NCBI GenBank assembly: GCA_964402835.1
Contig: CAYODZ010000228.1
Location: 1-57,516 of the forward strand
Origin: an uncultured Gammaproteobacteria bacterium
Lineage (GTDB): Bacteria > Pseudomonadota > Gammaproteobacteria > Natronospirales > JAIVGZ01
Direction of reading: 5' to 3'
Length of the DNA: 57,516 nucleotides
In this document: positions 1 to 57,516 of the stretch, piece by piece
How the letters are laid out: every line of letters starts with the position of its first letter
Position numbering within the stretch: the stretch's first letter is position 1
The notes under the pieces: generated by a model
The model's database searches: none
What the model was told of the DNA's origin: nothing
The model's input: the letters and a program-made list of their open reading frames with translations, nothing else
Translations under genes and position numbers: made by a program

Positions 1-871
1 GAATCTGATCGAGTACCGCGACGGCCGCGCCACGGGCGCCGTCGTGGACTGGGCGAGGGAAAGCCTGCCGAAGACATACCAGCACGGCGCCGGGCTGGCG
101 GTACGGGACCTGGGTGCACAAAGCGTGGTCGCTGTGGCCGGGGGCCCGCGCATCCACTCCCGTGCCGTCGCCGCGCTCGTCGATCGATTCCTGACAGACC
201 AGACGCAGATCGTGGCGAAGCTGCACGCGAACACCATCCGCGCGGCACGGGTCGTCCTGGAGCAGTCAGGATTCGGCGCCGAGATCGCAGCCGGCAAGAT
301 CGGGGGGATACCGCGCCGCACGGTCTCACGCGAGCTCGTACGCACTCTCCGCAGCCGTGTCAGCGCCGCCGCGGGTGAAGACGTCGACCTGACGCACGTC
401 GAGATCAACGGCCGGAATTACCGGGTCGAGGCGTGGGCTGAGATGCACGCGCGAACCGAACTGGCGCGAGCGAGCACCGCAGGCACGCGCGTCCTGAGCG
501 CATCGAACGGCGTGCGCCACGTGCAGATCACGAGTCACGCACACGAGCCCTGCATCTGCACGCCGTTCGAAGGACGAATCTACGCACTGGACGATGGGGA
601 TCCGGAGTTTCCGTGGATCGGCCTGGTACCCAGCGGCGGCTGCCCGATGCATCCGAACTGCGTGCATCGCGAAGCGCCGGCGGTTCTCCAGTTCCTGCGC
701 GCGCGGGGTGAGCTCGAGGGACGCACGACCATCCCTGCCGAATTCATTGGCCTGAGCGACAACGAGCTCGCACGACTGGTCCGCGCGAACCGCGATCAGC
801 TGGGCGTCTACAGCCGGAAGCGCGACGGGATCATGCCGGCCGACTTCCGACTGAAGCGGCAGGCGGCATGA
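1..871 (+). CDS. Minor head protein, Mu F / SPP1 gp7-like (3' part; 5' part is 57398..57516 if the contig is circular)
   Basis: Frame open from position 2. C-terminal motif CICTPFEGRIYALDDG...GGCPMHPNCVHRE resembles the Phage_Mu_F signature (..C..ldG....PP.HpnCRC). Confidence 0.65.
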   Translation, partial: NLIEYRDGRATGAVVDWARESLPKTYQHGAGLAVRDLGAQSVVAVAGGPRIHSRAVAALVDRFLTDQTQIVAKLHANTIRAARVVLEQSGFGAEIAAGKIGGIPRRTVSRELVRTLRSRVSAAAGEDVDLTHVEINGRNYRVEAWAEMHARTELARASTAGTRVLSASNGVRHVQITSHAHEPCICTPFEGRIYALDDGDPEFPWIGLVPSGGCPMHPNCVHREAPAVLQFLRARGELEGRTTIPAEFIGLSDNELARLVRANRDQLGVYSRKRDGIMPADFRLKRQAA

Positions 872-1155
872 GCTGCATCGAGATCAGGTCGCCGGGCGGA
901 CTCGTCGGGACTGTAGTGGAGGTCGACGGGCGCGCTGTGCCTCACGTGAGAGAGGTGGTGTTCCGGCACGCTGCGGGAGACCTGCCGCGCGTCGAGATCG
1001 GCATCCGCGGCCACAAAATCACGGCGCGGGGCTGTGTGGTTACCGTGTGGATCATCGGCGGGCAGGAGTTCACGGCGGCTGATGTCGAACAGTGCCGGTT
1101 GCAGGGAGCGAGCGACGTCGCTGACAAGCTCGCTGCTGTCATGGGGCTCGAATGA
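868..1155 (+). CDS. Hypothetical protein (head-tail region)
   Basis: ATGA stop/start overlap with upstream gene. 95 aa. No motif recognised. Confidence 0.45.
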   Translation: MSCIEIRSPGGLVGTVVEVDGRAVPHVREVVFRHAAGDLPRVEIGIRGHKITARGCVVTVWIIGGQEFTAADVEQCRLQGASDVADKLAAVMGLE

Positions 1156-1376
1156 TCGGCCCGGTAACCGTTCAGGTCCGCATCCAGGGAACGCGTCGAG
1201 TGTTGCTCTGCACACGCCTGCTCATGTATGCACGGCGGGCACGGCTCATATCGTCGGACACGCTGGTGGCGACGGTCAACGCGCTGATCCGCACAATGGA
1301 TGTAAGCGTGCGCACCGGCGGTGAATGGGTTTCACTCGGGCCGCCTGATGTCCATGCCCAGCAGGTATTGTCGTGA
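1152..1376 (+). CDS. Hypothetical protein
   Basis: ATGA overlap with upstream ORF and GC-rich third positions. No motif recognised. Confidence 0.4.
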   Translation: MIGPVTVQVRIQGTRRVLLCTRLLMYARRARLISSDTLVATVNALIRTMDVSVRTGGEWVSLGPPDVHAQQVLS

Positions 1377-1666
1377 TCGCCGCGTACGAGCGGTTCACGC
1401 ACGAGGCGCAGTGGGAGCGCAGCCTGGGAGATTCCACGATCCGCGGATTGCCGAATCGCGCGGCCGCCATCCCGATCCCGACGCGGAAGTCCGAGAAGTT
1501 CGAGGAGCTCGCCGGCGACATCACGAGCAATGTCCAGTACAGCACGCTGCCGGAACACCAGCCGAATCCGAAGGACGCGATCGACGGTGCGGAGATCGTG
1601 GTCGTGGAAGCCGTGAAGGATCTGAACGGAACCGTTCTCTGGTGGGTGGCCCATGGCCGGTCGTAG
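1373..1666 (+). CDS. Hypothetical protein (head-tail joining position)
   Basis: GTG start overlapping the upstream stop (GTGA). 97 aa. Call is by position only. Confidence 0.4.
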   Translation: MIAAYERFTHEAQWERSLGDSTIRGLPNRAAAIPIPTRKSEKFEELAGDITSNVQYSTLPEHQPNPKDAIDGAEIVVVEAVKDLNGTVLWWVAHGRS

Positions 1667-2087
1667 CAGCATCCGCATGGTGAGTAACCGAACACAGGAC
1701 GTCTCAGCACGCGTGCGCGGAGCAGTTGGCGGCGCAGTGCGCGACATCGGCCTCGACCTACTGAGCCAGGCGGTCGTCCTGGCCCCGGTCGACGAAGGTC
1801 CGCTCCGCGGATCCGGAACCGCGCACTTCAACGGCGAGCGCATCGCGACGGGCCGGGACTTCGACCCGCTCGCGGAGGGCGATGGGGGGTTACAGGGCGG
1901 TGCGGGCACGGACCCGACGACGAGCGTGGTCGCCTTCAACATGGTCTACGCGACCGCGCAGCACGAGGGCACCGACTTCCATCACCCTAAGGGCGGTGAG
2001 GCCAAGTATCTCGAGCGACCGCTGGAAGAGAACCGGCAGCTGTATACGCAGGCGATCCTCGATGCTGCGAAGAAGGCGCTTGAGTAA
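1653..2087 (+). CDS. HK97 gp10-family head-tail joining protein
   Basis: C-terminal stretch MVYATAQHEGTDFHHPKGGEAKYLERPL is typical of the HK97 gp10 family. Sits between connector and tail genes. Confidence 0.6.
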   Translation: MAGRSSIRMVSNRTQDVSARVRGAVGGAVRDIGLDLLSQAVVLAPVDEGPLRGSGTAHFNGERIATGRDFDPLAEGDGGLQGGAGTDPTTSVVAFNMVYATAQHEGTDFHHPKGGEAKYLERPLEENRQLYTQAILDAAKKALE

Positions 2088-2488
2088 TGCTCGCCGGCGC
2101 CGTTCAGCAGTACCTGCTGGCGCAGGGCATGACTCCGGTGAGCGTGGATGGCTTCGGCGACTATACGACCGTAGGAGCGGCCGCAGTCAGCGTGCACGCG
2201 GAGTCGGACGCGGATGCGGAGTTGGTGGGCGGCAGCTACAACGCCAGGGTGCAGCTGCGTGGGCGTGCGTCCAACGCCGTCGCGGCCGAGAACGTCGCGC
2301 GTCAGGCGCTGGCGCTGCTGCTGTCGGCGGACGGAACCGTGATCGGGTGGGACGACCCTACGGGTGAGCAGGACCGCACGTATCTGCTGGAAGCGATCAG
2401 GGTGGTAAACCGACCGACGTGGTACCCGACGCCCAGGGTGGGCGAGGAAACGAGCTGCAATTGTCGGCTCATGGTGACTGAGACCTGA
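2087..2488 (+). CDS. Tail completion/terminator-position structural protein
   Basis: Stop/start overlap (TAATG). Lies immediately upstream of the major tail gene. Function from synteny only. Confidence 0.4.
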   Translation: MLAGAVQQYLLAQGMTPVSVDGFGDYTTVGAAAVSVHAESDADAELVGGSYNARVQLRGRASNAVAAENVARQALALLLSADGTVIGWDDPTGEQDRTYLLEAIRVVNRPTWYPTPRVGEETSCNCRLMVTET

Positions 2489-2501
2489 ACGGAGAACTGA
2501 C

Positions 2502-2930
2502 ATGGGAAAGACGCTTGCACTGGGCACAATCCTGTCCGTTGAGGACGACACGCCGGCGTTCATACCGGTCGGCAACCTGACCACCGTTCCGGTTCCGAGC
2601 GGCGAGAAGGGCGAGGTCGAGATGACCGACTTCGACAGCGTGGCGAAGGAATACCTGCCGACGCTGACCGATAACGGCGTGATCGAATTCGGCGGCTTCT
2701 TCAACGGCACGAACCCCGGCCAGCTGCTCCTGCTCGACGACGCGAACGACCCGGATGCGACAGCCCGGAACTTCCAGATCGATTTCGTGCGGCAGGACAT
2801 CCGCTTCACGTTCATGGCGTTCGTACGGCGTGCCGCACCGACGGCGCCCGGGCCCGAGCAGCCGTACAGCTTCGCCGGGTCGATCCGTGTCACGGGCGCG
2901 GTCGCTCGCGTAACCCCGATCCCGGCGTAG
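2502..2930 (+). CDS. Major tail (tube) protein
   Basis: GGAG Shine-Dalgarno upstream. 142 aa, directly before the G/GT chaperone pair and tape measure. Sequence style of TP901-1/phi13-type tail tube proteins (..GNLTTVPVPSGEKGEVEMTDFDS..). Confidence 0.6.
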   Translation: MGKTLALGTILSVEDDTPAFIPVGNLTTVPVPSGEKGEVEMTDFDSVAKEYLPTLTDNGVIEFGGFFNGTNPGQLLLLDDANDPDATARNFQIDFVRQDIRFTFMAFVRRAAPTAPGPEQPYSFAGSIRVTGAVARVTPIPA

Positions 2931-2934
2931 TCGG

Positions 2935-3261
2935 ATGGGTTTCGCTGAGCATATACCGACCGTCACGATCGAACTGGACAAGCCGCGTCGTATCGCGTGC
3001 ACGAACGCGTCACTGCGGCGTGCACGCCAGGCCCTGCGTGGAGACTCGGACATGACGGAAACTCTGTCCGTGCGCCTCTGGGCCATGCTGGAGCGGGAGG
3101 ACGGCGAGGCCCTGACGCTGGAGCAGGTGGAGGAGTGGATCTATCCCGGCAACACCGACGCGATATCCACTGCGATCGTGGACGCGTTCCGGCTGGGAGG
3201 TATCGACACGGACGCGGGAAAAGCACCGAGGAAGGCGAGCGCAAGGAAACGCGCGAGGTAG
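2935..3261 (+). CDS. Tail assembly chaperone (gpG-like)
   Basis: Canonical position between tube and tape measure. Contains the slippery heptamer near its 3' end. Confidence 0.7.
   Translation: MGFAEHIPTVTIELDKPRRIACTNASLRRARQALRGDSDMTETLSVRLWAMLEREDGEALTLEQVEEWIYPGNTDAISTAIVDAFRLGGIDTDAGKAPRKASARKRAR
3216..3222 (+). promoter_or_regulatory. -1 programmed ribosomal frameshift slippery heptamer G_GGA_AAA
   Basis: GGGAAAA lies in X_XXY_YYZ register of the G frame (codons GGA AAA at 3217/3220). The -1 frame is open from here to 3593. Lambda G/GT uses GGGAAAG. Confidence 0.7.
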
Positions 3262-3593
3262 ACCTCGACGAGTGGTGGTCCGTCGGCGTCTACGATCTCG
3301 GTCTTGAGAGCGATTTCTTCTGGGATGGCCTGACCCCGAAGCTGTTCAGGCTGCTCTGCGAGCGACACCAGGTGCGGCAGAGGCGGGAGGACCGGCGAGC
3401 GGGCGAGGTCGCGGTCGCGATCTACAACGTATATCGGGACACGAAGAAGCGTCCCGACCCGTGGGACTGGATGGACATCTTCCCCGAGCACCGCGAGCTC
3501 GAAGAGCCGCAGACTGAAGAGCAGATGCTCATGAACATGAACCTGTTGGCTGGACACATCGATGAGGATCAGGTAGCCGATGGAGCTGGCTGA
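3222..3593 (+). CDS. gpT-like extension of the tail assembly chaperone (made as a 2935..3222/3222..3593 fusion by -1 frameshift)
   Basis: The -1 frame reads GKSTEEGERKETREVDLDEWW... with no stop until 3593, which overlaps the tape measure start. Confidence 0.65.
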   Translation, partial: STEEGERKETREVDLDEWWSVGVYDLGLESDFFWDGLTPKLFRLLCERHQVRQRREDRRAGEVAVAIYNVYRDTKKRPDPWDWMDIFPEHRELEEPQTEEQMLMNMNLLAGHIDEDQVADGAG

Positions 3594-6120
3594 ACTCTCC
3601 GTAAAGCTCTCGGCAGACCTGGCCGAGTTCGAGCGCAGCATGAATGCGGCGGACGCGCGCATCGAGTCCATGACGCGCGACCTGCCGGCCGTCAGGGTCA
3701 ACGCTGACACGTCCGGCGTGGAGCAGGGCCTCGCGGCGGTCGATCGTCAGATTCATGACATGAGCGGCGCGGTCCAGATCGACTCGGACACGGTGCTGTT
3801 CGAGCAGGCGCTCGCCGAAATCAATCGCGAACTACAATCGCTTGGCGGCGACCCGATACCCATCCCGATCAACGCCGACGTAGCCGAACTCGAGCAGCAC
3901 CTGGCCGAGCTCCAAAATCGCATAGCATCGTTCGACTGGACAGCAACGATCGATGCTGACACCTCTGGCATCGATCGCAGCCTCACGGCCGTGGACCAGT
4001 CCATGGACCGGTTCCGCGAGAAGGTCATCGACGTATCAGGGATAGCGGAAGCGCAGGAAACCACAGCTGCATCGGCCGTGTCCTCGATCGACGCCCAGAT
4101 CGCGGCTCTCGACCGGCAGATCGAGGCCGAAGCCGACCTGGCCCGTCACCACGAACGCATCATCGAACTGGAGCGGCAGTGGCAGGCGCAGCAGGCTGCC
4201 ACGGCCGCGGCCTCCACGCCGAAACTCGACAATGCCGCCGCGCAGGCGCAGGGCCGCGAGTTCGCGCTGTCGCTCGCGGCCGGACTCGAGCAGCAATTCA
4301 AGTTCGACATGGCCCGCATCAAGGAGGACCAGCTCCGCGGGATACTGACGCCGGAGGAAGCGGAGCAGGCGGGACGTCAGGCGGGACTCGCATTCAATGA
4401 GGGCATTCAGTCCACGCTCGACCAGGCACGCGGGCGGGGTGCGTTCGGCGGTGAGCAGGGCACGGCCGCGTACACGAAGATCGCGGGGTCGCTGAAGGAC
4501 GTGGACGCGGCTGCGAAGGGTGCCACGTTGAACGTGGGGCGGCTGAACCCGACCATCGCATCGCTGGCCGCGCGTGCGGCCGGCGCCCACCCGGTCACGG
4601 GGCAGCTCGCTAACGTTCTGGGCTCATTTGCGATCGGATCAGCGCTCACAGTGGGCGTGCTCGCTGGCCTCGCCGCGGTTGGTTTCGCGTGGAATAAATG
4701 GACTCATGACGCGCGTGAAGCGGCAAAGGCCGCCAAGGATGCGATCGACGAAGTAGAGCGGCTCGCGCGGGCCAACATGGTCGGCTCTGTTCAGAGCACA
4801 GCGATCACTGAAGCGCAGTCGGAGATGACGAGACTGCGGGCTCTGATCGACGAAGCGAAGCGACCTCGCTCCATGGCTGAGATCGAGACTGGTGTTTCCG
4901 CTCCATCGGAAGCCGCCATCGCGAAGCTGCAGGCGCAGTATGATCGCTATTCCGAGATCGTCGAGAAGGCCGAGACGCAGACGTCGGACGCGATCGATGG
5001 TGCGAACGAGCGCAATCAGCAGGCCTACGACTCGAACCTTGCAGCGCTGATCGCCGCGAATAAAGCCACGGAGGAGGAGCGTGCGCGCGCGCGGCAGCGG
5101 ATTGCCGAGCACAACGCCAAGCTGGAAGAACTCGCCAAGGGGCCACAGACGGATGAAACGAGGGCGGAGCGTGCCCGTCTCGCGGCGTCAGCGGGGCAAC
5201 TCACGTCCGCGCTGACACGGCAGCCGAAGGCCGTCCAGATCCCGGAGTTCGACAAGCTGATGCGGCAGTTGCGTGAGCAGGAAGTGGGTTTCGCGCAGTC
5301 GGAGCGTGCGGCCTACGAGTACTCGCTCACACTGAACAAGGGCCTGACGCCGGCGCAGCGCTCGCTCGTGCTGGCACAATTCGACGCGACCGCAGCGGCC
5401 GAGGCCCAGCGCCAGGCGGACGACGATGCGGCAAAGGCCACGGAACGGTTCCAGGAACGGCTGGCTGACCTGAATGCCACGATCGAGATCGAACACCTTC
5501 GGCTCACACAGGGCGTCGAGGCTGCACGGCGGTATGAGCTGGCGCAGGAAGGCATCACCGGTGCAATCGCTGACGAGATCATTGCACGCGAGCGACGGAA
5601 CCGGAGCCTAGATGAGGAAGCTGAAGCACGGGAGGCGGCGGCCGATGCGGCAGCCGACGCGGTGGAGCGAGCGGCAGAACGACAGCAACAGCAGCTCGAC
5701 GCCGTCGCCGAGAGCATGGCGGGATCCGTGGGCGATGCGTTCACGGACTGGATCACGGGAGCGGAGGAGTTCGAGGAAGCATTCACCCGGATGATCAACT
5801 CGATGATCCGTGACATCATACGGCTCGCCGTACAGAAGGCGCTTGTAGACCCGCTCGTACGCATCTTCGGTGGAATCATCGGTGGATTCGTTGGCGGGCC
5901 GGCAGGCGCGGTCGCACTGCCGGGTAACGTCTATGGTGTGAGTGCTCCCGCGAGCGCCGTCCCCGCCGTGTCCTCCGTGTCCGCCGTCCCCGCCGCAGGG
6001 CTGAGCCTGGAGGTGAACGTTCCGCCCGCGCAGGACCCGATCACGCTAGTGCGTGACGCACAGTGGCAGAAGGCCCTCCGTGAGTCGCTCAGGGTGGCCC
6101 GCTCGCAAGGCTTCAACTGA
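3580..6120 (+). CDS. Tape measure protein
   Basis: 846 aa, long Ala/Glu/Arg-rich coiled-coil regions, hydrophobic Gly-rich segments (GSFAIGSALTVGVLAGLAAVGFAW; IFGGIIGGFVGGPAG). Position after G/GT. Confidence 0.85.
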   Translation: MELAELSVKLSADLAEFERSMNAADARIESMTRDLPAVRVNADTSGVEQGLAAVDRQIHDMSGAVQIDSDTVLFEQALAEINRELQSLGGDPIPIPINADVAELEQHLAELQNRIASFDWTATIDADTSGIDRSLTAVDQSMDRFREKVIDVSGIAEAQETTAASAVSSIDAQIAALDRQIEAEADLARHHERIIELERQWQAQQAATAAASTPKLDNAAAQAQGREFALSLAAGLEQQFKFDMARIKEDQLRGILTPEEAEQAGRQAGLAFNEGIQSTLDQARGRGAFGGEQGTAAYTKIAGSLKDVDAAAKGATLNVGRLNPTIASLAARAAGAHPVTGQLANVLGSFAIGSALTVGVLAGLAAVGFAWNKWTHDAREAAKAAKDAIDEVERLARANMVGSVQSTAITEAQSEMTRLRALIDEAKRPRSMAEIETGVSAPSEAAIAKLQAQYDRYSEIVEKAETQTSDAIDGANERNQQAYDSNLAALIAANKATEEERARARQRIAEHNAKLEELAKGPQTDETRAERARLAASAGQLTSALTRQPKAVQIPEFDKLMRQLREQEVGFAQSERAAYEYSLTLNKGLTPAQRSLVLAQFDATAAAEAQRQADDDAAKATERFQERLADLNATIEIEHLRLTQGVEAARRYELAQEGITGAIADEIIARERRNRSLDEEAEAREAAADAAADAVERAAERQQQQLDAVAESMAGSVGDAFTDWITGAEEFEEAFTRMINSMIRDIIRLAVQKALVDPLVRIFGGIIGGFVGGPAGAVALPGNVYGVSAPASAVPAVSSVSAVPAAGLSLEVNVPPAQDPITLVRDAQWQKALRESLRVARSQGFN

Positions 6121-7052
6121 TGGCATCACAATTCGGCAGCGGGTTTAAGTACACACCGCCCGGCGGGTCACTTACCACGCATCCGGCGAAGCTCCGGCTG
6201 CGTGCAGGCGTCGCGGCGCACGTGCAAACCCGCTACCGCAGTATCGCGCTCGACCAACGCACGATCGACGTGGTGACGATCGATGGTGGTGCGGATGAAT
6301 TACAGGGCGTGATCCGGTTCGATCACGATCCGTCCGCGCTGTTGGCAATGCTGAGGCACGGCGCGAACGGTGTCACGTTGACGTACTACCCGGACCTGGA
6401 TGGCGCAGATTCGTTCCCGTTTGCGCTGATGAACTTTGCTGAGGTAGTCGAAATAACTGCTGATCCGGATCGGTTCTTCGCGCGTGAGTGGGAAACCACA
6501 GTTTGGCTGCGGCGCGTGGATGGTGGCTCCATCGACACACTGATCAGCGCCAACTACGCCAAAAATCCCGGCTTCGAGGCTGGGACGCTCGCGCCCCATG
6601 TCGCACTGAACAGCGGCGGGGCGTGGTCGGCGTCCACCCTTACAGGCATTGAGCGCACCGGGGCGTGGGCCGCCCAGTATGTACCGACAGGTCAGTCCGG
6701 CACTGCAGCTTTGGAGGTGAATGGCGCCCTCGCGTCGCCGGCGGGCCACATGGCGGTTTCGGCTGGCCGCGTGGCAACGCACGAGGCATGGGTCCGGTGT
6801 GAGGATGTGGCGCCCGCGAATGAGATGCGGATTCAACTCTCGTGGCGCGCGGCGAACGGTACTGAAATCTCCGCCACGGACGGCATCGGCGCCGAGCCCA
6901 CCACGACGTACGCCCGCATCTTCGCAACGGGCACTGCGCCCGCAGGAGCGGCGTATGTGGTGCCGCGCGTGTTCGTACTGGACGACGGCTTCACAACGAA
7001 CGTGCTCCGGGTAGACGACATGCGGCTCATGCACGGCAGTGGCGGCGCATGA
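6120..7052 (+). CDS. Distal tail protein (Dit-like) with C-terminal carbohydrate-binding-module-like domain
   Basis: Immediately follows the tape measure (TGATG overlap). C-terminal half (NPGFEAG...VDDMRL) resembles CBM4/9-type jelly-roll modules. Confidence 0.5.
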   Translation: MASQFGSGFKYTPPGGSLTTHPAKLRLRAGVAAHVQTRYRSIALDQRTIDVVTIDGGADELQGVIRFDHDPSALLAMLRHGANGVTLTYYPDLDGADSFPFALMNFAEVVEITADPDRFFAREWETTVWLRRVDGGSIDTLISANYAKNPGFEAGTLAPHVALNSGGAWSASTLTGIERTGAWAAQYVPTGQSGTAALEVNGALASPAGHMAVSAGRVATHEAWVRCEDVAPANEMRIQLSWRAANGTEISATDGIGAEPTTTYARIFATGTAPAGAAYVVPRVFVLDDGFTTNVLRVDDMRLMHGSGGA

Positions 7053-10000
7053 ACGTAGTTCGCTCGTTCAGGCTGCGGTGTCACAACCGCGGCGAAAACA
7101 ATCCGACGGACCTCACGGTCGACTTCACCATCGGACTCGACGCGCTCGCGGCCCCGCCGGTATTGCCAGGACCGATCGTGCGACCGTTCGAAGGCCGCAC
7201 GGAAACGCAGGCCTGGAATTTATCTGTCATCGACACGGCGAGCGTTATCACGTCGCGGCTGGCGGACGCTGGCGGCCGAATGCATCTGCTGGGACGCATC
7301 GTCACCGTGGAGATGCAGGAGGATGGCGGCGCCTGGGCGACGATCGGCACCGCACGGCTGACGGACATCTCGCAGTCTCAGGGGCCGGGGCGCTACACGC
7401 TGTCGCTCGAAGATGAGCGCTGGCGCGAGAGGAACACCTTCATCTTCACGCGCTCCGATACGACGTCGCTCTGGCCGCAAGGGCTGCGCTTTCCGTTTCG
7501 CCGTTTCCCTTCCATCGGCACGCAGTCCTGCCTGATCGAGGCCGTGCGCAGCAATGTCGTCCTGATAGAGCCCGGCCTATTGCACGACCCGCTGCTGGCG
7601 GACCTGGAGGCTCTGCTGGTCGGCGACATACGCCCGGACGCAGAGGCGCATGACCTGGTAACGCAAGGGAACTTCGAGACGCTCCGCGCGAACATCGAAG
7701 GTACCGACTACGAGGTGGTCGGCTTCGACACGAGCTATACGTCCGGAGGGAATGCCACGCCTGGGCCGGGCGTTACGCGCGATGGCGACAAGGTGACGGA
7801 TTCGACCGGTCGACTGGCGCCGTTCTGGGTCTACTGGCCCACCAGCCAGCCGACACCAGGCGTCAGCGTCGACGTGCGCCTGTATGCCCCGGAGCACGAG
7901 CCTGACGCCTCTTACCCGCTGCACATCGGCGTGCAGGGCACAGCGCACGACTACGGCACCACGGACGGGCGCATCCACCCGTTCGACGCACTGGAGCGGG
8001 CGTACATCGAGGCCGGACTGCGCTTCGACCCGGCCGCGTTCGCCGCGCTGAAGGCGGATCCGCGCTACCTGAAGTCGGCATGGCGCATCACGAGTAAGCG
8101 CAAGACTGCGGAATGGGCAGAGGAGGCGATCTATCAGCCGAACCTGGTAATACCGTTCATCGACAACGAGGGGCGGATCGCTCCGAAGGCCATCCACAAC
8201 CCGGCCAATATCGACCCTGACACGCTTTTCGTGTTCGACGCGAGCAACACGAAGGCGCCGCACGTGACGTGGCATCACGGCACGCGGGACGCGTATAACA
8301 TCCTGCGCGTGCAGTACCAACAGGAACTCTGGGTGCCGCGCGTACCGGGCGAGTCGGACATTGGCGAGCGGAAGGTGCCGACTGACCGCATCGCCGTGAC
8401 CGAGCAGGATCTGCCGCCGTTCGAGCATGACACCGTGGAGGTCATCCTCCCGCGCGATATCACCGTCCGCATGGACGGTCTGCACCGTGGCCAGGGCCGG
8501 GGTATTACCGGGTTCATTGAGGACGTAGCGTCGCCGCCCGCCGCGCTCATCAAGGACCACTCGCAGCGCTTCGCCGACGAGCTGTTCGAGGTGACCGGCG
8601 ACGGGCCGCAGACCGGCACCATTCACGGCATGCTGTCCACGAGCTCCGTGGCCTCGGGCGACCTGGCAATCATCGACCAGGACAGGCTGAAGAACCCGAA
8701 CCCGGCGGAGAACGCGCGGAGCGGCAGCCGCATCGTGCGTATCATGCAGCGCACGCCCCACGTCGACGGCTACGGGTTCGAGTACATGGACATCGGGCCG
8801 GCGCTCCAGCCGCTGGCCGAGCCGACCATCGCGATCGCACAGAACGCAGAGAACCCGAGGAACGCGGTCGACATCACGGTGAGCGACGTGCCAGCCGGCG
8901 CGCGGGTGGACGTATTCGTCGGCCTTGACGCAGCGTTCGCCACGATGCTGCGCGAGTTGCCGGGCGTGGGCGCTGGCGTGTACACGGTGACCGGGATGCC
9001 GTCCGGTACTACGATCTACGCTGCTGGCTCTTCGCACGCAGCGGGCCGCACGTCGAGCCTGCTGTCGTCGCCCGTGTCCGTGGTGACGGCCGTGGACCCG
9101 CCGATGGTGCGCGATGCGACGCTGACGTTGAACGCCGATGGCAGCGCCACGCTCACGTGGACCGTCAACCCCATAACGCTCGGCGTTCGGATCGTCTATG
9201 TCGGCCATTCCGCGGACGCAGACCCCATCATCCTCGCGAACCCGGCAGACGTAGATGCCACGCTCGGCACGTACACTTTCCCCGCATCGGTCGTCACTGG
9301 GGAGAGGTTCAGTGTCGGTATTACGCCGTATCCGGGATTTGCTGCCGGTGCCGTATCCGGGACGCCGGGAGAGCAGCTAGTACGCTCCATCCCGGTCGTG
9401 GCCGGACCGGCAGTGTTCGTGACGATGGAGTTCTTCCACGATCACGCCAAGTTCTACCTGCGGCGCTTTGCAGATTCCGTCTGGGTGTACGAACTGACCG
9501 TCGAGGATGGTGCCGACCTGGGCGAGCCGGACATCACAGGCCAGACGCCAACGGTTCTGCCGACGGAGACGGAGTACGAGGTCGACTATCCCGACACCGG
9601 TTTCGTCACGTTCGTGTACTTCGAGGCGCGCGGCTCTGACCCGTCCGTGGTAGGTCAGGGTGCTTATTTCGCCGTGCCGGGGCGCCGTGACGTAGGTCCG
9701 CACCTAGTCGGCCGGCCGTCGCTCTCAGTCGTGGCCGGCGACCTTGTGGTTACGTGGTCGCACCTCGCGCAATCGCTGGACGCGCTCGGTGTGCGGATCT
9801 ACTACGTCGCGCATGACGCGCTGGCACGACCGCCGATGACGACGTTCGTGGACGTGGACATCTTCGATGGCTCGCACACTTTCGATAGCTCGCTCCTGAC
9901 GGGTACGTTCTTCTCGCTGGAGATCGAGGTCTGGACAGGGTTCGCCGGCGGGTCGGTGACGGGGCTGCCGGGGATCATCCGCATCGCCATGACGTTCGAG

Positions 10001-10510
10001 ACGACGCCTCCGATATTCCTCGGGGACGCTGGCGTCATCACGCACACGATGATGGACGTCGGTGCGATTGAAGCGGACAACGTCAACATCGCCGAACTCT
10101 CTGACATCTCGGATGAGTTGGGTACGATCGTCTCCGGTCTGGTCGACGGTGAACTGACCATAGGTGACGCCGGCCTGATCTTCGTCCCGAGCAGCGCATT
10201 AATGCGCATGGCGGTCGTCTTCGCGGCAATTGATGAGTTCACATGGTTGCAGATTGGTCAACGGTCCTCGGCGTCCCCAGGTATTACGCTGCAATCCAGC
10301 GAGAAGGTCAGGGTCACAGGGGACGGTGGGCTGGATGTCGAAGATGGGCCGATCGACTTCGACGCTGCGGAATCGTTGCGGTTGCCGCGGCTTACCACGA
10401 CCGAACGTAATGCGCTGACTGCGTCGGCCGGGATGCTGATCTGGAATACTACGGACAGCGAGTTCCAGGGATACGACGGCTCGGCGTGGGGGACGCTGGC
10501 ATTGACATGA
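7049..10510 (+). CDS. Large tail-tip/baseplate protein (Tal-like) with Ig/FN3-like repeats and fibre-type C-terminus
   Basis: 1153 aa with ATGA overlap. Two similar internal modules (..TLTWTVNPITLGVRIVYVGHSADA.. / ..VVTWSHLAQSLDALGVRIYYVAHDA..). C-terminal RLPRLTTTERNALT..GMLIWNTTD..QGYDGSAW motif is common in phage fibre ends. Confidence 0.6.
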   Translation: MNVVRSFRLRCHNRGENNPTDLTVDFTIGLDALAAPPVLPGPIVRPFEGRTETQAWNLSVIDTASVITSRLADAGGRMHLLGRIVTVEMQEDGGAWATIGTARLTDISQSQGPGRYTLSLEDERWRERNTFIFTRSDTTSLWPQGLRFPFRRFPSIGTQSCLIEAVRSNVVLIEPGLLHDPLLADLEALLVGDIRPDAEAHDLVTQGNFETLRANIEGTDYEVVGFDTSYTSGGNATPGPGVTRDGDKVTDSTGRLAPFWVYWPTSQPTPGVSVDVRLYAPEHEPDASYPLHIGVQGTAHDYGTTDGRIHPFDALERAYIEAGLRFDPAAFAALKADPRYLKSAWRITSKRKTAEWAEEAIYQPNLVIPFIDNEGRIAPKAIHNPANIDPDTLFVFDASNTKAPHVTWHHGTRDAYNILRVQYQQELWVPRVPGESDIGERKVPTDRIAVTEQDLPPFEHDTVEVILPRDITVRMDGLHRGQGRGITGFIEDVASPPAALIKDHSQRFADELFEVTGDGPQTGTIHGMLSTSSVASGDLAIIDQDRLKNPNPAENARSGSRIVRIMQRTPHVDGYGFEYMDIGPALQPLAEPTIAIAQNAENPRNAVDITVSDVPAGARVDVFVGLDAAFATMLRELPGVGAGVYTVTGMPSGTTIYAAGSSHAAGRTSSLLSSPVSVVTAVDPPMVRDATLTLNADGSATLTWTVNPITLGVRIVYVGHSADADPIILANPADVDATLGTYTFPASVVTGERFSVGITPYPGFAAGAVSGTPGEQLVRSIPVVAGPAVFVTMEFFHDHAKFYLRRFADSVWVYELTVEDGADLGEPDITGQTPTVLPTETEYEVDYPDTGFVTFVYFEARGSDPSVVGQGAYFAVPGRRDVGPHLVGRPSLSVVAGDLVVTWSHLAQSLDALGVRIYYVAHDALARPPMTTFVDVDIFDGSHTFDSSLLTGTFFSLEIEVWTGFAGGSVTGLPGIIRIAMTFETTPPIFLGDAGVITHTMMDVGAIEADNVNIAELSDISDELGTIVSGLVDGELTIGDAGLIFVPSSALMRMAVVFAAIDEFTWLQIGQRSSASPGITLQSSEKVRVTGDGGLDVEDGPIDFDAAESLRLPRLTTTERNALTASAGMLIWNTTDSEFQGYDGSAWGTLALT

Positions 10511-10779
10511 GAGGCGTCCTCCGCGTCAATGCGCCCGGCAGTACCCTGTCCAGTCCGAGAGCTACCGTGCTGGACCCGCCGGCGCCGCTCCCCGTATCGC
10601 TCGGCCTGCTCGTGGAGCTGATCGACGGCACGTACCAGCCGACCGCAGACCGGAGTGAGGCGACGCACCATCACGTGCTGACGGACGCGGACAACATCGA
10701 CGTTGCGGTGCTGACCGAGTCCAAGGCGGGGCTCCGCGAGGCGATTCTCGGCTCCACTCTCATCCTGTACGGGTTCTGA
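10507..10779 (+). CDS. Hypothetical small tail-region protein
   Basis: ATGA overlap with upstream stop. 90 aa. No motif recognised. Confidence 0.4.
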   Translation: MRGVLRVNAPGSTLSSPRATVLDPPAPLPVSLGLLVELIDGTYQPTADRSEATHHHVLTDADNIDVAVLTESKAGLREAILGSTLILYGF

Positions 10780-13235
10780 TGCCAGTTGCCACGCCACGTC
10801 TCCGGTATGACTCAATCTCCCCGGCCACCGCTGGGCGTGAGGGCGTCGACCTGCCTGTCTGGGACAAGGGCGGCGCCCGCCACGATGCGCTCGCCTACCC
10901 CAACATCGACCGCGAGGGCACGTCCGACTCCACGGCTGGCATCGAATCCCTGATCGCTCTGGCCACTGCGGGTGACCCGATCTTCTTTCCACGCGGGATT
11001 TACAGAGTCAGCGCAACTCTCGGAATCGATAAGTCGCTCTCGTTCGCAATGGCACGAGGCGCGTACTTCGACGTGCGCCTTCCCATCGACAGCGAGCCTC
11101 ACCTGTTCGATGTGGATGCAAGCAATGTCGGCTTCGAGGGCTTGACCTTCGACCTGTCCAACGCACCGGCCGGCACACTCACTACCCGCCACATCTGCAT
11201 CATAGTGGGCTCGGATGCCACGCAATATTCCAACATTGTCATCGAGAAGTGCCGGTTCCTTCAACTAACGCGGAAGGGCGTTCACGACACGGGTGGCTCG
11301 GGTGACGAAAGCCTGAAAAGCGAGTACGGCATCTACCTGAACAACGTCGCGAACGTCTGGGTGCGCGACAACGAAATGACGGAGGTTTCGGGCGCCGGAA
11401 TCTTCTGCGACGAACTAGGGAAGGCGTGGATCGAGCGGAACACCCTCACCATGCTCGCCGCGTCCGACTGCCTCTACCCGATCCACGTCGAGACGGCATC
11501 GGACGGTCTGTGGATTCGGAAGAATCACATCTCCGGCGGCGAGCGTGCGAGCGGCGGGGCCATTGACATCATGAGCCAAACGGCCTCTCCCACGGCGCCT
11601 GATCCCAACAAGCGGATCTTCATCGAGGAAAACATCATCGAGAACTGCGGTGGGCTCGGCTCAGGTTCGCAGGTGATCCGCCTGCTGTCGACCGAGAACG
11701 CCAGCGTTTGCCGGAACATCATCCGCGCCATACCGGCGAGCGTCAGTGACTTGGCCTACATCCACGTCGACGCCCGCACGGTGGCGGCCTTCCCCGAACA
11801 GCCTGGCCCGACTGGCGTGCTGGTGGAGGGCAATATCCTGACGTGCGGCGCAGCCAAACAGCGGGCCATCGACGTGCGGAACGACAATGCTGCCGGCGTG
11901 GGTGGTGATGACGTCATCGTGCAGAGCAATTTCTGCCTGTCGGACGGCACCAATTACTTCGCTTCCGGCATCCGCACTCGCGACATCGACGTGAGCAAGG
12001 TCCGCGGCAATATCGTCAAGTACAAGCATAACGCTGCCTTCGTACACTCGTGGGGCATTATGGTCACGACGATCAAGGTGCCCGTTCTGCTGCCGGAGGT
12101 GAGCGGCAACGACATCGATTGCTTCAGCAGCACGGGCTCGCGCGCCATCGTGGTCGAGGGCGGTGCGGGCGGGGACGTGGACCACCCGATCATCGACGGG
12201 AACATCATACGGAACGCGGCCCATCGCGGAGTGCAGTTCTCGGCCTCTGCGAACGACCCGGAGTTCACCAACAACCGCTTCTATAACACGCCGGTCCCGC
12301 TGAACAATGCGGCCACGGGCAACACCACGCAGCACGGCAACCATTACAACATGACCGCCGCGCGGAGCGGGACGTGGAGTATCGCGAGCGAGGAAAACAA
12401 CGTCGTGGTCACGACTGCCGAAGTCCGGGCGGGCGACCGCATCTACCTGACCACTACTTCGGATACGGGTAGCGAGGTGCCGGTCAAGGTATCACGCATC
12501 GTCACAGGGACCAGCTTCACCGTCAAGACGATGGACGGAAGCGACATCCAGAGCGACGATCAGAACAGCCTGTTACTGCCGGGCACGTCCGGCAACTACG
12601 CCAGCACACCGGACTCGGCCGCTCTCTCCATCACGGGCGACATCGACATCCGCGTCCATGCAAGGCTCCCCAGCTGGATACCCGCGGTAGCCGTGTTCGT
12701 GGGCAAGGCGGCGCAGTACCGACTCCGCGTCGTCAATTCCGGCGTTTTGGGCCTCGTCTGGGAGTCGTCCGGCGGGACGCTCACGGCGAACAGCACCGAG
12801 GCAACGCTGCTCCCGAAGAACTCGGCCTCATGGGTGCGGGCAACGCTGGACGTGGACAACGGCGCGGGCGGCTACACGGTCAGGTTCTACACGTCCATCA
12901 ACGGCACGGAATGGACGCAACTCGGCGCGGATGTCGTGGGCGGCTCGACCACGGATATTGTGGATAATGCGGATGCGCTGGAGATCGGCTCACGCACGGG
13001 CGGTACTGTGGAACTGCTGACCGGCCGCATCTACCGCGTCCGCATCTTCGCCTCGCTGGACGGCAGCGCGGAAGCATTTGACGCCAACTTCACGACTGCT
13101 ACTCCGGCGGCTACGTCAATCGTGGAGGATGCGAACGGCGCGACGGTCACAGTGAACCAGAGCGGTGCGGACCCGGCGGAGATCATCGAGGGCACGCCTC
13201 AGAGCATCACTGGTACATGGCAGATCGAGCATTGA
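10779..13235 (+). CDS. Tailspike/depolymerase: right-handed parallel beta-helix domain plus C-terminal LamG/ConA-like domain
   Basis: Repeated PbH1-like turns (IVIEKCRF, VWVRDNEMTEVSGAGIF, LWIRKNHISGG, IFIEENIIENCG, VLVEGNIL, VIVQSNF). C-terminal LLLPGTSGNYASTPDSAALSITGDIDIRV...GRIYRVRIF resembles Laminin_G_3. Confidence 0.65.
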   Translation: MPVATPRLRYDSISPATAGREGVDLPVWDKGGARHDALAYPNIDREGTSDSTAGIESLIALATAGDPIFFPRGIYRVSATLGIDKSLSFAMARGAYFDVRLPIDSEPHLFDVDASNVGFEGLTFDLSNAPAGTLTTRHICIIVGSDATQYSNIVIEKCRFLQLTRKGVHDTGGSGDESLKSEYGIYLNNVANVWVRDNEMTEVSGAGIFCDELGKAWIERNTLTMLAASDCLYPIHVETASDGLWIRKNHISGGERASGGAIDIMSQTASPTAPDPNKRIFIEENIIENCGGLGSGSQVIRLLSTENASVCRNIIRAIPASVSDLAYIHVDARTVAAFPEQPGPTGVLVEGNILTCGAAKQRAIDVRNDNAAGVGGDDVIVQSNFCLSDGTNYFASGIRTRDIDVSKVRGNIVKYKHNAAFVHSWGIMVTTIKVPVLLPEVSGNDIDCFSSTGSRAIVVEGGAGGDVDHPIIDGNIIRNAAHRGVQFSASANDPEFTNNRFYNTPVPLNNAATGNTTQHGNHYNMTAARSGTWSIASEENNVVVTTAEVRAGDRIYLTTTSDTGSEVPVKVSRIVTGTSFTVKTMDGSDIQSDDQNSLLLPGTSGNYASTPDSAALSITGDIDIRVHARLPSWIPAVAVFVGKAAQYRLRVVNSGVLGLVWESSGGTLTANSTEATLLPKNSASWVRATLDVDNGAGGYTVRFYTSINGTEWTQLGADVVGGSTTDIVDNADALEIGSRTGGTVELLTGRIYRVRIFASLDGSAEAFDANFTTATPAATSIVEDANGATVTVNQSGADPAEIIEGTPQSITGTWQIEH

Positions 13236-13337
13236 ACGGCACGGACGCCCCACACGACGGACAGCCCGAATGCCCGTGCGGCGATGAGGGTTTCCGTGAA
13301 GTAACAGGCTGGACCGTGGCCGTGTGCCGCGGCTAGA

Positions 13338-13379
13338 TTGACAGAGACAGTCTGAGCCACACCGAGGTCCCACGCGGCC
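13338..13379 (+). promoter_or_regulatory. Conserved late-block upstream element, copy A (TTGACA-GAGACAGTCTGAG...GGTCCCACGCGGCC)
   Basis: The 14-mer at 13366..13379 is identical to 48225..48238 and 13/14 to 54084..54097. The upstream TTGA..GAGACAGTC part is also shared with copy B. All copies are on the + strand in non-coding gaps. Confidence 0.5.
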
Positions 13380-13463
13380 GCTTTCCTTCCTGAATCCCAG
13401 GAGGAGGTGGCCGTTTCGCGTTCAACGAGTTGGAGGTTTGTGCGACATGCATCGAGGCAGCAG

Positions 13464-14531
13464 ATGACGCCGCAGCGCCTGCACATCTTCCTGGCGGTCG
13501 CACTGCTGATGGCGTGTGGTGGCGACGACAACAGGCCAGCCCCGGTCGATGAACCACCGGACGCCATCGTGGAGACTGGCCCGGTCACGGCGGACCTGTT
13601 CGGTGTCCATTTCGTCGCTGCGTGGGCGAGCCCTGCCCCGCTCCCCGAAGGCATCACGCTGCTGCGGATCCATGACGCCACGGAACGCTGGCACGGTCTG
13701 AACACGGCCGAAGGTACGTGGTACACGCACCCGGACGGTAAGGGGCTCGCGCGCATCGATGCGCTGCTGACCTTCCGCGACCGTCATGCGCCGGACGCGC
13801 GCACGGTCTACACGCTGGCCGGCGGTGGGCGTTCCGGTACGTGGTACCCGGAGTGGGTCCATCCGACCGAAATCGCCGAACAGTTCCGTCAGCATGTGCG
13901 CTTCATGGCCGGCATCTACGGCGAGAGCATATGGGCGGTCGAAGTGCTTAACGAGGCCGACAGCCGATTCTGGTACGATGGCGATGTCTCGCTGCTGGTC
14001 GAGTTGACGCAGATCGTGCGCGCGGAGTGGCCAGGTGTCGTCATCGGGCCGAGCTTCACGCAGGACGGCCTTGCGATGATGGCCGAGTTCTACGAGCTGC
14101 TCCCGCCCGGCACGGTGGACATCGTCGCGTTCCACCACGGCATCGAGTCTCCCGAGCGCGACACGGTCGCGATCAAAGAGGCGAAGCGCATCGCCGGCGA
14201 GTATCCACTTTACCTCACCGAGTACAACGTGCGCGGCGGCGCGGCCGAGCTGATGCGGACGCTGCTCGTGCATCACCTCTACGGCGTCGAGGCCGCAGCA
14301 TACTACTCGTGGGAGATGCCGACTTACTACGGCGACAGCGATGGCTTCGCCCATACCACGAACACGGACGGTAGCCTTACGGACGCCGGCCACGCCTTTC
14401 TGACGCTCAGGGATTGGCTGGTCGGTCGCACGGTGACTGACTGGTCGGCGGCAAGCGGCGCGTGGTCGGTGACGCTGGACTCAGGCGAGCGCATCGAATG
14501 GACCGACAGCACGATGCCGGTGAGAAGGTGA
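13464..14531 (+). CDS. Secreted lipoprotein glycoside hydrolase (clan GH-A TIM barrel, GH39/GH5-like)
   Basis: Signal peptide with lipobox (LAVALLMAC). Acid/base-type motif VEVLNEAD and nucleophile-type motif LYLTEYN. GAGG is 6 nt before the ATG. An in-frame GTG at 13407 is an alternative start. Confidence 0.55.
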   Translation: MTPQRLHIFLAVALLMACGGDDNRPAPVDEPPDAIVETGPVTADLFGVHFVAAWASPAPLPEGITLLRIHDATERWHGLNTAEGTWYTHPDGKGLARIDALLTFRDRHAPDARTVYTLAGGGRSGTWYPEWVHPTEIAEQFRQHVRFMAGIYGESIWAVEVLNEADSRFWYDGDVSLLVELTQIVRAEWPGVVIGPSFTQDGLAMMAEFYELLPPGTVDIVAFHHGIESPERDTVAIKEAKRIAGEYPLYLTEYNVRGGAAELMRTLLVHHLYGVEAAAYYSWEMPTYYGDSDGFAHTTNTDGSLTDAGHAFLTLRDWLVGRTVTDWSAASGAWSVTLDSGERIEWTDSTMPVRR

Positions 14532-14533
14532 CC

Positions 14534-14971
14534 ATGCCTGACGAAGCACCGCCCCCGGTTGTCGAGAGCGACAAGCACCTCCATCGGCGCACGCTTGAGA
14601 ATACCGCTCGCCGGCATGAGCGATGGTACGACAGTACCCGGACGCAGATCATCGGGATCGGTGCAGCGTTCATGGTGCTCGGCGGATCCTTCGCCGTTGG
14701 CTACGCGCTGCGCGATAAGGTTCGCACGGTGGAGGGGACGCCCATCCGTTGGCAGGATCACCTTGCGGCTGAGGTCGTCCAGTGGGAGGCGATCAACCGC
14801 AATACGCAGGGCGTTGCCGACCTGACCGATCGGCTCGACTTCGCACTGTCCCTGCTGGCGGAGGTTCACTGTTCGTTACAGACCGAGGACGCGGCGACGC
14901 GCCGTCGTTGCCGAAGTGATGAGACGGCCCGGCGGCTGGAGGAGATGCGGCAGCGGAGACAGACGCCATGA
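14534..14971 (+). CDS. Single-pass membrane protein (holin/antiholin or lysis-regulator candidate)
   Basis: One TM segment (IIGIGAAFMVLGGSFAVGYAL). Position at the head of the lysis cassette. Confidence 0.4.
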   Translation: MPDEAPPPVVESDKHLHRRTLENTARRHERWYDSTRTQIIGIGAAFMVLGGSFAVGYALRDKVRTVEGTPIRWQDHLAAEVVQWEAINRNTQGVADLTDRLDFALSLLAEVHCSLQTEDAATRRRCRSDETARRLEEMRQRRQTP

Positions 14972-15240
14972 ACACAACCGACCGTTTCCGCTGGCTCGGC
15001 TGGGTGCTCTGGACGATCCTGGTGATCGCCGCGCTAGCTGGGTGGCTCTGGTTCGACCGCGACCCGTCGCAACTCGCACCGGTGCTCGGCTGGGTCACGG
15101 GTGCGGTCGGCATCGGGGAGGCGTCGAACCTGGGCAAGCGCGCGACGGACCGGGAACTGGCGCGGATCAAGTCTCACGGCCCGAGTAAGGTAAACGTCGA
15201 GGGGCCGTCTGATGTCACGGTCGAGGGGGATCGCGGATGA
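14968..15240 (+). CDS. Holin candidate (two TM helices)
   Basis: 90 aa with TM1 WLGWVLWTILVIAALAGWLWF, TM2 LAPVLGWVTGAVGIG and a charged C-terminus. ATGA overlaps on both sides. Confidence 0.5.
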   Translation: MNTTDRFRWLGWVLWTILVIAALAGWLWFDRDPSQLAPVLGWVTGAVGIGEASNLGKRATDRELARIKSHGPSKVNVEGPSDVTVEGDRG

Positions 15241-15851
15241 GCCGAACCCTGATCCTCGTCGCGGGCGTCGTCGTGCTCGCCTTCGTGCTGCTGCGGATGC
15301 AGGGCTGCCAACGGGATGCCGACACGCGCTTCGAGCAGGCCGCGAAAGCCGCAGAGGACAGCGCAGCCGTGTGGCGCGTGCGTGCCGACTCGGCGCAGGC
15401 TGTAGCCGACAGCGCCAGCGTCCGTCGCGAGCGTGCAGAGGTGCGGGCCGATCAGGCAGAGGCGCGCGCGGACTCGATCCGTGTCATTGGCGGTGCCGTC
15501 AGGACGCGCATCGTGCACGTCGAGGTGCCGGCGGAAGCCGTCCCGTTCACCGCGCCGCGCGATACGCTGATTGCGCTCCTCACCGACGAGAACACCGAGT
15601 TGCGGACGGTCGTCGCAGAGAAGGATTCGGCGCTGATCGAGGCCAGCAGTGAGGCGGATGCGCTCCGTCGCGTGGTCGCGCTGCACGAGCAGTCCATCGG
15701 CGTACTCGAGGAAGCACTGGCCATGCGACCGTCGCGCCGATGGTGGGTGCCGAAACTGACGGTCGGGTACGCGGGCATTGTGGACCGGCAGACGCGCGAG
15801 ATCCGCGATGGGCCGGGGGTGTCGGTAGGCTGGGAAGTGAGCTTCTGGTGA
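15237..15851 (+). CDS. Spanin-like envelope protein (N-terminal TM/lipobox-like segment, coiled coil, aromatic C-terminus)
   Basis: N-terminus MSRTLILVAGVVVLAFVLLRMQGC, Ala/Arg/Glu coiled-coil core, C-terminus ..GVSVGWEVSFW. Lies between holin candidate and endolysin. Confidence 0.45.
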   Translation: MSRTLILVAGVVVLAFVLLRMQGCQRDADTRFEQAAKAAEDSAAVWRVRADSAQAVADSASVRRERAEVRADQAEARADSIRVIGGAVRTRIVHVEVPAEAVPFTAPRDTLIALLTDENTELRTVVAEKDSALIEASSEADALRRVVALHEQSIGVLEEALAMRPSRRWWVPKLTVGYAGIVDRQTREIRDGPGVSVGWEVSFW

Positions 15852-16621
15852 AAATCATCTCGCGGGACGAATGGGGCGCGCAGCACGGGCGCGGGAACGT
15901 GACGGTCGGCGCAAAGACGCGCTTCGTCGTGCATCACGATGGCTTCGACCGCGCGACTCCCGACTCCACGTTCGAGGAGGAGTGCGCAGTGATGCGCATG
16001 TTCGAGGACTTCCACGCGGGCGATCTCACGAGAGCGAACCCACGCATCGCGTACACGTTCGTAATCTTCCCCACTGGCGACATCTTCGAGGGCACTGGCT
16101 GGGGTCGCATCGGCGCGCACACAAAGGACTTCAATTCCAGCGCGTACGCCGCGCAGCATCCGATTAATGGCCGTGTGACAGCGCCGACACAGGATGCGCT
16201 GGATGCGCAGGCGTGGCTCCGCACGGAGGGCGTGCAGATCGGTGCGCTGTCGGTCAGGCACTCGGTGGGCGGGCATCGTGACTTCGTGCCGTCGACCGAC
16301 TGTCCCGGCCGGCTGCTGTACGAGGCTGCGGTGCTCGGGGTGTCGCCTATCGCTCTGCCGACCGTTGCGGAGTCGATCGCGGCAATGCCGTCACTCCGGC
16401 GGGGCAAGGGCGGCCCCGGCGCACCGGCCGACATCATCGCGGCGATCATCGAGGTGCAGAAGCGACTGGTCCGGCTGGGCTACATGAGCGCGTCTCAGAT
16501 GGCGACAGGACCGGGCAAGTTCGGTCCAGCGACAGATCGGGGAACCAGAATGTTCCAGGCATCGAAGGGGCTGGTCGACGATGGGATCGTGGGGCCTCTC
16601 ACATGGCGGGCGCTCGGCTGA
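15848..16621 (+). CDS. Endolysin: N-acetylmuramoyl-L-alanine amidase (PGRP/Amidase_2) with C-terminal PG_binding_1 domain
   Basis: GTGA overlap. Motifs IISRDEWGA..., VVHHDG, GAHT..FNS, HRDF..TDCPG (zinc amidase). C-terminal LGY...DGKFGP.T...F Q...GL..DGIVGP.TW.AL-type repeat. Confidence 0.8.
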   Translation: MKIISRDEWGAQHGRGNVTVGAKTRFVVHHDGFDRATPDSTFEEECAVMRMFEDFHAGDLTRANPRIAYTFVIFPTGDIFEGTGWGRIGAHTKDFNSSAYAAQHPINGRVTAPTQDALDAQAWLRTEGVQIGALSVRHSVGGHRDFVPSTDCPGRLLYEAAVLGVSPIALPTVAESIAAMPSLRRGKGGPGAPADIIAAIIEVQKRLVRLGYMSASQMATGPGKFGPATDRGTRMFQASKGLVDDGIVGPLTWRALG

Positions 16622-16627
16622 TTTATT

Positions 16628-16666
16628 CCACGCGGAATTCTGACAGCGCGCGGGATCGCCGCGTGG
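16628..16666 (+). terminator. Hairpin after endolysin (CCACGCGG ... CCGCGTGG, 8-bp stem, 23-nt loop)
   Basis: Perfect 8-bp inverted repeat 7 nt after the stop. Large loop and no T-run, so weak as a terminator. The stem sequence matches the core of the 14-nt late motif. Confidence 0.25.
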
Positions 16667-16695
16667 CTGAAGTAGGCTCTATAACCCGAGGGGAC

Positions 16696-16947
16696 ATGAT
16701 GCGAGTGGAGATTCTGACAGAGCGGCTCAACGACAGGGATCAGGGACCGGGAGGACAACACTATCGCGCCGAAAAGGGCGACGTATTCACGGTTCCCGAT
16801 CCATACGGGAGGAAGCTGTGCGCGCTCGGATGGGCGAAGGACATCACCGAATACGCCAGTGAGGATGAGCGGGTGCCGTCCGGTGAGGCTGTGCCGGGAG
16901 CGCGACCGCTCGCCAGAGCTGCTGCGGGACGCGGGCCTGCCCGCTGA
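16696..16947 (+). CDS. Hypothetical protein (3' part doubtful, see frame switch)
   Basis: ATG ATG start. Third-position GC is good up to about 16860, then drops while the +1 frame becomes GC3-rich. Confidence 0.35.
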   Translation: MMRVEILTERLNDRDQGPGGQHYRAEKGDVFTVPDPYGRKLCALGWAKDITEYASEDERVPSGEAVPGARPLARAAAGRGPAR

Positions 16948-17068
16948 GGACATCGAGCACAACATCCCCGACGCCGAAATACCCGCGCTGCGCAGCGGCA
17001 AGCTCGGCGGGAAGGATGGCACGCTCGAAGTGAAGAAGGGACAGCACGGCACGAAGGACACGAAGTGA
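16865..17068 (+). CDS. Hypothetical protein (or C-terminal part of the 16696 gene after a frame change)
   Basis: Very high GC3 and protein-like sequence (ELLRDAGLPAEDIEHNIPDAEIPALRSGKLGG..). No convincing RBS for ATG 16865 or GTG 16859. Confidence 0.35.
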   Translation: MSGCRPVRLCRERDRSPELLRDAGLPAEDIEHNIPDAEIPALRSGKLGGKDGTLEVKKGQHGTKDTK

Positions 17069-17253
17069 CCTGCGGTTTCACATGGCAGGATGTGGAGGAC
17101 GAGCGCGCTACGGCGGCAACCTTCCGGGGGCTGTCGGAGCGGCTCGGCGATCGTCCGATCGCGCGGGCGTTCGGCGAGATGGCAGACCGTTGCACCGACC
17201 GTGCGGATCGGATCGAAACACTGCTCCTGCGGGAGCCTCCGGGGGAGGAATAG
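17065..17253 (+). CDS. Hypothetical protein
   Basis: GTGA overlap with upstream stop. 62 aa. No motif recognised. Confidence 0.35.
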   Translation: MTCGFTWQDVEDERATAATFRGLSERLGDRPIARAFGEMADRCTDRADRIETLLLREPPGEE

Positions 17254-17256
17254 GAA

Positions 17257-17631
17257 ATGGCAAAGTGGGTGATTGATGATGCGATTGACGCGATGCTCGA
17301 CGACATCGCGACCTGCACGCGAGAGGTTGTCTGTTCTGATCAGCCTGCGAATTTCGCGGGTATTGCCGCCGTGGCACTCGCGGACGCGGCGCTGACAGCC
17401 GGCGACGGCCTCGGTGACTTCGTGATCGCGAACGGTGATACATCCGGTCGCAAGCTCACAACCGGCGCGCAGGCGGACGCGCCGATTGATGCGAGCGGAA
17501 CGGCCACGCACGTCACGCTGGACGACGCTGCTGCATTGCGCTACGTCACGACCTGCACATCGCAGGCCCTGACCAGTGGGGGAACGGTAACCATCCCCGC
17601 CTGGGATGTGGAAGTGGCCGATCCATCATGA
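17257..17631 (+). CDS. Hypothetical protein
   Basis: GGGAGGAA RBS upstream and an ATGA overlap downstream. 124 aa, acidic. Confidence 0.5.
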   Translation: MAKWVIDDAIDAMLDDIATCTREVVCSDQPANFAGIAAVALADAALTAGDGLGDFVIANGDTSGRKLTTGAQADAPIDASGTATHVTLDDAAALRYVTTCTSQALTSGGTVTIPAWDVEVADPS

Positions 17632-18842
17632 GCCTCGACAAGATTCGCACCGAGCTGGTCCGCGCGAACGGGTTCAACAAGGCGAGCGCCACGCAGCTGT
17701 CGAAGGTGCTGGCGCTGGTGGATGCGCAGATCACAGACCCGCCCGTCGAGGAACCGCCACCGGTCGAAGAGCTGCCGGTCGAAGAGCTGCCCGATGAGGA
17801 ACCACCGGTAGGGCCGGAGCCTGAACCGCCTCCGCCGCCGGCTGCCGTTGCTGGCGTGCTGATCGGCCGCGACGAACTGATGGCGCTGCCGACGAGCGGC
17901 CGCGCATGGGAAAGTGTCTACGGTGTCGCGGCATCGAGCTGGGGCACTGGCAACATCGCTGATCAGGACAGCGACCATGACGTAAAGACGTTGGCGGGTG
18001 CGCTGGTGGCGGCGCGTACTGGCGAGTTCATGGATAAGACCCGCGCGTCACTGATGAGCATCATCGGGACCGAGTTCAACCCGCAGTCTGGTAGTCAGTG
18101 GCTCGCGGTGTCGCGCAATATGGCAGCGTACACGATTGCCGCCGACCTGATTGGCATGCGGTCAGACCCGGTATTCCATGCATGGATGGAGGGGTGGCGA
18201 ACGAAGGAGATTGTTGCGCTGGGCGACCCGCGTACCATCTCAGGGTTCGACAGCGGCTCCAACGCATCGTCGCAGGAAGGGTTCTTCCACGCCTGCCTCG
18301 CGGTGTATCTCGACGACGCGGATATGCTCGCGGAAATATGGGCGAAGTTCCAGCGGTTCGTGGGTGACCCTGCGGGTCCGCTCGACCCGAAGGGCATCAA
18401 TCTGTCGCAGGGCATTGGGGCAGGTTGGTCACACGACCCCGACAATGCCGTCGCCATCAACCCGAAGGGCACGACGAAGAACGGTGTCCGCATCGACGGC
18501 GCCATCATCAACGACATGCGGCGCGGTGGTGATTTCAAACACCCGCCGGGATACACGCAGTATCCGTGGACCGGAACGGACGGACTCGTGCCTGCCGCGC
18601 TCGTGCTGCACCGCGCGGGCTACCCGGCGTTCGAGATCGCGGACCAGGCGATCAGGCGGGTGATGGAATATCTGCACTGGCTGCGCGTGGACACAGGACA
18701 CACGGAATGGTTCAGCGGCACGCGCGGGCAGTCGCAGATCCACATCGTGAACTGGTTTTACCGCCTCGGTCTGCCGATCCAGTATCCGGTCGGCGTGAAC
18801 CGCTGCGTCGGCTTCCTCGACTGGACGCACCCGATCCCGTGA
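17628..18842 (+). CDS. Enzyme-like protein with Pro/Glu linker, possibly an alpha/alpha-toroid polysaccharide lyase (alginate lyase/heparinase-like)
   Basis: N-terminal helical segment, PPVEEPPPVEELPVEELPDEEPP linker, then about 300 aa rich in W/H/Y motifs (WLAVSRNMAAYTIAADL, WMEGW, INDMRRGG, YTQYPW). The fold assignment is a guess. Confidence 0.3.
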   Translation: MSLDKIRTELVRANGFNKASATQLSKVLALVDAQITDPPVEEPPPVEELPVEELPDEEPPVGPEPEPPPPPAAVAGVLIGRDELMALPTSGRAWESVYGVAASSWGTGNIADQDSDHDVKTLAGALVAARTGEFMDKTRASLMSIIGTEFNPQSGSQWLAVSRNMAAYTIAADLIGMRSDPVFHAWMEGWRTKEIVALGDPRTISGFDSGSNASSQEGFFHACLAVYLDDADMLAEIWAKFQRFVGDPAGPLDPKGINLSQGIGAGWSHDPDNAVAINPKGTTKNGVRIDGAIINDMRRGGDFKHPPGYTQYPWTGTDGLVPAALVLHRAGYPAFEIADQAIRRVMEYLHWLRVDTGHTEWFSGTRGQSQIHIVNWFYRLGLPIQYPVGVNRCVGFLDWTHPIP

Positions 18843-19552
18843 GCGTGTTCGACGGCGTCACGCCGCACAGCAGCCCCAGCGCGGCGTCGAGCTCGTTCAA
18901 CAGCCATTCGCTCACGGGCACCAACCGCTTCGTTTTGGTTGGAGTCGGGACGGGCGACGGAAACACCGGCTCGTGGAAGGACGTGACGGGCGTCGATTTC
19001 GGCGGCGCCGCGATGGCGCAGCTCGGATCGCAACTTGTCTGCAACGACCGCGTTAGTCTCGAGGTGTTCAAGCTGGTCAACCCGCCGGCCGGAGTCTCGG
19101 CCGTGGATATAGCACTTGCGGCTGCGGCGATTCATGGCGCGGTGTGCAAGAGCTTTCACACGGTCGACCAGACCACTCCGCACGGCACGCCGGCATCCGA
19201 CAACACGGCGGCAGCGGGCGCCTCCGTCGCCGTCGGCTCGGCGGTCGGCGAACTGGTCGCGGACTTCCTCGCCCTCATCAATACCGGCGCCCCGACAGAG
19301 GGAGCAGACCAGACGCCGCGTGCGAACTTCGTATTCAGCGGTGGCGATGACAGTCTCGCAGCTTCGACTGAGCCGGGGGCTGCGAGCGTCACGATGTCGT
19401 GGTCGTGGGGCGCGACGCGTGCGAACTGCCTGCTCGCGGTATCGCTCAAGCCGGCCACGGGCGGCGGCGCCCCCGACCCCCCTGTCATCACCAGTCCCGC
19501 CGAAAGCGCGACCGTGGACGGCAACCTCCTGATCGAGTGGACGCACGCATGA
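18839..19552 (+). CDS. Hypothetical beta-rich protein (fibre/accessory region)
   Basis: GTGA overlap. 237 aa, Ala/Gly/Ser/Thr-rich. No motif recognised. Confidence 0.45.
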   Translation: MSVFDGVTPHSSPSAASSSFNSHSLTGTNRFVLVGVGTGDGNTGSWKDVTGVDFGGAAMAQLGSQLVCNDRVSLEVFKLVNPPAGVSAVDIALAAAAIHGAVCKSFHTVDQTTPHGTPASDNTAAAGASVAVGSAVGELVADFLALINTGAPTEGADQTPRANFVFSGGDDSLAASTEPGAASVTMSWSWGATRANCLLAVSLKPATGGGAPDPPVITSPAESATVDGNLLIEWTHA

Positions 19553-19896
19553 GGTGGCGCATCTACTACATCGGAGGAAGCACCTTCGACAGCTCCCAGG
19601 GTGCTCCGTTTGATGCACCGAAGGAGGGTTGTGGTGTGATCGTCGCGCCCGACCCCGAAGTAGGTCGAGCCCTCATCCATCGGTGGAACTGGTACTACTT
19701 CAAGTCTGGTATCTGGTGGGGCGCCGACATCTTCGGACTGCTCGACCAGTTCAAGCACTTCGCCCCAGAGATCACGGCCGTCATCGAGGGCCGCACCGGG
19801 CTCAACTCCGAGTGGAACGAGCTGTTAGCTCGCGCTGACGCTGACCCCGACTTTCCGATAAAGTCGGCCGTCCGGCCGGGGGAGCGCGGTCCATGA
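19549..19896 (+). CDS. Hypothetical protein
   Basis: ATGA overlaps on both sides. Trp-rich 115 aa (RWNWYYFKSGIWWGADIFG). Confidence 0.5.
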   Translation: MRWRIYYIGGSTFDSSQGAPFDAPKEGCGVIVAPDPEVGRALIHRWNWYYFKSGIWWGADIFGLLDQFKHFAPEITAVIEGRTGLNSEWNELLARADADPDFPIKSAVRPGERGP

Positions 19897-21956
19897 CTCA
19901 CATCAACCCATCAGTCCAGCAGCGCACGATCCGGGGCCGGAACGATGACGGCTCTGAATCGGCCGCATCGTGGAAGGCGGCTGAGAACACCGCTTGGACG
20001 CAGCCCGTAGACGAGAATTTCCGCATCCGGCTGGAGATTCAGGAGACGGCCGGGGGAGACGCCAAGAACGCGACGTTCGACCTTCAGCGCAACCTGAACG
20101 GTGCTGGGTGGGTCTCGGTCACCACGACCTCCGCCGTGGTGCGCGCGGTCGCGAGCTCGCATCTCAATCAGGGCGACCCGACCACCAACCAGCTCTCGCT
20201 GGGCACCGGGACGTTCGTCGTCGGGACGGTGTCGGAGACCGGCCTCAGCACTACCGTCACGATCACGGCCAGCAACCACACCGAGTTCGAGTTCGTCGTG
20301 CAAATTCTCTCTGCCGATGTGGTAAATGGCGACCTCATCAAGTTCAGGGTGATCTACGGCGATGCCACACTGCTCGAGAACTATGCCGCCGCGACGGACT
20401 TCTCGGTCACGATAAGTGAGACGGGCAGTGTCGAGCTCGTGGTTCAGGACGCCGCGCATACTCACGCGGCTGACTCCCCGAGCCTGACACAAGCGAACGT
20501 CCTGGCGGTGGACGACGCCAGCCATGCGCACGCGGCAGACGAACCTATCCTGTCCGCAGGCATCACACTGGCGGTTGCCGACGCTGCGCACGCGCACTCC
20601 GCCGAATCGGTCGATCTGGTCGTCACCACGTACGAATACCGCGCCGAATATTCTACCAACGCCGGCGCCGACTGGACCCCGGTCGCGGACTGGTCGCACG
20701 ACAAGAGTGCCACGCTGGATACAACCACACTCCCCGATGGCGCCCTCGACATCCGGGTGCAGGCCCGCGAGACCGCAACACCGGCCAACCTGAGCGATTA
20801 CGATACCGTCAGCGTCACGGTGGACAACAGCGCCGGCGTCACGCTCACTGTGGCCGATGCAACCCACGGGCACTCAGCCGAAGCGGTGGCACTCTCGCAG
20901 GGCTACGTCCTGTCGGTCGATGACGCCGCACATGGACATGCCGCTGACGCGCCTACATTGACCGAAGCGGCCACGCTGGCCGTTGCGGATGCGAGTCACG
21001 CACATGCCGCCGATTCACCGACGCTCGCCGAGGCAGCCACCCTCGAGGTCGCGGCCGCGCTGCATGGTCACTCTGCTGAATCGGTCGCGCTCGAGCAGGC
21101 GAACGAGCTGGCAGTTTCAGATGCCGCACACGGACACACGGCGGAAGCGCCTACGCTCACAGAAGCGGCTGTGCTGGACGTTGCCGACGCGAGTCACGCT
21201 CACGTCGGCGACTCGCCGGCGCTGATACAGGGCCACGTTCTGGACGTTCAGGACGCCGCGCATGCCCACGTCGCGGACGCGCCCACGCTTTCACAGGCTG
21301 TCGCGCTCACGGTTGCGGACGCCTCACACGCGCACACAGCCGATGCCGTAGCACTGACGCAGGCGCACGTCCTCGCACCCGCCGATGCTCTTCACGGCCA
21401 TACCGCGGAGTCGCCGGAACTGACGATCGCGGGCGCGCTCGCTGTTTCGGATGCCGCGCATGCTCACACGGCCGAGTCCCCGGCGCTCGTGCAGGCGAAT
21501 CTCCTCGGCGTCCTGGGCGCGATCCACGGCCACACAGCCGAGAGCCCGACGCTCACCGTCGCGCAGCTCCTCGAGGTGGCCGACGCGCTCCATGCCCACA
21601 TCGCGGACAGTCCGACGATCGCGTTCGGGGCGCTGCTCGCGGTCGCGGACGCGCTGCACGCACACTCGGCCGACGCGGTTGTACTGTCGCCGGCGTACGT
21701 GCTCGCGGTCATGGACGCCCTGCACGCTCACACGGCAGGAAGCCCGATGCTGATCGACGGATCCATCCTGCCGTTCGAGATGCTTACCCTGCCGCTGCTC
21801 TTCACGCGCGCCATCAGCCGCGACCTGGCATTCACGCGGATCATAGAGCGGCGCCTTGCGTTCGTGCGTGACATCGAGGCCGAGGTGGCGTTCGCTCGCA
21901 CCATTGACCGCGACACGCAGTTCACGCGCGTCATCACGCGCAGATTGGAGTTCTGA
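19893..21956 (+). CDS. Fibre-like repeat protein: N-terminal jelly-roll-like domain, 17 x 22-aa DA.H.H repeats split by an Ig-like insert, 5 x 10-aa F.R C-terminal repeats
   Basis: 687 aa. His positions 189, 211, 233 then 325..611 in exact steps of 22. Insert is residues about 245-319. The tail is LLFTRAISRD/LAFTRIIERR/LAFVRDIEAE/VAFARTIDRD/TQFTRVITRR. Confidence 0.7.
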   Translation: MTHINPSVQQRTIRGRNDDGSESAASWKAAENTAWTQPVDENFRIRLEIQETAGGDAKNATFDLQRNLNGAGWVSVTTTSAVVRAVASSHLNQGDPTTNQLSLGTGTFVVGTVSETGLSTTVTITASNHTEFEFVVQILSADVVNGDLIKFRVIYGDATLLENYAAATDFSVTISETGSVELVVQDAAHTHAADSPSLTQANVLAVDDASHAHAADEPILSAGITLAVADAAHAHSAESVDLVVTTYEYRAEYSTNAGADWTPVADWSHDKSATLDTTTLPDGALDIRVQARETATPANLSDYDTVSVTVDNSAGVTLTVADATHGHSAEAVALSQGYVLSVDDAAHGHAADAPTLTEAATLAVADASHAHAADSPTLAEAATLEVAAALHGHSAESVALEQANELAVSDAAHGHTAEAPTLTEAAVLDVADASHAHVGDSPALIQGHVLDVQDAAHAHVADAPTLSQAVALTVADASHAHTADAVALTQAHVLAPADALHGHTAESPELTIAGALAVSDAAHAHTAESPALVQANLLGVLGAIHGHTAESPTLTVAQLLEVADALHAHIADSPTIAFGALLAVADALHAHSADAVVLSPAYVLAVMDALHAHTAGSPMLIDGSILPFEMLTLPLLFTRAISRDLAFTRIIERRLAFVRDIEAEVAFARTIDRDTQFTRVITRRLEF
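20442..21773 (+). repeat. In-frame 66-bp tandem repeat array (3 copies 20442..20624, 14 copies 20850..21773)
   Basis: Consensus peptide V.DA.HAH.A(D/E)SP.L.QA..LA. The period was verified from His spacing in the translation. Confidence 0.8.
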
Positions 21957-21957
21957 C

Positions 21958-22257
21958 ATGAGCATACAGAAAGGTTCTAAGCTCCGTGTGAACCTGCCGT
22001 TCGTCGACGTCGACGAGGCTGGCACGGAGGAGCCCATTGATCTTTCGGCAGTCGCAGCAAAGAGTGTCCGCATCATCCGGCCGGATGGCACGGAGATCCA
22101 GTCGCCCACGCTCGAGATCGACGACGCCGCGGCCGGGCTTGCGCACTGGGAGGCCGCTGCGGGCGTGCTCGATCAGGTGGGACTATGGCGCGCGCAGGGG
22201 TTTGCCGACGACTACAAGTCGGATGAGGCGTCGTGGCGAGTCAGGGGGAACCCGTGA
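21958..22257 (+). CDS. Hypothetical small beta-rich protein (last + strand late gene)
   Basis: ATG is 1 nt after the upstream stop. 99 aa. No motif recognised. Confidence 0.45.
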   Translation: MSIQKGSKLRVNLPFVDVDEAGTEEPIDLSAVAAKSVRIIRPDGTEIQSPTLEIDDAAAGLAHWEAAAGVLDQVGLWRAQGFADDYKSDEASWRVRGNP

Positions 22258-22546
22258 CGCTACGTCGGCGGCGTTCCGGGTGGCGCCGTGATGCATCGCC
22301 TAATCAGTGCAGGAGGAGGGACGGCCGGAACTGGAGCGAATCCCCAACACCGGCGGGACTGCCAGGCGTCGGCCGCCCCTCTCGCATAAACGATGCGCCG
22401 CGGAAGAGCGGCGCGGACATAGGAGGATGGGACGATGTTGTCAAACATTCGCTGGTGGCTAGTCCGGGTGCTCGCTCCGCGGGTCTCGGAGGGAACATGC
22501 AATATTCGCGACAATACAATGACAAATGCGGTCGTCGTATATGACA

Positions 22547-22891
22547 TCATCCTGCGTCCGCCTCGTCAGTGAAGCTGATGCCGCGCTGCTGGGGTGGCAT
22601 AGGAGAATCGTGTACCCGACTGCGCAGTTCGGAAATCACCACCTCTGAATCGATTCGCTTGGGGTGCCTGACTAGAAGGTATACGGTCGAAAGCGTCGAA
22701 GCAATTAACCCGAGGCCGAACACCGCCCTCCAAGCTTCTGCGTCGAGTATGTAGTTCTGGAAGTCGGCACTGACGAGCACGGAGAGAAACGTTACTGCGA
22801 AGCCGAGCGCCACGATCCATGCGCCACCCCACCGAATGGCGCCGATCCTTCGGTCCAACACCGTTCGGACGGTGTCCTCTGAGACAGTCAT
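22547..22891 (-). CDS. Two-TM membrane protein (moron cassette gene 4)
   Basis: Start MTVSEDTV.. TM helices WGGAWIVALGFAVTFLSVLV and VFGLGLIASTLSTVYLLV with a soluble tail. Lower GC than the genome. Confidence 0.5.
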   Translation of the reverse strand: MTVSEDTVRTVLDRRIGAIRWGGAWIVALGFAVTFLSVLVSADFQNYILDAEAWRAVFGLGLIASTLSTVYLLVRHPKRIDSEVVISELRSRVHDSPMPPQQRGISFTDEADAG

Positions 22892-22928
22892 GTGGAGGAC
22901 CGGAACGGTGTAGGCCTGGTCTGCCCGT

Positions 22929-23234
22929 CTAGGCTTCTTCGCCACTCGCCGCACCCGTGCGAGCAGGTTTGCCGCGAATCTGATCGAAGGTTTTTTCGAC
23001 CAGCTGTCGGCCACCAGGCCCCGCACCGTGGAACAACCCCTTTAGGAAGGACATCGTGAGCGCAGCTGGGCCGGAGAACGCCCATCGAATGTTCTCTCCA
23101 AATTCACAACGCTCGAACCCAACAGGGGCATTCCCATAGAAAATCAGCTCGCAGTTGCGGAACTTGCACTTGTAAAACTCAGTTCCGTCAAGCGTGACCG
23201 TCGTATTTTCGATTATCTCGCCCGAGCGCTTCAC
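22929..23234 (-). CDS. Hypothetical 101-aa protein (moron cassette gene 3)
   Basis: GTG start in GTGA overlap with the upstream stop. Clearly lower GC (about 50% by eye). N-terminal FYKCKFRNCELIFYGN..FERCEF beta-repeat-like pattern. Confidence 0.5.
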   Translation of the reverse strand: MKRSGEIIENTTVTLDGTEFYKCKFRNCELIFYGNAPVGFERCEFGENIRWAFSGPAALTMSFLKGLFHGAGPGGRQLVEKTFDQIRGKPARTGAASGEEA

Positions 23235-23506
23235 TTTGTCTGCTCCATTCCGGATTGAATGTGGCTAGGCTTCCACACTGCCTTCGCCGTCCTCACCACC
23301 TCACGCAACTGCGGCACGAGCTCGTCCGGATCCGCACTCCGCGGCGGCACCCGCACGACACCGGAGTAGATCCGCCAGCCGCCGATCTTCCGTAGTGCAC
23401 ACCAGTACCAGCTGACGCCATCGACGACGGCACACGGCCGATCCTCGCCGAGCAACTCCCACTCACCCGATGGGCGGGAGATTCGGCGAGCGTTATCCCA
23501 GGTCAT
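23231..23506 (-). CDS. Hypothetical 91-aa protein (moron cassette gene 2)
   Basis: ATG shares one base with the upstream stop (TGATG). Trp-rich (VSWYWCALRKIGGWRIY). No motif recognised. Confidence 0.45.
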   Translation of the reverse strand: MTWDNARRISRPSGEWELLGEDRPCAVVDGVSWYWCALRKIGGWRIYSGVVRVPPRSADPDELVPQLREVVRTAKAVWKPSHIQSGMEQTK

Positions 23507-23697
23507 CAGCAGAACGCCAGCATCAGCAGCAGCACCAGTGGCAGCGTGATGAGCAACGTCAATGCACACCCGACCTTCTGCATCTGCTTCCCGCAGCCGG
23601 CCGCTGCACTCGACGGGTAGTCCACACCGCAGTGAGGACACGTGCGCGCGGCCTGCGCAACCTGCTTACCGCATTCGCGGCAGGGTTTCAGGGCCAT
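23506..23697 (-). CDS. Zinc-ribbon protein with C-terminal TM anchor (moron cassette gene 1)
   Basis: CRECG-x10-CPHCG ribbon followed by the hydrophobic tail CALTLLITLPLVLLLMLAF. Confidence 0.55.
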   Translation of the reverse strand: MALKPCRECGKQVAQAARTCPHCGVDYPSSAAAGCGKQMQKVGCALTLLITLPLVLLLMLAFC

Positions 23698-23757
23698 TGC
23701 TGTCTTCTTAGCCTATCGACCGTTCATGGATGCGAGGATGCCTTGAGAGGATCGTTC

Positions 23758-24045
23758 TCATTGAAGCAGCCGGTTGATGTCGCGGCGCACGAGATCCAGG
23801 GAGTCTTTCAACGTTGAGTACGGTCCTACGATCGTATCGGTCCACGCGGTCAGCGAATCTACCGGAAAATCCGTCTGGTCCCATCGATCCTGCGCGGCCT
23901 GATACTCTCTCTCGTAGGCGATTACCTGCACTTCGAGGATAGCCGCCCGAGTGCGCAGGCGGCGGAGCTTGTCGGCATCGCTCTCGCACGCGGTGAGCGC
24001 CAGCACGGCCGCCAGCACGATCACGGCGCCACGCATGGATGTCAT
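23758..24045 (-). CDS. Small lipoprotein
   Basis: MTSMRGAVIVLAAVLALTAC has a signal peptide plus a canonical lipobox (L-T-A-C). ATG overlaps the upstream stop. Confidence 0.55.
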   Translation of the reverse strand: MTSMRGAVIVLAAVLALTACESDADKLRRLRTRAAILEVQVIAYEREYQAAQDRWDQTDFPVDSLTAWTDTIVGPYSTLKDSLDLVRRDINRLLQ

Positions 24046-24440
24046 TCCGTTGAGAGGAACAGGTACCAAGTCACGCCGCCCAGAACGACGCCCGCAATGC
24101 CGCTCGTCAGCACTGCCCGCCGTCGCTGCTCCCGCAGTCTCGATGCGAACCCCTGCTGATACCCAGCGATGTACTCTCCGCTGCGGCTGCTCAGATTGAT
24201 GACGAGGCTGTCGGGCGGGGTCGCACCGATCGGTGCCGCAACGTATGTGACCAGCACACCCGGTATGCTGAAGGTGAATCCAGAAAGCAGCCCGAACGCA
24301 GCCCAACCATCGGCGCCCACGCTGTCTGCGGCCGCATACCCATGCTCCATTCCGGCAGCAACCGAATTGCCGGCCGTCTGTGAGGCCGCCGGCGCCGCAT
24401 TCGCGAGCACCAACGTTAGCAGAGTCATCAGTCGAGCCAT
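24042..24440 (-). CDS. Secreted/membrane protein (signal peptide plus two C-terminal hydrophobic segments)
   Basis: MARLMTLLTLVLANAAPAASQ signal. Hydrophobic GWAAFGLLSGFTFSIPGVLVTYVAAPIG and VLTSGIAGVVLGGVTWYLFL. Confidence 0.5.
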   Translation of the reverse strand: MARLMTLLTLVLANAAPAASQTAGNSVAAGMEHGYAAADSVGADGWAAFGLLSGFTFSIPGVLVTYVAAPIGATPPDSLVINLSSRSGEYIAGYQQGFASRLREQRRRAVLTSGIAGVVLGGVTWYLFLSTE

Positions 24441-24952
24441 TCGTCCACCAGCCTTCTCATTCGAATCGCGCGAGGCGCGAGTGCCGGTATCCGGTACTTC
24501 TGCCACGCGTAGTTGTCGAGCGGCACCGTGTCCCGGATCCGCTGCTCCACCCATGCAACATCCTGTTCGAGATCGATCTCGTCCATGATGCCGAGCAGCG
24601 CGAACGTGTCGCAGCTGTGCTCGAACTCCGGGTAGTCGCCTGTGAAGTGCATCACCGTGGGCTCGTCGACGTCGCCGCGGAGCACGTGCGCGGCCTCGTG
24701 CAAGATGATGAAGTTCTCGACCTCATGTGACAGATCGTCGCGCAGGCCCAGGTAGTACTTGCCGCCGATCGCAGACGACAACTGAGCGGGCGCCTGCATG
24801 CGCATCCGGAACACCTCGAGGTTGAACACCGCAGCGATGTTCTGCACGTCGCTCGAGGTCACCGGTCGACCGCGACCGTAGTCAGGGATGGCCAGCCGCG
24901 CGGCCTTGATAGTGGCCAGCAGTTCCCTTTCCTCAGCCGTCCTCCGCGTCAT
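24428..24952 (-). CDS. ImmA/IrrE-family zinc metallopeptidase (anti-repressor protease)
   Basis: HEXXH motif in ILHEAAHVLRGD. Directly downstream of, and overlapping, an XRE-type HTH gene. The ORF extends to 25072, but ATG 24952 gives the usual short overlap. Confidence 0.7.
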   Translation of the reverse strand: MTRRTAEERELLATIKAARLAIPDYGRGRPVTSSDVQNIAAVFNLEVFRMRMQAPAQLSSAIGGKYYLGLRDDLSHEVENFIILHEAAHVLRGDVDEPTVMHFTGDYPEFEHSCDTFALLGIMDEIDLEQDVAWVEQRIRDTVPLDNYAWQKYRIPALAPRAIRMRRLVDEWLD

Positions 24953-25445
24953 CTCCGCATAGCTCGTTACGCCAGGCGATGACCTTGGCCATCTCGTCCG
25001 GTTCGAGGTTCCGCCGTCGGGCGATCTGATATCCAAAGTCTCCTCGTTCACACGGCGTGAGCAGCCCGGCATGGCGCCGGATCCACTCTGGGTCGCCGAG
25101 CGCGTGGATAATCTCTGCGGCGTTACCGGACGCTTCGAACGATGGTCCGCGCTCTCGGAGAATGCCCGGGTTGGCCGGTGCAGGCCAAAAGCCGACCCCT
25201 GCTACCCTGCGCATCTCCACAAACGACTTGATTGCCCTTCGTTTCGCCTTGGTGATCCGAGTCCAATCTCCGCGGCGCCAGCGGGATACGTCGTTGTCGG
25301 TCACCCCCGGCACCATCTCTCGGATCTCCTGGCCGCTGTAGTCCGCCACGAATTCCAGGAATTCCCGAACTAAATCCTTGTCGTCCAGAGTCTTAGCCTC
25401 GGTCACGTACGGAGCTGGAACGAGAGCCTTGACGTCCCATTCCAT
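24933..25445 (-). CDS. XRE-family HTH protein, probable immunity repressor (ImmR/CI-like)
   Basis: HTH-like YSGQEIREMVPGVTDNDVSRWRRG. First gene of the minus-strand operon, divergent from the early + strand genes. Confidence 0.6.
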   Translation of the reverse strand: MEWDVKALVPAPYVTEAKTLDDKDLVREFLEFVADYSGQEIREMVPGVTDNDVSRWRRGDWTRITKAKRRAIKSFVEMRRVAGVGFWPAPANPGILRERGPSFEASGNAAEIIHALGDPEWIRRHAGLLTPCERGDFGYQIARRRNLEPDEMAKVIAWRNELCGDDAEDG

Positions 25446-25528
25446 CCCATGTTAAGTTATCTCACGTCACTTCACGGCAGTTGAGAGACGCCGTGTGAGC
25501 CGTCCTCACAACGAAGCTAAGAGCCCTC
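25446..25528. promoter_or_regulatory. Divergent lysis/lysogeny switch region (promoters and operators)
   Basis: 83-bp gap between divergent repressor-like and Cro-like genes, locally AT-richer. Inverted repeat CACGGC-N11-GCCGTG (25472..25494) and repeated CTCAC/GTGAG half-sites. TTGAGAGAC at 25481 recurs at 48203. There is no SD before the repressor ATG, so a leaderless transcript is possible. Confidence 0.4.
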
Positions 25529-25780
25529 ATGGCCGCTGACAATCATTCCGTCGCTCCGTCGGCAGCTCCTCCGCTGCGGAACCGCTTCAAGGCCGCTCTG
25601 GCACTCGCTGGGGGCACGGTTGCCTCCTGGTCGCGCGGCAAGGGTCACACGGAATCCCTGGTCTGGATGAATCTCTCAGGCGAGCGCTACACGGCGGAGA
25701 TTCGCGCCGACATCGCGACCGTCCTCGAGACGACCAGTGAGCATCTCGATGAAGAGATCGCGCGGGAGCGTGTCGCATGA
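25529..25780 (+). CDS. Cro-like small DNA-binding protein (candidate)
   Basis: First rightward gene. HTH-like FKAALALAGGTVASWSRGKGHTESLVWMNLSG. Confidence 0.4.
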   Translation: MAADNHSVAPSAAPPLRNRFKAALALAGGTVASWSRGKGHTESLVWMNLSGERYTAEIRADIATVLETTSEHLDEEIARERVA

Positions 25781-25899
25781 CGTGGCAACTCACCGCAGCC
25801 GGCACGTACTCCGTGCTCCGCAACGGCGTCGAGGTCGCGAGCGGGTGCACGTCTGCAACCGAGGCCGTGATCCTGTGCGCGCTGCTGGAGGCATCATGA
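25777..25899 (+). CDS. Hypothetical 40-aa protein
   Basis: Not in the ORF track (<60 aa). ATGA overlaps at both ends and GC-rich third positions (MTWQLTAAGTYSVLRNGVEVASGCTSATEAVILCALLEAS). Confidence 0.3.
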   Translation: MTWQLTAAGTYSVLRNGVEVASGCTSATEAVILCALLEAS

Positions 25900-26246
25900 G
25901 CGCCCATTGCGACGCGATTAACGACGTCCCGGCATTCACTCCGGGCGAAGCGGTCATGTTCGTCGATGGCAGCTCCAAGGACTTGGTCGATCGACCGGCC
26001 ACGTTCATAGCGGCCGCCGGCACGCATATGGACGGCACGTGGAGGGTTCGCATTCGACTCGAGTCGGGCGAGACACGCGACGTCTACGCTCGCAGAATCT
26101 ACCGTCGCCCGGTCGCTGGTGGCGCTCTCGCCGCTGGCCATGAGTCGTCTCGCATGGCGAACGATACCGCCGCTGTCACACCCCCTGTAATTCCGCATTC
26201 CGGCCGGAATGGAACCGGTTCGGACACGGTTCGGGCGGCGACATGA
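25896..26246 (+). CDS. Hypothetical protein
   Basis: ATGA coupling. 116 aa. No motif recognised. Confidence 0.4.
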   Translation: MSAHCDAINDVPAFTPGEAVMFVDGSSKDLVDRPATFIAAAGTHMDGTWRVRIRLESGETRDVYARRIYRRPVAGGALAAGHESSRMANDTAAVTPPVIPHSGRNGTGSDTVRAAT

Positions 26247-26740
26247 ACACGACCGTCGCCCGTCATGACCCGCGCCGCGCGGATCGGTTGAACGCGCAGG
26301 CAGGTCTCGATCTCCAGCGCGCGGGAGGCACCGCTACGCGCATCGCTCGAAGCGCCGGCGTGTCGGCAGAGCTGGCGCGTCGCTGGTGCCGAGGCTCAAG
26401 CGGAAATCCCTTCGCACGCGCCTACCAGGTTGTTGCTGCGCTCGGTGCCGATGTCGACGCGGACCCGTACCCACTCGTGGCCGGGATAAAGATCATCGCG
26501 ATCCAAACTCAGGTGCTGCGCATGACTGACGAGCAGCTCGTCCACCGATTCCACGAGGTGCTGACGAAGGCGACCGCTGCCGAGGCCGATCAACTGATGC
26601 GCAAAGTGAATCTCGCGCGCAGCCGCGACCTGGCGGGACTACGAGACGCATCCGCGATCGAGGCGACACTCGACGAACAACTCGCCGCGATCTGCGCCGA
26701 ACTCCAGCAGCGCGGCATCGACCCATGGACGTGGGAATGA
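26243..26740 (+). CDS. HTH-containing early regulator (candidate)
   Basis: ATRIARSAGVSAELARRWCRG resembles an HTH. 165 aa. Confidence 0.4.
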   Translation: MNTTVARHDPRRADRLNAQAGLDLQRAGGTATRIARSAGVSAELARRWCRGSSGNPFARAYQVVAALGADVDADPYPLVAGIKIIAIQTQVLRMTDEQLVHRFHEVLTKATAAEADQLMRKVNLARSRDLAGLRDASAIEATLDEQLAAICAELQQRGIDPWTWE

Positions 26741-26994
26741 CGATGAACGCGATCGTGCGACGCTCGGCCGCCATGGGCGTGCTGACGTTCGTCGGATTCG
26801 CCCTCGGCGTTGCTGCCGTGCCGTCACCGACGATCCAGCATCGCCAGGCCGAAGCCGACGTCGTCCGCTGCACGGAGGCGCTCGAGCTCACCCTTCATTT
26901 CACTGAAAGCGCGATCCACCAGCTGCGCGATCACATCGGTAGGCTGCCTACCGATTCGTACCGGTCCGCGATCGCACAGGACGGAGGCCGCTGA
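26737..26994 (+). CDS. Small membrane protein
   Basis: ATGA overlap. TM segment AAMGVLTFVGFALGVAAV. Confidence 0.4.
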   Translation: MTMNAIVRRSAAMGVLTFVGFALGVAAVPSPTIQHRQAEADVVRCTEALELTLHFTESAIHQLRDHIGRLPTDSYRSAIAQDGGR

Positions 26995-27236
26995 TGGACA
27001 TTCTCGCCGGCGTTGTGATATGTGTCCTGGTCGCGTGGTTGATAATGATCGTGCCGATCGCGGGCGCGATGGCAGGGCTCGAGGAGCGGCAGAAGCACCA
27101 GGTACCGCCGCGAGTCGTGCTCGATCGCGACGCACCTCTCGAGCACAGCGAGAGGGAGCCGCACGCGGCCATCGGCGCACTGATGGACGAACTCGCCCGC
27201 GATGGCGCCCGGCAGCTGGGAGAGCGGTCGTCATGA
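26994..27236 (+). CDS. Small membrane protein
   Basis: TGATG overlap. N-terminal TM ILAGVVICVLVAWLIMIVPIAGAMAG. Confidence 0.45.
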   Translation: MDILAGVVICVLVAWLIMIVPIAGAMAGLEERQKHQVPPRVVLDRDAPLEHSEREPHAAIGALMDELARDGARQLGERSS

Positions 27237-27388
27237 TGTTCTGGATCGGTTTCGTGGCCGGCGGCTTTGTGTGCGGATCCATCGGCCTGCTGCTCGGGTG
27301 CATTCTCGCGGCCGGTGCGCGTGCCGATGAGCGGATGGCGTTCGTGCTGGAGAGGGAGGGTGCGGTCGTGGGGCGCATGAGAGAGTAA
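27233..27388 (+). CDS. Small membrane protein (51 aa)
   Basis: ATGA overlap. MMFWIGFVAGGFVCGSIGLLLGCILAAG. Below the ORF-track size cutoff as a stand-alone ORF. Confidence 0.35.
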   Translation: MMFWIGFVAGGFVCGSIGLLLGCILAAGARADERMAFVLEREGAVVGRMRE

Positions 27389-27538
27389 TCGAGGGTCGTG
27401 GCGACGGTTGCGCCCGTCGTCCGTGGGAGTCCTGCCTGCTCCCACACCCTCATTGAAAAGCAGAAGCCGCCCAGTGCACCCGGGAAGGTAGACACTGAAC
27501 GGCTTCAGGACCCGGCGAACCGGGGTCACCTGTCAAAT

Positions 27539-28939
27539 ATGGAGAATGAGATGAGCGAGAGCAACGATCAGAATGGAAACGGCGGGACGGCGCTAACTAC
27601 ATCGGAGCAGCCCGGCATAGAAAACATCCGAAGAGCTGGGGCCGTCGCCGTTGCCGAGCGGAAAGCGCTCCGCGAGATGTACGTCATGCTCGAGGGCTGC
27701 GAGTGGGGCAGCGGGAACAGCGTCGTTCGAGGATCCGGATTCTCCGATTCGGCGCGGGCCGCGCTCGCCAAGCTGTGCGTGGTCACGCGAGCGAATCCAC
27801 AGATCCACATCGACATCCTGGGCGGCAAGCCGTACCACAACGCGCAGTATTTCCGCGATCGAGTCTCGCCCGATCCGTATTTTATCGACGACGTCCAGCG
27901 GAACATCTCGCCTGGCATCATCGTGCAGCTGCGCGAGCAGGCACAGCAGGCGCTCGATGAGGCGAAGCGCATGGGGCTGCCGGAGCCGACGCAGGAGGTT
28001 CAGGACCTGCTGGCGGATGCGCGCATGATCGCGCGGCTTCACTCCGAGTACGCCGTGCCGGCGTGGGCGACGATTGCGTACGAGACGATCATCCGCCGCT
28101 ACACGGAGAACGCGCCGCTGGACAAGATCCGGAACGGCGAGGTCGCGGACCCCTCCGTGTTCATCCGTACGGTGCGCGAATGCAATTGGGCCGGCAATAA
28201 GCCGGAAAGGAAGAAGAGCGGCGGCGGCACGTACGATCCTGACCCCATCGGCAACATGGATCCGGAGAAGACGGCACGCACCCGTTCGTTCCGCCGCTGT
28301 GCACGCAACGCGTTCTCCGTGTGGTTCGACAAGTTCGACGATTCGATCCAGCGCGCGTACGAAATGGTCGAGGCGGAGTGGGAGGAAGTGAAGGACCGGC
28401 CGCTGCCTCCCGGAAATGCCATCGCAACCGGCGACGGCGAACCCACCTCCACGCGCGCCGCGCTGCCGGAGCGGCTGCCGGTGAGTGACATCACGAGCGC
28501 CGATGAGCGTGAGCCGGAACCCGTGGAAGCGCGCACGACGCAAGCGACGACACCCGCCCGCGAAGCCACGACGGCCGCGGCGCCTGCGGAGCCTGCTGCC
28601 GAGGAGCAGCCGAACGGCGAGTTCACCGAAGCGGACCGCCAGGAGCTCCGGAAGCGCCTGTTCCCGGACCTGCTGGAGAACGGGATCAAGGGCGAGCCTG
28701 CACGAAAGGCGTGGGCCACGGAGAACGAGCTGCCGGAATCCACGAAGACGTGGACGCGTCGCGACTTCGATGATGCATTCCGCATCCTCGAGGGACCGGC
28801 GCGGGAGGAGCTGCTCGAAGCGGTCGGCGCGCACGGCTTCGAGTCCGTCGACGAGTTCTGCACCGCACGTTCGCTGGAGCTGCCGGTGACGCTGAAGGAC
28901 GTGAAGGCTCTCAGCCGTATCGTCCGTGCGAGTTCGTGA
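27539..28939 (+). CDS. Single-strand annealing protein candidate (RecT/Red-beta-like N-terminal half, acidic C-terminal half)
   Basis: ILGGKPYHNAQYF and ..EKTARTRSFRRCARNAFS.. resemble RecT-family blocks (..KTA.RRL.K..). Neighbours are HNH and SbcCD. Start chosen at MENEMSES. Confidence 0.4.
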   Translation: MENEMSESNDQNGNGGTALTTSEQPGIENIRRAGAVAVAERKALREMYVMLEGCEWGSGNSVVRGSGFSDSARAALAKLCVVTRANPQIHIDILGGKPYHNAQYFRDRVSPDPYFIDDVQRNISPGIIVQLREQAQQALDEAKRMGLPEPTQEVQDLLADARMIARLHSEYAVPAWATIAYETIIRRYTENAPLDKIRNGEVADPSVFIRTVRECNWAGNKPERKKSGGGTYDPDPIGNMDPEKTARTRSFRRCARNAFSVWFDKFDDSIQRAYEMVEAEWEEVKDRPLPPGNAIATGDGEPTSTRAALPERLPVSDITSADEREPEPVEARTTQATTPAREATTAAAPAEPAAEEQPNGEFTEADRQELRKRLFPDLLENGIKGEPARKAWATENELPESTKTWTRRDFDDAFRILEGPAREELLEAVGAHGFESVDEFCTARSLELPVTLKDVKALSRIVRASS

Positions 28940-29514
28940 TGAGTAGTTCTCTTTGCGAATGCGGATGCGGCGAGGAAGCGCCCTTGGCGCCGCGCAACAA
29001 GATTTCTCGGGGATGGATTAAAGGTCAGCCCGTGCGCTTCAAGGCCGGCCACAACCTCCGCATGCGAACTGGTGAGAATCACCCGTCGTGGAACGGAGGT
29101 AAGCGACGCAAGGCCGGTGGCCGTTATGTCGGCGTAAGGGCTCCGGATCACCCGCGTGCCGATCCGAGCGGATATGTCCTGGAGCATATCCTGGTAGCAG
29201 AACGCGCCCTCGGAAAGGCTCTTCCGGAAGCGTGTCAGGTGCACCATTTGAACGGTGATGGCACCCTGAACTCCGGCAGAAACCTGGTGATTTGCCAAGA
29301 CCAGGCCTACCACCATCTCCTGCACCGGCGGCAGCGTGCTCTAGATGCGTCCGGTCACGCTGACTGGATCCGCTGCAACATCTGCCGTGGATACGGACCC
29401 GCGGAAGACATGTACCTGCGCGACGGCGGCAAATGGGGAAGTCACCGAACCTGCCAGACCGAGAAGAATCGGCAGCGACCCTCCCGCGCCGGAGGTGCGA
29501 GATGCGCGGCGTAG
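28936..29514 (+). CDS. HNH endonuclease
   Basis: GYVLEHILVAERALGKALP...VHHLNGD...NL..C.D...HHLLH matches the HNH_3 pattern, with N- and C-terminal Cys clusters. Confidence 0.75.
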   Translation: MMSSSLCECGCGEEAPLAPRNKISRGWIKGQPVRFKAGHNLRMRTGENHPSWNGGKRRKAGGRYVGVRAPDHPRADPSGYVLEHILVAERALGKALPEACQVHHLNGDGTLNSGRNLVICQDQAYHHLLHRRQRALDASGHADWIRCNICRGYGPAEDMYLRDGGKWGSHRTCQTEKNRQRPSRAGGARCAA

Positions 29515-30626
29515 CGACATCCGATTTGCACCTCTCGTTCACGCGCCATCCGGCGGTGATCGCAGGCCGAAACGCTCGCGCAGTCGACGTCGAGCGGGCA
29601 TGGGACGCCGCGGTGCAGCACGCGGTCGATTATCAGCCCGACCTGTTCACGGTGGCCGGGGATTGCTTCGACCATCCGAGACCGTCGATGCACGCGCTGA
29701 AGGCATTCCAGCGCGGCATCATGACAGTGCTGCGCGAGACGGACGCTCACGTCGTCGTAATCGTCGGCAACCATGAAGGCAGTCGTACCGTTGAGGCGCT
29801 CTCTCCCGTCGTGGTGGTCGATGATCTGGACAAGCGCGTGCACGTCGTGCAGCAGCCGGAGCGTCTGGTCCTCCTGATTCATCGCACGGGGGAGCGCTGT
29901 GCGATCGACTGCTTCCCGTTCGGCGTTCTCGGCCAGGCGGGCGCGCACGAGTTGGCACCGGATCCGTCGGCGGACGTTTCGATGTTGCTCATCCATGCAG
30001 CGGTGCGGAGCAGCGCGTCGCCGGCGGCGGTGCCTTCCTTCTATGCCGGGCCGGACAAAGTGGATGTCGGTCCGTTCGCGGATCAGTACGACGTCATCGC
30101 CTGCGGCGACTTCCACGAGTTCCGTCGGCTGCACCCGAAGCGGCTGGCGTTTTACAGCGGCAGTGTGGAAAGGACGTCATCGAACATCTGGGATGAGCCC
30201 GCGCCGAAGGGCGTCGTGGCGTATGACACCGCCGATGGCTCGCTCGAACTGCTGAAGATCCCGACGCGGCCGATGCATGACATCGACTACCGCGGCACGC
30301 CGACGGCCGAAGGCGTGAACGAAGCGCTGGCGCTGCTCGTGGAGCGTGACTACGACGGCGTGATGGCTCGCCTCGTCGTCGAGGACTTCCCGCGCGAGGA
30401 GAGGGACGGACTGGATCAGAATCTCGTGCGCAACCTACGGAATCAGTGCCTGCACTTCGACCTGACGCTGCGCTATCGCGAGAGCCAGCGGCAGGAGGTG
30501 CAGGCCCGCCGCGAGAACATCGCTCGGAGCCTCGATGAGGAATGCGAAGCGTTCATGGCGGACGACCCGCAGGCCGTGCGCGAGACGGCGCTCGAGTTCA
30601 TGAGCGCAGCGGGAGGAACATCATGA
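29502..30626 (+). CDS. sbcD: SbcD/Mre11-family metallophosphoesterase nuclease
   Basis: Motifs SDLHL, AGDCFDH, IVGNHE, CGDFHE (calcineurin-like phosphoesterase motifs I-V). Upstream of an SbcC-like ATPase. Confidence 0.8.
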   Translation: MRGVATSDLHLSFTRHPAVIAGRNARAVDVERAWDAAVQHAVDYQPDLFTVAGDCFDHPRPSMHALKAFQRGIMTVLRETDAHVVVIVGNHEGSRTVEALSPVVVVDDLDKRVHVVQQPERLVLLIHRTGERCAIDCFPFGVLGQAGAHELAPDPSADVSMLLIHAAVRSSASPAAVPSFYAGPDKVDVGPFADQYDVIACGDFHEFRRLHPKRLAFYSGSVERTSSNIWDEPAPKGVVAYDTADGSLELLKIPTRPMHDIDYRGTPTAEGVNEALALLVERDYDGVMARLVVEDFPREERDGLDQNLVRNLRNQCLHFDLTLRYRESQRQEVQARRENIARSLDEECEAFMADDPQAVRETALEFMSAAGGTS

Positions 30627-30910
30627 ACGACAGCTCGTCGATCCCGTGGGAGTTGGCATACGCACTACGTGTGCTTCTCGATGAGGGCTTGGGCGAAAAC
30701 GTCTACCATGTTCGCGATGATGAGCTCAAGGGCTGGGAGGGTCCACGAGTCGTCGCTTACGGCAACGCCTGCACGGTGGCGGAGCAGTACGCGGTGCCGG
30801 CAGACGCAACGAGGACTCCGCCGACACCGGAGGAGCAGGAGATCGCAAAGCTGCAGGCTGAGAAAGAGGAGATCGACGCTCGCATCGCTCAGCTGCGAGG
30901 TGCGCCATGA
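30623..30910 (+). CDS. Hypothetical protein between sbcD and sbcC
   Basis: ATGA overlaps on both sides. 95 aa with a C-terminal coiled coil (EEQEIAKLQAEKEEIDARIAQL). Confidence 0.45.
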   Translation: MNDSSSIPWELAYALRVLLDEGLGENVYHVRDDELKGWEGPRVVAYGNACTVAEQYAVPADATRTPPTPEEQEIAKLQAEKEEIDARIAQLRGAP

Positions 30911-33381
30911 GACTGATCAGCATCCAACTGCGGGACTTCCGGGCGCATGAGGACACGCGAGTCGACTTCCCGGGGAGCGGCGTCATCTCGTTCACCGGAT
31001 CGAACGAGGCCGGCAAGTCCACGATCGCGGTCGAGGCGCTGCTCTTCGCGTTGTTCGGTGCACCGGCGATACGCGGCAAGCTGGACGGCGTGAAGTTCAA
31101 GGGCGCGCCCGCCAAGCGGCGGCCGGAAGTGGAGCTCGTGCTCGAGCTGGACGGCGAGCGGATCCGGATCGTGCGGACGGACAAGAACGCCAAGGTGTTC
31201 GCCGGCGAAGCCGACATTCCGGTTGCTGCCGGCACGTCTCCCTCGAACGGGTATCTGCGCCAGCGGCTCGGGCTGTCGCTCGAGGAATTCTCGGCAGCGT
31301 TCGTAGCGCAGCAGCGCGACCTGGCGCGTATCGCCGGCATGGGCCCGGTGGAGCGGCAGCAGTTCATCCGCGAAGTGATCGGAATATCGCGCATCGACCG
31401 TGCACTGAAGTCACTCCGTCGCCGGAAGAACGAGCTCGCGAGCGAGCGCGAAGGACTCGCCGTCGGCCTCGGTGAGCGGAGCCCACTGCTCGAGGAGCGG
31501 GACTCCGCGGCCGCGGCGGTTGCATCTGCCAGCGACGCCTGCCACACGGCCTCGGTCGCCATCGGCGCCGCGACCGCTGAGGCTTGGCAGGCGAGCGAGG
31601 CGCTGGCCACGTCGACCGCGCGGAAGGACGCGCACGATGCGGCGGCACGACGTCTCGACACGGCGCAGGCTGATTGCCGGAGCGCGCGCATCGAGATCGA
31701 CCGGCTGAACGTCGAGCTGACGGACGCGCACGCGGCGCGTGCTGCGCTGGCGGCCGAGCAGGTCGAGCTGCAGAAGATCCCGGGGCTCCGCACGGAGCGC
31801 GACCGGCTTCTGGCCGCGAAGGCGGCCGCATCGGAGCGCACGACGCTCGAGCATTCCGCGCAGATGGCGCAGCACGATGTGCAGCAGTACGGCGACTACG
31901 TGAAGGACTGCGATCGCGTGATCGCGGAGTACGACCAGCAGGTGTTCGCCGCATTCAAGGAGGAATACCGGGCTGCCCAGGAGCGGTTTAGTCGCATGAT
32001 CGCGGATCGTACGCGCCAGCACGCTGAGCTCAACGCCGCGGCGGACGCGGCCAGCAAGCGCGAAGAGAAGATCGCGCAGCAGATCCGGACGCTCTACGCG
32101 CACGGCGCCGACGGTCAGTGCCCGCTGTGCCTGGGTGACCTGACTGACCGGTTCGAGACCGTCATCGAAACGCTGGGCGATGAGGCCAACCTGCTCTGCA
32201 GTGAGGCCACGGATCTCCGCGATAGCGCGGCCGCGCTCGCCGACCCGTCCGATGACGAGCTCGCGCTCGACGCGGAACTCGAAGACCTGAAGCAGAAGGG
32301 CGAGCGGTACCGGCAGGCGGAGAAGGATTGCACGGCGGCCAAGGAGCAGAAGCCGTCATGGGCGCGTCAGCTCCAGATCGCGAAGAGCCGGGTCGCGGAG
32401 TGCGCCGCGAAGCTGACTGCGCTGCCGAATGCCGTCTACATCCCGGAGGCGCTCGTCCAGGTGAACGATGAGATCACGCGCCTCGAGGCGATCGACCGCG
32501 GTCTCGCAGACGTCCGCGGCCGCGCGTCCCGTATCGATCTGCTGCTGGAGCAGCGGTCGGCCGCTGAGCAGCGCGCCACGGACGCCGAAGCGCACGTGAA
32601 GCAGGCAGAGGAGGCGATCGCTGCTGCCGAGTTCGATCTCCAGCACCACACGGTGGTGACGGCGGCCGCGAAGGTCACGGAGCAGGCGCTGGCGGCGGCG
32701 CGGCAGGAGGAAGCGCGCGCGACGGAGCAGCTGCGCGGGGCCGAGGCGGCGCTCAGGAAGGCGGAGCAGGCACTCGCGGCCTATGACACGCGCGCGGGCC
32801 AACTCGACGCCCTGACGCAGACCGTCCAGGTGCACGAGGCAGCAGCCGAGCGGCTGGATGCGTTCCGCGTCGCGGCCGCGGCGACACTCCGCCCGGAGAT
32901 GGAGGAGTACATGTCCGGGTTCATCTCGGTCCTGACCGACGGCCGTCATGAGAGCGTGACGATCGGCGACGACTTCTCGGTGATCTGCCAGGAGTCCGGC
33001 GTCGACATGGAGGTGATCAGCGGCGGGGCGGAGGATGTGGTCGCGCTCGCACAGCGCGTGGCGCTCTCTCAGATGATCGCAGAGCGGAGAGGCCGGCCGC
33101 TGTCGCTGCTCGTGCTCGATGAGCCGTTCGGCGCACTCGACGCAGAGCGTCGGCCGGCGGTGCTCGATTTCCTGCGGCGGCTCTCGGCGACGTTCAGTCA
33201 GGTCGTCGTGATCAGCCACGTCGACGAGTCCAAGTACGCAGCCGATCACGTGATCCAGGTGGAGCACGATGCGGCGAGAGGCTGCTCGCGCGTGCTGATG
33301 CCCGACATCGCCGGCGAAAGTCGGCAGGAGTCGGCGATCAGCGGCGAACGCCGGCAGAGTCCGGCGGGAGCGGCAGCATGA
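30907..33381 (+). CDS. sbcC: SbcC/Rad50-family SMC-like ATPase
   Basis: Walker A GSNEAGKST, long coiled coils, zinc hook CPLC (DGQCPLCLG), signature/Walker B GGAEDVVAL...LLVLDEPFGALD. Confidence 0.85.
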   Translation: MRLISIQLRDFRAHEDTRVDFPGSGVISFTGSNEAGKSTIAVEALLFALFGAPAIRGKLDGVKFKGAPAKRRPEVELVLELDGERIRIVRTDKNAKVFAGEADIPVAAGTSPSNGYLRQRLGLSLEEFSAAFVAQQRDLARIAGMGPVERQQFIREVIGISRIDRALKSLRRRKNELASEREGLAVGLGERSPLLEERDSAAAAVASASDACHTASVAIGAATAEAWQASEALATSTARKDAHDAAARRLDTAQADCRSARIEIDRLNVELTDAHAARAALAAEQVELQKIPGLRTERDRLLAAKAAASERTTLEHSAQMAQHDVQQYGDYVKDCDRVIAEYDQQVFAAFKEEYRAAQERFSRMIADRTRQHAELNAAADAASKREEKIAQQIRTLYAHGADGQCPLCLGDLTDRFETVIETLGDEANLLCSEATDLRDSAAALADPSDDELALDAELEDLKQKGERYRQAEKDCTAAKEQKPSWARQLQIAKSRVAECAAKLTALPNAVYIPEALVQVNDEITRLEAIDRGLADVRGRASRIDLLLEQRSAAEQRATDAEAHVKQAEEAIAAAEFDLQHHTVVTAAAKVTEQALAAARQEEARATEQLRGAEAALRKAEQALAAYDTRAGQLDALTQTVQVHEAAAERLDAFRVAAAATLRPEMEEYMSGFISVLTDGRHESVTIGDDFSVICQESGVDMEVISGGAEDVVALAQRVALSQMIAERRGRPLSLLVLDEPFGALDAERRPAVLDFLRRLSATFSQVVVISHVDESKYAADHVIQVEHDAARGCSRVLMPDIAGESRQESAISGERRQSPAGAAA

Positions 33382-33938
33382 CGCTGATTTTGTCGTCTGA
33401 CTTCGGCGTTCCGGATGTGCACTTCCAGCGTGTCGCCCACACAATGCGTCAGCGCGCGAAGTACTCGCCGACCTTCGATGGCGCGGCCGAGTTCCGTAAC
33501 CAGCTGCTGCTGCGAACGCTCACGCGCGATGATCTGCAGACACAGGCGCGGCTCATGTTCAGTCGCGATGTGGGGCACCACACATCCGGATGGATGAAGA
33601 ACCCGGATTACGAGAGGTGCTGGCATCTGTCGATCAGCTACCGGGATCGCAGGACTGGCATTCCTATTCCGCACGAGATGCGTGTATCGGAGCGGTGGTG
33701 CCGCGCCTTCTTCCGCGACGACCTGCGTTACGCCTGGTGCGAGTCGCCGAAGTCACCGCGGGGAATCGATCTCGGGGTGTGGCATTGGCGCGTGTTCACA
33801 GACGAGCATTGGCGGGCGATTCTGCCGCGAGGCGAGGTCTACTCGACGGAATTCACGGAGCTCGGCTGGAAGTCGGCAACGGAGCTGTTTGACCTCGGCC
33901 AAGGCGGCGGTGTGATCAGCACCGTGGATCCGTCATGA
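33378..33938 (+). CDS. Hypothetical protein
   Basis: ATGA overlap. 186 aa, Trp/His/Arg-rich. No motif recognised. Confidence 0.45.
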   Translation: MTLILSSDFGVPDVHFQRVAHTMRQRAKYSPTFDGAAEFRNQLLLRTLTRDDLQTQARLMFSRDVGHHTSGWMKNPDYERCWHLSISYRDRRTGIPIPHEMRVSERWCRAFFRDDLRYAWCESPKSPRGIDLGVWHWRVFTDEHWRAILPRGEVYSTEFTELGWKSATELFDLGQGGGVISTVDPS

Positions 33939-34516
33939 GCGCAGCGTGCAGCAGGGGATGGGGCGCGCGGTGCGCGTCCGCGAGTGGCCCGCGCTGCACC
34001 TGCGCGTGCAACGGTCAGAATCATGGCAACCCAGCCGCCCGGAAAGCCGAACAGGAGGATCTCATGCCGAACCTGACGGACCACCGTGTATTCCAGCGTG
34101 AGTTGATCTGCGCACGGTGCGAACATCCCATCGCGGCCGGAGATGAGCCGGCAGCCGGCGAGTGCCGTTGCGGGAGCGGCGACGTCGTCGAACGCAATTA
34201 TCGGGAATTCCTGCCCGGTGCTGATGCAGTGCGTGACGTCCGCTGCGTGCGGCATGACGCGGGCGCACTGGTCGACATCCCGCAGCGCTTTGTCGTGCAT
34301 TCGCCCACCGGCTTCGAGTTCGGATACGGCGGCAGCGGCCCGGCGGACCTCGCGCTGAACGTGCTCGCGCTGTTGGTTCCGCCGCAGGAAGCGTGGAGGC
34401 TGCATCAGCGATTCAAGTTCGACTGCATTGCGAAGATCCCGCGAGACGGCGGCGTCATCGAGGCTGCGTCCGTTCGCGAGTGGATCCGCCTCCAGTGGGA
34501 AGCGGCGGCCGCGTGA
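33935..34516 (+). CDS. Hypothetical protein with SPTGFEFGYGGSGPADLALN motif
   Basis: ATGA overlap at 33935. A strong AGGAGG RBS precedes the internal ATG 34064, which may be the true start. Confidence 0.45.
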   Translation: MSAACSRGWGARCASASGPRCTCACNGQNHGNPAARKAEQEDLMPNLTDHRVFQRELICARCEHPIAAGDEPAAGECRCGSGDVVERNYREFLPGADAVRDVRCVRHDAGALVDIPQRFVVHSPTGFEFGYGGSGPADLALNVLALLVPPQEAWRLHQRFKFDCIAKIPRDGGVIEAASVREWIRLQWEAAAA

Positions 34517-34770
34517 TGGACGCACCTGCCCGCCCTGCGCGCTGCTCCCGCGGCCGGCTGCTCCGCCAGCATTCGGAGGAGTGCTGGCGAGCGACGCAGT
34601 ACGTGGGTACGCGCGGCATGTCCGGAGCGGGCGACATGATCCTCCAGGAGTCGCGCGGGCGGATCGTGCGTCATCTCTGCGAGACGTGGGGCGCGCAGCG
34701 CGTGCTGTCGCACATGCAGAAGGTGTTCAGCGTTCTGCGCGTCGTCGAGCGCAAGGTGGTCATGGGATGA
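34516..34770 (+). CDS. Hypothetical protein
   Basis: Start overlaps the upstream stop (GTGATG). 84 aa. Confidence 0.35.
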   Translation: MDAPARPARCSRGRLLRQHSEECWRATQYVGTRGMSGAGDMILQESRGRIVRHLCETWGAQRVLSHMQKVFSVLRVVERKVVMG

Positions 34771-34994
34771 GCCAGCCGCAGCCGTCTCTGTTCATCGACC
34801 CGGGCGAACGTCGTGAGCGCATCGTCGTCGAGCTGCTGCGCAGATTCCCGGCGTACGGAGAGGGCACACCGGAGAATCATCGGAACGCGACGTCGGTGAC
34901 GCTGGCAAAGCAGCCGCCAACGTTCGCGTTCGGCGTGCCGGTGAGGGCGGTCGTCGATGCGGTGCTCGACCTGGCCGAGGAGGCCGATCGGTGA
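34767..34994 (+). CDS. Hypothetical protein
   Basis: ATGA overlap. 75 aa. Confidence 0.35.
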   Translation: MSQPQPSLFIDPGERRERIVVELLRRFPAYGEGTPENHRNATSVTLAKQPPTFAFGVPVRAVVDAVLDLAEEADR

Positions 34995-35974
34995 GCAAGA
35001 TCGAATGGACGCAGCAGACCTGGAATCCGATCGCAGGGTGCAGCCCGGTATCGGAGGGCTGCAGAAACTGCTACGCGGCCCGCGAGGCCATCCGGCTGCA
35101 GGAGAATCCGACTGTCCAGATCCGCGCCAAGTACGAAGGCACCGCCGTCATGCGTGGTGCTGATGCGCACCGACGCGCGGTATTCACGGGACGCGTAAAT
35201 CTCGCGCCGCAGCTGCTGGGGCTCCCGCTCCGATGGAAGCGCCCGCGCCGCGTGTTCGTGAACAGCATGAGCGACCTGTTTCATGAGAAGGTACCGATCA
35301 CGTTCATCGCGCACGTGTTCGCCGTGATGGCCGCGACGCCGCGTCATACGTACCAGGTCCTCACGAAGCGGCCGGAGTGGATGGCGACGCTTCTGAATGA
35401 CGAGTATTTCTGGCAGCAGGTCCACGGCTTCGGCATGGAGCAGTGGTGGGACGTCGACGCACTGGCGACCATCGGCGAGATCGGTCCGCTGCACCCGCTC
35501 GTGAACGTGTGGCTCGGCACATCCGTCGAGGACCAGGCAGCCGCGGATGAGCGGATCCCGCACTTGCTGCGCACGACGGCGGCCGTGCGATTCCTGAGCT
35601 GCGAGCCGTTGATCGGGCCGGTGGACCTGACGGGGTTCTTTCTCATTCCCGTCGCCGATCGTGGGTCATTCGATTCACCGATCGACTGGGTGATCGCCGG
35701 CGGCGAAAGCGGGCCCGGCGCGCGTCCGTGTGACATCGATTGGCTCTACACGATACGGGACGCGTGCAGGGACTTTCAGGTGCCACTATTCGTGAAGCAG
35801 CTCGGCGCGCAGCCGATCGCGGCCGATCTCACGCACACGCGGAGCGGATATGCGCTCCTGCCGGACAGCAGTGGCTATGCCCTGATGATGCGCAGTCCGA
35901 AGGGTGGCGATCCGTCTGAGTGGCCGGAGACGCTGCGGATTCGGGAGTACCCGAACATTACGGCGGGGGTGTGA
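34991..35974 (+). CDS. Phage Gp37/Gp68-family protein (DUF5131, three-Cys motif)
   Basis: N-terminus KIEWTQQTWNPIAGCSPVSEGCRNCYA is the hallmark of this family. GTGA overlap. Confidence 0.75.
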   Translation: MSKIEWTQQTWNPIAGCSPVSEGCRNCYAAREAIRLQENPTVQIRAKYEGTAVMRGADAHRRAVFTGRVNLAPQLLGLPLRWKRPRRVFVNSMSDLFHEKVPITFIAHVFAVMAATPRHTYQVLTKRPEWMATLLNDEYFWQQVHGFGMEQWWDVDALATIGEIGPLHPLVNVWLGTSVEDQAAADERIPHLLRTTAAVRFLSCEPLIGPVDLTGFFLIPVADRGSFDSPIDWVIAGGESGPGARPCDIDWLYTIRDACRDFQVPLFVKQLGAQPIAADLTHTRSGYALLPDSSGYALMMRSPKGGDPSEWPETLRIREYPNITAGV

Positions 35975-35976
35975 CA

Positions 35977-36291
35977 GTGCTGCCGTCCAAGGACTCTCCA
36001 TTGGTAGCGGAATACGCGCCGACGGTATGGAGCGGTGTGTACTTCATCGAGGCAGTCGGCACCGGGCTCGTGAAGATCGGTTTCAGCCGGAATGTAAAGC
36101 GCCGCATGGAGTACCTGCGAACCACATGCCCCCACGAGCTACGTCCGCTCCTGCTGCTGACCGATGGTTCGCCAGCGCTGGAGGCGGAGCTGCATCGACA
36201 GTTCGCGCACTGCCGAGTTCGTGGAGAATGGTTCCGTGTGGAGGATCCGGCCCTGCTGGAGTTCATCCGCGGCGATGGCGGGTCGTCATGA
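35977..36291 (+). CDS. GIY-YIG superfamily (T5orf172/MUG113-like) protein
   Basis: GVYFIEAV..GLVKIGFSRNVKRRMEYL...E..LH..F...R..GEWF pattern. GTG start 2 nt after the upstream stop. Confidence 0.6.
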   Translation: MLPSKDSPLVAEYAPTVWSGVYFIEAVGTGLVKIGFSRNVKRRMEYLRTTCPHELRPLLLLTDGSPALEAELHRQFAHCRVRGEWFRVEDPALLEFIRGDGGSS

Positions 36292-36473
36292 AGCGCCCTG
36301 GCAATCCGATGCCCGAGCCCCGGGGCCGGCCGCCCCGGCCGCAGGTCAACGTGCATCAAGCTACGGAGCCGCTCGACATTGACGCGTTCGCCGCGCATCT
36401 GGCCGCCCTGGTGCTCGAGCTAGAGGGCGTGGACGTGGCGCCGGCGACGCGAGAGCGTAGGATGGGGGCATGA
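36288..36473 (+). CDS. Small hypothetical protein upstream of integrase (directionality-factor candidate by position only)
   Basis: ATGA overlap. 61 aa. No motif recognised. Confidence 0.3.
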   Translation: MKRPGNPMPEPRGRPPRPQVNVHQATEPLDIDAFAAHLAALVLELEGVDVAPATRERRMGA

Positions 36474-36498
36474 ACAGCCCCATCACCGGAGGAATGGA

Positions 36499-38217
36499 AT
36501 GAGCCACACCGGCATCGCGCTGGGCTATACCCGCGTGAGCACAGAACGACAGGCGGACGAGGGTCGCACCTCGCTGTCCGACCAGCAGGCCGCGATCGAG
36601 GCGAAGGCCGCCGCGCTCGGCACGACCGTTACGCTATGGTTCCGTGACGAGGGAGCGAGCGGGGCGACGGCTGCCGGTCGTCCGGCGTTCAGTGCGCTCA
36701 TTGAGTATTGCGAGTCGAATCCGCAGCCGCGGCGCGCGCCCGGCGACGTGCTCGTGATGACGTTCTCCCGGTTCGGCCGCTTCGACAATCCGGAGGAGGC
36801 GCCGTACTGGCGGCACCGCCTGCTCCTGGCCGGCTGGGTCGTACGCTTCGCGGAGGGGGATGTCGAGGGCGATGTCGCGCCCATCATGCGCGCCGTCGGC
36901 GACGTGGAAGCCTCGACGTACCGCAGGAACCTGCGCGCGAACACGCGGCGGGGGATGAAGGGCGCCGCGTCGCAAGGATACTGGACCAGGGAGGCTCCGT
37001 TCGGGTTTCGGCGCATGGTGGTGCTCCCGCCGGAGTCTGCGCGCGTGCTGGAGGTTGGACAGTTGAAGGCGCCGAACGAGAAGGTAAAGCTCGTGCCCCA
37101 CACCGTGGAGGCGAAGATCGTCGCGTGGGCGTATCGCGCGTATGCCGAGCGCGAACACACCGCGTGCTCGCTCGCGCGCGAGCTCAAGACCATCGTGCCG
37201 TCGAAGCCGTGGGGGCCGCAGCTGCTACTGGCATTGCTCCGAAACCCCGCGTACTGCGGCGACGTACTCGGCGGTCGTCGACGCGGCGAGAGTGACACCG
37301 CGCACATTCGGGCGGTCCCGGAGCTCTACGGGATGAGGAACGCGCACGAGCCGATTGTTTCACGCGAGCTCTGGGAAGCGGCGCAACACCGCATGAGTGA
37401 GAACCGGAAGATCGGTCGCGGCGTTGCGTCCACGTACCTGCTGTCCGGCCTCCTGCATTGCCCGTACTGCACGGGGCACTACGTCGGCGGCGGCGGCGGC
37501 CGGAAGTTCCACAGCAAGACCCGGCGCGAGCGGCGGCGCTTCTATCGTGACGCCGGCGGGATGGATGGCATATGCCCTGGCCGCATCGGCACCGTCATGC
37601 GCTACATCATCGAGGATGCGGTGATCGCGACGATGACGAAGACGATCCGCTCACGCGCAGTGCGCGGCCGCGTCGAGCAGCACATAGAACGCGCGCTGTC
37701 GGGGTCTCCCGACGCAGGCGAGAGCGAGGCGACACTGCGCAGGACGCGATCGCGCCTCGATGAGCGGCGCGATCGCCTGATTGCACTCATGCTGAACGGC
37801 ACCGTGACGCAGGCGGAGGGTGCGGGCCAGATGGAGCAGCTCCGCACGAGCATCGCGGACACCGAGCGGCGCATCGAGTCGCTCCGGTTCGTCGCGCGTC
37901 GACGCGTACCGCGCGCGGAAGAGCGCGACCGGCTCGTGCAGATGGTGATGGACTTCCCTGCGCTCGCCCAGCGGCTGAAGGGCCCGGCGCTCCGCGCGCT
38001 GCTCGAGCGGTGGCTCGCGGCCGCAACGTTCGACAAGGTGACCCGCGAACTGGAGCTCCACATTCGACCCGTGCCCTCGCTCGCCTTTCAGCCTGCAACC
38101 CGGGCGGGGCGAGATGATCCGCCGCAAGGTCCCCGCCCGCTAATCCGCCGGGTCAATCTCATCCAGCCTGGCTACTCGCCGTGGGCCCAGCTCGAGGCCA
38201 TGGAGCGCGGCGCATGA
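36499..38217 (+). CDS. int: Large serine recombinase (integrase)
   Basis: N-terminal resolvase catalytic motif GYTRVSTERQ, recombinase domain, zinc-ribbon CPYCTGHY, C-terminal coiled coil. 572 aa. Confidence 0.85.
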   Translation: MSHTGIALGYTRVSTERQADEGRTSLSDQQAAIEAKAAALGTTVTLWFRDEGASGATAAGRPAFSALIEYCESNPQPRRAPGDVLVMTFSRFGRFDNPEEAPYWRHRLLLAGWVVRFAEGDVEGDVAPIMRAVGDVEASTYRRNLRANTRRGMKGAASQGYWTREAPFGFRRMVVLPPESARVLEVGQLKAPNEKVKLVPHTVEAKIVAWAYRAYAEREHTACSLARELKTIVPSKPWGPQLLLALLRNPAYCGDVLGGRRRGESDTAHIRAVPELYGMRNAHEPIVSRELWEAAQHRMSENRKIGRGVASTYLLSGLLHCPYCTGHYVGGGGGRKFHSKTRRERRRFYRDAGGMDGICPGRIGTVMRYIIEDAVIATMTKTIRSRAVRGRVEQHIERALSGSPDAGESEATLRRTRSRLDERRDRLIALMLNGTVTQAEGAGQMEQLRTSIADTERRIESLRFVARRRVPRAEERDRLVQMVMDFPALAQRLKGPALRALLERWLAAATFDKVTRELELHIRPVPSLAFQPATRAGRDDPPQGPRPLIRRVNLIQPGYSPWAQLEAMERGA

Positions 38218-38260
38218 AGAACCGCCACTCCCGCCGCTCCATTCGGCAACGCCGCCGTCG

Positions 38261-38296
38261 TCGCGCGCGCCGGTGGATCCACATGCTGCGCGCGAT
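38261..38296. other. Candidate attP core: perfect 10-bp palindrome GTGGATCCAC (38273..38282) flanked by GC-alternating imperfect arms
   Basis: Lies in the 106-bp non-coding gap right after the serine integrase gene. Serine-integrase attP sites are short imperfect palindromes usually next to int. Confidence 0.3.
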
Positions 38297-38323
38297 CGCG
38301 ATGCAGGTCGCTGGGAGGGCTGC

Positions 38324-39001
38324 ATGAGCGGACTCGTGCGCTGCCCCCACTGCAGCCGGCGACTCGACGCCACCTTCACGACGGACCTGCACGGGCACGT
38401 GCAGGAGCACGTCGAGTTCTGCGGGTGTCCGGAGAGTCGTCGCCTGGCCGGGATATGCAAGTACTGCGATCTGCCCACCGACAGCTCACGCTCCCGCTAC
38501 TGCGGCGATGAGCACCGCCGGCGCGGCCAGCGGGAGGCGTTTGCCAGGTACCGCCGATCGGCGAAGGGCAAGGCATCCCAGAAGCGAGAAAACCGTAGAC
38601 GTCGCACCGCAACGGGTCGTGCGAAGCGTCGCCTGTACGAGCGCGATAACCGGTCCACGCCAGAGTGGCGCGCCAGGCGGAGCGCCCGCCGGAAGGCGCT
38701 CGCGAAGAAGAAGCCGGAACTGAAGCGCGAGCAGCACCGCCGATACAAGGAACGATATCCGGAGCGCGTGCGCGAGCAGATGCAGCGGGCGAACGCGAAG
38801 CGTGCGGATGCGAAACGTGAGCACATGCACCGGTACGCCACGAAGTACGTCGGCCCCGGACGATCTCCCACCTGCCGGGACTGCAATGGGGAGATCCCGT
38901 TCAACGGCCGCGGCCGGCCGCACGCGCGGTGCGAGACATGTGATCCGAAGAGCTGGTCGCGGAATCAGTCCGCGGCATCGCCGCAGGAGCGGGCCGCATG
39001 A
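38324..39001 (+). CDS. Zinc-finger protein with extremely basic Arg/Lys-rich core
   Basis: N-terminal CPHC...CGC...CKYC...YCGDEHRRR and C-terminal CRDC...CETC. Core has R/K-rich Y.ER...PE repeats. Confidence 0.45.
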   Translation: MSGLVRCPHCSRRLDATFTTDLHGHVQEHVEFCGCPESRRLAGICKYCDLPTDSSRSRYCGDEHRRRGQREAFARYRRSAKGKASQKRENRRRRTATGRAKRRLYERDNRSTPEWRARRSARRKALAKKKPELKREQHRRYKERYPERVREQMQRANAKRADAKREHMHRYATKYVGPGRSPTCRDCNGEIPFNGRGRPHARCETCDPKSWSRNQSAASPQERAA

Positions 39002-39228
39002 AGATCCGCATCGCCACCGCTCGCCGTGCATGGGAGTGCCGCACGATGAACTGGCATCCGGAAATCGGCACCGTTAACGGACCGCGCCGCGTGCTCGACG
39101 GCGGCGATGTGCCCGCTGATCACACGCATCAGATCGCGCCGGGCTCCCGCTTCGTCCAGTTCCAGATGTACGGTGAGACGCAGCGCATGTGCGAAGCCTG
39201 CGCGCGCGCGGCGGGAGTACTGCAATGA
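38998..39228 (+). CDS. Hypothetical protein
   Basis: ATGA overlaps. 76 aa with C..C at the C-terminus. Confidence 0.4.
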   Translation: MKIRIATARRAWECRTMNWHPEIGTVNGPRRVLDGGDVPADHTHQIAPGSRFVQFQMYGETQRMCEACARAAGVLQ

Positions 39229-39656
39229 CGCACGTCATCCACCGCTCCAGCAGCGTCGAGTGGTCGACGCCGCGCCGGCTCTTCAACGAACTCGATCGCG
39301 AGTTCGGGTTCACGCTGGACGTGTGTGCCACGCCCGCCAATGCGACGTGCGATCGCTTCTTTACTGCGGAGCAAGACGGTCTGCTTCAGGAGTGGGACGG
39401 CGTGTGTTGGATGAACCCTCCGTACGGAAAGACTCTCGGCACCTGGATCGCGAAAGCGTACGAGGCAGCGCGCGCCGGCGCGACGGTCGTGTGCCTGGTG
39501 CCGGCGCGGACGGACACCAGCTGGTGGCACGATCTCGTGATGGGCAAAGCTGAGGTCCGCTTCCTCCGCGGGCGTATTCGGTTCGGTGATTCGAAGGGAC
39601 CCCGCGCGCCGTTCCCGTCCGTGGTGCTGATCTATCGGCCGCAGGTGCCGGGATGA
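39225..39656 (+). CDS. Phage-type DNA N6-adenine methyltransferase (Dam-like, PF05869-type)
   Basis: EWSTPRRLFNELDREFGFTLDVCA...F.....DGL...W.G..WMNPPYG matches the phage Dam family including the NPPY catalytic motif. Confidence 0.75.
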   Translation: MTHVIHRSSSVEWSTPRRLFNELDREFGFTLDVCATPANATCDRFFTAEQDGLLQEWDGVCWMNPPYGKTLGTWIAKAYEAARAGATVVCLVPARTDTSWWHDLVMGKAEVRFLRGRIRFGDSKGPRAPFPSVVLIYRPQVPG

Positions 39657-39904
39657 CGCCGACACCGCTCGACCGCGCTGCCCTGCTGATTCTGGACGGC
39701 ATCCTGAAGCAGCTCCCGAAGCTGTCGCCCGACCGCCTCGACCACCTGCTCGCCCGCGTGTCCTGGATCCACCGCCAGCGCGTCGCCAAGGCGCGCGCCC
39801 AGGAGAACGCGCAGAAGGCGCGCGAGCTCGTTGTGCGCATGCAGAGCGCCGCCGCGCACACCAACGGCGCATCCATCGACCCCCCCCCCCCGCGACGTCG
39901 GTAG
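39653..39904 (+). CDS. Hypothetical protein ending in a C12-encoded poly-Pro
   Basis: ATGA overlap. 83 aa. Its 3' end runs through the homopolymer at 39880..39891. Confidence 0.4.
   Translation: MTPTPLDRAALLILDGILKQLPKLSPDRLDHLLARVSWIHRQRVAKARAQENAQKARELVVRMQSAAAHTNGASIDPPPPRRR
39880..39891 (+). repeat. Homopolymeric C12 tract
   Basis: Read directly: gac cccccccccc cgcg. It lies 11 nt before the stop of 39653..39904. Confidence 0.9.
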
Positions 39905-39908
39905 CGCC

Positions 39909-40112
39909 ATGACGATCAAGGATACGTCGCGCATGGGGAACCGCCACCGGCCGAAGAAGAACGATGCTGGAGACTGGGTCTGCATCGTCTGCGATACACC
40001 ACTGGAGCACAGCGGCCGCGGCCGCGTGCCGGTGTTCTGCACCACGCACAGGAATCCATCAACCCGCGCCGAGCTCGGCGCATCACACCACACCCGGGAA
40101 GGCACACAATGA
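39909..40112 (+). CDS. Hypothetical Cys-containing protein
   Basis: 67 aa (..WVCIVCDTPLEHSGRGRVPVFCTTH..). Its frame is open back through the C tract. Confidence 0.4.
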   Translation: MTIKDTSRMGNRHRPKKNDAGDWVCIVCDTPLEHSGRGRVPVFCTTHRNPSTRAELGASHHTREGTQ

Positions 40113-41638
40113 ACGTCGTCGTAGGAAGGACCCCGCTCGAGCCCCACGAAGTGGAGGAACTCCGGCTCTCGATCGTCGACCGTGTCACTGCGGTCAGTCG
40201 CGTGAAGAAGGCCGCGGAAAAGGCGAACATGGAGAACACCGTCGAAGATGCAGACAGCATCATCGTGGTGTGCAAGCGGCTGAAGCTGCTCTTCGACCCG
40301 AACGATCACCCGAAGGAGGAAACCCGCCGCACGCAGGCGGACCTGTTTACCGGCCGGCCGAGCCAGTCGATCGAGGAAGCCACAGCCGACGCGGCGCAGA
40401 TTGCTGACCGCCGGATCCGTCACCGCGAGATCGTGCGCGCGATCGCCGGCATCATGTATCCCGGGCCGGAGGACAAATCCCACCAGCCGGACGAGGTCCT
40501 GCGCGCGGCGCTGATCGACACGCTCGAGGAGGTGAACCACGTCGACAATGAAGGCGAGAAAGGCGAGAAGATGTGGGCGGGCATCTACCGCCACGAGACG
40601 CAGGACAAGAAGGTCGTGTGGTGCGCGGTCAGCACCCAGGGCGGCGTCGAGCGGTTCTGGTACGACATCGATCCCGAGCTCACGAAGTTCAGCCCGGAGG
40701 CGCTGGCGCCGACGCTGACCGGCGACGCGCTGCTGCCCATCCTGCGCGAGGCGTGGGGGCTGCCGGATCCGGCCGTGCGCGAGCGAGAGATCCGCGCCGC
40801 GGTGGTGGGGCTGCTGAATGGATTCGAGCTGACGCATGAGCACCGCGTCGCGATGGACGAGGATGAGGACACACTCGGCAATCTGATCGCGAATCACCTC
40901 GATAGTGTGACGGAGAAGCATCCGACCGAGGACGACGGTGACCTGCCCGTGGGTTTCGTGCGGCACACGGAGGAGTCCGGCCGGAAGGTACTGCTGTACG
41001 TCACAGGGGGCGTGGGGATCGAGCTGTACTACGACGTGCCGGAAGCAGGACCGGCGGATGATTCCCTGCCCGATCTGAACGAGGATGCGTTCCTCGCGAT
41101 CGCGCGCGAGTCCCTCTTCCCTGCTGACATGGAAGAGCCGGCCGCAACCCCGCAGCCGGAGACCGCGGAGGAATGGTCGCACCGGATCCGCCCTGCGCCG
41201 GAGCCGGACCCGAAGAAGCAGATCACGACCGAGATGGCCGTGCAGACGATGCACAGCATCCTCGTGCTCGATACACCGGGCGCCGTGGACGCATGGCACG
41301 AGTTCGCGCAGCGTGCGTGCACCGATGCGGAGCTGCTCCAGCAGGTGACGGACTACCTGATCATCCGGAGCCAGGGCAAGAACAAGATCAGCGGCACCGA
41401 GATGATCGGTGTCACGGGCAACGCCGACAACCTGCAGCCGGTCTCCTATGACCTCACCATCGAGCCGCTCCGCATCGTGCTCGGCAAGGGCAAGGCGAAG
41501 AAGCCGATCGACGGCGACTCGCTGCTGGTGCTGATCCGTGCGCTGTTCGACGTCGAGCGGCCGGAGGAAGTGGCGCCGGAGGACCAGGCGATCGCCGTGC
41601 CCGCTGAGAGCGAGCAGGAGGAGGCGGTGCCGGCATGA
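40109..41638 (+). CDS. Large acidic protein of unknown function (509 aa)
   Basis: ATGA overlap and consistently GC-rich third positions. Strongly acidic. No motif recognised. Confidence 0.55.
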   Translation: MNVVVGRTPLEPHEVEELRLSIVDRVTAVSRVKKAAEKANMENTVEDADSIIVVCKRLKLLFDPNDHPKEETRRTQADLFTGRPSQSIEEATADAAQIADRRIRHREIVRAIAGIMYPGPEDKSHQPDEVLRAALIDTLEEVNHVDNEGEKGEKMWAGIYRHETQDKKVVWCAVSTQGGVERFWYDIDPELTKFSPEALAPTLTGDALLPILREAWGLPDPAVREREIRAAVVGLLNGFELTHEHRVAMDEDEDTLGNLIANHLDSVTEKHPTEDDGDLPVGFVRHTEESGRKVLLYVTGGVGIELYYDVPEAGPADDSLPDLNEDAFLAIARESLFPADMEEPAATPQPETAEEWSHRIRPAPEPDPKKQITTEMAVQTMHSILVLDTPGAVDAWHEFAQRACTDAELLQQVTDYLIIRSQGKNKISGTEMIGVTGNADNLQPVSYDLTIEPLRIVLGKGKAKKPIDGDSLLVLIRALFDVERPEEVAPEDQAIAVPAESEQEEAVPA

Positions 41639-41859
41639 AGGTGACCGCAGTCGCCACGGAGCAGATCACTGAGATCGATGGCGTCACCGCTCGGGTGTGG
41701 AAGGGCACGACCGAGAACGGCGTGGAATTCATCATGTTCGTGGCCCGCGTCGCGGTGCACAAGGACGCCGACCCGGCGGAGTTCGAACGCGAGCTGAAGA
41801 GCATACCGCCTCCGCGTATTACGCCGCTGGCGCATGTGTTCGACCCGCGGATGTTCTGA
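41635..41859 (+). CDS. Hypothetical 74-aa protein
   Basis: ATGA overlap upstream and TGATG overlap downstream. Confidence 0.45.
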   Translation: MKVTAVATEQITEIDGVTARVWKGTTENGVEFIMFVARVAVHKDADPAEFERELKSIPPPRITPLAHVFDPRMF

Positions 41860-43658
41860 TGACCGCACCCCCGGTCCTCCAGTTCACCCCGGGCGCGTCC
41901 GGGGTCGGCGTCGACCTCGAGCGGCTGATCTCGTCGCGCGCGCTCGTCCAGGCGGACAGCGGCGGCGGGAAGAGCTGGCTGCTGCGCTACATCATCGAGC
42001 AGCTATACGGACGCGTGCAGATCGTGGTGCTGGACCCGGAGGGTGAGTTCGCTACGCTCCGGGAGCGGCACGACTTCCTGCTCGCCGCCGGCGACGACGG
42101 CGACGTCCGCGCGGATCCGAAGACCGCGAAGCTGCTCGCGCGCCGCGTGCTCGAGCTCAGCGCGTCCGCGATCGTCGACATCTACGAGCTGCAGCTACCA
42201 GCCCGCCGGAAGTATGTGCGGCTATTCCTCGAGGAATTGATGCACGCGCCGCGGAAGCTCTGGCGGCCGCTCCTGGTGTTCATCGACGAGGCGCACACGT
42301 TCGCACCTCAGACCGGCGATGCCGAGTCGCTCAGCGCGATTGTGTCCCTCTGCACGCTCGGCCGTAAGCGCGGCTTTGCCGCGGTGCTCGCCACGCAGCG
42401 GATCAGCAAGCTCCACAAGGACGCCGCCGCTGAGCTCAAGAACAAGTTCATCGGCAGCTGCGGGCTCGACCTGGACATGAAGCGAGCCGGCGACGAGCTG
42501 GGCTTCGACAAGGACGGCCGGTTGCAGCTGCGATCGATGCAGCCGGGGACGTTCTACACGTTCGGCCCCGCGATCAGCGAGCGCGGCGTCAACCTGGTGC
42601 GCTCCGGACCGGTGAAGACGACGCACCCGGAGCCCGGCGCAATCGCGCCCCCTGCCCCGCCGCCGCCGGCGGCCGTGAAGAAACTGCTCGGCCAGATGAA
42701 GGACCTCGAGCGGGAAGCCGAGGATGAGGCGCGCTCGATCGAGGATCTGCAGCGCCAGCTCGCGGCGGAGAAGTCGAAGGTGCGAAAGCTCGAGCGCGGC
42801 GTTTCAAAACCGTTGCAAACTGAAACGGTCGTCGACGAGAAGGCGATCGCGCGCGCAGTCGCGACCGCGGAGCGTCAGCTGCGCAACGAGTTCAACCAGG
42901 CGCAGCTCGAGCAGCGCGGCGTCGATCGGCAGCTGCGCACGCAGATCACGACGCTCGGAAAGCAGCTCGGCCGTATCGGCGGGCTCGCCGGTCAGATCGT
43001 GCAGCTGTGTGGCGTCGACTTGGGGGAGGTGGCGGCCGCAGCGCCGGTGAAGCCGAACGGCAGCGCAGCCGCGGCACCTGGTCCTGTTCCTCGACCGGAA
43101 AAGAGGACCATCCCCCTGCCGACCACAGAGCGCGCGTCGCGTCGTACGGCCGTTTCGTCCTCGACTGACGGCATCGGCACCCCGGAGCAGCGCATTCTGA
43201 ACGCGCTTGCGACGTACGAGGGGTTCGGGATGGACGTGGTGGAACGCGACGCGGCTGCGGCAATGGGCGGATACAAGCCGGGCAGCGGTCACGTGAACAA
43301 CACGGTGGGGCGCCTCTCTTCCGCCGGCCTCGTGGAGATCCCATCTGGCGGCATGCTGGCCCTGACAGACGCGGGTCGCGCGATCGCAGAGGCGGACGAG
43401 GTCCGGTCTCTCGCCGACGTGCACGCGATCTGGATGGGGCTCCTGAACGGGCCGCAGCAGAAGATCCTGCAAGTCCTCCTCGAGGACTATCCGGACCCGG
43501 TCGACCGTAACGAGCTCGCCGCGCGTGCGGGATTCCAGCCGGGCTCCGGCCACGTCAATAACACGATCGGCAGCCTGACAAAGCTGAAGGCGGCAACGGT
43601 GCCTGTGAAGGGCCAGGTCGCGGCGTCGGCGCTGCTCTTCCCGGAGGGACTGTCATGA
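41859..43658 (+). CDS. HerA/FtsK-like (DUF87-type) P-loop ATPase with coiled coil and two C-terminal winged-helix repeats
   Basis: Walker A DSGGGKSWLL, Walker B LLVFIDEAHTF, ATQR sensor-like motif. Duplicated GYKPGSGHVNNTVGRLSSAGLVEIP / GFQPGSGHVNNTIGSLTKLKAATVP modules. Confidence 0.6.
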   Translation: MTAPPVLQFTPGASGVGVDLERLISSRALVQADSGGGKSWLLRYIIEQLYGRVQIVVLDPEGEFATLRERHDFLLAAGDDGDVRADPKTAKLLARRVLELSASAIVDIYELQLPARRKYVRLFLEELMHAPRKLWRPLLVFIDEAHTFAPQTGDAESLSAIVSLCTLGRKRGFAAVLATQRISKLHKDAAAELKNKFIGSCGLDLDMKRAGDELGFDKDGRLQLRSMQPGTFYTFGPAISERGVNLVRSGPVKTTHPEPGAIAPPAPPPPAAVKKLLGQMKDLEREAEDEARSIEDLQRQLAAEKSKVRKLERGVSKPLQTETVVDEKAIARAVATAERQLRNEFNQAQLEQRGVDRQLRTQITTLGKQLGRIGGLAGQIVQLCGVDLGEVAAAAPVKPNGSAAAAPGPVPRPEKRTIPLPTTERASRRTAVSSSTDGIGTPEQRILNALATYEGFGMDVVERDAAAAMGGYKPGSGHVNNTVGRLSSAGLVEIPSGGMLALTDAGRAIAEADEVRSLADVHAIWMGLLNGPQQKILQVLLEDYPDPVDRNELAARAGFQPGSGHVNNTIGSLTKLKAATVPVKGQVAASALLFPEGLS

Positions 43659-43719
43659 TGGAGCTCAGTGACCTGCGAGACCGTTCGCTACGACCACCAA
43701 TGCCAGCGGAGGCGATGTA

Positions 43720-44241
43720 ATGCCCTACACCGAACGAGAACTCGAGGACTGGGTCTGCGCCAACATCGAAACAGCGCTCGACCGGAAGAATGCGCGCGTG
43801 ATAGGACGACAGGTGCGGCTGCCGCACGGTGGCATCCTCGATGTTCTGGCGCTCTTCCCGGTGGGCACGGATCACCTCGCCCTGGCCGTCATCGAGTTGA
43901 AAGCAGGGCCCGTCGGCCGCGACGCGGTAGCGCAACTGCTTTCGTACATGGGTGCGCTCGAGGAGGTAACCCGCGGCCTCGCGGGGGCTATGACCTGCCC
44001 GTACACCGAGCTATGGGGATTCGTCGCGGGACCATCCCTCACGACCGACGCTGGCCTTTGCCTGAAGGCCCTTACCGGCTCCGTCAGGTTCATGCAGTTG
44101 ACTCCCCGGATCGTGTCGGAGGTGTGGAGTGGCATCGACTGCAACCTCCCCGCAGAGGCAGTCGCCAGCACGGCTCGGATCGTCACCGACGGCATTCTGG
44201 ACATTCTCGAGCGGCTTCTGGAGGCGGCGCCAACGGGATGA
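43720..44241 (+). CDS. PD-(D/E)xK nuclease-fold protein (NucS/DUF91-like)
   Basis: GGILDVLAL...LAVIELKAG gives the D...E-x-K arrangement. An N-terminal E..E acidic pair precedes it. Confidence 0.5.
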   Translation: MPYTERELEDWVCANIETALDRKNARVIGRQVRLPHGGILDVLALFPVGTDHLALAVIELKAGPVGRDAVAQLLSYMGALEEVTRGLAGAMTCPYTELWGFVAGPSLTTDAGLCLKALTGSVRFMQLTPRIVSEVWSGIDCNLPAEAVASTARIVTDGILDILERLLEAAPTG

Positions 44242-45437
44242 GCGTGGCGGCAACGACGTGGGCAATAAAGCAGCAGGGGGGAGGGCCAGGACCGAAAGCC
44301 GTTCTCCTGGCACTCGCCCATCACGCGGACGCGAACGGCGAATGCTACCCATCGCAGCCGCTGCTCGCCGAGGAATGTGAAATGGGTATCAGCACGGTCC
44401 GGAATCACCTCGCAACGCTGGAATCGCGCGCGGTCATAGAACGGTTCCGTCGACACCGTAGAAACGGGTCGCGCACTTCAAACGGGTATCGGCTGAAAAT
44501 GAGTAATGACGGCGTTCCGGTCACCACCCTACCGCCAGAATCCGGCGGTAGCCTACAGCCAGATCTTGGCGGTAGCCTAGCGCCAGAATCTGGAGCAAGC
44601 CAACCGCCAGAATCCGGCGATAGAACCGACCTACCGCCAGATCTTGGCGGTAGCCCCCCGTCCTCGGATGAGGACAAGCGCCAGATCTCAGCGACCCTAC
44701 CGCCAGATCTTGAGGGGCCCACTACGTTCGAAAGGTCAGTGGAAGAACAGAAGAACAGAAAGGTAGCAGCCGTCGCTGTTGGGCCAGCTCCCCCCGCACG
44801 TGGGCGGGCGAACGGGCACACGCCTGCGCACACGCACGACGGCAGCGGCGGCGACGAGATCGCTGTCGCGATTGAACGGATGCAGGCCGACGCCGAGCGC
44901 TTCGGGCGATTCCTGCCAGCTGACCAGCACGTCGGATTCGTGGCAGCGGCAGAGGCCGTGATCTCCAGGGCTCGAGCTCTATGGCACCATCCCCGATCGA
45001 AGGCTGAGATCCCCTGGACGGACCGGCCGGACCTGTTCATGTCGGGTCTCGCAAACTTCCTGACCGGTGAGCGGAAGAGTCTCCGGGCCGGTGTACGCCT
45101 GGCACTTCAGCAGGAGCTCGACCCCTTCGCGCCGAAGATCCAGCCCGGCACCGAAGCGTACGAGGCCAGACGCAACGAAGCGCCGCAGGACCAGGTCGCA
45201 CCGAGAACGGGCCGACTCGAGTCCGTCGGCGGCGGCGATGCCAGCGAGCTCGGCCGCATCGCCGAGTGGGAGCAGCAGTACCCCGACGACGCGGCGTGGA
45301 TCGTCGAAGCGGCCGAGGAGCAGGCCGACCTGAACCCCATGTGCGCCAAGTTCCCAAACATCCGCGAGAAGGTCGTCCGCAGCTTCTACCGACAACGCGT
45401 CCTGGCGGCGATGCAGGAACAGGCAGGCAGGCCATGA
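44238..45437 (+). CDS. Replication initiator-like wHTH protein (lambda O / DnaD-type N-terminus) containing internal iterons
   Basis: N-terminus KAVLLALAHHADANGECYPSQPLLAEECEMGISTVRNHLATLESRAVIER is typical of helix-turn-helix replication proteins. The internal 24-bp repeat array encodes LPPESGGS-type octapeptides. Confidence 0.55.
   Translation: MSVAATTWAIKQQGGGPGPKAVLLALAHHADANGECYPSQPLLAEECEMGISTVRNHLATLESRAVIERFRRHRRNGSRTSNGYRLKMSNDGVPVTTLPPESGGSLQPDLGGSLAPESGASQPPESGDRTDLPPDLGGSPPSSDEDKRQISATLPPDLEGPTTFERSVEEQKNRKVAAVAVGPAPPARGRANGHTPAHTHDGSGGDEIAVAIERMQADAERFGRFLPADQHVGFVAAAEAVISRARALWHHPRSKAEIPWTDRPDLFMSGLANFLTGERKSLRAGVRLALQQELDPFAPKIQPGTEAYEARRNEAPQDQVAPRTGRLESVGGGDASELGRIAEWEQQYPDDAAWIVEAAEEQADLNPMCAKFPNIREKVVRSFYRQRVLAAMQEQAGRP
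44529..44719 (+). repeat. Seven 23-nt iterons, consensus CTACCGCCAGA(A/T)(T/C)C..GGCGGTAG
   Basis: Copies start at 44529, 44553, 44577, 44601 (24-bp register), 44631, 44675, 44697. Copy 44631..44653 is a 9-bp-arm palindrome around GATCT. A purine-rich GAAGAACAGAAGAACAGAAAG follows at 44742..44762. Confidence 0.7.
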
Positions 45438-46072
45438 ACGGCCAGCTCTTCGAGTTCGCCGTTGGACATTCCGCCGGCGACGGATTCCGACAGCAGGTAA
45501 AAGCGCCGCGGGCCATGGGCATCGATCCGGCCATGAATTCGACCGGCGTCGTGTATCCCGGCCGATCGTCCGAGCCGGTGATCCAGCTCTACCGGCCGCC
45601 GAAGGAGTCCGCCGACGGCATGGCGCGCATCGCCTGGATGCGTCGCTGGCTCTCGAGTCTACTGCGTGTCGTGAAGCCGGACGTCGTGGCGATCGAGGGC
45701 TACAGCATGGGATCGAAGGGCCGGGCCGTGTTCAACATCGGCGAGTTCGGCGGTGTGATGCGCTTCACGATCTGGGAGGCGGGTGCCACGATCGTGGAGG
45801 TTCCGCCGGCGACGCTGAAGGTCTACGCGACCGGCAGCGGCACGGCCGAGAAGGACGCGATGATCGCGGAAGCGATACGCCGGCTCGGCTACGCCGGCAG
45901 CAACCGTGACGAGGCGGACGCGCTCTGGCTCTATGCGATGGCCATGGATGCGTACGGCGCACCGATCGCGCAGCTGCCGGAGACGCATCGACGCGCGATC
46001 AAACCCGATCAGTGGCCGACGATCGTCGGTGATTCCGGGCGGAAGCAGGAGGACGCAGGCAATGAGGACTGA
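45434..46072 (+). CDS. RuvC-like Holliday junction resolvase
   Basis: Catalytic acidic residues in MGIDP, VAIEGY and NRDEADAL. ATGA overlap. The alternative start at 45515 (MGIDP) would be the canonical RuvC N-terminus. Confidence 0.7.
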   Translation: MNGQLFEFAVGHSAGDGFRQQVKAPRAMGIDPAMNSTGVVYPGRSSEPVIQLYRPPKESADGMARIAWMRRWLSSLLRVVKPDVVAIEGYSMGSKGRAVFNIGEFGGVMRFTIWEAGATIVEVPPATLKVYATGSGTAEKDAMIAEAIRRLGYAGSNRDEADALWLYAMAMDAYGAPIAQLPETHRRAIKPDQWPTIVGDSGRKQEDAGNED

Positions 46073-46952
46073 CACTGCGGGCAACCCGATCAACGACAAC
46101 GCGCCGATGTACGGCTGCTCCGGTTGCAACACGACTGCCGGAAGGCTGGGCTGTCCCACGCACGGCTTGACCGCTCACCGCGAGCCATTCACGCCTCCGA
46201 CGACGCCGGCTGAGAAGGTAGTCGGGATGCTCGTGGTCGGCATGCGGGGGATACGCGACCACGACCTCGACGAATACGAATGGGCTGCCGACATGGTGAC
46301 GGCGCTGAACGAACTGACTGACACAGGCGGGAGCGAGGCACTGAGGGATCTGCTGCTGTTCGTGAACACGGATGGAGATGAAGTGCCGGTTGACGCGGCG
46401 ACGGTGCCGGATCGTGTCCGCGTACACCTGTCGGACCCGTGGGAAGATCGCGACCCATACACGACGGAGGATTTGCTGCGTGAAGCCGCTGCCGCTCTCG
46501 CCCCTGCGTCCGCTCCAGGTACCGGCACCCGCATGTTCGTGGTCGCGGAGCATCAGATGGGCGACGTCTACTCGCTGCATGTGAGCAACAAGCCTGACTT
46601 CGAAGACCAGCCGCGCGAGGAAGTCATCGTGATACGGCCTGCCGCTCCAGGTACCGGAGAGCTGCGCGCGATGATTCAGCGCATTGAGTCAGGCGTCGTG
46701 CCGGGGCAGATGGGCTACTACGTCCCGCAGGCTGAGTGGGATGCGCTGGTAAAACTCGCAGGTATCGGAGAGCCGTCAGCAGCACCACGCAGGCCAGACC
46801 CGACGAATTGCCAGCAGGAGCCGCCGTATCCGGCACACGATATGGTCGTGACGTCGCTGCGCTCGCCGGAGATGACGGTTCACGATCCGAGCGAGCGGTG
46901 TGCGATTCAGGAACCGCACGCGATTGCAGACTGCGGAGAGTTTCGTGATTGA
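46062..46952 (+). CDS. Hypothetical protein (N-terminal Cys cluster)
   Basis: 296 aa with CSGCNTTAGRLGCPTH. Acidic middle region. No other motif. Confidence 0.45.
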   Translation: MRTDTAGNPINDNAPMYGCSGCNTTAGRLGCPTHGLTAHREPFTPPTTPAEKVVGMLVVGMRGIRDHDLDEYEWAADMVTALNELTDTGGSEALRDLLLFVNTDGDEVPVDAATVPDRVRVHLSDPWEDRDPYTTEDLLREAAAALAPASAPGTGTRMFVVAEHQMGDVYSLHVSNKPDFEDQPREEVIVIRPAAPGTGELRAMIQRIESGVVPGQMGYYVPQAEWDALVKLAGIGEPSAAPRRPDPTNCQQEPPYPAHDMVVTSLRSPEMTVHDPSERCAIQEPHAIADCGEFRD

Positions 46953-46978
46953 CGATCGTCGGCAATACCTCGCTGACA

Positions 46979-47185
46979 TCACGGCCACGGCGCGGGCGTC
47001 GGCTCGACCAGGAAGTCCTGCACCTCGGCGGGTATCGGCGAGTCCATCGAGATCCAGCGGCGTATGGTGCGTTCGTCACGACGCAGCACCTCCCGCGCAA
47101 ACCGTCGCGCGGACAGTGCGGACTCGTCGATCCGCTGCGCCAGCAGCAGCGCCCATTCTTCGCGGGTGGATGGTCGCGAGCTCAT
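46979..47185 (-). CDS. Small HTH protein
   Basis: SARRFAREVLRRDERTIRRWISMDSPIP is HTH-like. Downstream of the DUF932 gene on the minus strand. Confidence 0.45.
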   Translation of the reverse strand: MSSRPSTREEWALLLAQRIDESALSARRFAREVLRRDERTIRRWISMDSPIPAEVQDFLVEPTPAPWP

Positions 47186-47240
47186 GCGGGACGCTGCGCA
47201 TCTCGAACGACGTTCATCGAAACCTCCGGGTGCGAGTGAA

Positions 47241-47268
47241 CCCCCACTCCGGCGAACCGAAGTGGGGG
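47241..47268 (-). terminator. Stem-loop between DUF932 and HTH genes (CCCCCACTCCGG-cgaa-CCGAAGTGGGGG)
   Basis: 12-bp stem with one mismatch and a tetraloop. No clear U-run, so it could be an attenuator or RNA-stability element instead. Confidence 0.35.
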
Positions 47269-47292
47269 CGCGGTATGGCAGCTGCCGCTCCG

Positions 47293-48045
47293 CTAGTTAT
47301 CCGACGGCGGCTGAATCAGCGCGTCCGTCGTCAAGTCGAGCAGGCCGTGCAGCCGCGTGGTGCGCGCCGGCAGGTCGAGCGGGTTCGTGCCCTTGAAGAC
47401 TTCCGTGTAGGCATTGAACAGGCTCCACGCGGTCCGCGGCGCGAACTCCTCGTGCTCGGTGTTGCGATACTCGTCCAGCACCTTCGGAATGTAGGAGTTT
47501 GCCATCACTCCCGCATCGACGCTGCGGATCAGCAGGTCGTGCGCCTCGAGCGCCGAGAGCTCGCGGTTCTTGTAAGCCGCGATCCGGACGTCCTGCATCT
47601 GCCGCGCTTCGCCGACACGGCCGACGGCCTCGAGTACCAGCCGATCGAGATCCTGCAGGATCCGGCTCGTGTGCTTTCTGGCCACCACGATCTCCGAGCT
47701 GAACGCCAGGTTGTCGCAGACGAACACGCGGCTGCCGACGGCGAGCCCGGCCGGGAACCTCTTGTCGTGGCTGTTGCGCAGCCCGATCGCCAGCTGGTAG
47801 TCGGGCGCGTTCTCGTGATTCGTGAGCGCCCACACGCCGAACATCCGGGCGCCGTCATTGAACAGGCCGTACTCCCGCTGCGCGATCGTGAACCCGCTGA
47901 GCTCGACCGCCTGCTGCACGCTGGCGATCAGGCGGCTATGGGGAACGGGCTGCCAGGTCTCGGTCGCGTCAGGTGTGCTGACGGCGAAGACGTCCGACTC
48001 GGAGGCAGCGTTGGATCCGGCGTGAAGCATCAGGTTGGTGCCCAT
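47293..48045 (-). CDS. DUF932-family protein
   Basis: Blocks FGVWAL...LAIGLRNSHDKRFPAGLAVGSRVFVCDNLAFS resemble DUF932 (G.RNS.DkS....G..VFVC.N). AAGGGAG RBS before ATG 48045. Confidence 0.7.
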   Translation of the reverse strand: MGTNLMLHAGSNAASESDVFAVSTPDATETWQPVPHSRLIASVQQAVELSGFTIAQREYGLFNDGARMFGVWALTNHENAPDYQLAIGLRNSHDKRFPAGLAVGSRVFVCDNLAFSSEIVVARKHTSRILQDLDRLVLEAVGRVGEARQMQDVRIAAYKNRELSALEAHDLLIRSVDAGVMANSYIPKVLDEYRNTEHEEFAPRTAWSLFNAYTEVFKGTNPLDLPARTTRLHGLLDLTTDALIQPPSDN

Positions 48046-48202
48046 GGAAGGAACTCCCTTGATCATGAGGCCGGGCGAGATTGCCCTGACCACTCCTTGA
48101 ATATAAGGGCATATGTCCTAACGCGCAAGGGGGTGGCGGCGTGCTGGAACTGCACCGCCAGCAAGCTGTCCCCGTTGATCAAAGCTCCGGGACAGGTGTA
48201 AG

Positions 48203-48238
48203 TTGAGAGACAGTCAGAATTCAGGGTCCCACGCGGCC
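48203..48238 (+). promoter_or_regulatory. Conserved late-block upstream element, copy B (TTGAGAGACAGTCAGA...GGTCCCACGCGGCC)
   Basis: The 14-mer at 48225..48238 is identical to copy A. It lies in the 249-bp divergent gap between DUF932 and the packaging genes. Confidence 0.5.
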
Positions 48239-48294
48239 CCACCGCCTCTGCACCGAGCAGGAGGTTGTGGGGCTCGTGTCTTTCAGGAGCGAGG

Positions 48295-48585
48295 ATGAGC
48301 CGGCGGTACGTGACGCGAGAGCACCCGCCGAACGATGTCCGGTGCCCGGACCCGACTTGCGGTGCAAAGCAGGGCATGAGCGAGCTCGCCGAGCAGAACA
48401 ACGGCGAATTCCGCGGACGCTGCAAGGCCCGCTGCCAGTGCGGTCAGGCCTACATCGTTCACGTAGCCGATGGCTGGGCATACGTAACCGGCCTCTATCC
48501 TGACGACTGGGACGTTATACAGATCGACTGGCCGATGCGGAAGATCAAGGAAGTGCTCCGTAACCGAGAAAGAGATGCGGCGTGA
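48295..48585 (+). CDS. Small Cys-rich (zinc-binding) protein preceding terminase
   Basis: GGAGCGAGG RBS. CPDPTCG...C.ARCQCG. 96 aa. Confidence 0.45.
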   Translation: MSRRYVTREHPPNDVRCPDPTCGAKQGMSELAEQNNGEFRGRCKARCQCGQAYIVHVADGWAYVTGLYPDDWDVIQIDWPMRKIKEVLRNRERDAA

Positions 48586-49187
48586 AGAAGTACTGCGGCG
48601 ACTTCGGGGGACTGAACCAGGCGGGCGGTCCGTGCAAGCGGCCGGCTGGATCTGGCCGTGGAGAAGAGCACGCCGGGAAAGGTCTCTGCGTCGACCACTA
48701 CAAGCACGATATGAGCGGCCGCCCTGCCATGCAGCGCGGCTTCCTGGCAGCACTGATCGAGTGCGGCACCATCTCCGGCGCGGCGCGCGCGTCAGACATC
48801 CACCGCGACACGCACTACGGTTGGCTGGATACCGACCCGTCGTATCGAGATCGATTCACGGCCGCGCAGAAGCAGCACTCTGAACTGCTGGAGAGCGAGG
48901 CATCGCGCCGCGGAAAGGACGGAGTTCGCCGTTACCTCTACACACGGAACGGCCAGCCCATCACGGATCCGCGAACCGGCGAGCAGGCGTACGAGCTGAA
49001 GTTCTCGGACACGCTGCTCATGTTCCGCCTGAATGCGCTCGAACCGGAGAAGTATCGCAGCCGCCACGAAGTGAGCGGACCTGGAGGCGGCCCCATCCCC
49101 ATGAAGCATGACTACTCCGGCATGAGCCTGGCCGAGCTCGCGGAGCGTCGTCAGGCTGCACTCGGCTCGACCGCCGGCGCCGAATGA
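48582..49187 (+). CDS. terS: Terminase small subunit (candidate)
   Basis: GTGA overlap. HTH-like FLAALIECGTISGAARASDIHRDTHYGWL. Directly upstream of, and overlapping, terL. Confidence 0.55.
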   Translation: MKKYCGDFGGLNQAGGPCKRPAGSGRGEEHAGKGLCVDHYKHDMSGRPAMQRGFLAALIECGTISGAARASDIHRDTHYGWLDTDPSYRDRFTAAQKQHSELLESEASRRGKDGVRRYLYTRNGQPITDPRTGEQAYELKFSDTLLMFRLNALEPEKYRSRHEVSGPGGGPIPMKHDYSGMSLAELAERRQAALGSTAGAE

Positions 49188-50992
49188 CGATCACGGGCGA
49201 CGTCGCGCGCAGCATCCTGACTCCACCCGAACAGTGGGAAGCGCTCCGCGTGCTGTCCGAGCCTGCCGTCGGCGGCCGGATCCCGGCTGAGGTGGAACTC
49301 GGCATGGAGCTCGTGGCCGTGCCGGAAGTCCGCGACGACGGCATACGGTGCCGCCTCATGCCCCGCGTGAACGCCGTGGACCTGGTGCGTGTGGAGCGGC
49401 AGATCATCGTCATGTCGTCGGGGAAGGTGCAGGCGCTCGAGCGCGAGCTGTGCCGCAGGTCCCGGCTCTACTTCATCGGCCGCTGGCTCGACCTCGAGAC
49501 AAAGTTTCCGCTCGGCCGCGATCGCACTGTGCCGTTCCTGCCGTTCCCGTATCAGGTGCGCATCATTCGGCTTTACGATCAGGCGCGAGCGGAGAGGCGC
49601 GGCATCTTCGAGGAGAAGAGCCGGCAGCTCGGCCTGTCGTGGCTCTGGATGGCGATCTTCCTGCACGGCCTGCTGTTCGAAGAGCAGACATCGTTTTTCG
49701 CAACGTCTCGGCGCGAGAAGGAAGTCGACGACGGCGGGTCGGGCAGCACCACGAAGAGCCTGCTCGGCCGTACCCGCTTCATGTACGACCAGCTGCCTGA
49801 CTTCCTTCGCATGGACGCGGACAACGAGCGGCCCGTGTTGTCATTCAAGGCGCTCGGCATCACGCACGCCACCAACGGCTCGTATCTCGCCGGCGAGGCC
49901 GCCACGCCGAACATGGGCCGCGGTGGCAGCTACACGGTCGGACTGCTGGACGAGTTCGCACACATCGAGCAGAGCGAAGCAGCCTGGGCATCGGCCGACG
50001 AAGCGATCGAGTGTCCGATCATCTCGAGTACGCCGCAGGGTGAGGACAACAAGTTCGCCGATCTGCGTGACAAGCTGGCACGCCCGACCACATCCGCGGA
50101 TCCGGAAGTGCGGCGCCGGTTCCTCGTCGCCAGGTCGCACTGGTCGGAGCACCCGATCTATGCGCAGGGGATCTCGCGCGACGACAACAACCGGCTGACG
50201 TCGCCCTGGTACCGGAAGGCGTGCGCAACGAAGACGCCGGAGAAGGCCGCGCAGGAGTACGACATCGAGTATGCCGGTTCCCTGCCCGGCCGCTACCTGC
50301 CGGAATTCAGCCGCGGCGTGCACGTGCCGGAAGAGCCGATCGCACTGCACACCGGATACTGGTTCTATCTCTCAGCAGACCATGGTCTGTCCGACACGGA
50401 GGTGTGGGGACTCTGGCAGACGGACGGCGTGTCGTTCGCCGAACTGCTCGACGAATGGCACTCCGTTCCGCCCGGGTCGCACCACGGCGCGGACCTGACG
50501 AGCGCGGAGGTGGCGCGTGGCGTCCTGGACTGGCTCACGAGCTGGACGCTCACACTGGCGCGCCTCGAGGGCGTGATTCCGGATCCGGCTGGCGATGCGC
50601 GAGACCAGACGACCGGGCAGTCGCATCACGAGCTGCTGAAGGCGACGTGGCTCCGCGCGGGACAGCAGCTGCCGGCCTGGTATCCGGCGAACAACTCGAT
50701 TCTGGACGGCATCGAGTCGACGCGGCTGCTCATGAAAGGCACGTACAACGGCAAGCCGTTCCGCTTTCGTGTGTCTCCGCGCTGCACGCTCACGATCGAC
50801 AGCCTGATCAACTACCGCCGACGCATCACGCGCGATGGACGTGTGCTCGACCAGGAGCACCACGACTGGACGAACCACGCGGCGGACATGGTTCGCTATT
50901 TCGTGCACACGATGTTCCCCGCGATCGGTGAGGTCGCGATCGCGATGAACGAGCCGGAGTCCTACACCTCTGCCGTCCACGGAAGGATCTGA
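49184..50992 (+). CDS. terL: Terminase large subunit
   Basis: 602 aa. ATPase block FEEKSRQLGLSW, Walker B-like VGLLDEFAH, C-terminal nuclease region with D..D/H (DWTNHAADMVRY). Followed by the portal gene. Confidence 0.85.
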   Translation: MTITGDVARSILTPPEQWEALRVLSEPAVGGRIPAEVELGMELVAVPEVRDDGIRCRLMPRVNAVDLVRVERQIIVMSSGKVQALERELCRRSRLYFIGRWLDLETKFPLGRDRTVPFLPFPYQVRIIRLYDQARAERRGIFEEKSRQLGLSWLWMAIFLHGLLFEEQTSFFATSRREKEVDDGGSGSTTKSLLGRTRFMYDQLPDFLRMDADNERPVLSFKALGITHATNGSYLAGEAATPNMGRGGSYTVGLLDEFAHIEQSEAAWASADEAIECPIISSTPQGEDNKFADLRDKLARPTTSADPEVRRRFLVARSHWSEHPIYAQGISRDDNNRLTSPWYRKACATKTPEKAAQEYDIEYAGSLPGRYLPEFSRGVHVPEEPIALHTGYWFYLSADHGLSDTEVWGLWQTDGVSFAELLDEWHSVPPGSHHGADLTSAEVARGVLDWLTSWTLTLARLEGVIPDPAGDARDQTTGQSHHELLKATWLRAGQQLPAWYPANNSILDGIESTRLLMKGTYNGKPFRFRVSPRCTLTIDSLINYRRRITRDGRVLDQEHHDWTNHAADMVRYFVHTMFPAIGEVAIAMNEPESYTSAVHGRI

Positions 50993-50997
50993 CGAGA

Positions 50998-52686
50998 ATG
51001 GGCACCTTCGCGAGCGCAGTCGTGCGCATGCTGAAGCCGCTGGTGAACGAGGGCGCGCTGCTACCGTACGCCGGCGACTGGATGCCGCCCGAGCATCTCG
51101 ACCGGCTGCGTCAGTATGAGATCTTTCGCGCGCTGCACGAGAACCGGATCGGCGGACTGCTGAAGGACAAGGAGGCCGCGAAGAAGATCCGCGGCTACGG
51201 CGATTACTCCCTGGTCGTGGAGACCAGCCGTGACGCCGTGCTCGGCGATCGCATCGAGATCGAGGTGCCCGGATCCAGTGACGAAGGCAACGCCGGTGCG
51301 GTTGCGCGGAAGACGCTGCTCGACGAGTGGGCACGGCGGCAGCGGTGGGCCAGCAAGATGTATCGCTGTGAGACGGACGCGGCCGCGGTGGGCGACTGCG
51401 TGTACGAGCTCCGGCCGAACGGCTCCCGGCTGCTGCTCCGTGCGCACGACCCCGAATCGTTCTTCCCGGTCTGGGAAAATGCCGAGGGCGACTTCGACGA
51501 GGCGTATCTCGCGTGGGAAGAGAGGAACACCGGGCAGTATCTGCCCTCGCCGCCGGCAAACATGGCGGACCTGCACAACCGCGATGGCCAGGTTGTGCTT
51601 TATCGTCGGCACTACGAGATGCTGAGCGTCCAGGAGGCGCGCGATCGCGGCGTCACGACCGTTGGGGCCCGGACGCGCACGGAGATCTGCATCGTCACGT
51701 CCGGCTGGTTCCGCATCGAGAACCGGAGCGGCGAGAAGCCGGTGGGTTTCGAACGGCTCGAGCGGCTCGGCTTCGAGCTCACCGAGGATGGGGATCCGAT
51801 CGACAGCCTGGACACCGGCTTCGATACGCCGCCCCTGTTTTACATCCCGAACCGGGAGGCCACAGGCCAGCCGTGGGGACTGCCGGAGGGCGACGTCGTG
51901 CTGCAGACGCTGCTCGACGCGGCGCAGGACCAGTCGGACCTGAAGGAGAACACGTACGCCAATGCGTTCCCCGTCATGTACGACGAGAATCCGCCCGTCG
52001 GCGCCGTGCCGCGGCCGGGTCAGCAGCAGGGGCACGCGGCGACGAGATCGCAGGAGAAATACAAGCCGGGCATGATCTACAACGGCCGGAAACTCGGCGT
52101 CGTCGACATGTCGCACGGCAACGAGTTGCTGATGAAGCACGAGGAATGGCTGATCGCGAAGGCGCTCTCCAACTCGCGCACGACGCTGATCGCCGCCGGC
52201 AAGCTCGAGGGTGGGGAGATTCCGTCCGGAATAGCGCTCATGATCGCGCTGCTGCCGCTGTTCGCGAAGACACTGCCGAAGCGTCAGACGCGGAAGGACA
52301 AGCTCGGCATGATGCTGAAGCATGTGCTCCGCTGGCATCGCGATTTCGGCAAGGCGGGGGACTTCTTCGGCTCGGCCGAGGACGCAGCGAACGCGACCGC
52401 CACGTGGCCGGAGGGGATCTGGAGCTCCGAGGAGGCGTATCCATCGTTCGGCAGCATCATCCCGATCGATAAGAAGCAGGTCAGCGAGATCGTCGCCTCA
52501 CTGATCACTGCGGGGGCGATCAGCGATGAGACCGCGGTCACCATGCTGCTGGTTGCAGGGTTCCCGATCGATGACGCCACGAAGGAGGTCGAGCGGCTGA
52601 AGGAAGCCCGAGCGCTGCCACCCGGAGCGCCAGGCAGCGGGTTCGGCAACGAGGGCGTGCCGATACCGGGGATCGGTGAGGTGTGA
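50998..52686 (+). CDS. Portal protein
   Basis: 562 aa immediately after terL. Size and position fit a portal, with general portal-like composition. Confidence 0.75.
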   Translation: MGTFASAVVRMLKPLVNEGALLPYAGDWMPPEHLDRLRQYEIFRALHENRIGGLLKDKEAAKKIRGYGDYSLVVETSRDAVLGDRIEIEVPGSSDEGNAGAVARKTLLDEWARRQRWASKMYRCETDAAAVGDCVYELRPNGSRLLLRAHDPESFFPVWENAEGDFDEAYLAWEERNTGQYLPSPPANMADLHNRDGQVVLYRRHYEMLSVQEARDRGVTTVGARTRTEICIVTSGWFRIENRSGEKPVGFERLERLGFELTEDGDPIDSLDTGFDTPPLFYIPNREATGQPWGLPEGDVVLQTLLDAAQDQSDLKENTYANAFPVMYDENPPVGAVPRPGQQQGHAATRSQEKYKPGMIYNGRKLGVVDMSHGNELLMKHEEWLIAKALSNSRTTLIAAGKLEGGEIPSGIALMIALLPLFAKTLPKRQTRKDKLGMMLKHVLRWHRDFGKAGDFFGSAEDAANATATWPEGIWSSEEAYPSFGSIIPIDKKQVSEIVASLITAGAISDETAVTMLLVAGFPIDDATKEVERLKEARALPPGAPGSGFGNEGVPIPGIGEV

Positions 52687-52689
52687 TTG

Positions 52690-52872
52690 ATGGCGCTCGA
52701 GCACGAGACGGATAACGAGCACTGCTGGTGTCAGCCTGAAGTGCTCCAGGTCTGCCCGGAATGCGACGAGGATCATATTCCGACGCCGGGCTGCTGGCGC
52801 TGCGGCGGTCGCGGCCTGGTGCCCGAGTACGACGAGACGCAGTGCAGCGTCATCGTGCACCGTGACACATAG
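52690..52872 (+). CDS. Zinc-ribbon protein (60 aa)
   Basis: CWC..-CPEC-..CWRCGG cysteine pairs. Starts 3 nt after the portal stop. Confidence 0.4.
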   Translation: MALEHETDNEHCWCQPEVLQVCPECDEDHIPTPGCWRCGGRGLVPEYDETQCSVIVHRDT

Positions 52873-53146
52873 ACTCCACGGCCGCCGCGAGCCGTATACT
52901 GCGGTCGGCGTGCGCCGGATCCCCTGCTTCCGCTGCGGCGCGCGGGCGGGATTCCAGTGGAATGTCTGCGCCGACGGATTGTATCACCCGCTCTGCGCAC
53001 GCTGCGACATCGAGCTGAACGCGCTGGTCCTGCACTGGATGCTGCATCCGGACGCGCAGGGACTCACCGAACGGTACGCGGAGTCGAAGGGATACCAGAT
53101 CGTCGGATACCGGCCGTGGCGTGGCCAGCGTATCGATCTCACATGA
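52862..53146 (+). CDS. Zinc-finger protein (94 aa)
   Basis: GTG start overlapping upstream by 11 nt. CFRC...C....C.RC pattern. Confidence 0.4.
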   Translation: MTHRLHGRREPYTAVGVRRIPCFRCGARAGFQWNVCADGLYHPLCARCDIELNALVLHWMLHPDAQGLTERYAESKGYQIVGYRPWRGQRIDLT

Positions 53147-53607
53147 AGCTTACCCTGTCGGTCAACGCTCACGAGCAGCTCCGCCAGATCTGCACACTGC
53201 ACCGCGGCCTCGAGGTCGGCGGGCTCCTGGTCGGCACCCGCGACAGCGATCGCGCATTCGTCTGGGAAATCATCGGCCCGGGCCCGGGCGCGGTTTTGCA
53301 CGCGCGGACCCTGGTGCTCGACACGAGTTTCATGGTGGGAGTACTCGTCGGTGTTGCTGCGGCCGGCACCGTAGAAGTGCTCGGACGCTGGCATAAGCAT
53401 ATTGCGCCGGACCTCCGGGCCAGCCATGATGATCGGCGTGGCGCCGATGCATTCCGCATGCTCACTCGAGTCGACGAATCGTTCGAGCTGATCATCGGCA
53501 CCGACCGTGATTTCCCGATCGGTTTCGGCGCATATCTGTGCACGTCCGAGGGCCTATGCCGGATTCCAATGTCGTCACCGAACTTGCTGCCGGCGGTGCC
53601 CAGGTAG
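53143..53607 (+). CDS. JAB/MPN+ (JAMM) metalloprotease-domain protein
   Basis: Glu in LEVGGLLVG plus a complete H-x-H-x7-S-x2-D motif (WHKHIAPDLRASHDD). ATGA overlap with the upstream gene. Confidence 0.65.
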   Translation: MKLTLSVNAHEQLRQICTLHRGLEVGGLLVGTRDSDRAFVWEIIGPGPGAVLHARTLVLDTSFMVGVLVGVAAAGTVEVLGRWHKHIAPDLRASHDDRRGADAFRMLTRVDESFELIIGTDRDFPIGFGAYLCTSEGLCRIPMSSPNLLPAVPR

Positions 53608-53768
53608 GCATATATCGTTGGTATTGCGGCGGCCAGGACGAAATCGCGGGATACCCTGTAGTTCGAGTCACCGGGTCTGGCGCGTGCGATGAGGCGATCA
53701 TTCTGTGTTCCGAGTGCAGGCGCCTTGCGCCGTTTCAGAACGGGTGCCGCTACGTGATCGACGAGTGA
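53556..53768 (+). CDS. Small Cys-containing protein (70 aa)
   Basis: WYCGG...C....LCSEC. Overlaps the JAB 3' end by 52 nt, so the start is uncertain. Confidence 0.35.
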   Translation: MPDSNVVTELAAGGAQVGIYRWYCGGQDEIAGYPVVRVTGSGACDEAIILCSECRRLAPFQNGCRYVIDE

Positions 53769-54016
53769 CGCACACTCAACCGCCTAACAACTGGCGACAG
53801 CGTATCCGTCGAGGACTTCCCTTCCCCCCAGGTCGCGACGGCGAAGAGTTCGACGTGCTGATCACGCGCGACCACCGGGTGTATCACCTGAACACGACTA
53901 CCGCCGACGTCTTCGTTCAGAATGGTCAGCGCTGGGACGCTCCACCGTGGTGGGAGCTGCCGGACATGGTGAAGAAGGCGGTTTCGGGCCTGCTCCAGCA
54001 ACGGCACGATCATTGA
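53765..54016 (+). CDS. Hypothetical 83-aa protein
   Basis: GTGA overlap. Trp-rich C-terminal part (QRWDAPPWWELPDMV). Confidence 0.35.
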   Translation: MTHTQPPNNWRQRIRRGLPFPPGRDGEEFDVLITRDHRVYHLNTTTADVFVQNGQRWDAPPWWELPDMVKKAVSGLLQQRHDH

Positions 54017-54083
54017 CGCGCATACGGCTCCGCATGTAGCTTCAACGTAGACAGGGGCTTCGGCCCCACCCGGGATGCATGAC

Positions 54084-54097
54084 GGTCCCACGAGGCC
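54084..54097 (+). promoter_or_regulatory. Conserved late-block motif, copy C (GGTCCCACGAGGCC)
   Basis: 13/14 identical to copies A and B. Its last four bases form the start of the terminator stem at 54094. Confidence 0.45.
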
Positions 54098-54136
54098 GGC
54101 GATCCGAGAAATCGGATGCGCCGGCCTTTGTCGTTT
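54094..54136 (+). terminator. Rho-independent terminator (GGCCGGCGATCCGA-gaaa-TCGGATgCGCCGGCC + TTTGTCGTTT)
   Basis: 14-bp stem with one bulged G and a 4-nt loop, followed by a T-rich tract. 78 nt after the last gene of the JAB cassette. Confidence 0.6.
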
Positions 54137-54204
54137 CGCCCCGCCGAGCGTATCGGCGTTTGATCCGTCTCGCGACGTAAAACCGGAAAACCTGAGGAGC
54201 AACG

Positions 54205-54870
54205 ATGTACACCGTTGGAAAGCCGAGCATGAAGCTGCTGCGCCTCGCGGCGCGATTCGCACAGCCGGAGGGTGATCCGCCGGCGCCGAAGGATCCGCCG
54301 GTAGACCCTGCGCCCAAGGATCCGCCACCGGATCCGAAGGACAAGAAGACGGCGGCTCCGCCGGTTGATGACAGGAAGGCGGTTCCGTTCGCGCGGTTCA
54401 GCGAAGTCAGCCAGAAGAGGCGAACGGCAGAGCGATCGCTCGCAACGGTAACCGCCGAGCGGGACACTCTGAAGACGCAGCTCGACCAGGCTCAGTCGGG
54501 TGATCAGGCAACGGCGCTGAAGGCAGCGCAGGAGCAGGTCACCGAGCTGAACAAGTCGATCCAGAAGATCGATGACGAGTTCGAGGACATGCTCGAGGTG
54601 GCGCTCGCGGACGTGGAGGAGGACGACGCGAAGATGATTCGTGAGATCCCCGGCGGCGCGCGTGCACAGTTCGCCTGGTTCAACAAGCACCGAGCTCGAC
54701 TGGCTGGCGGTGAGAAGGCTCCGACGGACGAGAAGAAGAAGGGCGGAGTGAAGTCGCCCACGAACGAAAAGAAGCCGGGCGGCGGTGAGAACACCGGACC
54801 GTCCAGCGCAGCGAAGTCATACGTCGATCAGTCGAAGCCGAAGGAGAAGGGCTTCGCTGGTCTCGCCTGA
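54205..54870 (+). CDS. Scaffolding protein (candidate)
   Basis: GAGGAG RBS 5 nt upstream. Pro/Asp/Lys-rich N-terminus, central coiled coil (TLKTQLDQAQ...VTELNKSIQKIDDEFEDML), basic C-terminus. Upstream of decoration and capsid genes. Confidence 0.55.
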   Translation: MYTVGKPSMKLLRLAARFAQPEGDPPAPKDPPVDPAPKDPPPDPKDKKTAAPPVDDRKAVPFARFSEVSQKRRTAERSLATVTAERDTLKTQLDQAQSGDQATALKAAQEQVTELNKSIQKIDDEFEDMLEVALADVEEDDAKMIREIPGGARAQFAWFNKHRARLAGGEKAPTDEKKKGGVKSPTNEKKPGGGENTGPSSAAKSYVDQSKPKEKGFAGLA

Positions 54871-54898
54871 GCTGCGATCGACCACCTGAGGAGGCGAG

Positions 54899-55264
54899 AT
54901 GGATCTCAATCTGAAGACCACGACGGTCGGGGCGAACCCGGTCTGGCTGGATACCACGGAGGGGCTGCGCTTCCTCGTGGACGGCGTGACGCTGGACTCG
55001 GCAGCGATCGCCGCAGATGGCAACGGCGACAAGATCGTCGCGAGCGGTACGCCGATCGAGAAGAGCGGTGCGAAGTGGGTACCGTCATTCGCCGCGCTCG
55101 GTGTGCCGACAGCGATTCTCTGGCAGACGCTGAATGCGAAGGACGGCGACGTCCACGGCGACGCCCTCGACCATGGCCGTGTCAAGACTGCGGCCCTGCC
55201 GGTCACCGTTCACGCCGACTCGCAGGCGAGCCTGCAGTCCGTCGGCATCACCTTCAGGAGCTGA
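54899..55264 (+). CDS. Head decoration protein (gpD-like, candidate)
   Basis: 121 aa, GAGGAGG RBS, immediately before an E-type major capsid gene as in lambda D-E. Confidence 0.5.
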   Translation: MDLNLKTTTVGANPVWLDTTEGLRFLVDGVTLDSAAIAADGNGDKIVASGTPIEKSGAKWVPSFAALGVPTAILWQTLNAKDGDVHGDALDHGRVKTAALPVTVHADSQASLQSVGITFRS

Positions 55265-55271
55265 GCGAGCC

Positions 55272-56537
55272 ATGATGAACACATCATATCGTCTCGTGGC
55301 CGCGCTCCTCACTGTGATCGCGGTCCTCTGTGCCGGTGCGACGTTCCTCGCCCCACCGGATCTCGCCCAGGGTGCCGGCATCCTCGCGATGTCGATGCCA
55401 TTCCTCTTCACCTCTCCCGTCGACGAGATGCGTGCGCACCTGGCGGCAACGTTCGCCGATCCGGGATCGGATCTGCTCGCGGAAATCGACGGCCTGTCGC
55501 CGGAAGACATTCAGTACGTCGTCGACAACATGAACCCCTTCGAACGGCTCTCGCCGGGTGGCTTGCTGGGTGACCAGCTTTTCCCGGAGCGCCTCACGGA
55601 GGAGCTCACATTCGCGTACCTGAAGGGTGCCGGCGGTGGAGCGGTCATGGCGCACGTGACTGGCCACAACTCCGAGGCGCCGCTCGTCGGCCGGAAGGGC
55701 ATCGAGACGGTGCGCGGTCAGATTCCCGCGATCAAGCAGAAGCGCTATCAGGATGCGCTGACGCTGATCCGGCTGCAGAGCGCGGACGCATTGATGCGGA
55801 GTGCCGCAGTGCGCGAGATCTTCGATGACGTGACGAACGCGCGGCTTGGCATTGCCGCACGCGTCGAGAAGCTGCGCATGGATGCACTCTCTGCTGGTGT
55901 CGTGTCGGGCCTGACGGAGGAAGGGCTCGTGTACAGCGTCGACTACGGCGTGCCGGCCGGTCACAAGGAGACGCTCGCGGGCGCCGACCTGTGGACGGAT
56001 CCGGCGTCGAAGCCGCTCGCAGACCTCGAGGCGTGGCAGAACACGATGGTGGCTGATACCGGCCAACCCATGGCGAATGCGGTCACGAGCACGGCGGTGA
56101 TCAACGCATTCCGCAGCCATGAGTCGGTCAGGGAGGCGATCTGGGGCGTGAACAAGGCTCGCCGCGTAACGGCCGCGGAGGCGGACGAGTTCCTGCGCCA
56201 GCAGAACCTGCCGACATTCGTCCCATACGACCTGATGGTCGCACAGGAAGCCGTCGACGGCACGCGCACCGGTGTCCGTCTCTGGCCGAATAACCGCCTC
56301 ACCCTGATTCCGGCGCTCGCCGGTGCAGGCGTCGGCCGCACGCACCGCGCGCCGACGGCGGAGGAGGCTGTGCGGTCGATCGCGGAGGGCACGATCGTGA
56401 TCGATGGCTTCCGGATCGCGATCCACGTGTACGTGAGCACCAACGATCCGAAGGGCGTGGTGACGCTCGGCGTCGCATCCACGTTCCCGAGCTTCGAGCG
56501 CGCGGATCACGTCTTCCAGGCAGTAGTCCTGGCGTAA
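55272..56537 (+). CDS. Major capsid protein (lambda gpE-like family) with unusual hydrophobic N-terminal extension
   Basis: Size, position and blocks such as LFPERLTEELTFAYLKG...HNSEAPL resemble Phage_cap_E. Alternative start at ATG 55389. Confidence 0.7.
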   Translation: MMNTSYRLVAALLTVIAVLCAGATFLAPPDLAQGAGILAMSMPFLFTSPVDEMRAHLAATFADPGSDLLAEIDGLSPEDIQYVVDNMNPFERLSPGGLLGDQLFPERLTEELTFAYLKGAGGGAVMAHVTGHNSEAPLVGRKGIETVRGQIPAIKQKRYQDALTLIRLQSADALMRSAAVREIFDDVTNARLGIAARVEKLRMDALSAGVVSGLTEEGLVYSVDYGVPAGHKETLAGADLWTDPASKPLADLEAWQNTMVADTGQPMANAVTSTAVINAFRSHESVREAIWGVNKARRVTAAEADEFLRQQNLPTFVPYDLMVAQEAVDGTRTGVRLWPNNRLTLIPALAGAGVGRTHRAPTAEEAVRSIAEGTIVIDGFRIAIHVYVSTNDPKGVVTLGVASTFPSFERADHVFQAVVLA

Positions 56538-56550
56538 CCCTGAACCGAAC

Positions 56551-56579
56551 GCCCGGCGCGGCTGGCCGCCGCGTCGGGC
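56551..56579 (+). terminator. Hairpin after capsid gene (GCCCGGCGCGGC-tggcc-GCCGCGTCGGGC)
   Basis: 12-bp stem including one G.U pair, 14 nt after the capsid stop. No strong T-run. Confidence 0.4.
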
Positions 56580-56597
56580 ACTTCAAGGATGGTGATC

Positions 56598-56984
56598 ATG
56601 GCCAAGTCAATGTACACGGCGGTCACGCGGATCAAGACGGGCGGCAAGCGTTACCTGCCGGGCGAATCGCTCGAGCTGACCGCGGACGAAGCGAAGACGT
56701 TCGGCACAGCAGTGCAGAAGGGCGGCAAGGCGCCCGCAGCTGCAGGCAGCACTGCCGCAGGAGCCACGGGCGCCGCGGGAGCAGCAGGAGCGGGCACTGG
56801 CGACACGGATCCGCTGGCGGACGTGGAGTTCGCGAGCCCGCAGGCGGGACTCCGCGCGAAGGAGCTGCTGGCGGAGGGCAAGCTGACGCCGGACTCGTTC
56901 AAGCATCAGCGGAAGGAAAGCGAGAAGGGCTTCACGGTCGCGGACGTGGACCGGATCGCCGAGAAGGGCGCCGGCGGGGAGTAA
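56598..56984 (+). CDS. Hypothetical head-region protein with Ala/Gly-rich linker
   Basis: AAGGA lies 10 nt before ATG 56598 (the ORF opens at 56589). 128 aa. Confidence 0.45.
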   Translation: MAKSMYTAVTRIKTGGKRYLPGESLELTADEAKTFGTAVQKGGKAPAAAGSTAAGATGAAGAAGAGTGDTDPLADVEFASPQAGLRAKELLAEGKLTPDSFKHQRKESEKGFTVADVDRIAEKGAGGE

Positions 56985-57020
56985 CCCCAACGGTGATCAT
57001 GACGAACCTGAGCGCAGCGC

Positions 57021-57398
57021 ATGGACGCGAAGATCACACTCTCGAGACCGACATCGGTGGACGACCTCCGCGCCGCGTATCCGCGCGCGTTGCTGGCGTC
57101 CGAGGATGACGAGCTCGAGCTGTGGCTGGACATCGCGGAACATGCGCTGCGTTCGCACTTCCACGTAACTGAGCTCTCCTCGGACATCGATGATGCATTG
57201 GGCCGCGCGATCATCGCGGCGTGGCCATCTCTCCAGCAGCAGGTGCGTCAGATCGCCCAGGAGTCGGCATCGCCCGACGGCCACTCCGTCAGCTACGCTC
57301 GAGGTGAGGAATCCTTCAACTTCCCGCCCTTCCTGAGCGTCATGCTCGGCGCGTACGGTCCGGGCGATGCGCCGACCACCACGGAGCTGGTGCGCTGA
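57021..57398 (+). CDS. Head-tail connector protein (gp6-like, candidate)
   Basis: N-terminal ..SVDDLRAAYPRALLASEDDELELWLDIAEHALRSHF.. resembles Phage_connect_1-type proteins. Confidence 0.5.
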   Translation: MDAKITLSRPTSVDDLRAAYPRALLASEDDELELWLDIAEHALRSHFHVTELSSDIDDALGRAIIAAWPSLQQQVRQIAQESASPDGHSVSYARGEESFNFPPFLSVMLGAYGPGDAPTTTELVR

Positions 57399-57516
57399 TG
57401 CCTCCGATCCCCGCGGGTCTCGCATCCCTGGACACAGCGGCCTATCAGCGCATCGACGCACTGGTGGCCCTGTACGAGGATGCGGTCCGGCAGCTGCGCG
57501 ATCTCGAGCGGCAGCT
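57398..57516 (+). CDS. 5' part of the Mu F/gp7-like minor head gene (continues at position 1)
   Basis: ATGA overlap with upstream stop. Open to the window end. 119 nt plus 871 nt is divisible by 3 with no stop across the junction. Confidence 0.55.
   Translation, partial: MPPIPAGLASLDTAAYQRIDALVALYEDAVRQLRDLERQ

Follow-up and report, generated by a model that had tools for sequence, protein, structure and literature searches.

The presence of a stand-alone JAB-domain metalloprotease gene between the portal and scaffold genes of a phage raises the question of what an enzyme of this class does at the position where other phages encode a prohead protease. The gene lies in a window of 57,516 nucleotides (the whole stretch of DNA that was analyzed, contig CAYODZ010000228.1 from an uncultured gammaproteobacterial assembly), which holds a roughly complete phage genome. 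Five ORFs on the same strand, here called o1 to o5, lie downstream of the portal gene, which ends at 52686, and ahead of the scaffold gene, which begins at 54205. The initial annotation had described them as short and translationally coupled, with overlapping stops and starts; the ORFs and their overlaps are confirmed by their coordinates, by the junctions (ATGA between o2 and o3, GTGA between o4 and o5) and by codon-position GC content, which favors coding in all five (GC3 0.66-0.82, GC2 0.44-0.51), with the weakest signal in o4 and o5. A minus-strand ORF at 52984-53427, preferred by crude gene calling, was rejected as a real gene because the plus-strand JAB gene has homologues, a profile match and a confident fold.

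The slot is anchored upstream by the portal gene (50998..52686, plus strand, 562 aa), whose product matches Pfam SPP1_portal weakly and shares 51-75% identity with 22 relatives in the database; in every related locus the JAB block is found directly 3' of it. The three Cys-pair neighbors of the JAB gene noticed earlier are indeed all Cys-rich. The first, o1 (52690..52872, plus strand, 60 aa), contains CWC, CPEC and CWRCGGRG, the last being a DnaJ-type CxxCxGxG motif, and has a clear coding signal (GC3 0.82 versus GC2 0.44), while o2 (52862..53146, plus strand, 94 aa) shows the pattern CxxC...C...CxxC; neither has a match in Pfam, PHROG or NCBIfam. The least certain gene is o4 (53556..53768, plus strand, 70 aa, or 76 aa from a GTG at 53538), which overlaps the 3' end of the JAB gene and has a weak coding signal (GC3 0.66). 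The last ORF, o5 (53765..54016, plus strand, the longest ORF starting at 53705), encodes an orphan protein of about 83 aa.

The central ORF, o3 (53143..53607, plus strand, 154 aa), was proposed at the outset to carry a complete JAMM active site, and comparison with its homologues bears this out. The site consists of E24 in GLEVGGLLVG together with H84-K-H86-x7-S94-x2-D97, and all five residues are invariant across 20 family members, whose identity to the window protein is 28-57%. The match to Pfam Prok-JAB (E = 7e-5, 23.1 bits) falls just under the gathering cut-off of 25 bits. A fold check, also proposed in the initial annotation, gives the same answer: the AF2 model has a pLDDT of 95.2, and a Foldseek search with this model returned 229 PDB matches at E <= 1e-3, and every one of the 50 listed is an MPN-domain protein or a complex with one. 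The best structural matches are minimal, single-domain JAMM proteins (the Caldiarchaeum Rpn11 homologue, Pyrococcus JAMM1 and DSY2949, with TM scores of 0.71-0.81), and the Caldiarchaeum protein (6fno/6fnn) reaches TM 0.78-0.81 with probability 1.00; sequence identity to o3 is only 17-21%. Those of them that have been characterized act on the cognate Ub or SAMP of the same organism; no Ubl is detectable in the window phage. Both Pfam and the AF2 model indicate that o3 is likewise a single domain, which ends near residue 141 and is followed by a variable C-terminal tail. Judged by motif and predicted fold, o3 is a genuine and, as far as these criteria reach, catalytically intact JAB/MPN+ (JAMM) enzyme.

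In order to establish which of the five ORFs belong together, we compared 12 related head modules (the window and 11 loci), five of which were found via the portal alone. The JAB gene is present in 12 of 12, each time between portal and scaffold, and o5 follows downstream of it in all 10 modules with enough sequence to be assessed (E 1e-25 to 1e-41 with an o5-specific HMM). Only these two recur, the other three being patchy: the sole homologue of o1 is at positions 5774-5986 of L005 (49% identity, Cys residues kept), that of o2 at 2230-2457 of L016 (53% identity), and o4 has a homologue in none of the related loci, its position being either empty or occupied by unrelated ORFs of 98-196 aa. L016, a contig from a Gemmatimonadota MAG, gives the only hint at a host. 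The initial annotation had viewed the block as a five-gene cassette in which Zn-ribbon proteins act as partners of the JAB. The comparison supports neither part of that view, since only o3 and o5 are co-conserved, and we conclude that, as judged from gene content, the five ORFs do not form one unit.

Divergence of the JAB follows that of the portal (r = 0.58), its mean identity of 42% is near the 47% of the scaffold, and the divergences of o5 and the JAB are also correlated (r = 0.5). The junction between the two genes is tight or overlapping in L003, L010 and L014. In this clade the JAB is a constant component of the head module and passes by vertical descent. The sampling is phylogenetically narrow, as all relatives are at least 51% identical in the portal. 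L018 and L021, whose portals are the most distant, have no scaffold-decoration-capsid module and encode an HExxH protein instead, so that neither provides an outgroup with the same portal and a canonical protease in the slot. Searches among 50,697 phage records returned no match for o3 (tblastn) or for the head region (megablast), and tblastn with the portal hit nothing but Streptomyces phage ZL12, at an identity (25%) too low for conclusions about the slot. Pattern scans of GTDB genomes and JGI metagenome contigs did not find JAB relatives.

The o5 protein is characterized by an N-terminal motif, W-x-QR-[IV]-RRGLPFPPG, and by a predicted order of three strands followed by a C-terminal helix, as read by eye from the alignment. 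It has no Cys motif, and its C-terminus is variable without a conserved Gly. Searches of PDB profiles, Pfam, PHROG and NCBIfam gave no match; the best PDB profile hit, a galectin-like motif, was taken as chance (E = 0.63). In an index of 5.8 billion proteins only the truncated gene call of o5 itself was matched, because gene prediction missed o5 in most relatives.

The strong terminator reported 3' of the block is real. A hairpin of 16 bp with one bulge (54092-54127) is followed by UUUGUCGUUUC, the whole intrinsic-terminator-like element with its U-rich tail spanning 54092..54138 on the plus strand; its predicted RNA fold has a dG of -30.8 kcal/mol (z = -4.7), and a simple scan did not pick it up because of the bulge in the stem. 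A hairpin with a TTTTGTCGTTTC-like tail is kept in 8 of 8 relatives, where the stem sequences differ. This element closes the transcription unit of TerL, portal, JAB and o5.

The remaining head genes are located beyond the terminator. The scaffolding protein (54205..54870, plus strand, 221 aa) is always encoded 3' of o5 and is 40-64% identical in relatives; it consists of a conserved N-terminal peptide, a Pro/Lys/Asp-rich linker, a coiled coil and, at the C-terminus, a conserved GFAGLA, and its Pfam matches are of coiled-coil types only. It is followed on the plus strand by a lambda gpD-like head decoration protein (54899..55264), with a weak HDPD match (HDPD is recorded for the L010 and L011 homologues), and by a major capsid protein of the lambda gpE type (55389..56537, Phage_cap_E E = 3e-36). 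The start of the capsid gene is uncertain, with ATG codons at 55272, 55389 and 55395 as candidates when N-termini are compared with L001. We rejected the long N-terminal extension of this ORF (from 55134 or 55272) as a cleaved propeptide; it is probably untranslated, because it either overlaps the decoration gene or corresponds to hydrophobic sequence that L001 and L010 lack. No long propeptide is evident, and the N-terminal region of the capsid protein is conserved as part of the fold. A MuF-like gene is situated after the connector genes (44-871 in the window, 13409-14461 in L001), and with its free scaffold and MuF-like protein the module is SPP1-like.

No canonical prohead protease had been recognized in the window, and a Pfam search of approximately 70 predicted ORFs agrees, with no match to the S78, S49/ClpP, S77 or Mu gpI types; o1 to o5 have no prohead-protease match in Pfam or PHROG. 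The HExxH/PhageMetallopep proteins of some relatives were considered as the actual protease and were rejected for the window, since they have no homologue there; the only HExxH protein of the window is an ImmA-like gene of the lysogeny region. Families of E1 (ThiF), E2, Ubl, CD-NTase and effector proteins are likewise without a Pfam match among the window ORFs. Canonical prohead proteases (HK97 gp4/S78, lambda gpC/S49-ClpP, T4 gp21/S77) share gene position and late co-expression with o3, but they are serine proteases, whereas o3 is a predicted zinc JAMM enzyme of unrelated fold with no recognizable encapsidation signal. The slot is reportedly prone to non-orthologous displacement, a view ascribed to Liu and Mushegian (2004). 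The argument from an absent protease is nevertheless weak, because heads of the SPP1, P22 and T7 types, which use a free scaffold, require none.

Our leading, if tentative, interpretation is that the JAB is a processing protease of head assembly that works together with o5. In this scheme the JAB would function as a zinc peptidase that is produced late, from a transcription unit shared with terminase and portal, and would cooperate with the co-inherited o5 in building the head. It would cut at an exposed, extended tail or linker, for which the disordered N-terminal linker of the scaffold and the C-terminal tail of the portal are candidates, and would take over the job performed by the prohead protease in other phages. 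We infer a phage head protein as the substrate, with o5 as a possible adaptor or regulator, while the three Zn-ribbon ORFs would be accessory insertions in a variable hot-spot, outside the machine. This interpretation is favored by a JAMM motif that is invariant at 28-57% identity within a confidently predicted peptidase fold, by the universal presence of the JAB and of o5 with divergence tracking that of the portal, and by the lack of recognizable canonical protease, E1, E2, Ubl or CD-NTase genes. The location of the JAB gene upstream of a conserved terminator, apart from scaffold, decoration and capsid genes, fits a low-copy factor that is either catalytic or portal-stoichiometric.

A parallel is provided by actinophages. 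The initial annotation had supposed that a stand-alone phage JAB at this locus was undescribed, yet approximately 98 genomes of Mycobacterium, Gordonia and Nocardia phages carry one in the portal-to-capsid slot, annotated as 'metalloprotease' or 'capsid maturation protease'. Examples are Patience gp19 ('protease'), Delton gp11 ('capsid maturation protease') and Gordonia phage Yikes gp12 ('metalloprotease'), and in the cluster H phages Konstantine and Predator the gene in the slot is labeled 'metal protease'. Patience gp19 was listed in 2014 as 'protease' within a terminase-portal-protease-capsid synteny, and the Patience capsid protein gp23 is cleaved between Q82 and I83 (PMC4324244); gp19, the JAB, is the sole protease annotated there. 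Like o3, the actinophage proteins are stand-alone, have about 150 aa and a complete JAMM motif, lie between portal and scaffold or capsid, and are surrounded by small variable ORFs, with no further protease annotated in the displayed stretches. The homology is at the superfamily level only, as hhalign aligns 91 columns around the motif with a probability of 82% and an E of 1e-5, and the o3 family is much closer to JABs of the Cap3 type. The arrangements also differ, as the actinophage genes are directly upstream of a MuF-like gene or one small ORF before it, whereas MuF follows the connector genes in the window clade, and the actinophage JABs lack an o5-like partner, unlike those of the window clade. 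Head-module stand-alone JABs had thus been annotated before in actinophages, and the o3 family with o5 represents, by these comparisons, a separate, non-orthologous lineage. The occurrence of a non-orthologous JAB in the same slot, in phages of which one has a cleaved capsid protein, is an independent parallel for a role in head protein processing.

Several observations count against head protein processing. To our knowledge, characterized JAMM peptidases all cleave behind a C-terminal tail, either that of a ubiquitin-like protein or that of a CD-NTase, and none is a general endoprotease (PMC3482391, PMC1779556); this cutting habit and the protease-free SPP1-like design both weaken the case. 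The capsid without a long propeptide, the minimal size of the JAB (about 141 aa folded) with no recognizable capsid-targeting extension, and a sequence nearer to defense JABs of the Cap3 type than to the head JABs of actinophages point in the same direction, and the Q-I site of Patience is unlike a Gly-Gly-type JAMM site.

The resemblance to defense enzymes is the main basis of a second explanation, the strongest rival, in which o3 was acquired from a host defense operon of the E1/E2/JAB kind and, as a Cap3-like isopeptidase, serves in counter-defense deconjugation. It would be made late, or packaged beside the portal and ejected, and would strip host conjugates, either those of a CD-NTase with its target (type II CBASS) or Bil-type Ubl marks on virion proteins, with o5 as a specificity factor or a second inhibitor. 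The best matches outside its own family are in fact defense JABs: the PADLOC CBASS-JAB model PDLC00895 matches 20 of 20 members nearly over their full length (8e-16 at best, 1.3e-9 for the window protein), NCBIfam '6A-MBL cap2_3' and Cap3 models match with 1.6e-7 and 0.011, and the wider list of HMMER matches includes ThiF(E1)-JAB fusions. CBASS Cap3 is a minimal JAB of about 155 aa that shares an xWHxH motif with o3 and provides its best profile matches; 9ild, a Cap3 structure, is the best PDB match by sequence, with the o3 motif aligned to the HTH motif of Cap3, and also matches in structure (TM 0.72), as does the Bil DUB 8tyx. In addition, CBASS is triggered at the stage of head maturation (PMC12991175).

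The same comparisons also set o3 apart from Cap3. It stays far below the equivalog cut-offs (16 versus 200 bits for CDNTaseCGASCap3, 30 versus 320 bits for 6A-MBL cap2_3), it is phage-encoded inside a head module, and the operon partners of Cap3 (CD-NTase, Cap2 E1/E2, effector) were not found in the window genome, the neighbors of o3 being portal and scaffold in 12 loci. Anti-defense genes are usually patchy and expressed early, and so a JAB that is universal, syntenic and vertically inherited in its clade argues against such a role. Nothing in Cap3 or Bil biology corresponds to o5, which is conserved strictly together with the JAB, and the actinophage JABs sit exactly in the protease slot instead of being scattered over the late operon. 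We consider capture for counter-defense possible but doubtful, and a combined version, in which a domesticated Cap3-type isopeptidase became fixed in the head module and, with o5, removes host Ubl or CD-NTase conjugates at capsid assembly or after ejection, rather unlikely. Both head maturation and conjugate removal are compatible with the data, and the computational evidence does not discriminate decisively between them.

Strict co-occurrence of the JAB and o5, with correlated divergence and tight or overlapping junctions in three loci, could alternatively mean that the two form a self-contained morphogenetic pair, for which phage lambda offers a precedent, since gpK (TAPK) and gpI (TAPI) are also a JAB and a small partner encoded side by side in a virion morphogenesis operon (PMC1779556). 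The JAB would then act on a small assembly factor, o5 or a different one, by processing it or by binding it for a time; the factor would chaperone portal or scaffold nucleation and be absent from the final virion. However, the lambda pair belongs to the tail module and o3/o5 to the head module, gpK is fused to NlpC/P60 whereas o3 has a single domain, and gpI has a beta-grasp fold and ends in a conserved Gly, of which o5 shows neither, given its variable C-terminus and the strand-strand-strand-helix order seen in the alignment. No similarity of o5 to TAPI or to any Ubl is detectable in Pfam, NCBIfam or PDB profiles, and we regard such a pair as distinctly improbable. Finally, the JAB could be a dispensable passenger (moron) without a role in assembly or counter-defense, kept only through the close kinship of the sampled phages and perhaps even a RadC-like nucleic-acid enzyme. 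This would suit a slot that is a hot-spot where small genes vary (Zn ribbons, HExxH proteins and unrelated 95-196-aa ORFs), the narrow sampling and the family member L004, which lies outside a recognizable head module. It is very unlikely, however, given that the catalytic residues never change although other positions have diverged, down to 28% identity to the window protein, that the JAB and o5 persist while flanking ORFs turn over, that o3 resembles Ubl-tail peptidases and not RadC in fold and sequence, and that actinophages have independently recruited a JAB to the same slot.

Head-module JABs are thus found in at least two unrelated phage lineages, represented by approximately 98 actinophage genomes and by the metagenomic clade of this study, which has at least 12 phages. 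Should they be maturation proteases, a zinc JAMM class would join the serine-protease families of capsid maturation, and JAMM enzymes would be shown to act beyond ubiquitin-like systems. Should they instead be deconjugases, they would represent a viral answer to the recently found ubiquitin-like defenses of bacteria (Bil, type II CBASS), and removal of conjugates would make this the first dedicated viral 'deubiquitinase' counter-defense in bacteria. The clade described here adds two handles, an enzyme lineage that is Cap3-like and a strictly co-inherited o5 pointing to a working partner, and the question is approachable now in phages of Mycobacterium smegmatis such as Patience or Delton.

One further conserved feature was noticed by eye in the intergenic region, which has no Rfam match. 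A block directly 5' of the scaffold gene (54139..54204, plus strand; GCCCCGCCGAGCG.ATCGGCG ... CGACGTAAAACCG) is visible in L001, L003, L009 and L014 and partially in L010, L019 and L020, and is possibly a promoter or a 5'-UTR element.

The initial annotation had placed five short overlapping ORFs in the usual location of a prohead protease, after the portal (50998-52686) and ahead of the scaffold (54205-54870), and their coordinates bear this out. The ORFs o1 (52690-52872), o2 (52862-53146), o3 (53143-53607), o4 (from 53556 or 53538 to 53768) and o5 (53765-54016, the longest ORF opening at 53705) all lie on the strand of the portal gene, with stops and starts overlapping as ATGA at o2/o3 and GTGA at o4/o5. 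Codon-position GC (GC3 0.66-0.82, GC2 0.44-0.51) fits coding, least clearly for o4 and o5. The o4 ATG at 53556 falls within conserved o3 codons for Cys-Arg-Ile (..A TGC CGG AT.), and the same ATG in the related locus L001 (9598) opens an unrelated 98-aa ORF, both products starting MPD; it looks like a fixed translational re-start point serving whichever gene is inserted after o3.

The complete JAMM active site proposed for o3 (E24 and H84-x-H86-x7-S94-x2-D97) is upheld by sequence conservation and by structure prediction. HMMER, run on 1.84 billion representative proteins, recovered about 20 full-length relatives, together with several hundred generic JABs including E1-JAB fusions, and the five catalytic residues are invariant in the 20-sequence alignment, where identity to the window protein drops to 28%. 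The AlphaFold2 model obtained with this alignment has a pLDDT of 95.2, and all 50 listed of its 229 Foldseek matches in the PDB (E <= 1e-3) are MPN/JAMM proteins or complexes containing them; the best (TM 0.78-0.81) is a ubiquitin-bound Rpn11 homologue from Caldiarchaeum, followed by DSY2949, Rpn11, Cap3 (TM 0.72), BRCC36, Pyrococcus JAMM1 and a Bil deubiquitinase. The Pfam Prok-JAB score is 23.1 bits, just under the gathering score of 25. PADLOC models of CBASS-associated JABs match 20 of 20 members nearly full-length (best 8e-16, window 1.3e-9), while the best NCBIfam models, a '6A-MBL cap2_3' protein (matched in its JAB part) and Cap3, score far under their equivalog cut-offs; o3 is thus Cap3-like without being an orthologue of Cap3. 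Its identification as an enzyme is solid: by residues and fold, o3 is predicted to be a catalytically intact member of the JAMM superfamily.

Two observations concern the wider family. A 257-aa protein from the wider match list (P0041) fuses a PF24623 Phage_zn_bind_8 domain to a Prok-JAB domain, a possible Rosetta-stone link between zinc fingers and phage JABs; o1 and o2 do not match PF24623. A 3.4-kb Logan contig (L004), too short to assign as phage or cellular, encodes a family member (42% identity) with no recognisable head module around it; ORFs of 120 and 76 aa precede the gene, and a nearby gene in divergent orientation faintly matches Peptidase_C39_2.

We examined the genomic context of JAB relatives and, separately, of relatives found by portal alone. 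The comparison covered 12 distinct head modules (window, L001, L003, L005, L007, L008, L009, L010, L012, L014, L016, L019, L020) with portal identities of 52-75%. The JAB HMM found the gene in all 12, each time between portal and scaffold, and the o5 HMM found a homologue downstream of it in the 10 of 10 loci extending far enough (E 1e-25 to 1e-41). Among related loci, an o1 homologue occurs only in L005, an o2 homologue only in L016, and an o4 homologue in none; the same two insertion points are empty in some relatives and in others hold unrelated ORFs, encoding 95-196 aa proteins or small HExxH proteins of two kinds. Since the JAB and o5 are constant and the other ORFs patchy, the conserved core is JAB plus o5, and the zinc-ribbon proteins are accessory genes in a variable hot-spot. 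The initial annotation, largely correct in its overall observation, had treated the five genes as one cassette with zinc-ribbon partners for the JAB; neither proposal is supported by this comparison, as the constant companion is o5. The o5 protein conserves an N-terminal W-x-QR-[IV]-RRGLPFPPG and keeps P-x-W-x-x-LP invariant; three strands are probable, a helix lies at the C-terminus, and no C-terminal glycine is conserved. It is an orphan, matching nothing in Pfam, PHROGs, NCBIfam or PDB sequences.

Small HExxH (zinc-metallopeptidase-like) proteins are encoded directly 3' of the portal gene in L012 (1819-2289), L018 (8776-9267), L021 (6139-6603) and L010 (1296-1745), the first three being mutually homologous (L012 to the other two, 26-28% identity, E 1e-14 to 1e-16). 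The HExxH protein coexists with the JAB in L012; in L018 and L021, which carry it too, the JAB, o5 and the entire block of scaffold, decoration and capsid genes are absent. No homologue occurs in the window. A gene for a PF18894 'PhageMetallopep' protein, absent from the window, lies shortly before the small terminase gene in L001 (4559-5167), L005 (1154-1783) and L019 (610-1263).

Mean pairwise identity across loci is 42% for the JAB, 44% for o5, 47% for scaffold, 57% for decoration and capsid, and 64% for portal and TerL, and JAB divergence correlates with that of portal (r = 0.58) and o5 (r = 0.50). This pattern points to a vertically inherited, fast-evolving module member and not a frequently exchanged accessory gene. 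A 16-bp hairpin 75 nt 3' of o5 (54092-54127; -30.8 kcal/mol, z = -4.7) is followed by UUUGUCGUUUC, and 8 of 8 relatives examined have a hairpin whose stem differs in sequence but whose U-rich tail is very similar, in agreement with the strong intrinsic terminator noted initially. JAB and o5 thus come last in the terminase-portal transcription unit, and the predicted terminator separates them from the genes of the abundant shell proteins. Between terminator and scaffold RBS (54139-54204) lies a conserved block, GCCCCGCCGAGCG.ATCGGCG ... CCGTCTCGCGACGTAAAACCG, which includes a small conserved hairpin and is also found in L001 (10255-10326), L003 (3245-3314), L009 and L014. It has no Rfam match and could be a late promoter or 5'-UTR regulatory element.

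The initial annotation was aware of no description of a stand-alone phage JAB at this locus as a head-maturation protease or counter-defence deconjugase; this claim of novelty is not supported. Searched against viral models with Foldseek, the o3 model matched small proteins labelled 'metalloprotease' or 'protease' from phages of Gordonia and Mycobacterium. Patience gp19 (146 aa, full JAMM motif, Prok-JAB 6.8e-10) lies between portal and capsid, directly before a MuF-like gene, and is the protein that Pope et al. (PMC4324244) list as 'protease' in the canonical order terminase-portal-protease-capsid; Delton and Yikes have the same arrangement. By tblastn, gp19 homologues are encoded in 98 genomes of phages (51 Mycobacterium, 46 Gordonia, 1 Nocardia), under the labels metal protease/tail assembly, metalloprotease, peptidase, head maturation protease or capsid maturation protease. 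A JAB in the slot is therefore a known feature, annotated with putative functions. We found no paper combining JAMM with prohead protease. Kinship between the actinophage and window families is at superfamily level only (hhalign probability 82%, E 1e-5, 91 columns); the actinophage proteins match Cap3-type models over just ~50 residues round the motif and lack a partner such as o5. The window represents a second, Cap3-like lineage of head-module JAB with a partner protein.

Pfam, applied to every predicted ORF, the five and the head module included, detected no S78, S49/ClpP, S77 or Mu-type protease and no E1, E2, Ubl or CD-NTase; the sole other peptidase family is an ImmA/IrrE-like M78 protein of the lysogeny region. 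The absence of a recognisable canonical prohead protease is thus supported, but carries less weight than initially argued. SPP1-like heads with free scaffold and MuF-like protein assemble without a protease, and the window module likewise has both; nor is a long propeptide evident on the capsid protein.

The role of head-module JABs is a real and testable question, to which the window alone gives no answer. Tentatively, and at somewhat less than even chances, we favor a head-assembly processing peptidase, given that two independent JAB lineages hold a fixed place in the protease slot, that the gene is inherited vertically with the module and predicted to be co-transcribed with portal, that the phage lacks any conjugation machinery, and that the Patience capsid is cleaved with no other protease annotated. 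Against this, cleavage by known JAMM enzymes is confined to sites after the tail of a Ubl or CD-NTase (PMC3482391, PMC1779556), and the Patience cleavage site is Q|I. A Cap3-like counter-defence deconjugase would agree with the affinity to defence-system JABs (PADLOC, NCBIfam), the speculation of Hör et al. on DUB domains in phage structural proteins and the link of CBASS to head maturation (PMC12991175), but we consider it unlikely, as the JAB is universal and syntenic in the clade and o5 would be left unexplained. Weaker than both are a self-contained JAB-o5 pair resembling lambda K/I, which seems improbable, and a dispensable passenger, which seems more improbable still.

The window (65% GC) resembles the genome of a temperate siphophage, nearly complete and wrapping around. 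Its right end holds the genes for TerL, portal, scaffold, gpD-like decoration and gpE-type capsid, its left end those for a MuF-like minor head protein (44-871), tail and lysis, and its middle those for a serine integrase and an ImmA-like protease. Among 50,697 deposited phage genomes it matched none, at the nucleotide level or by the JAB protein. Pfam and reading of the sequences placed the M78 peptidase of the lysogeny switch (24431-25072, minus strand) and, on the plus strand, an SbcCD-like nuclease pair (29433-33381), DUF5131 (34991-35974), a large serine recombinase (36499-38217) and a Dam methyltransferase (39189-39656), none of which bears on the JAB finding. The sole host clue for the clade is weak evidence, the binning in a Gemmatimonadetes MAG of a contig as short as 3.2 kb (L016, JAHWJV010000465.1; portal, o2 homologue, JAB). 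Before its likely start (ATG 55389 or 55395) the capsid reading frame stays open for 85 further codons (55134-55395) and overlaps the end of the decoration gene; starting at 55272 instead would give a hydrophobic leader of 39 aa, and L009 is called in the long form, L001 and L010 in the short. The 749-aa large terminase of L020 (4748-6997) has a weak Hint_2 (intein-like) match, and the L014 decoration protein (9801-10382) contains a ~70-aa insertion (193 vs 121 aa). A homologue of window 57021-57398 directly precedes the MuF-like gene in L001 and L010, so the window is probably a complete genome, circularly permuted or arbitrarily opened.
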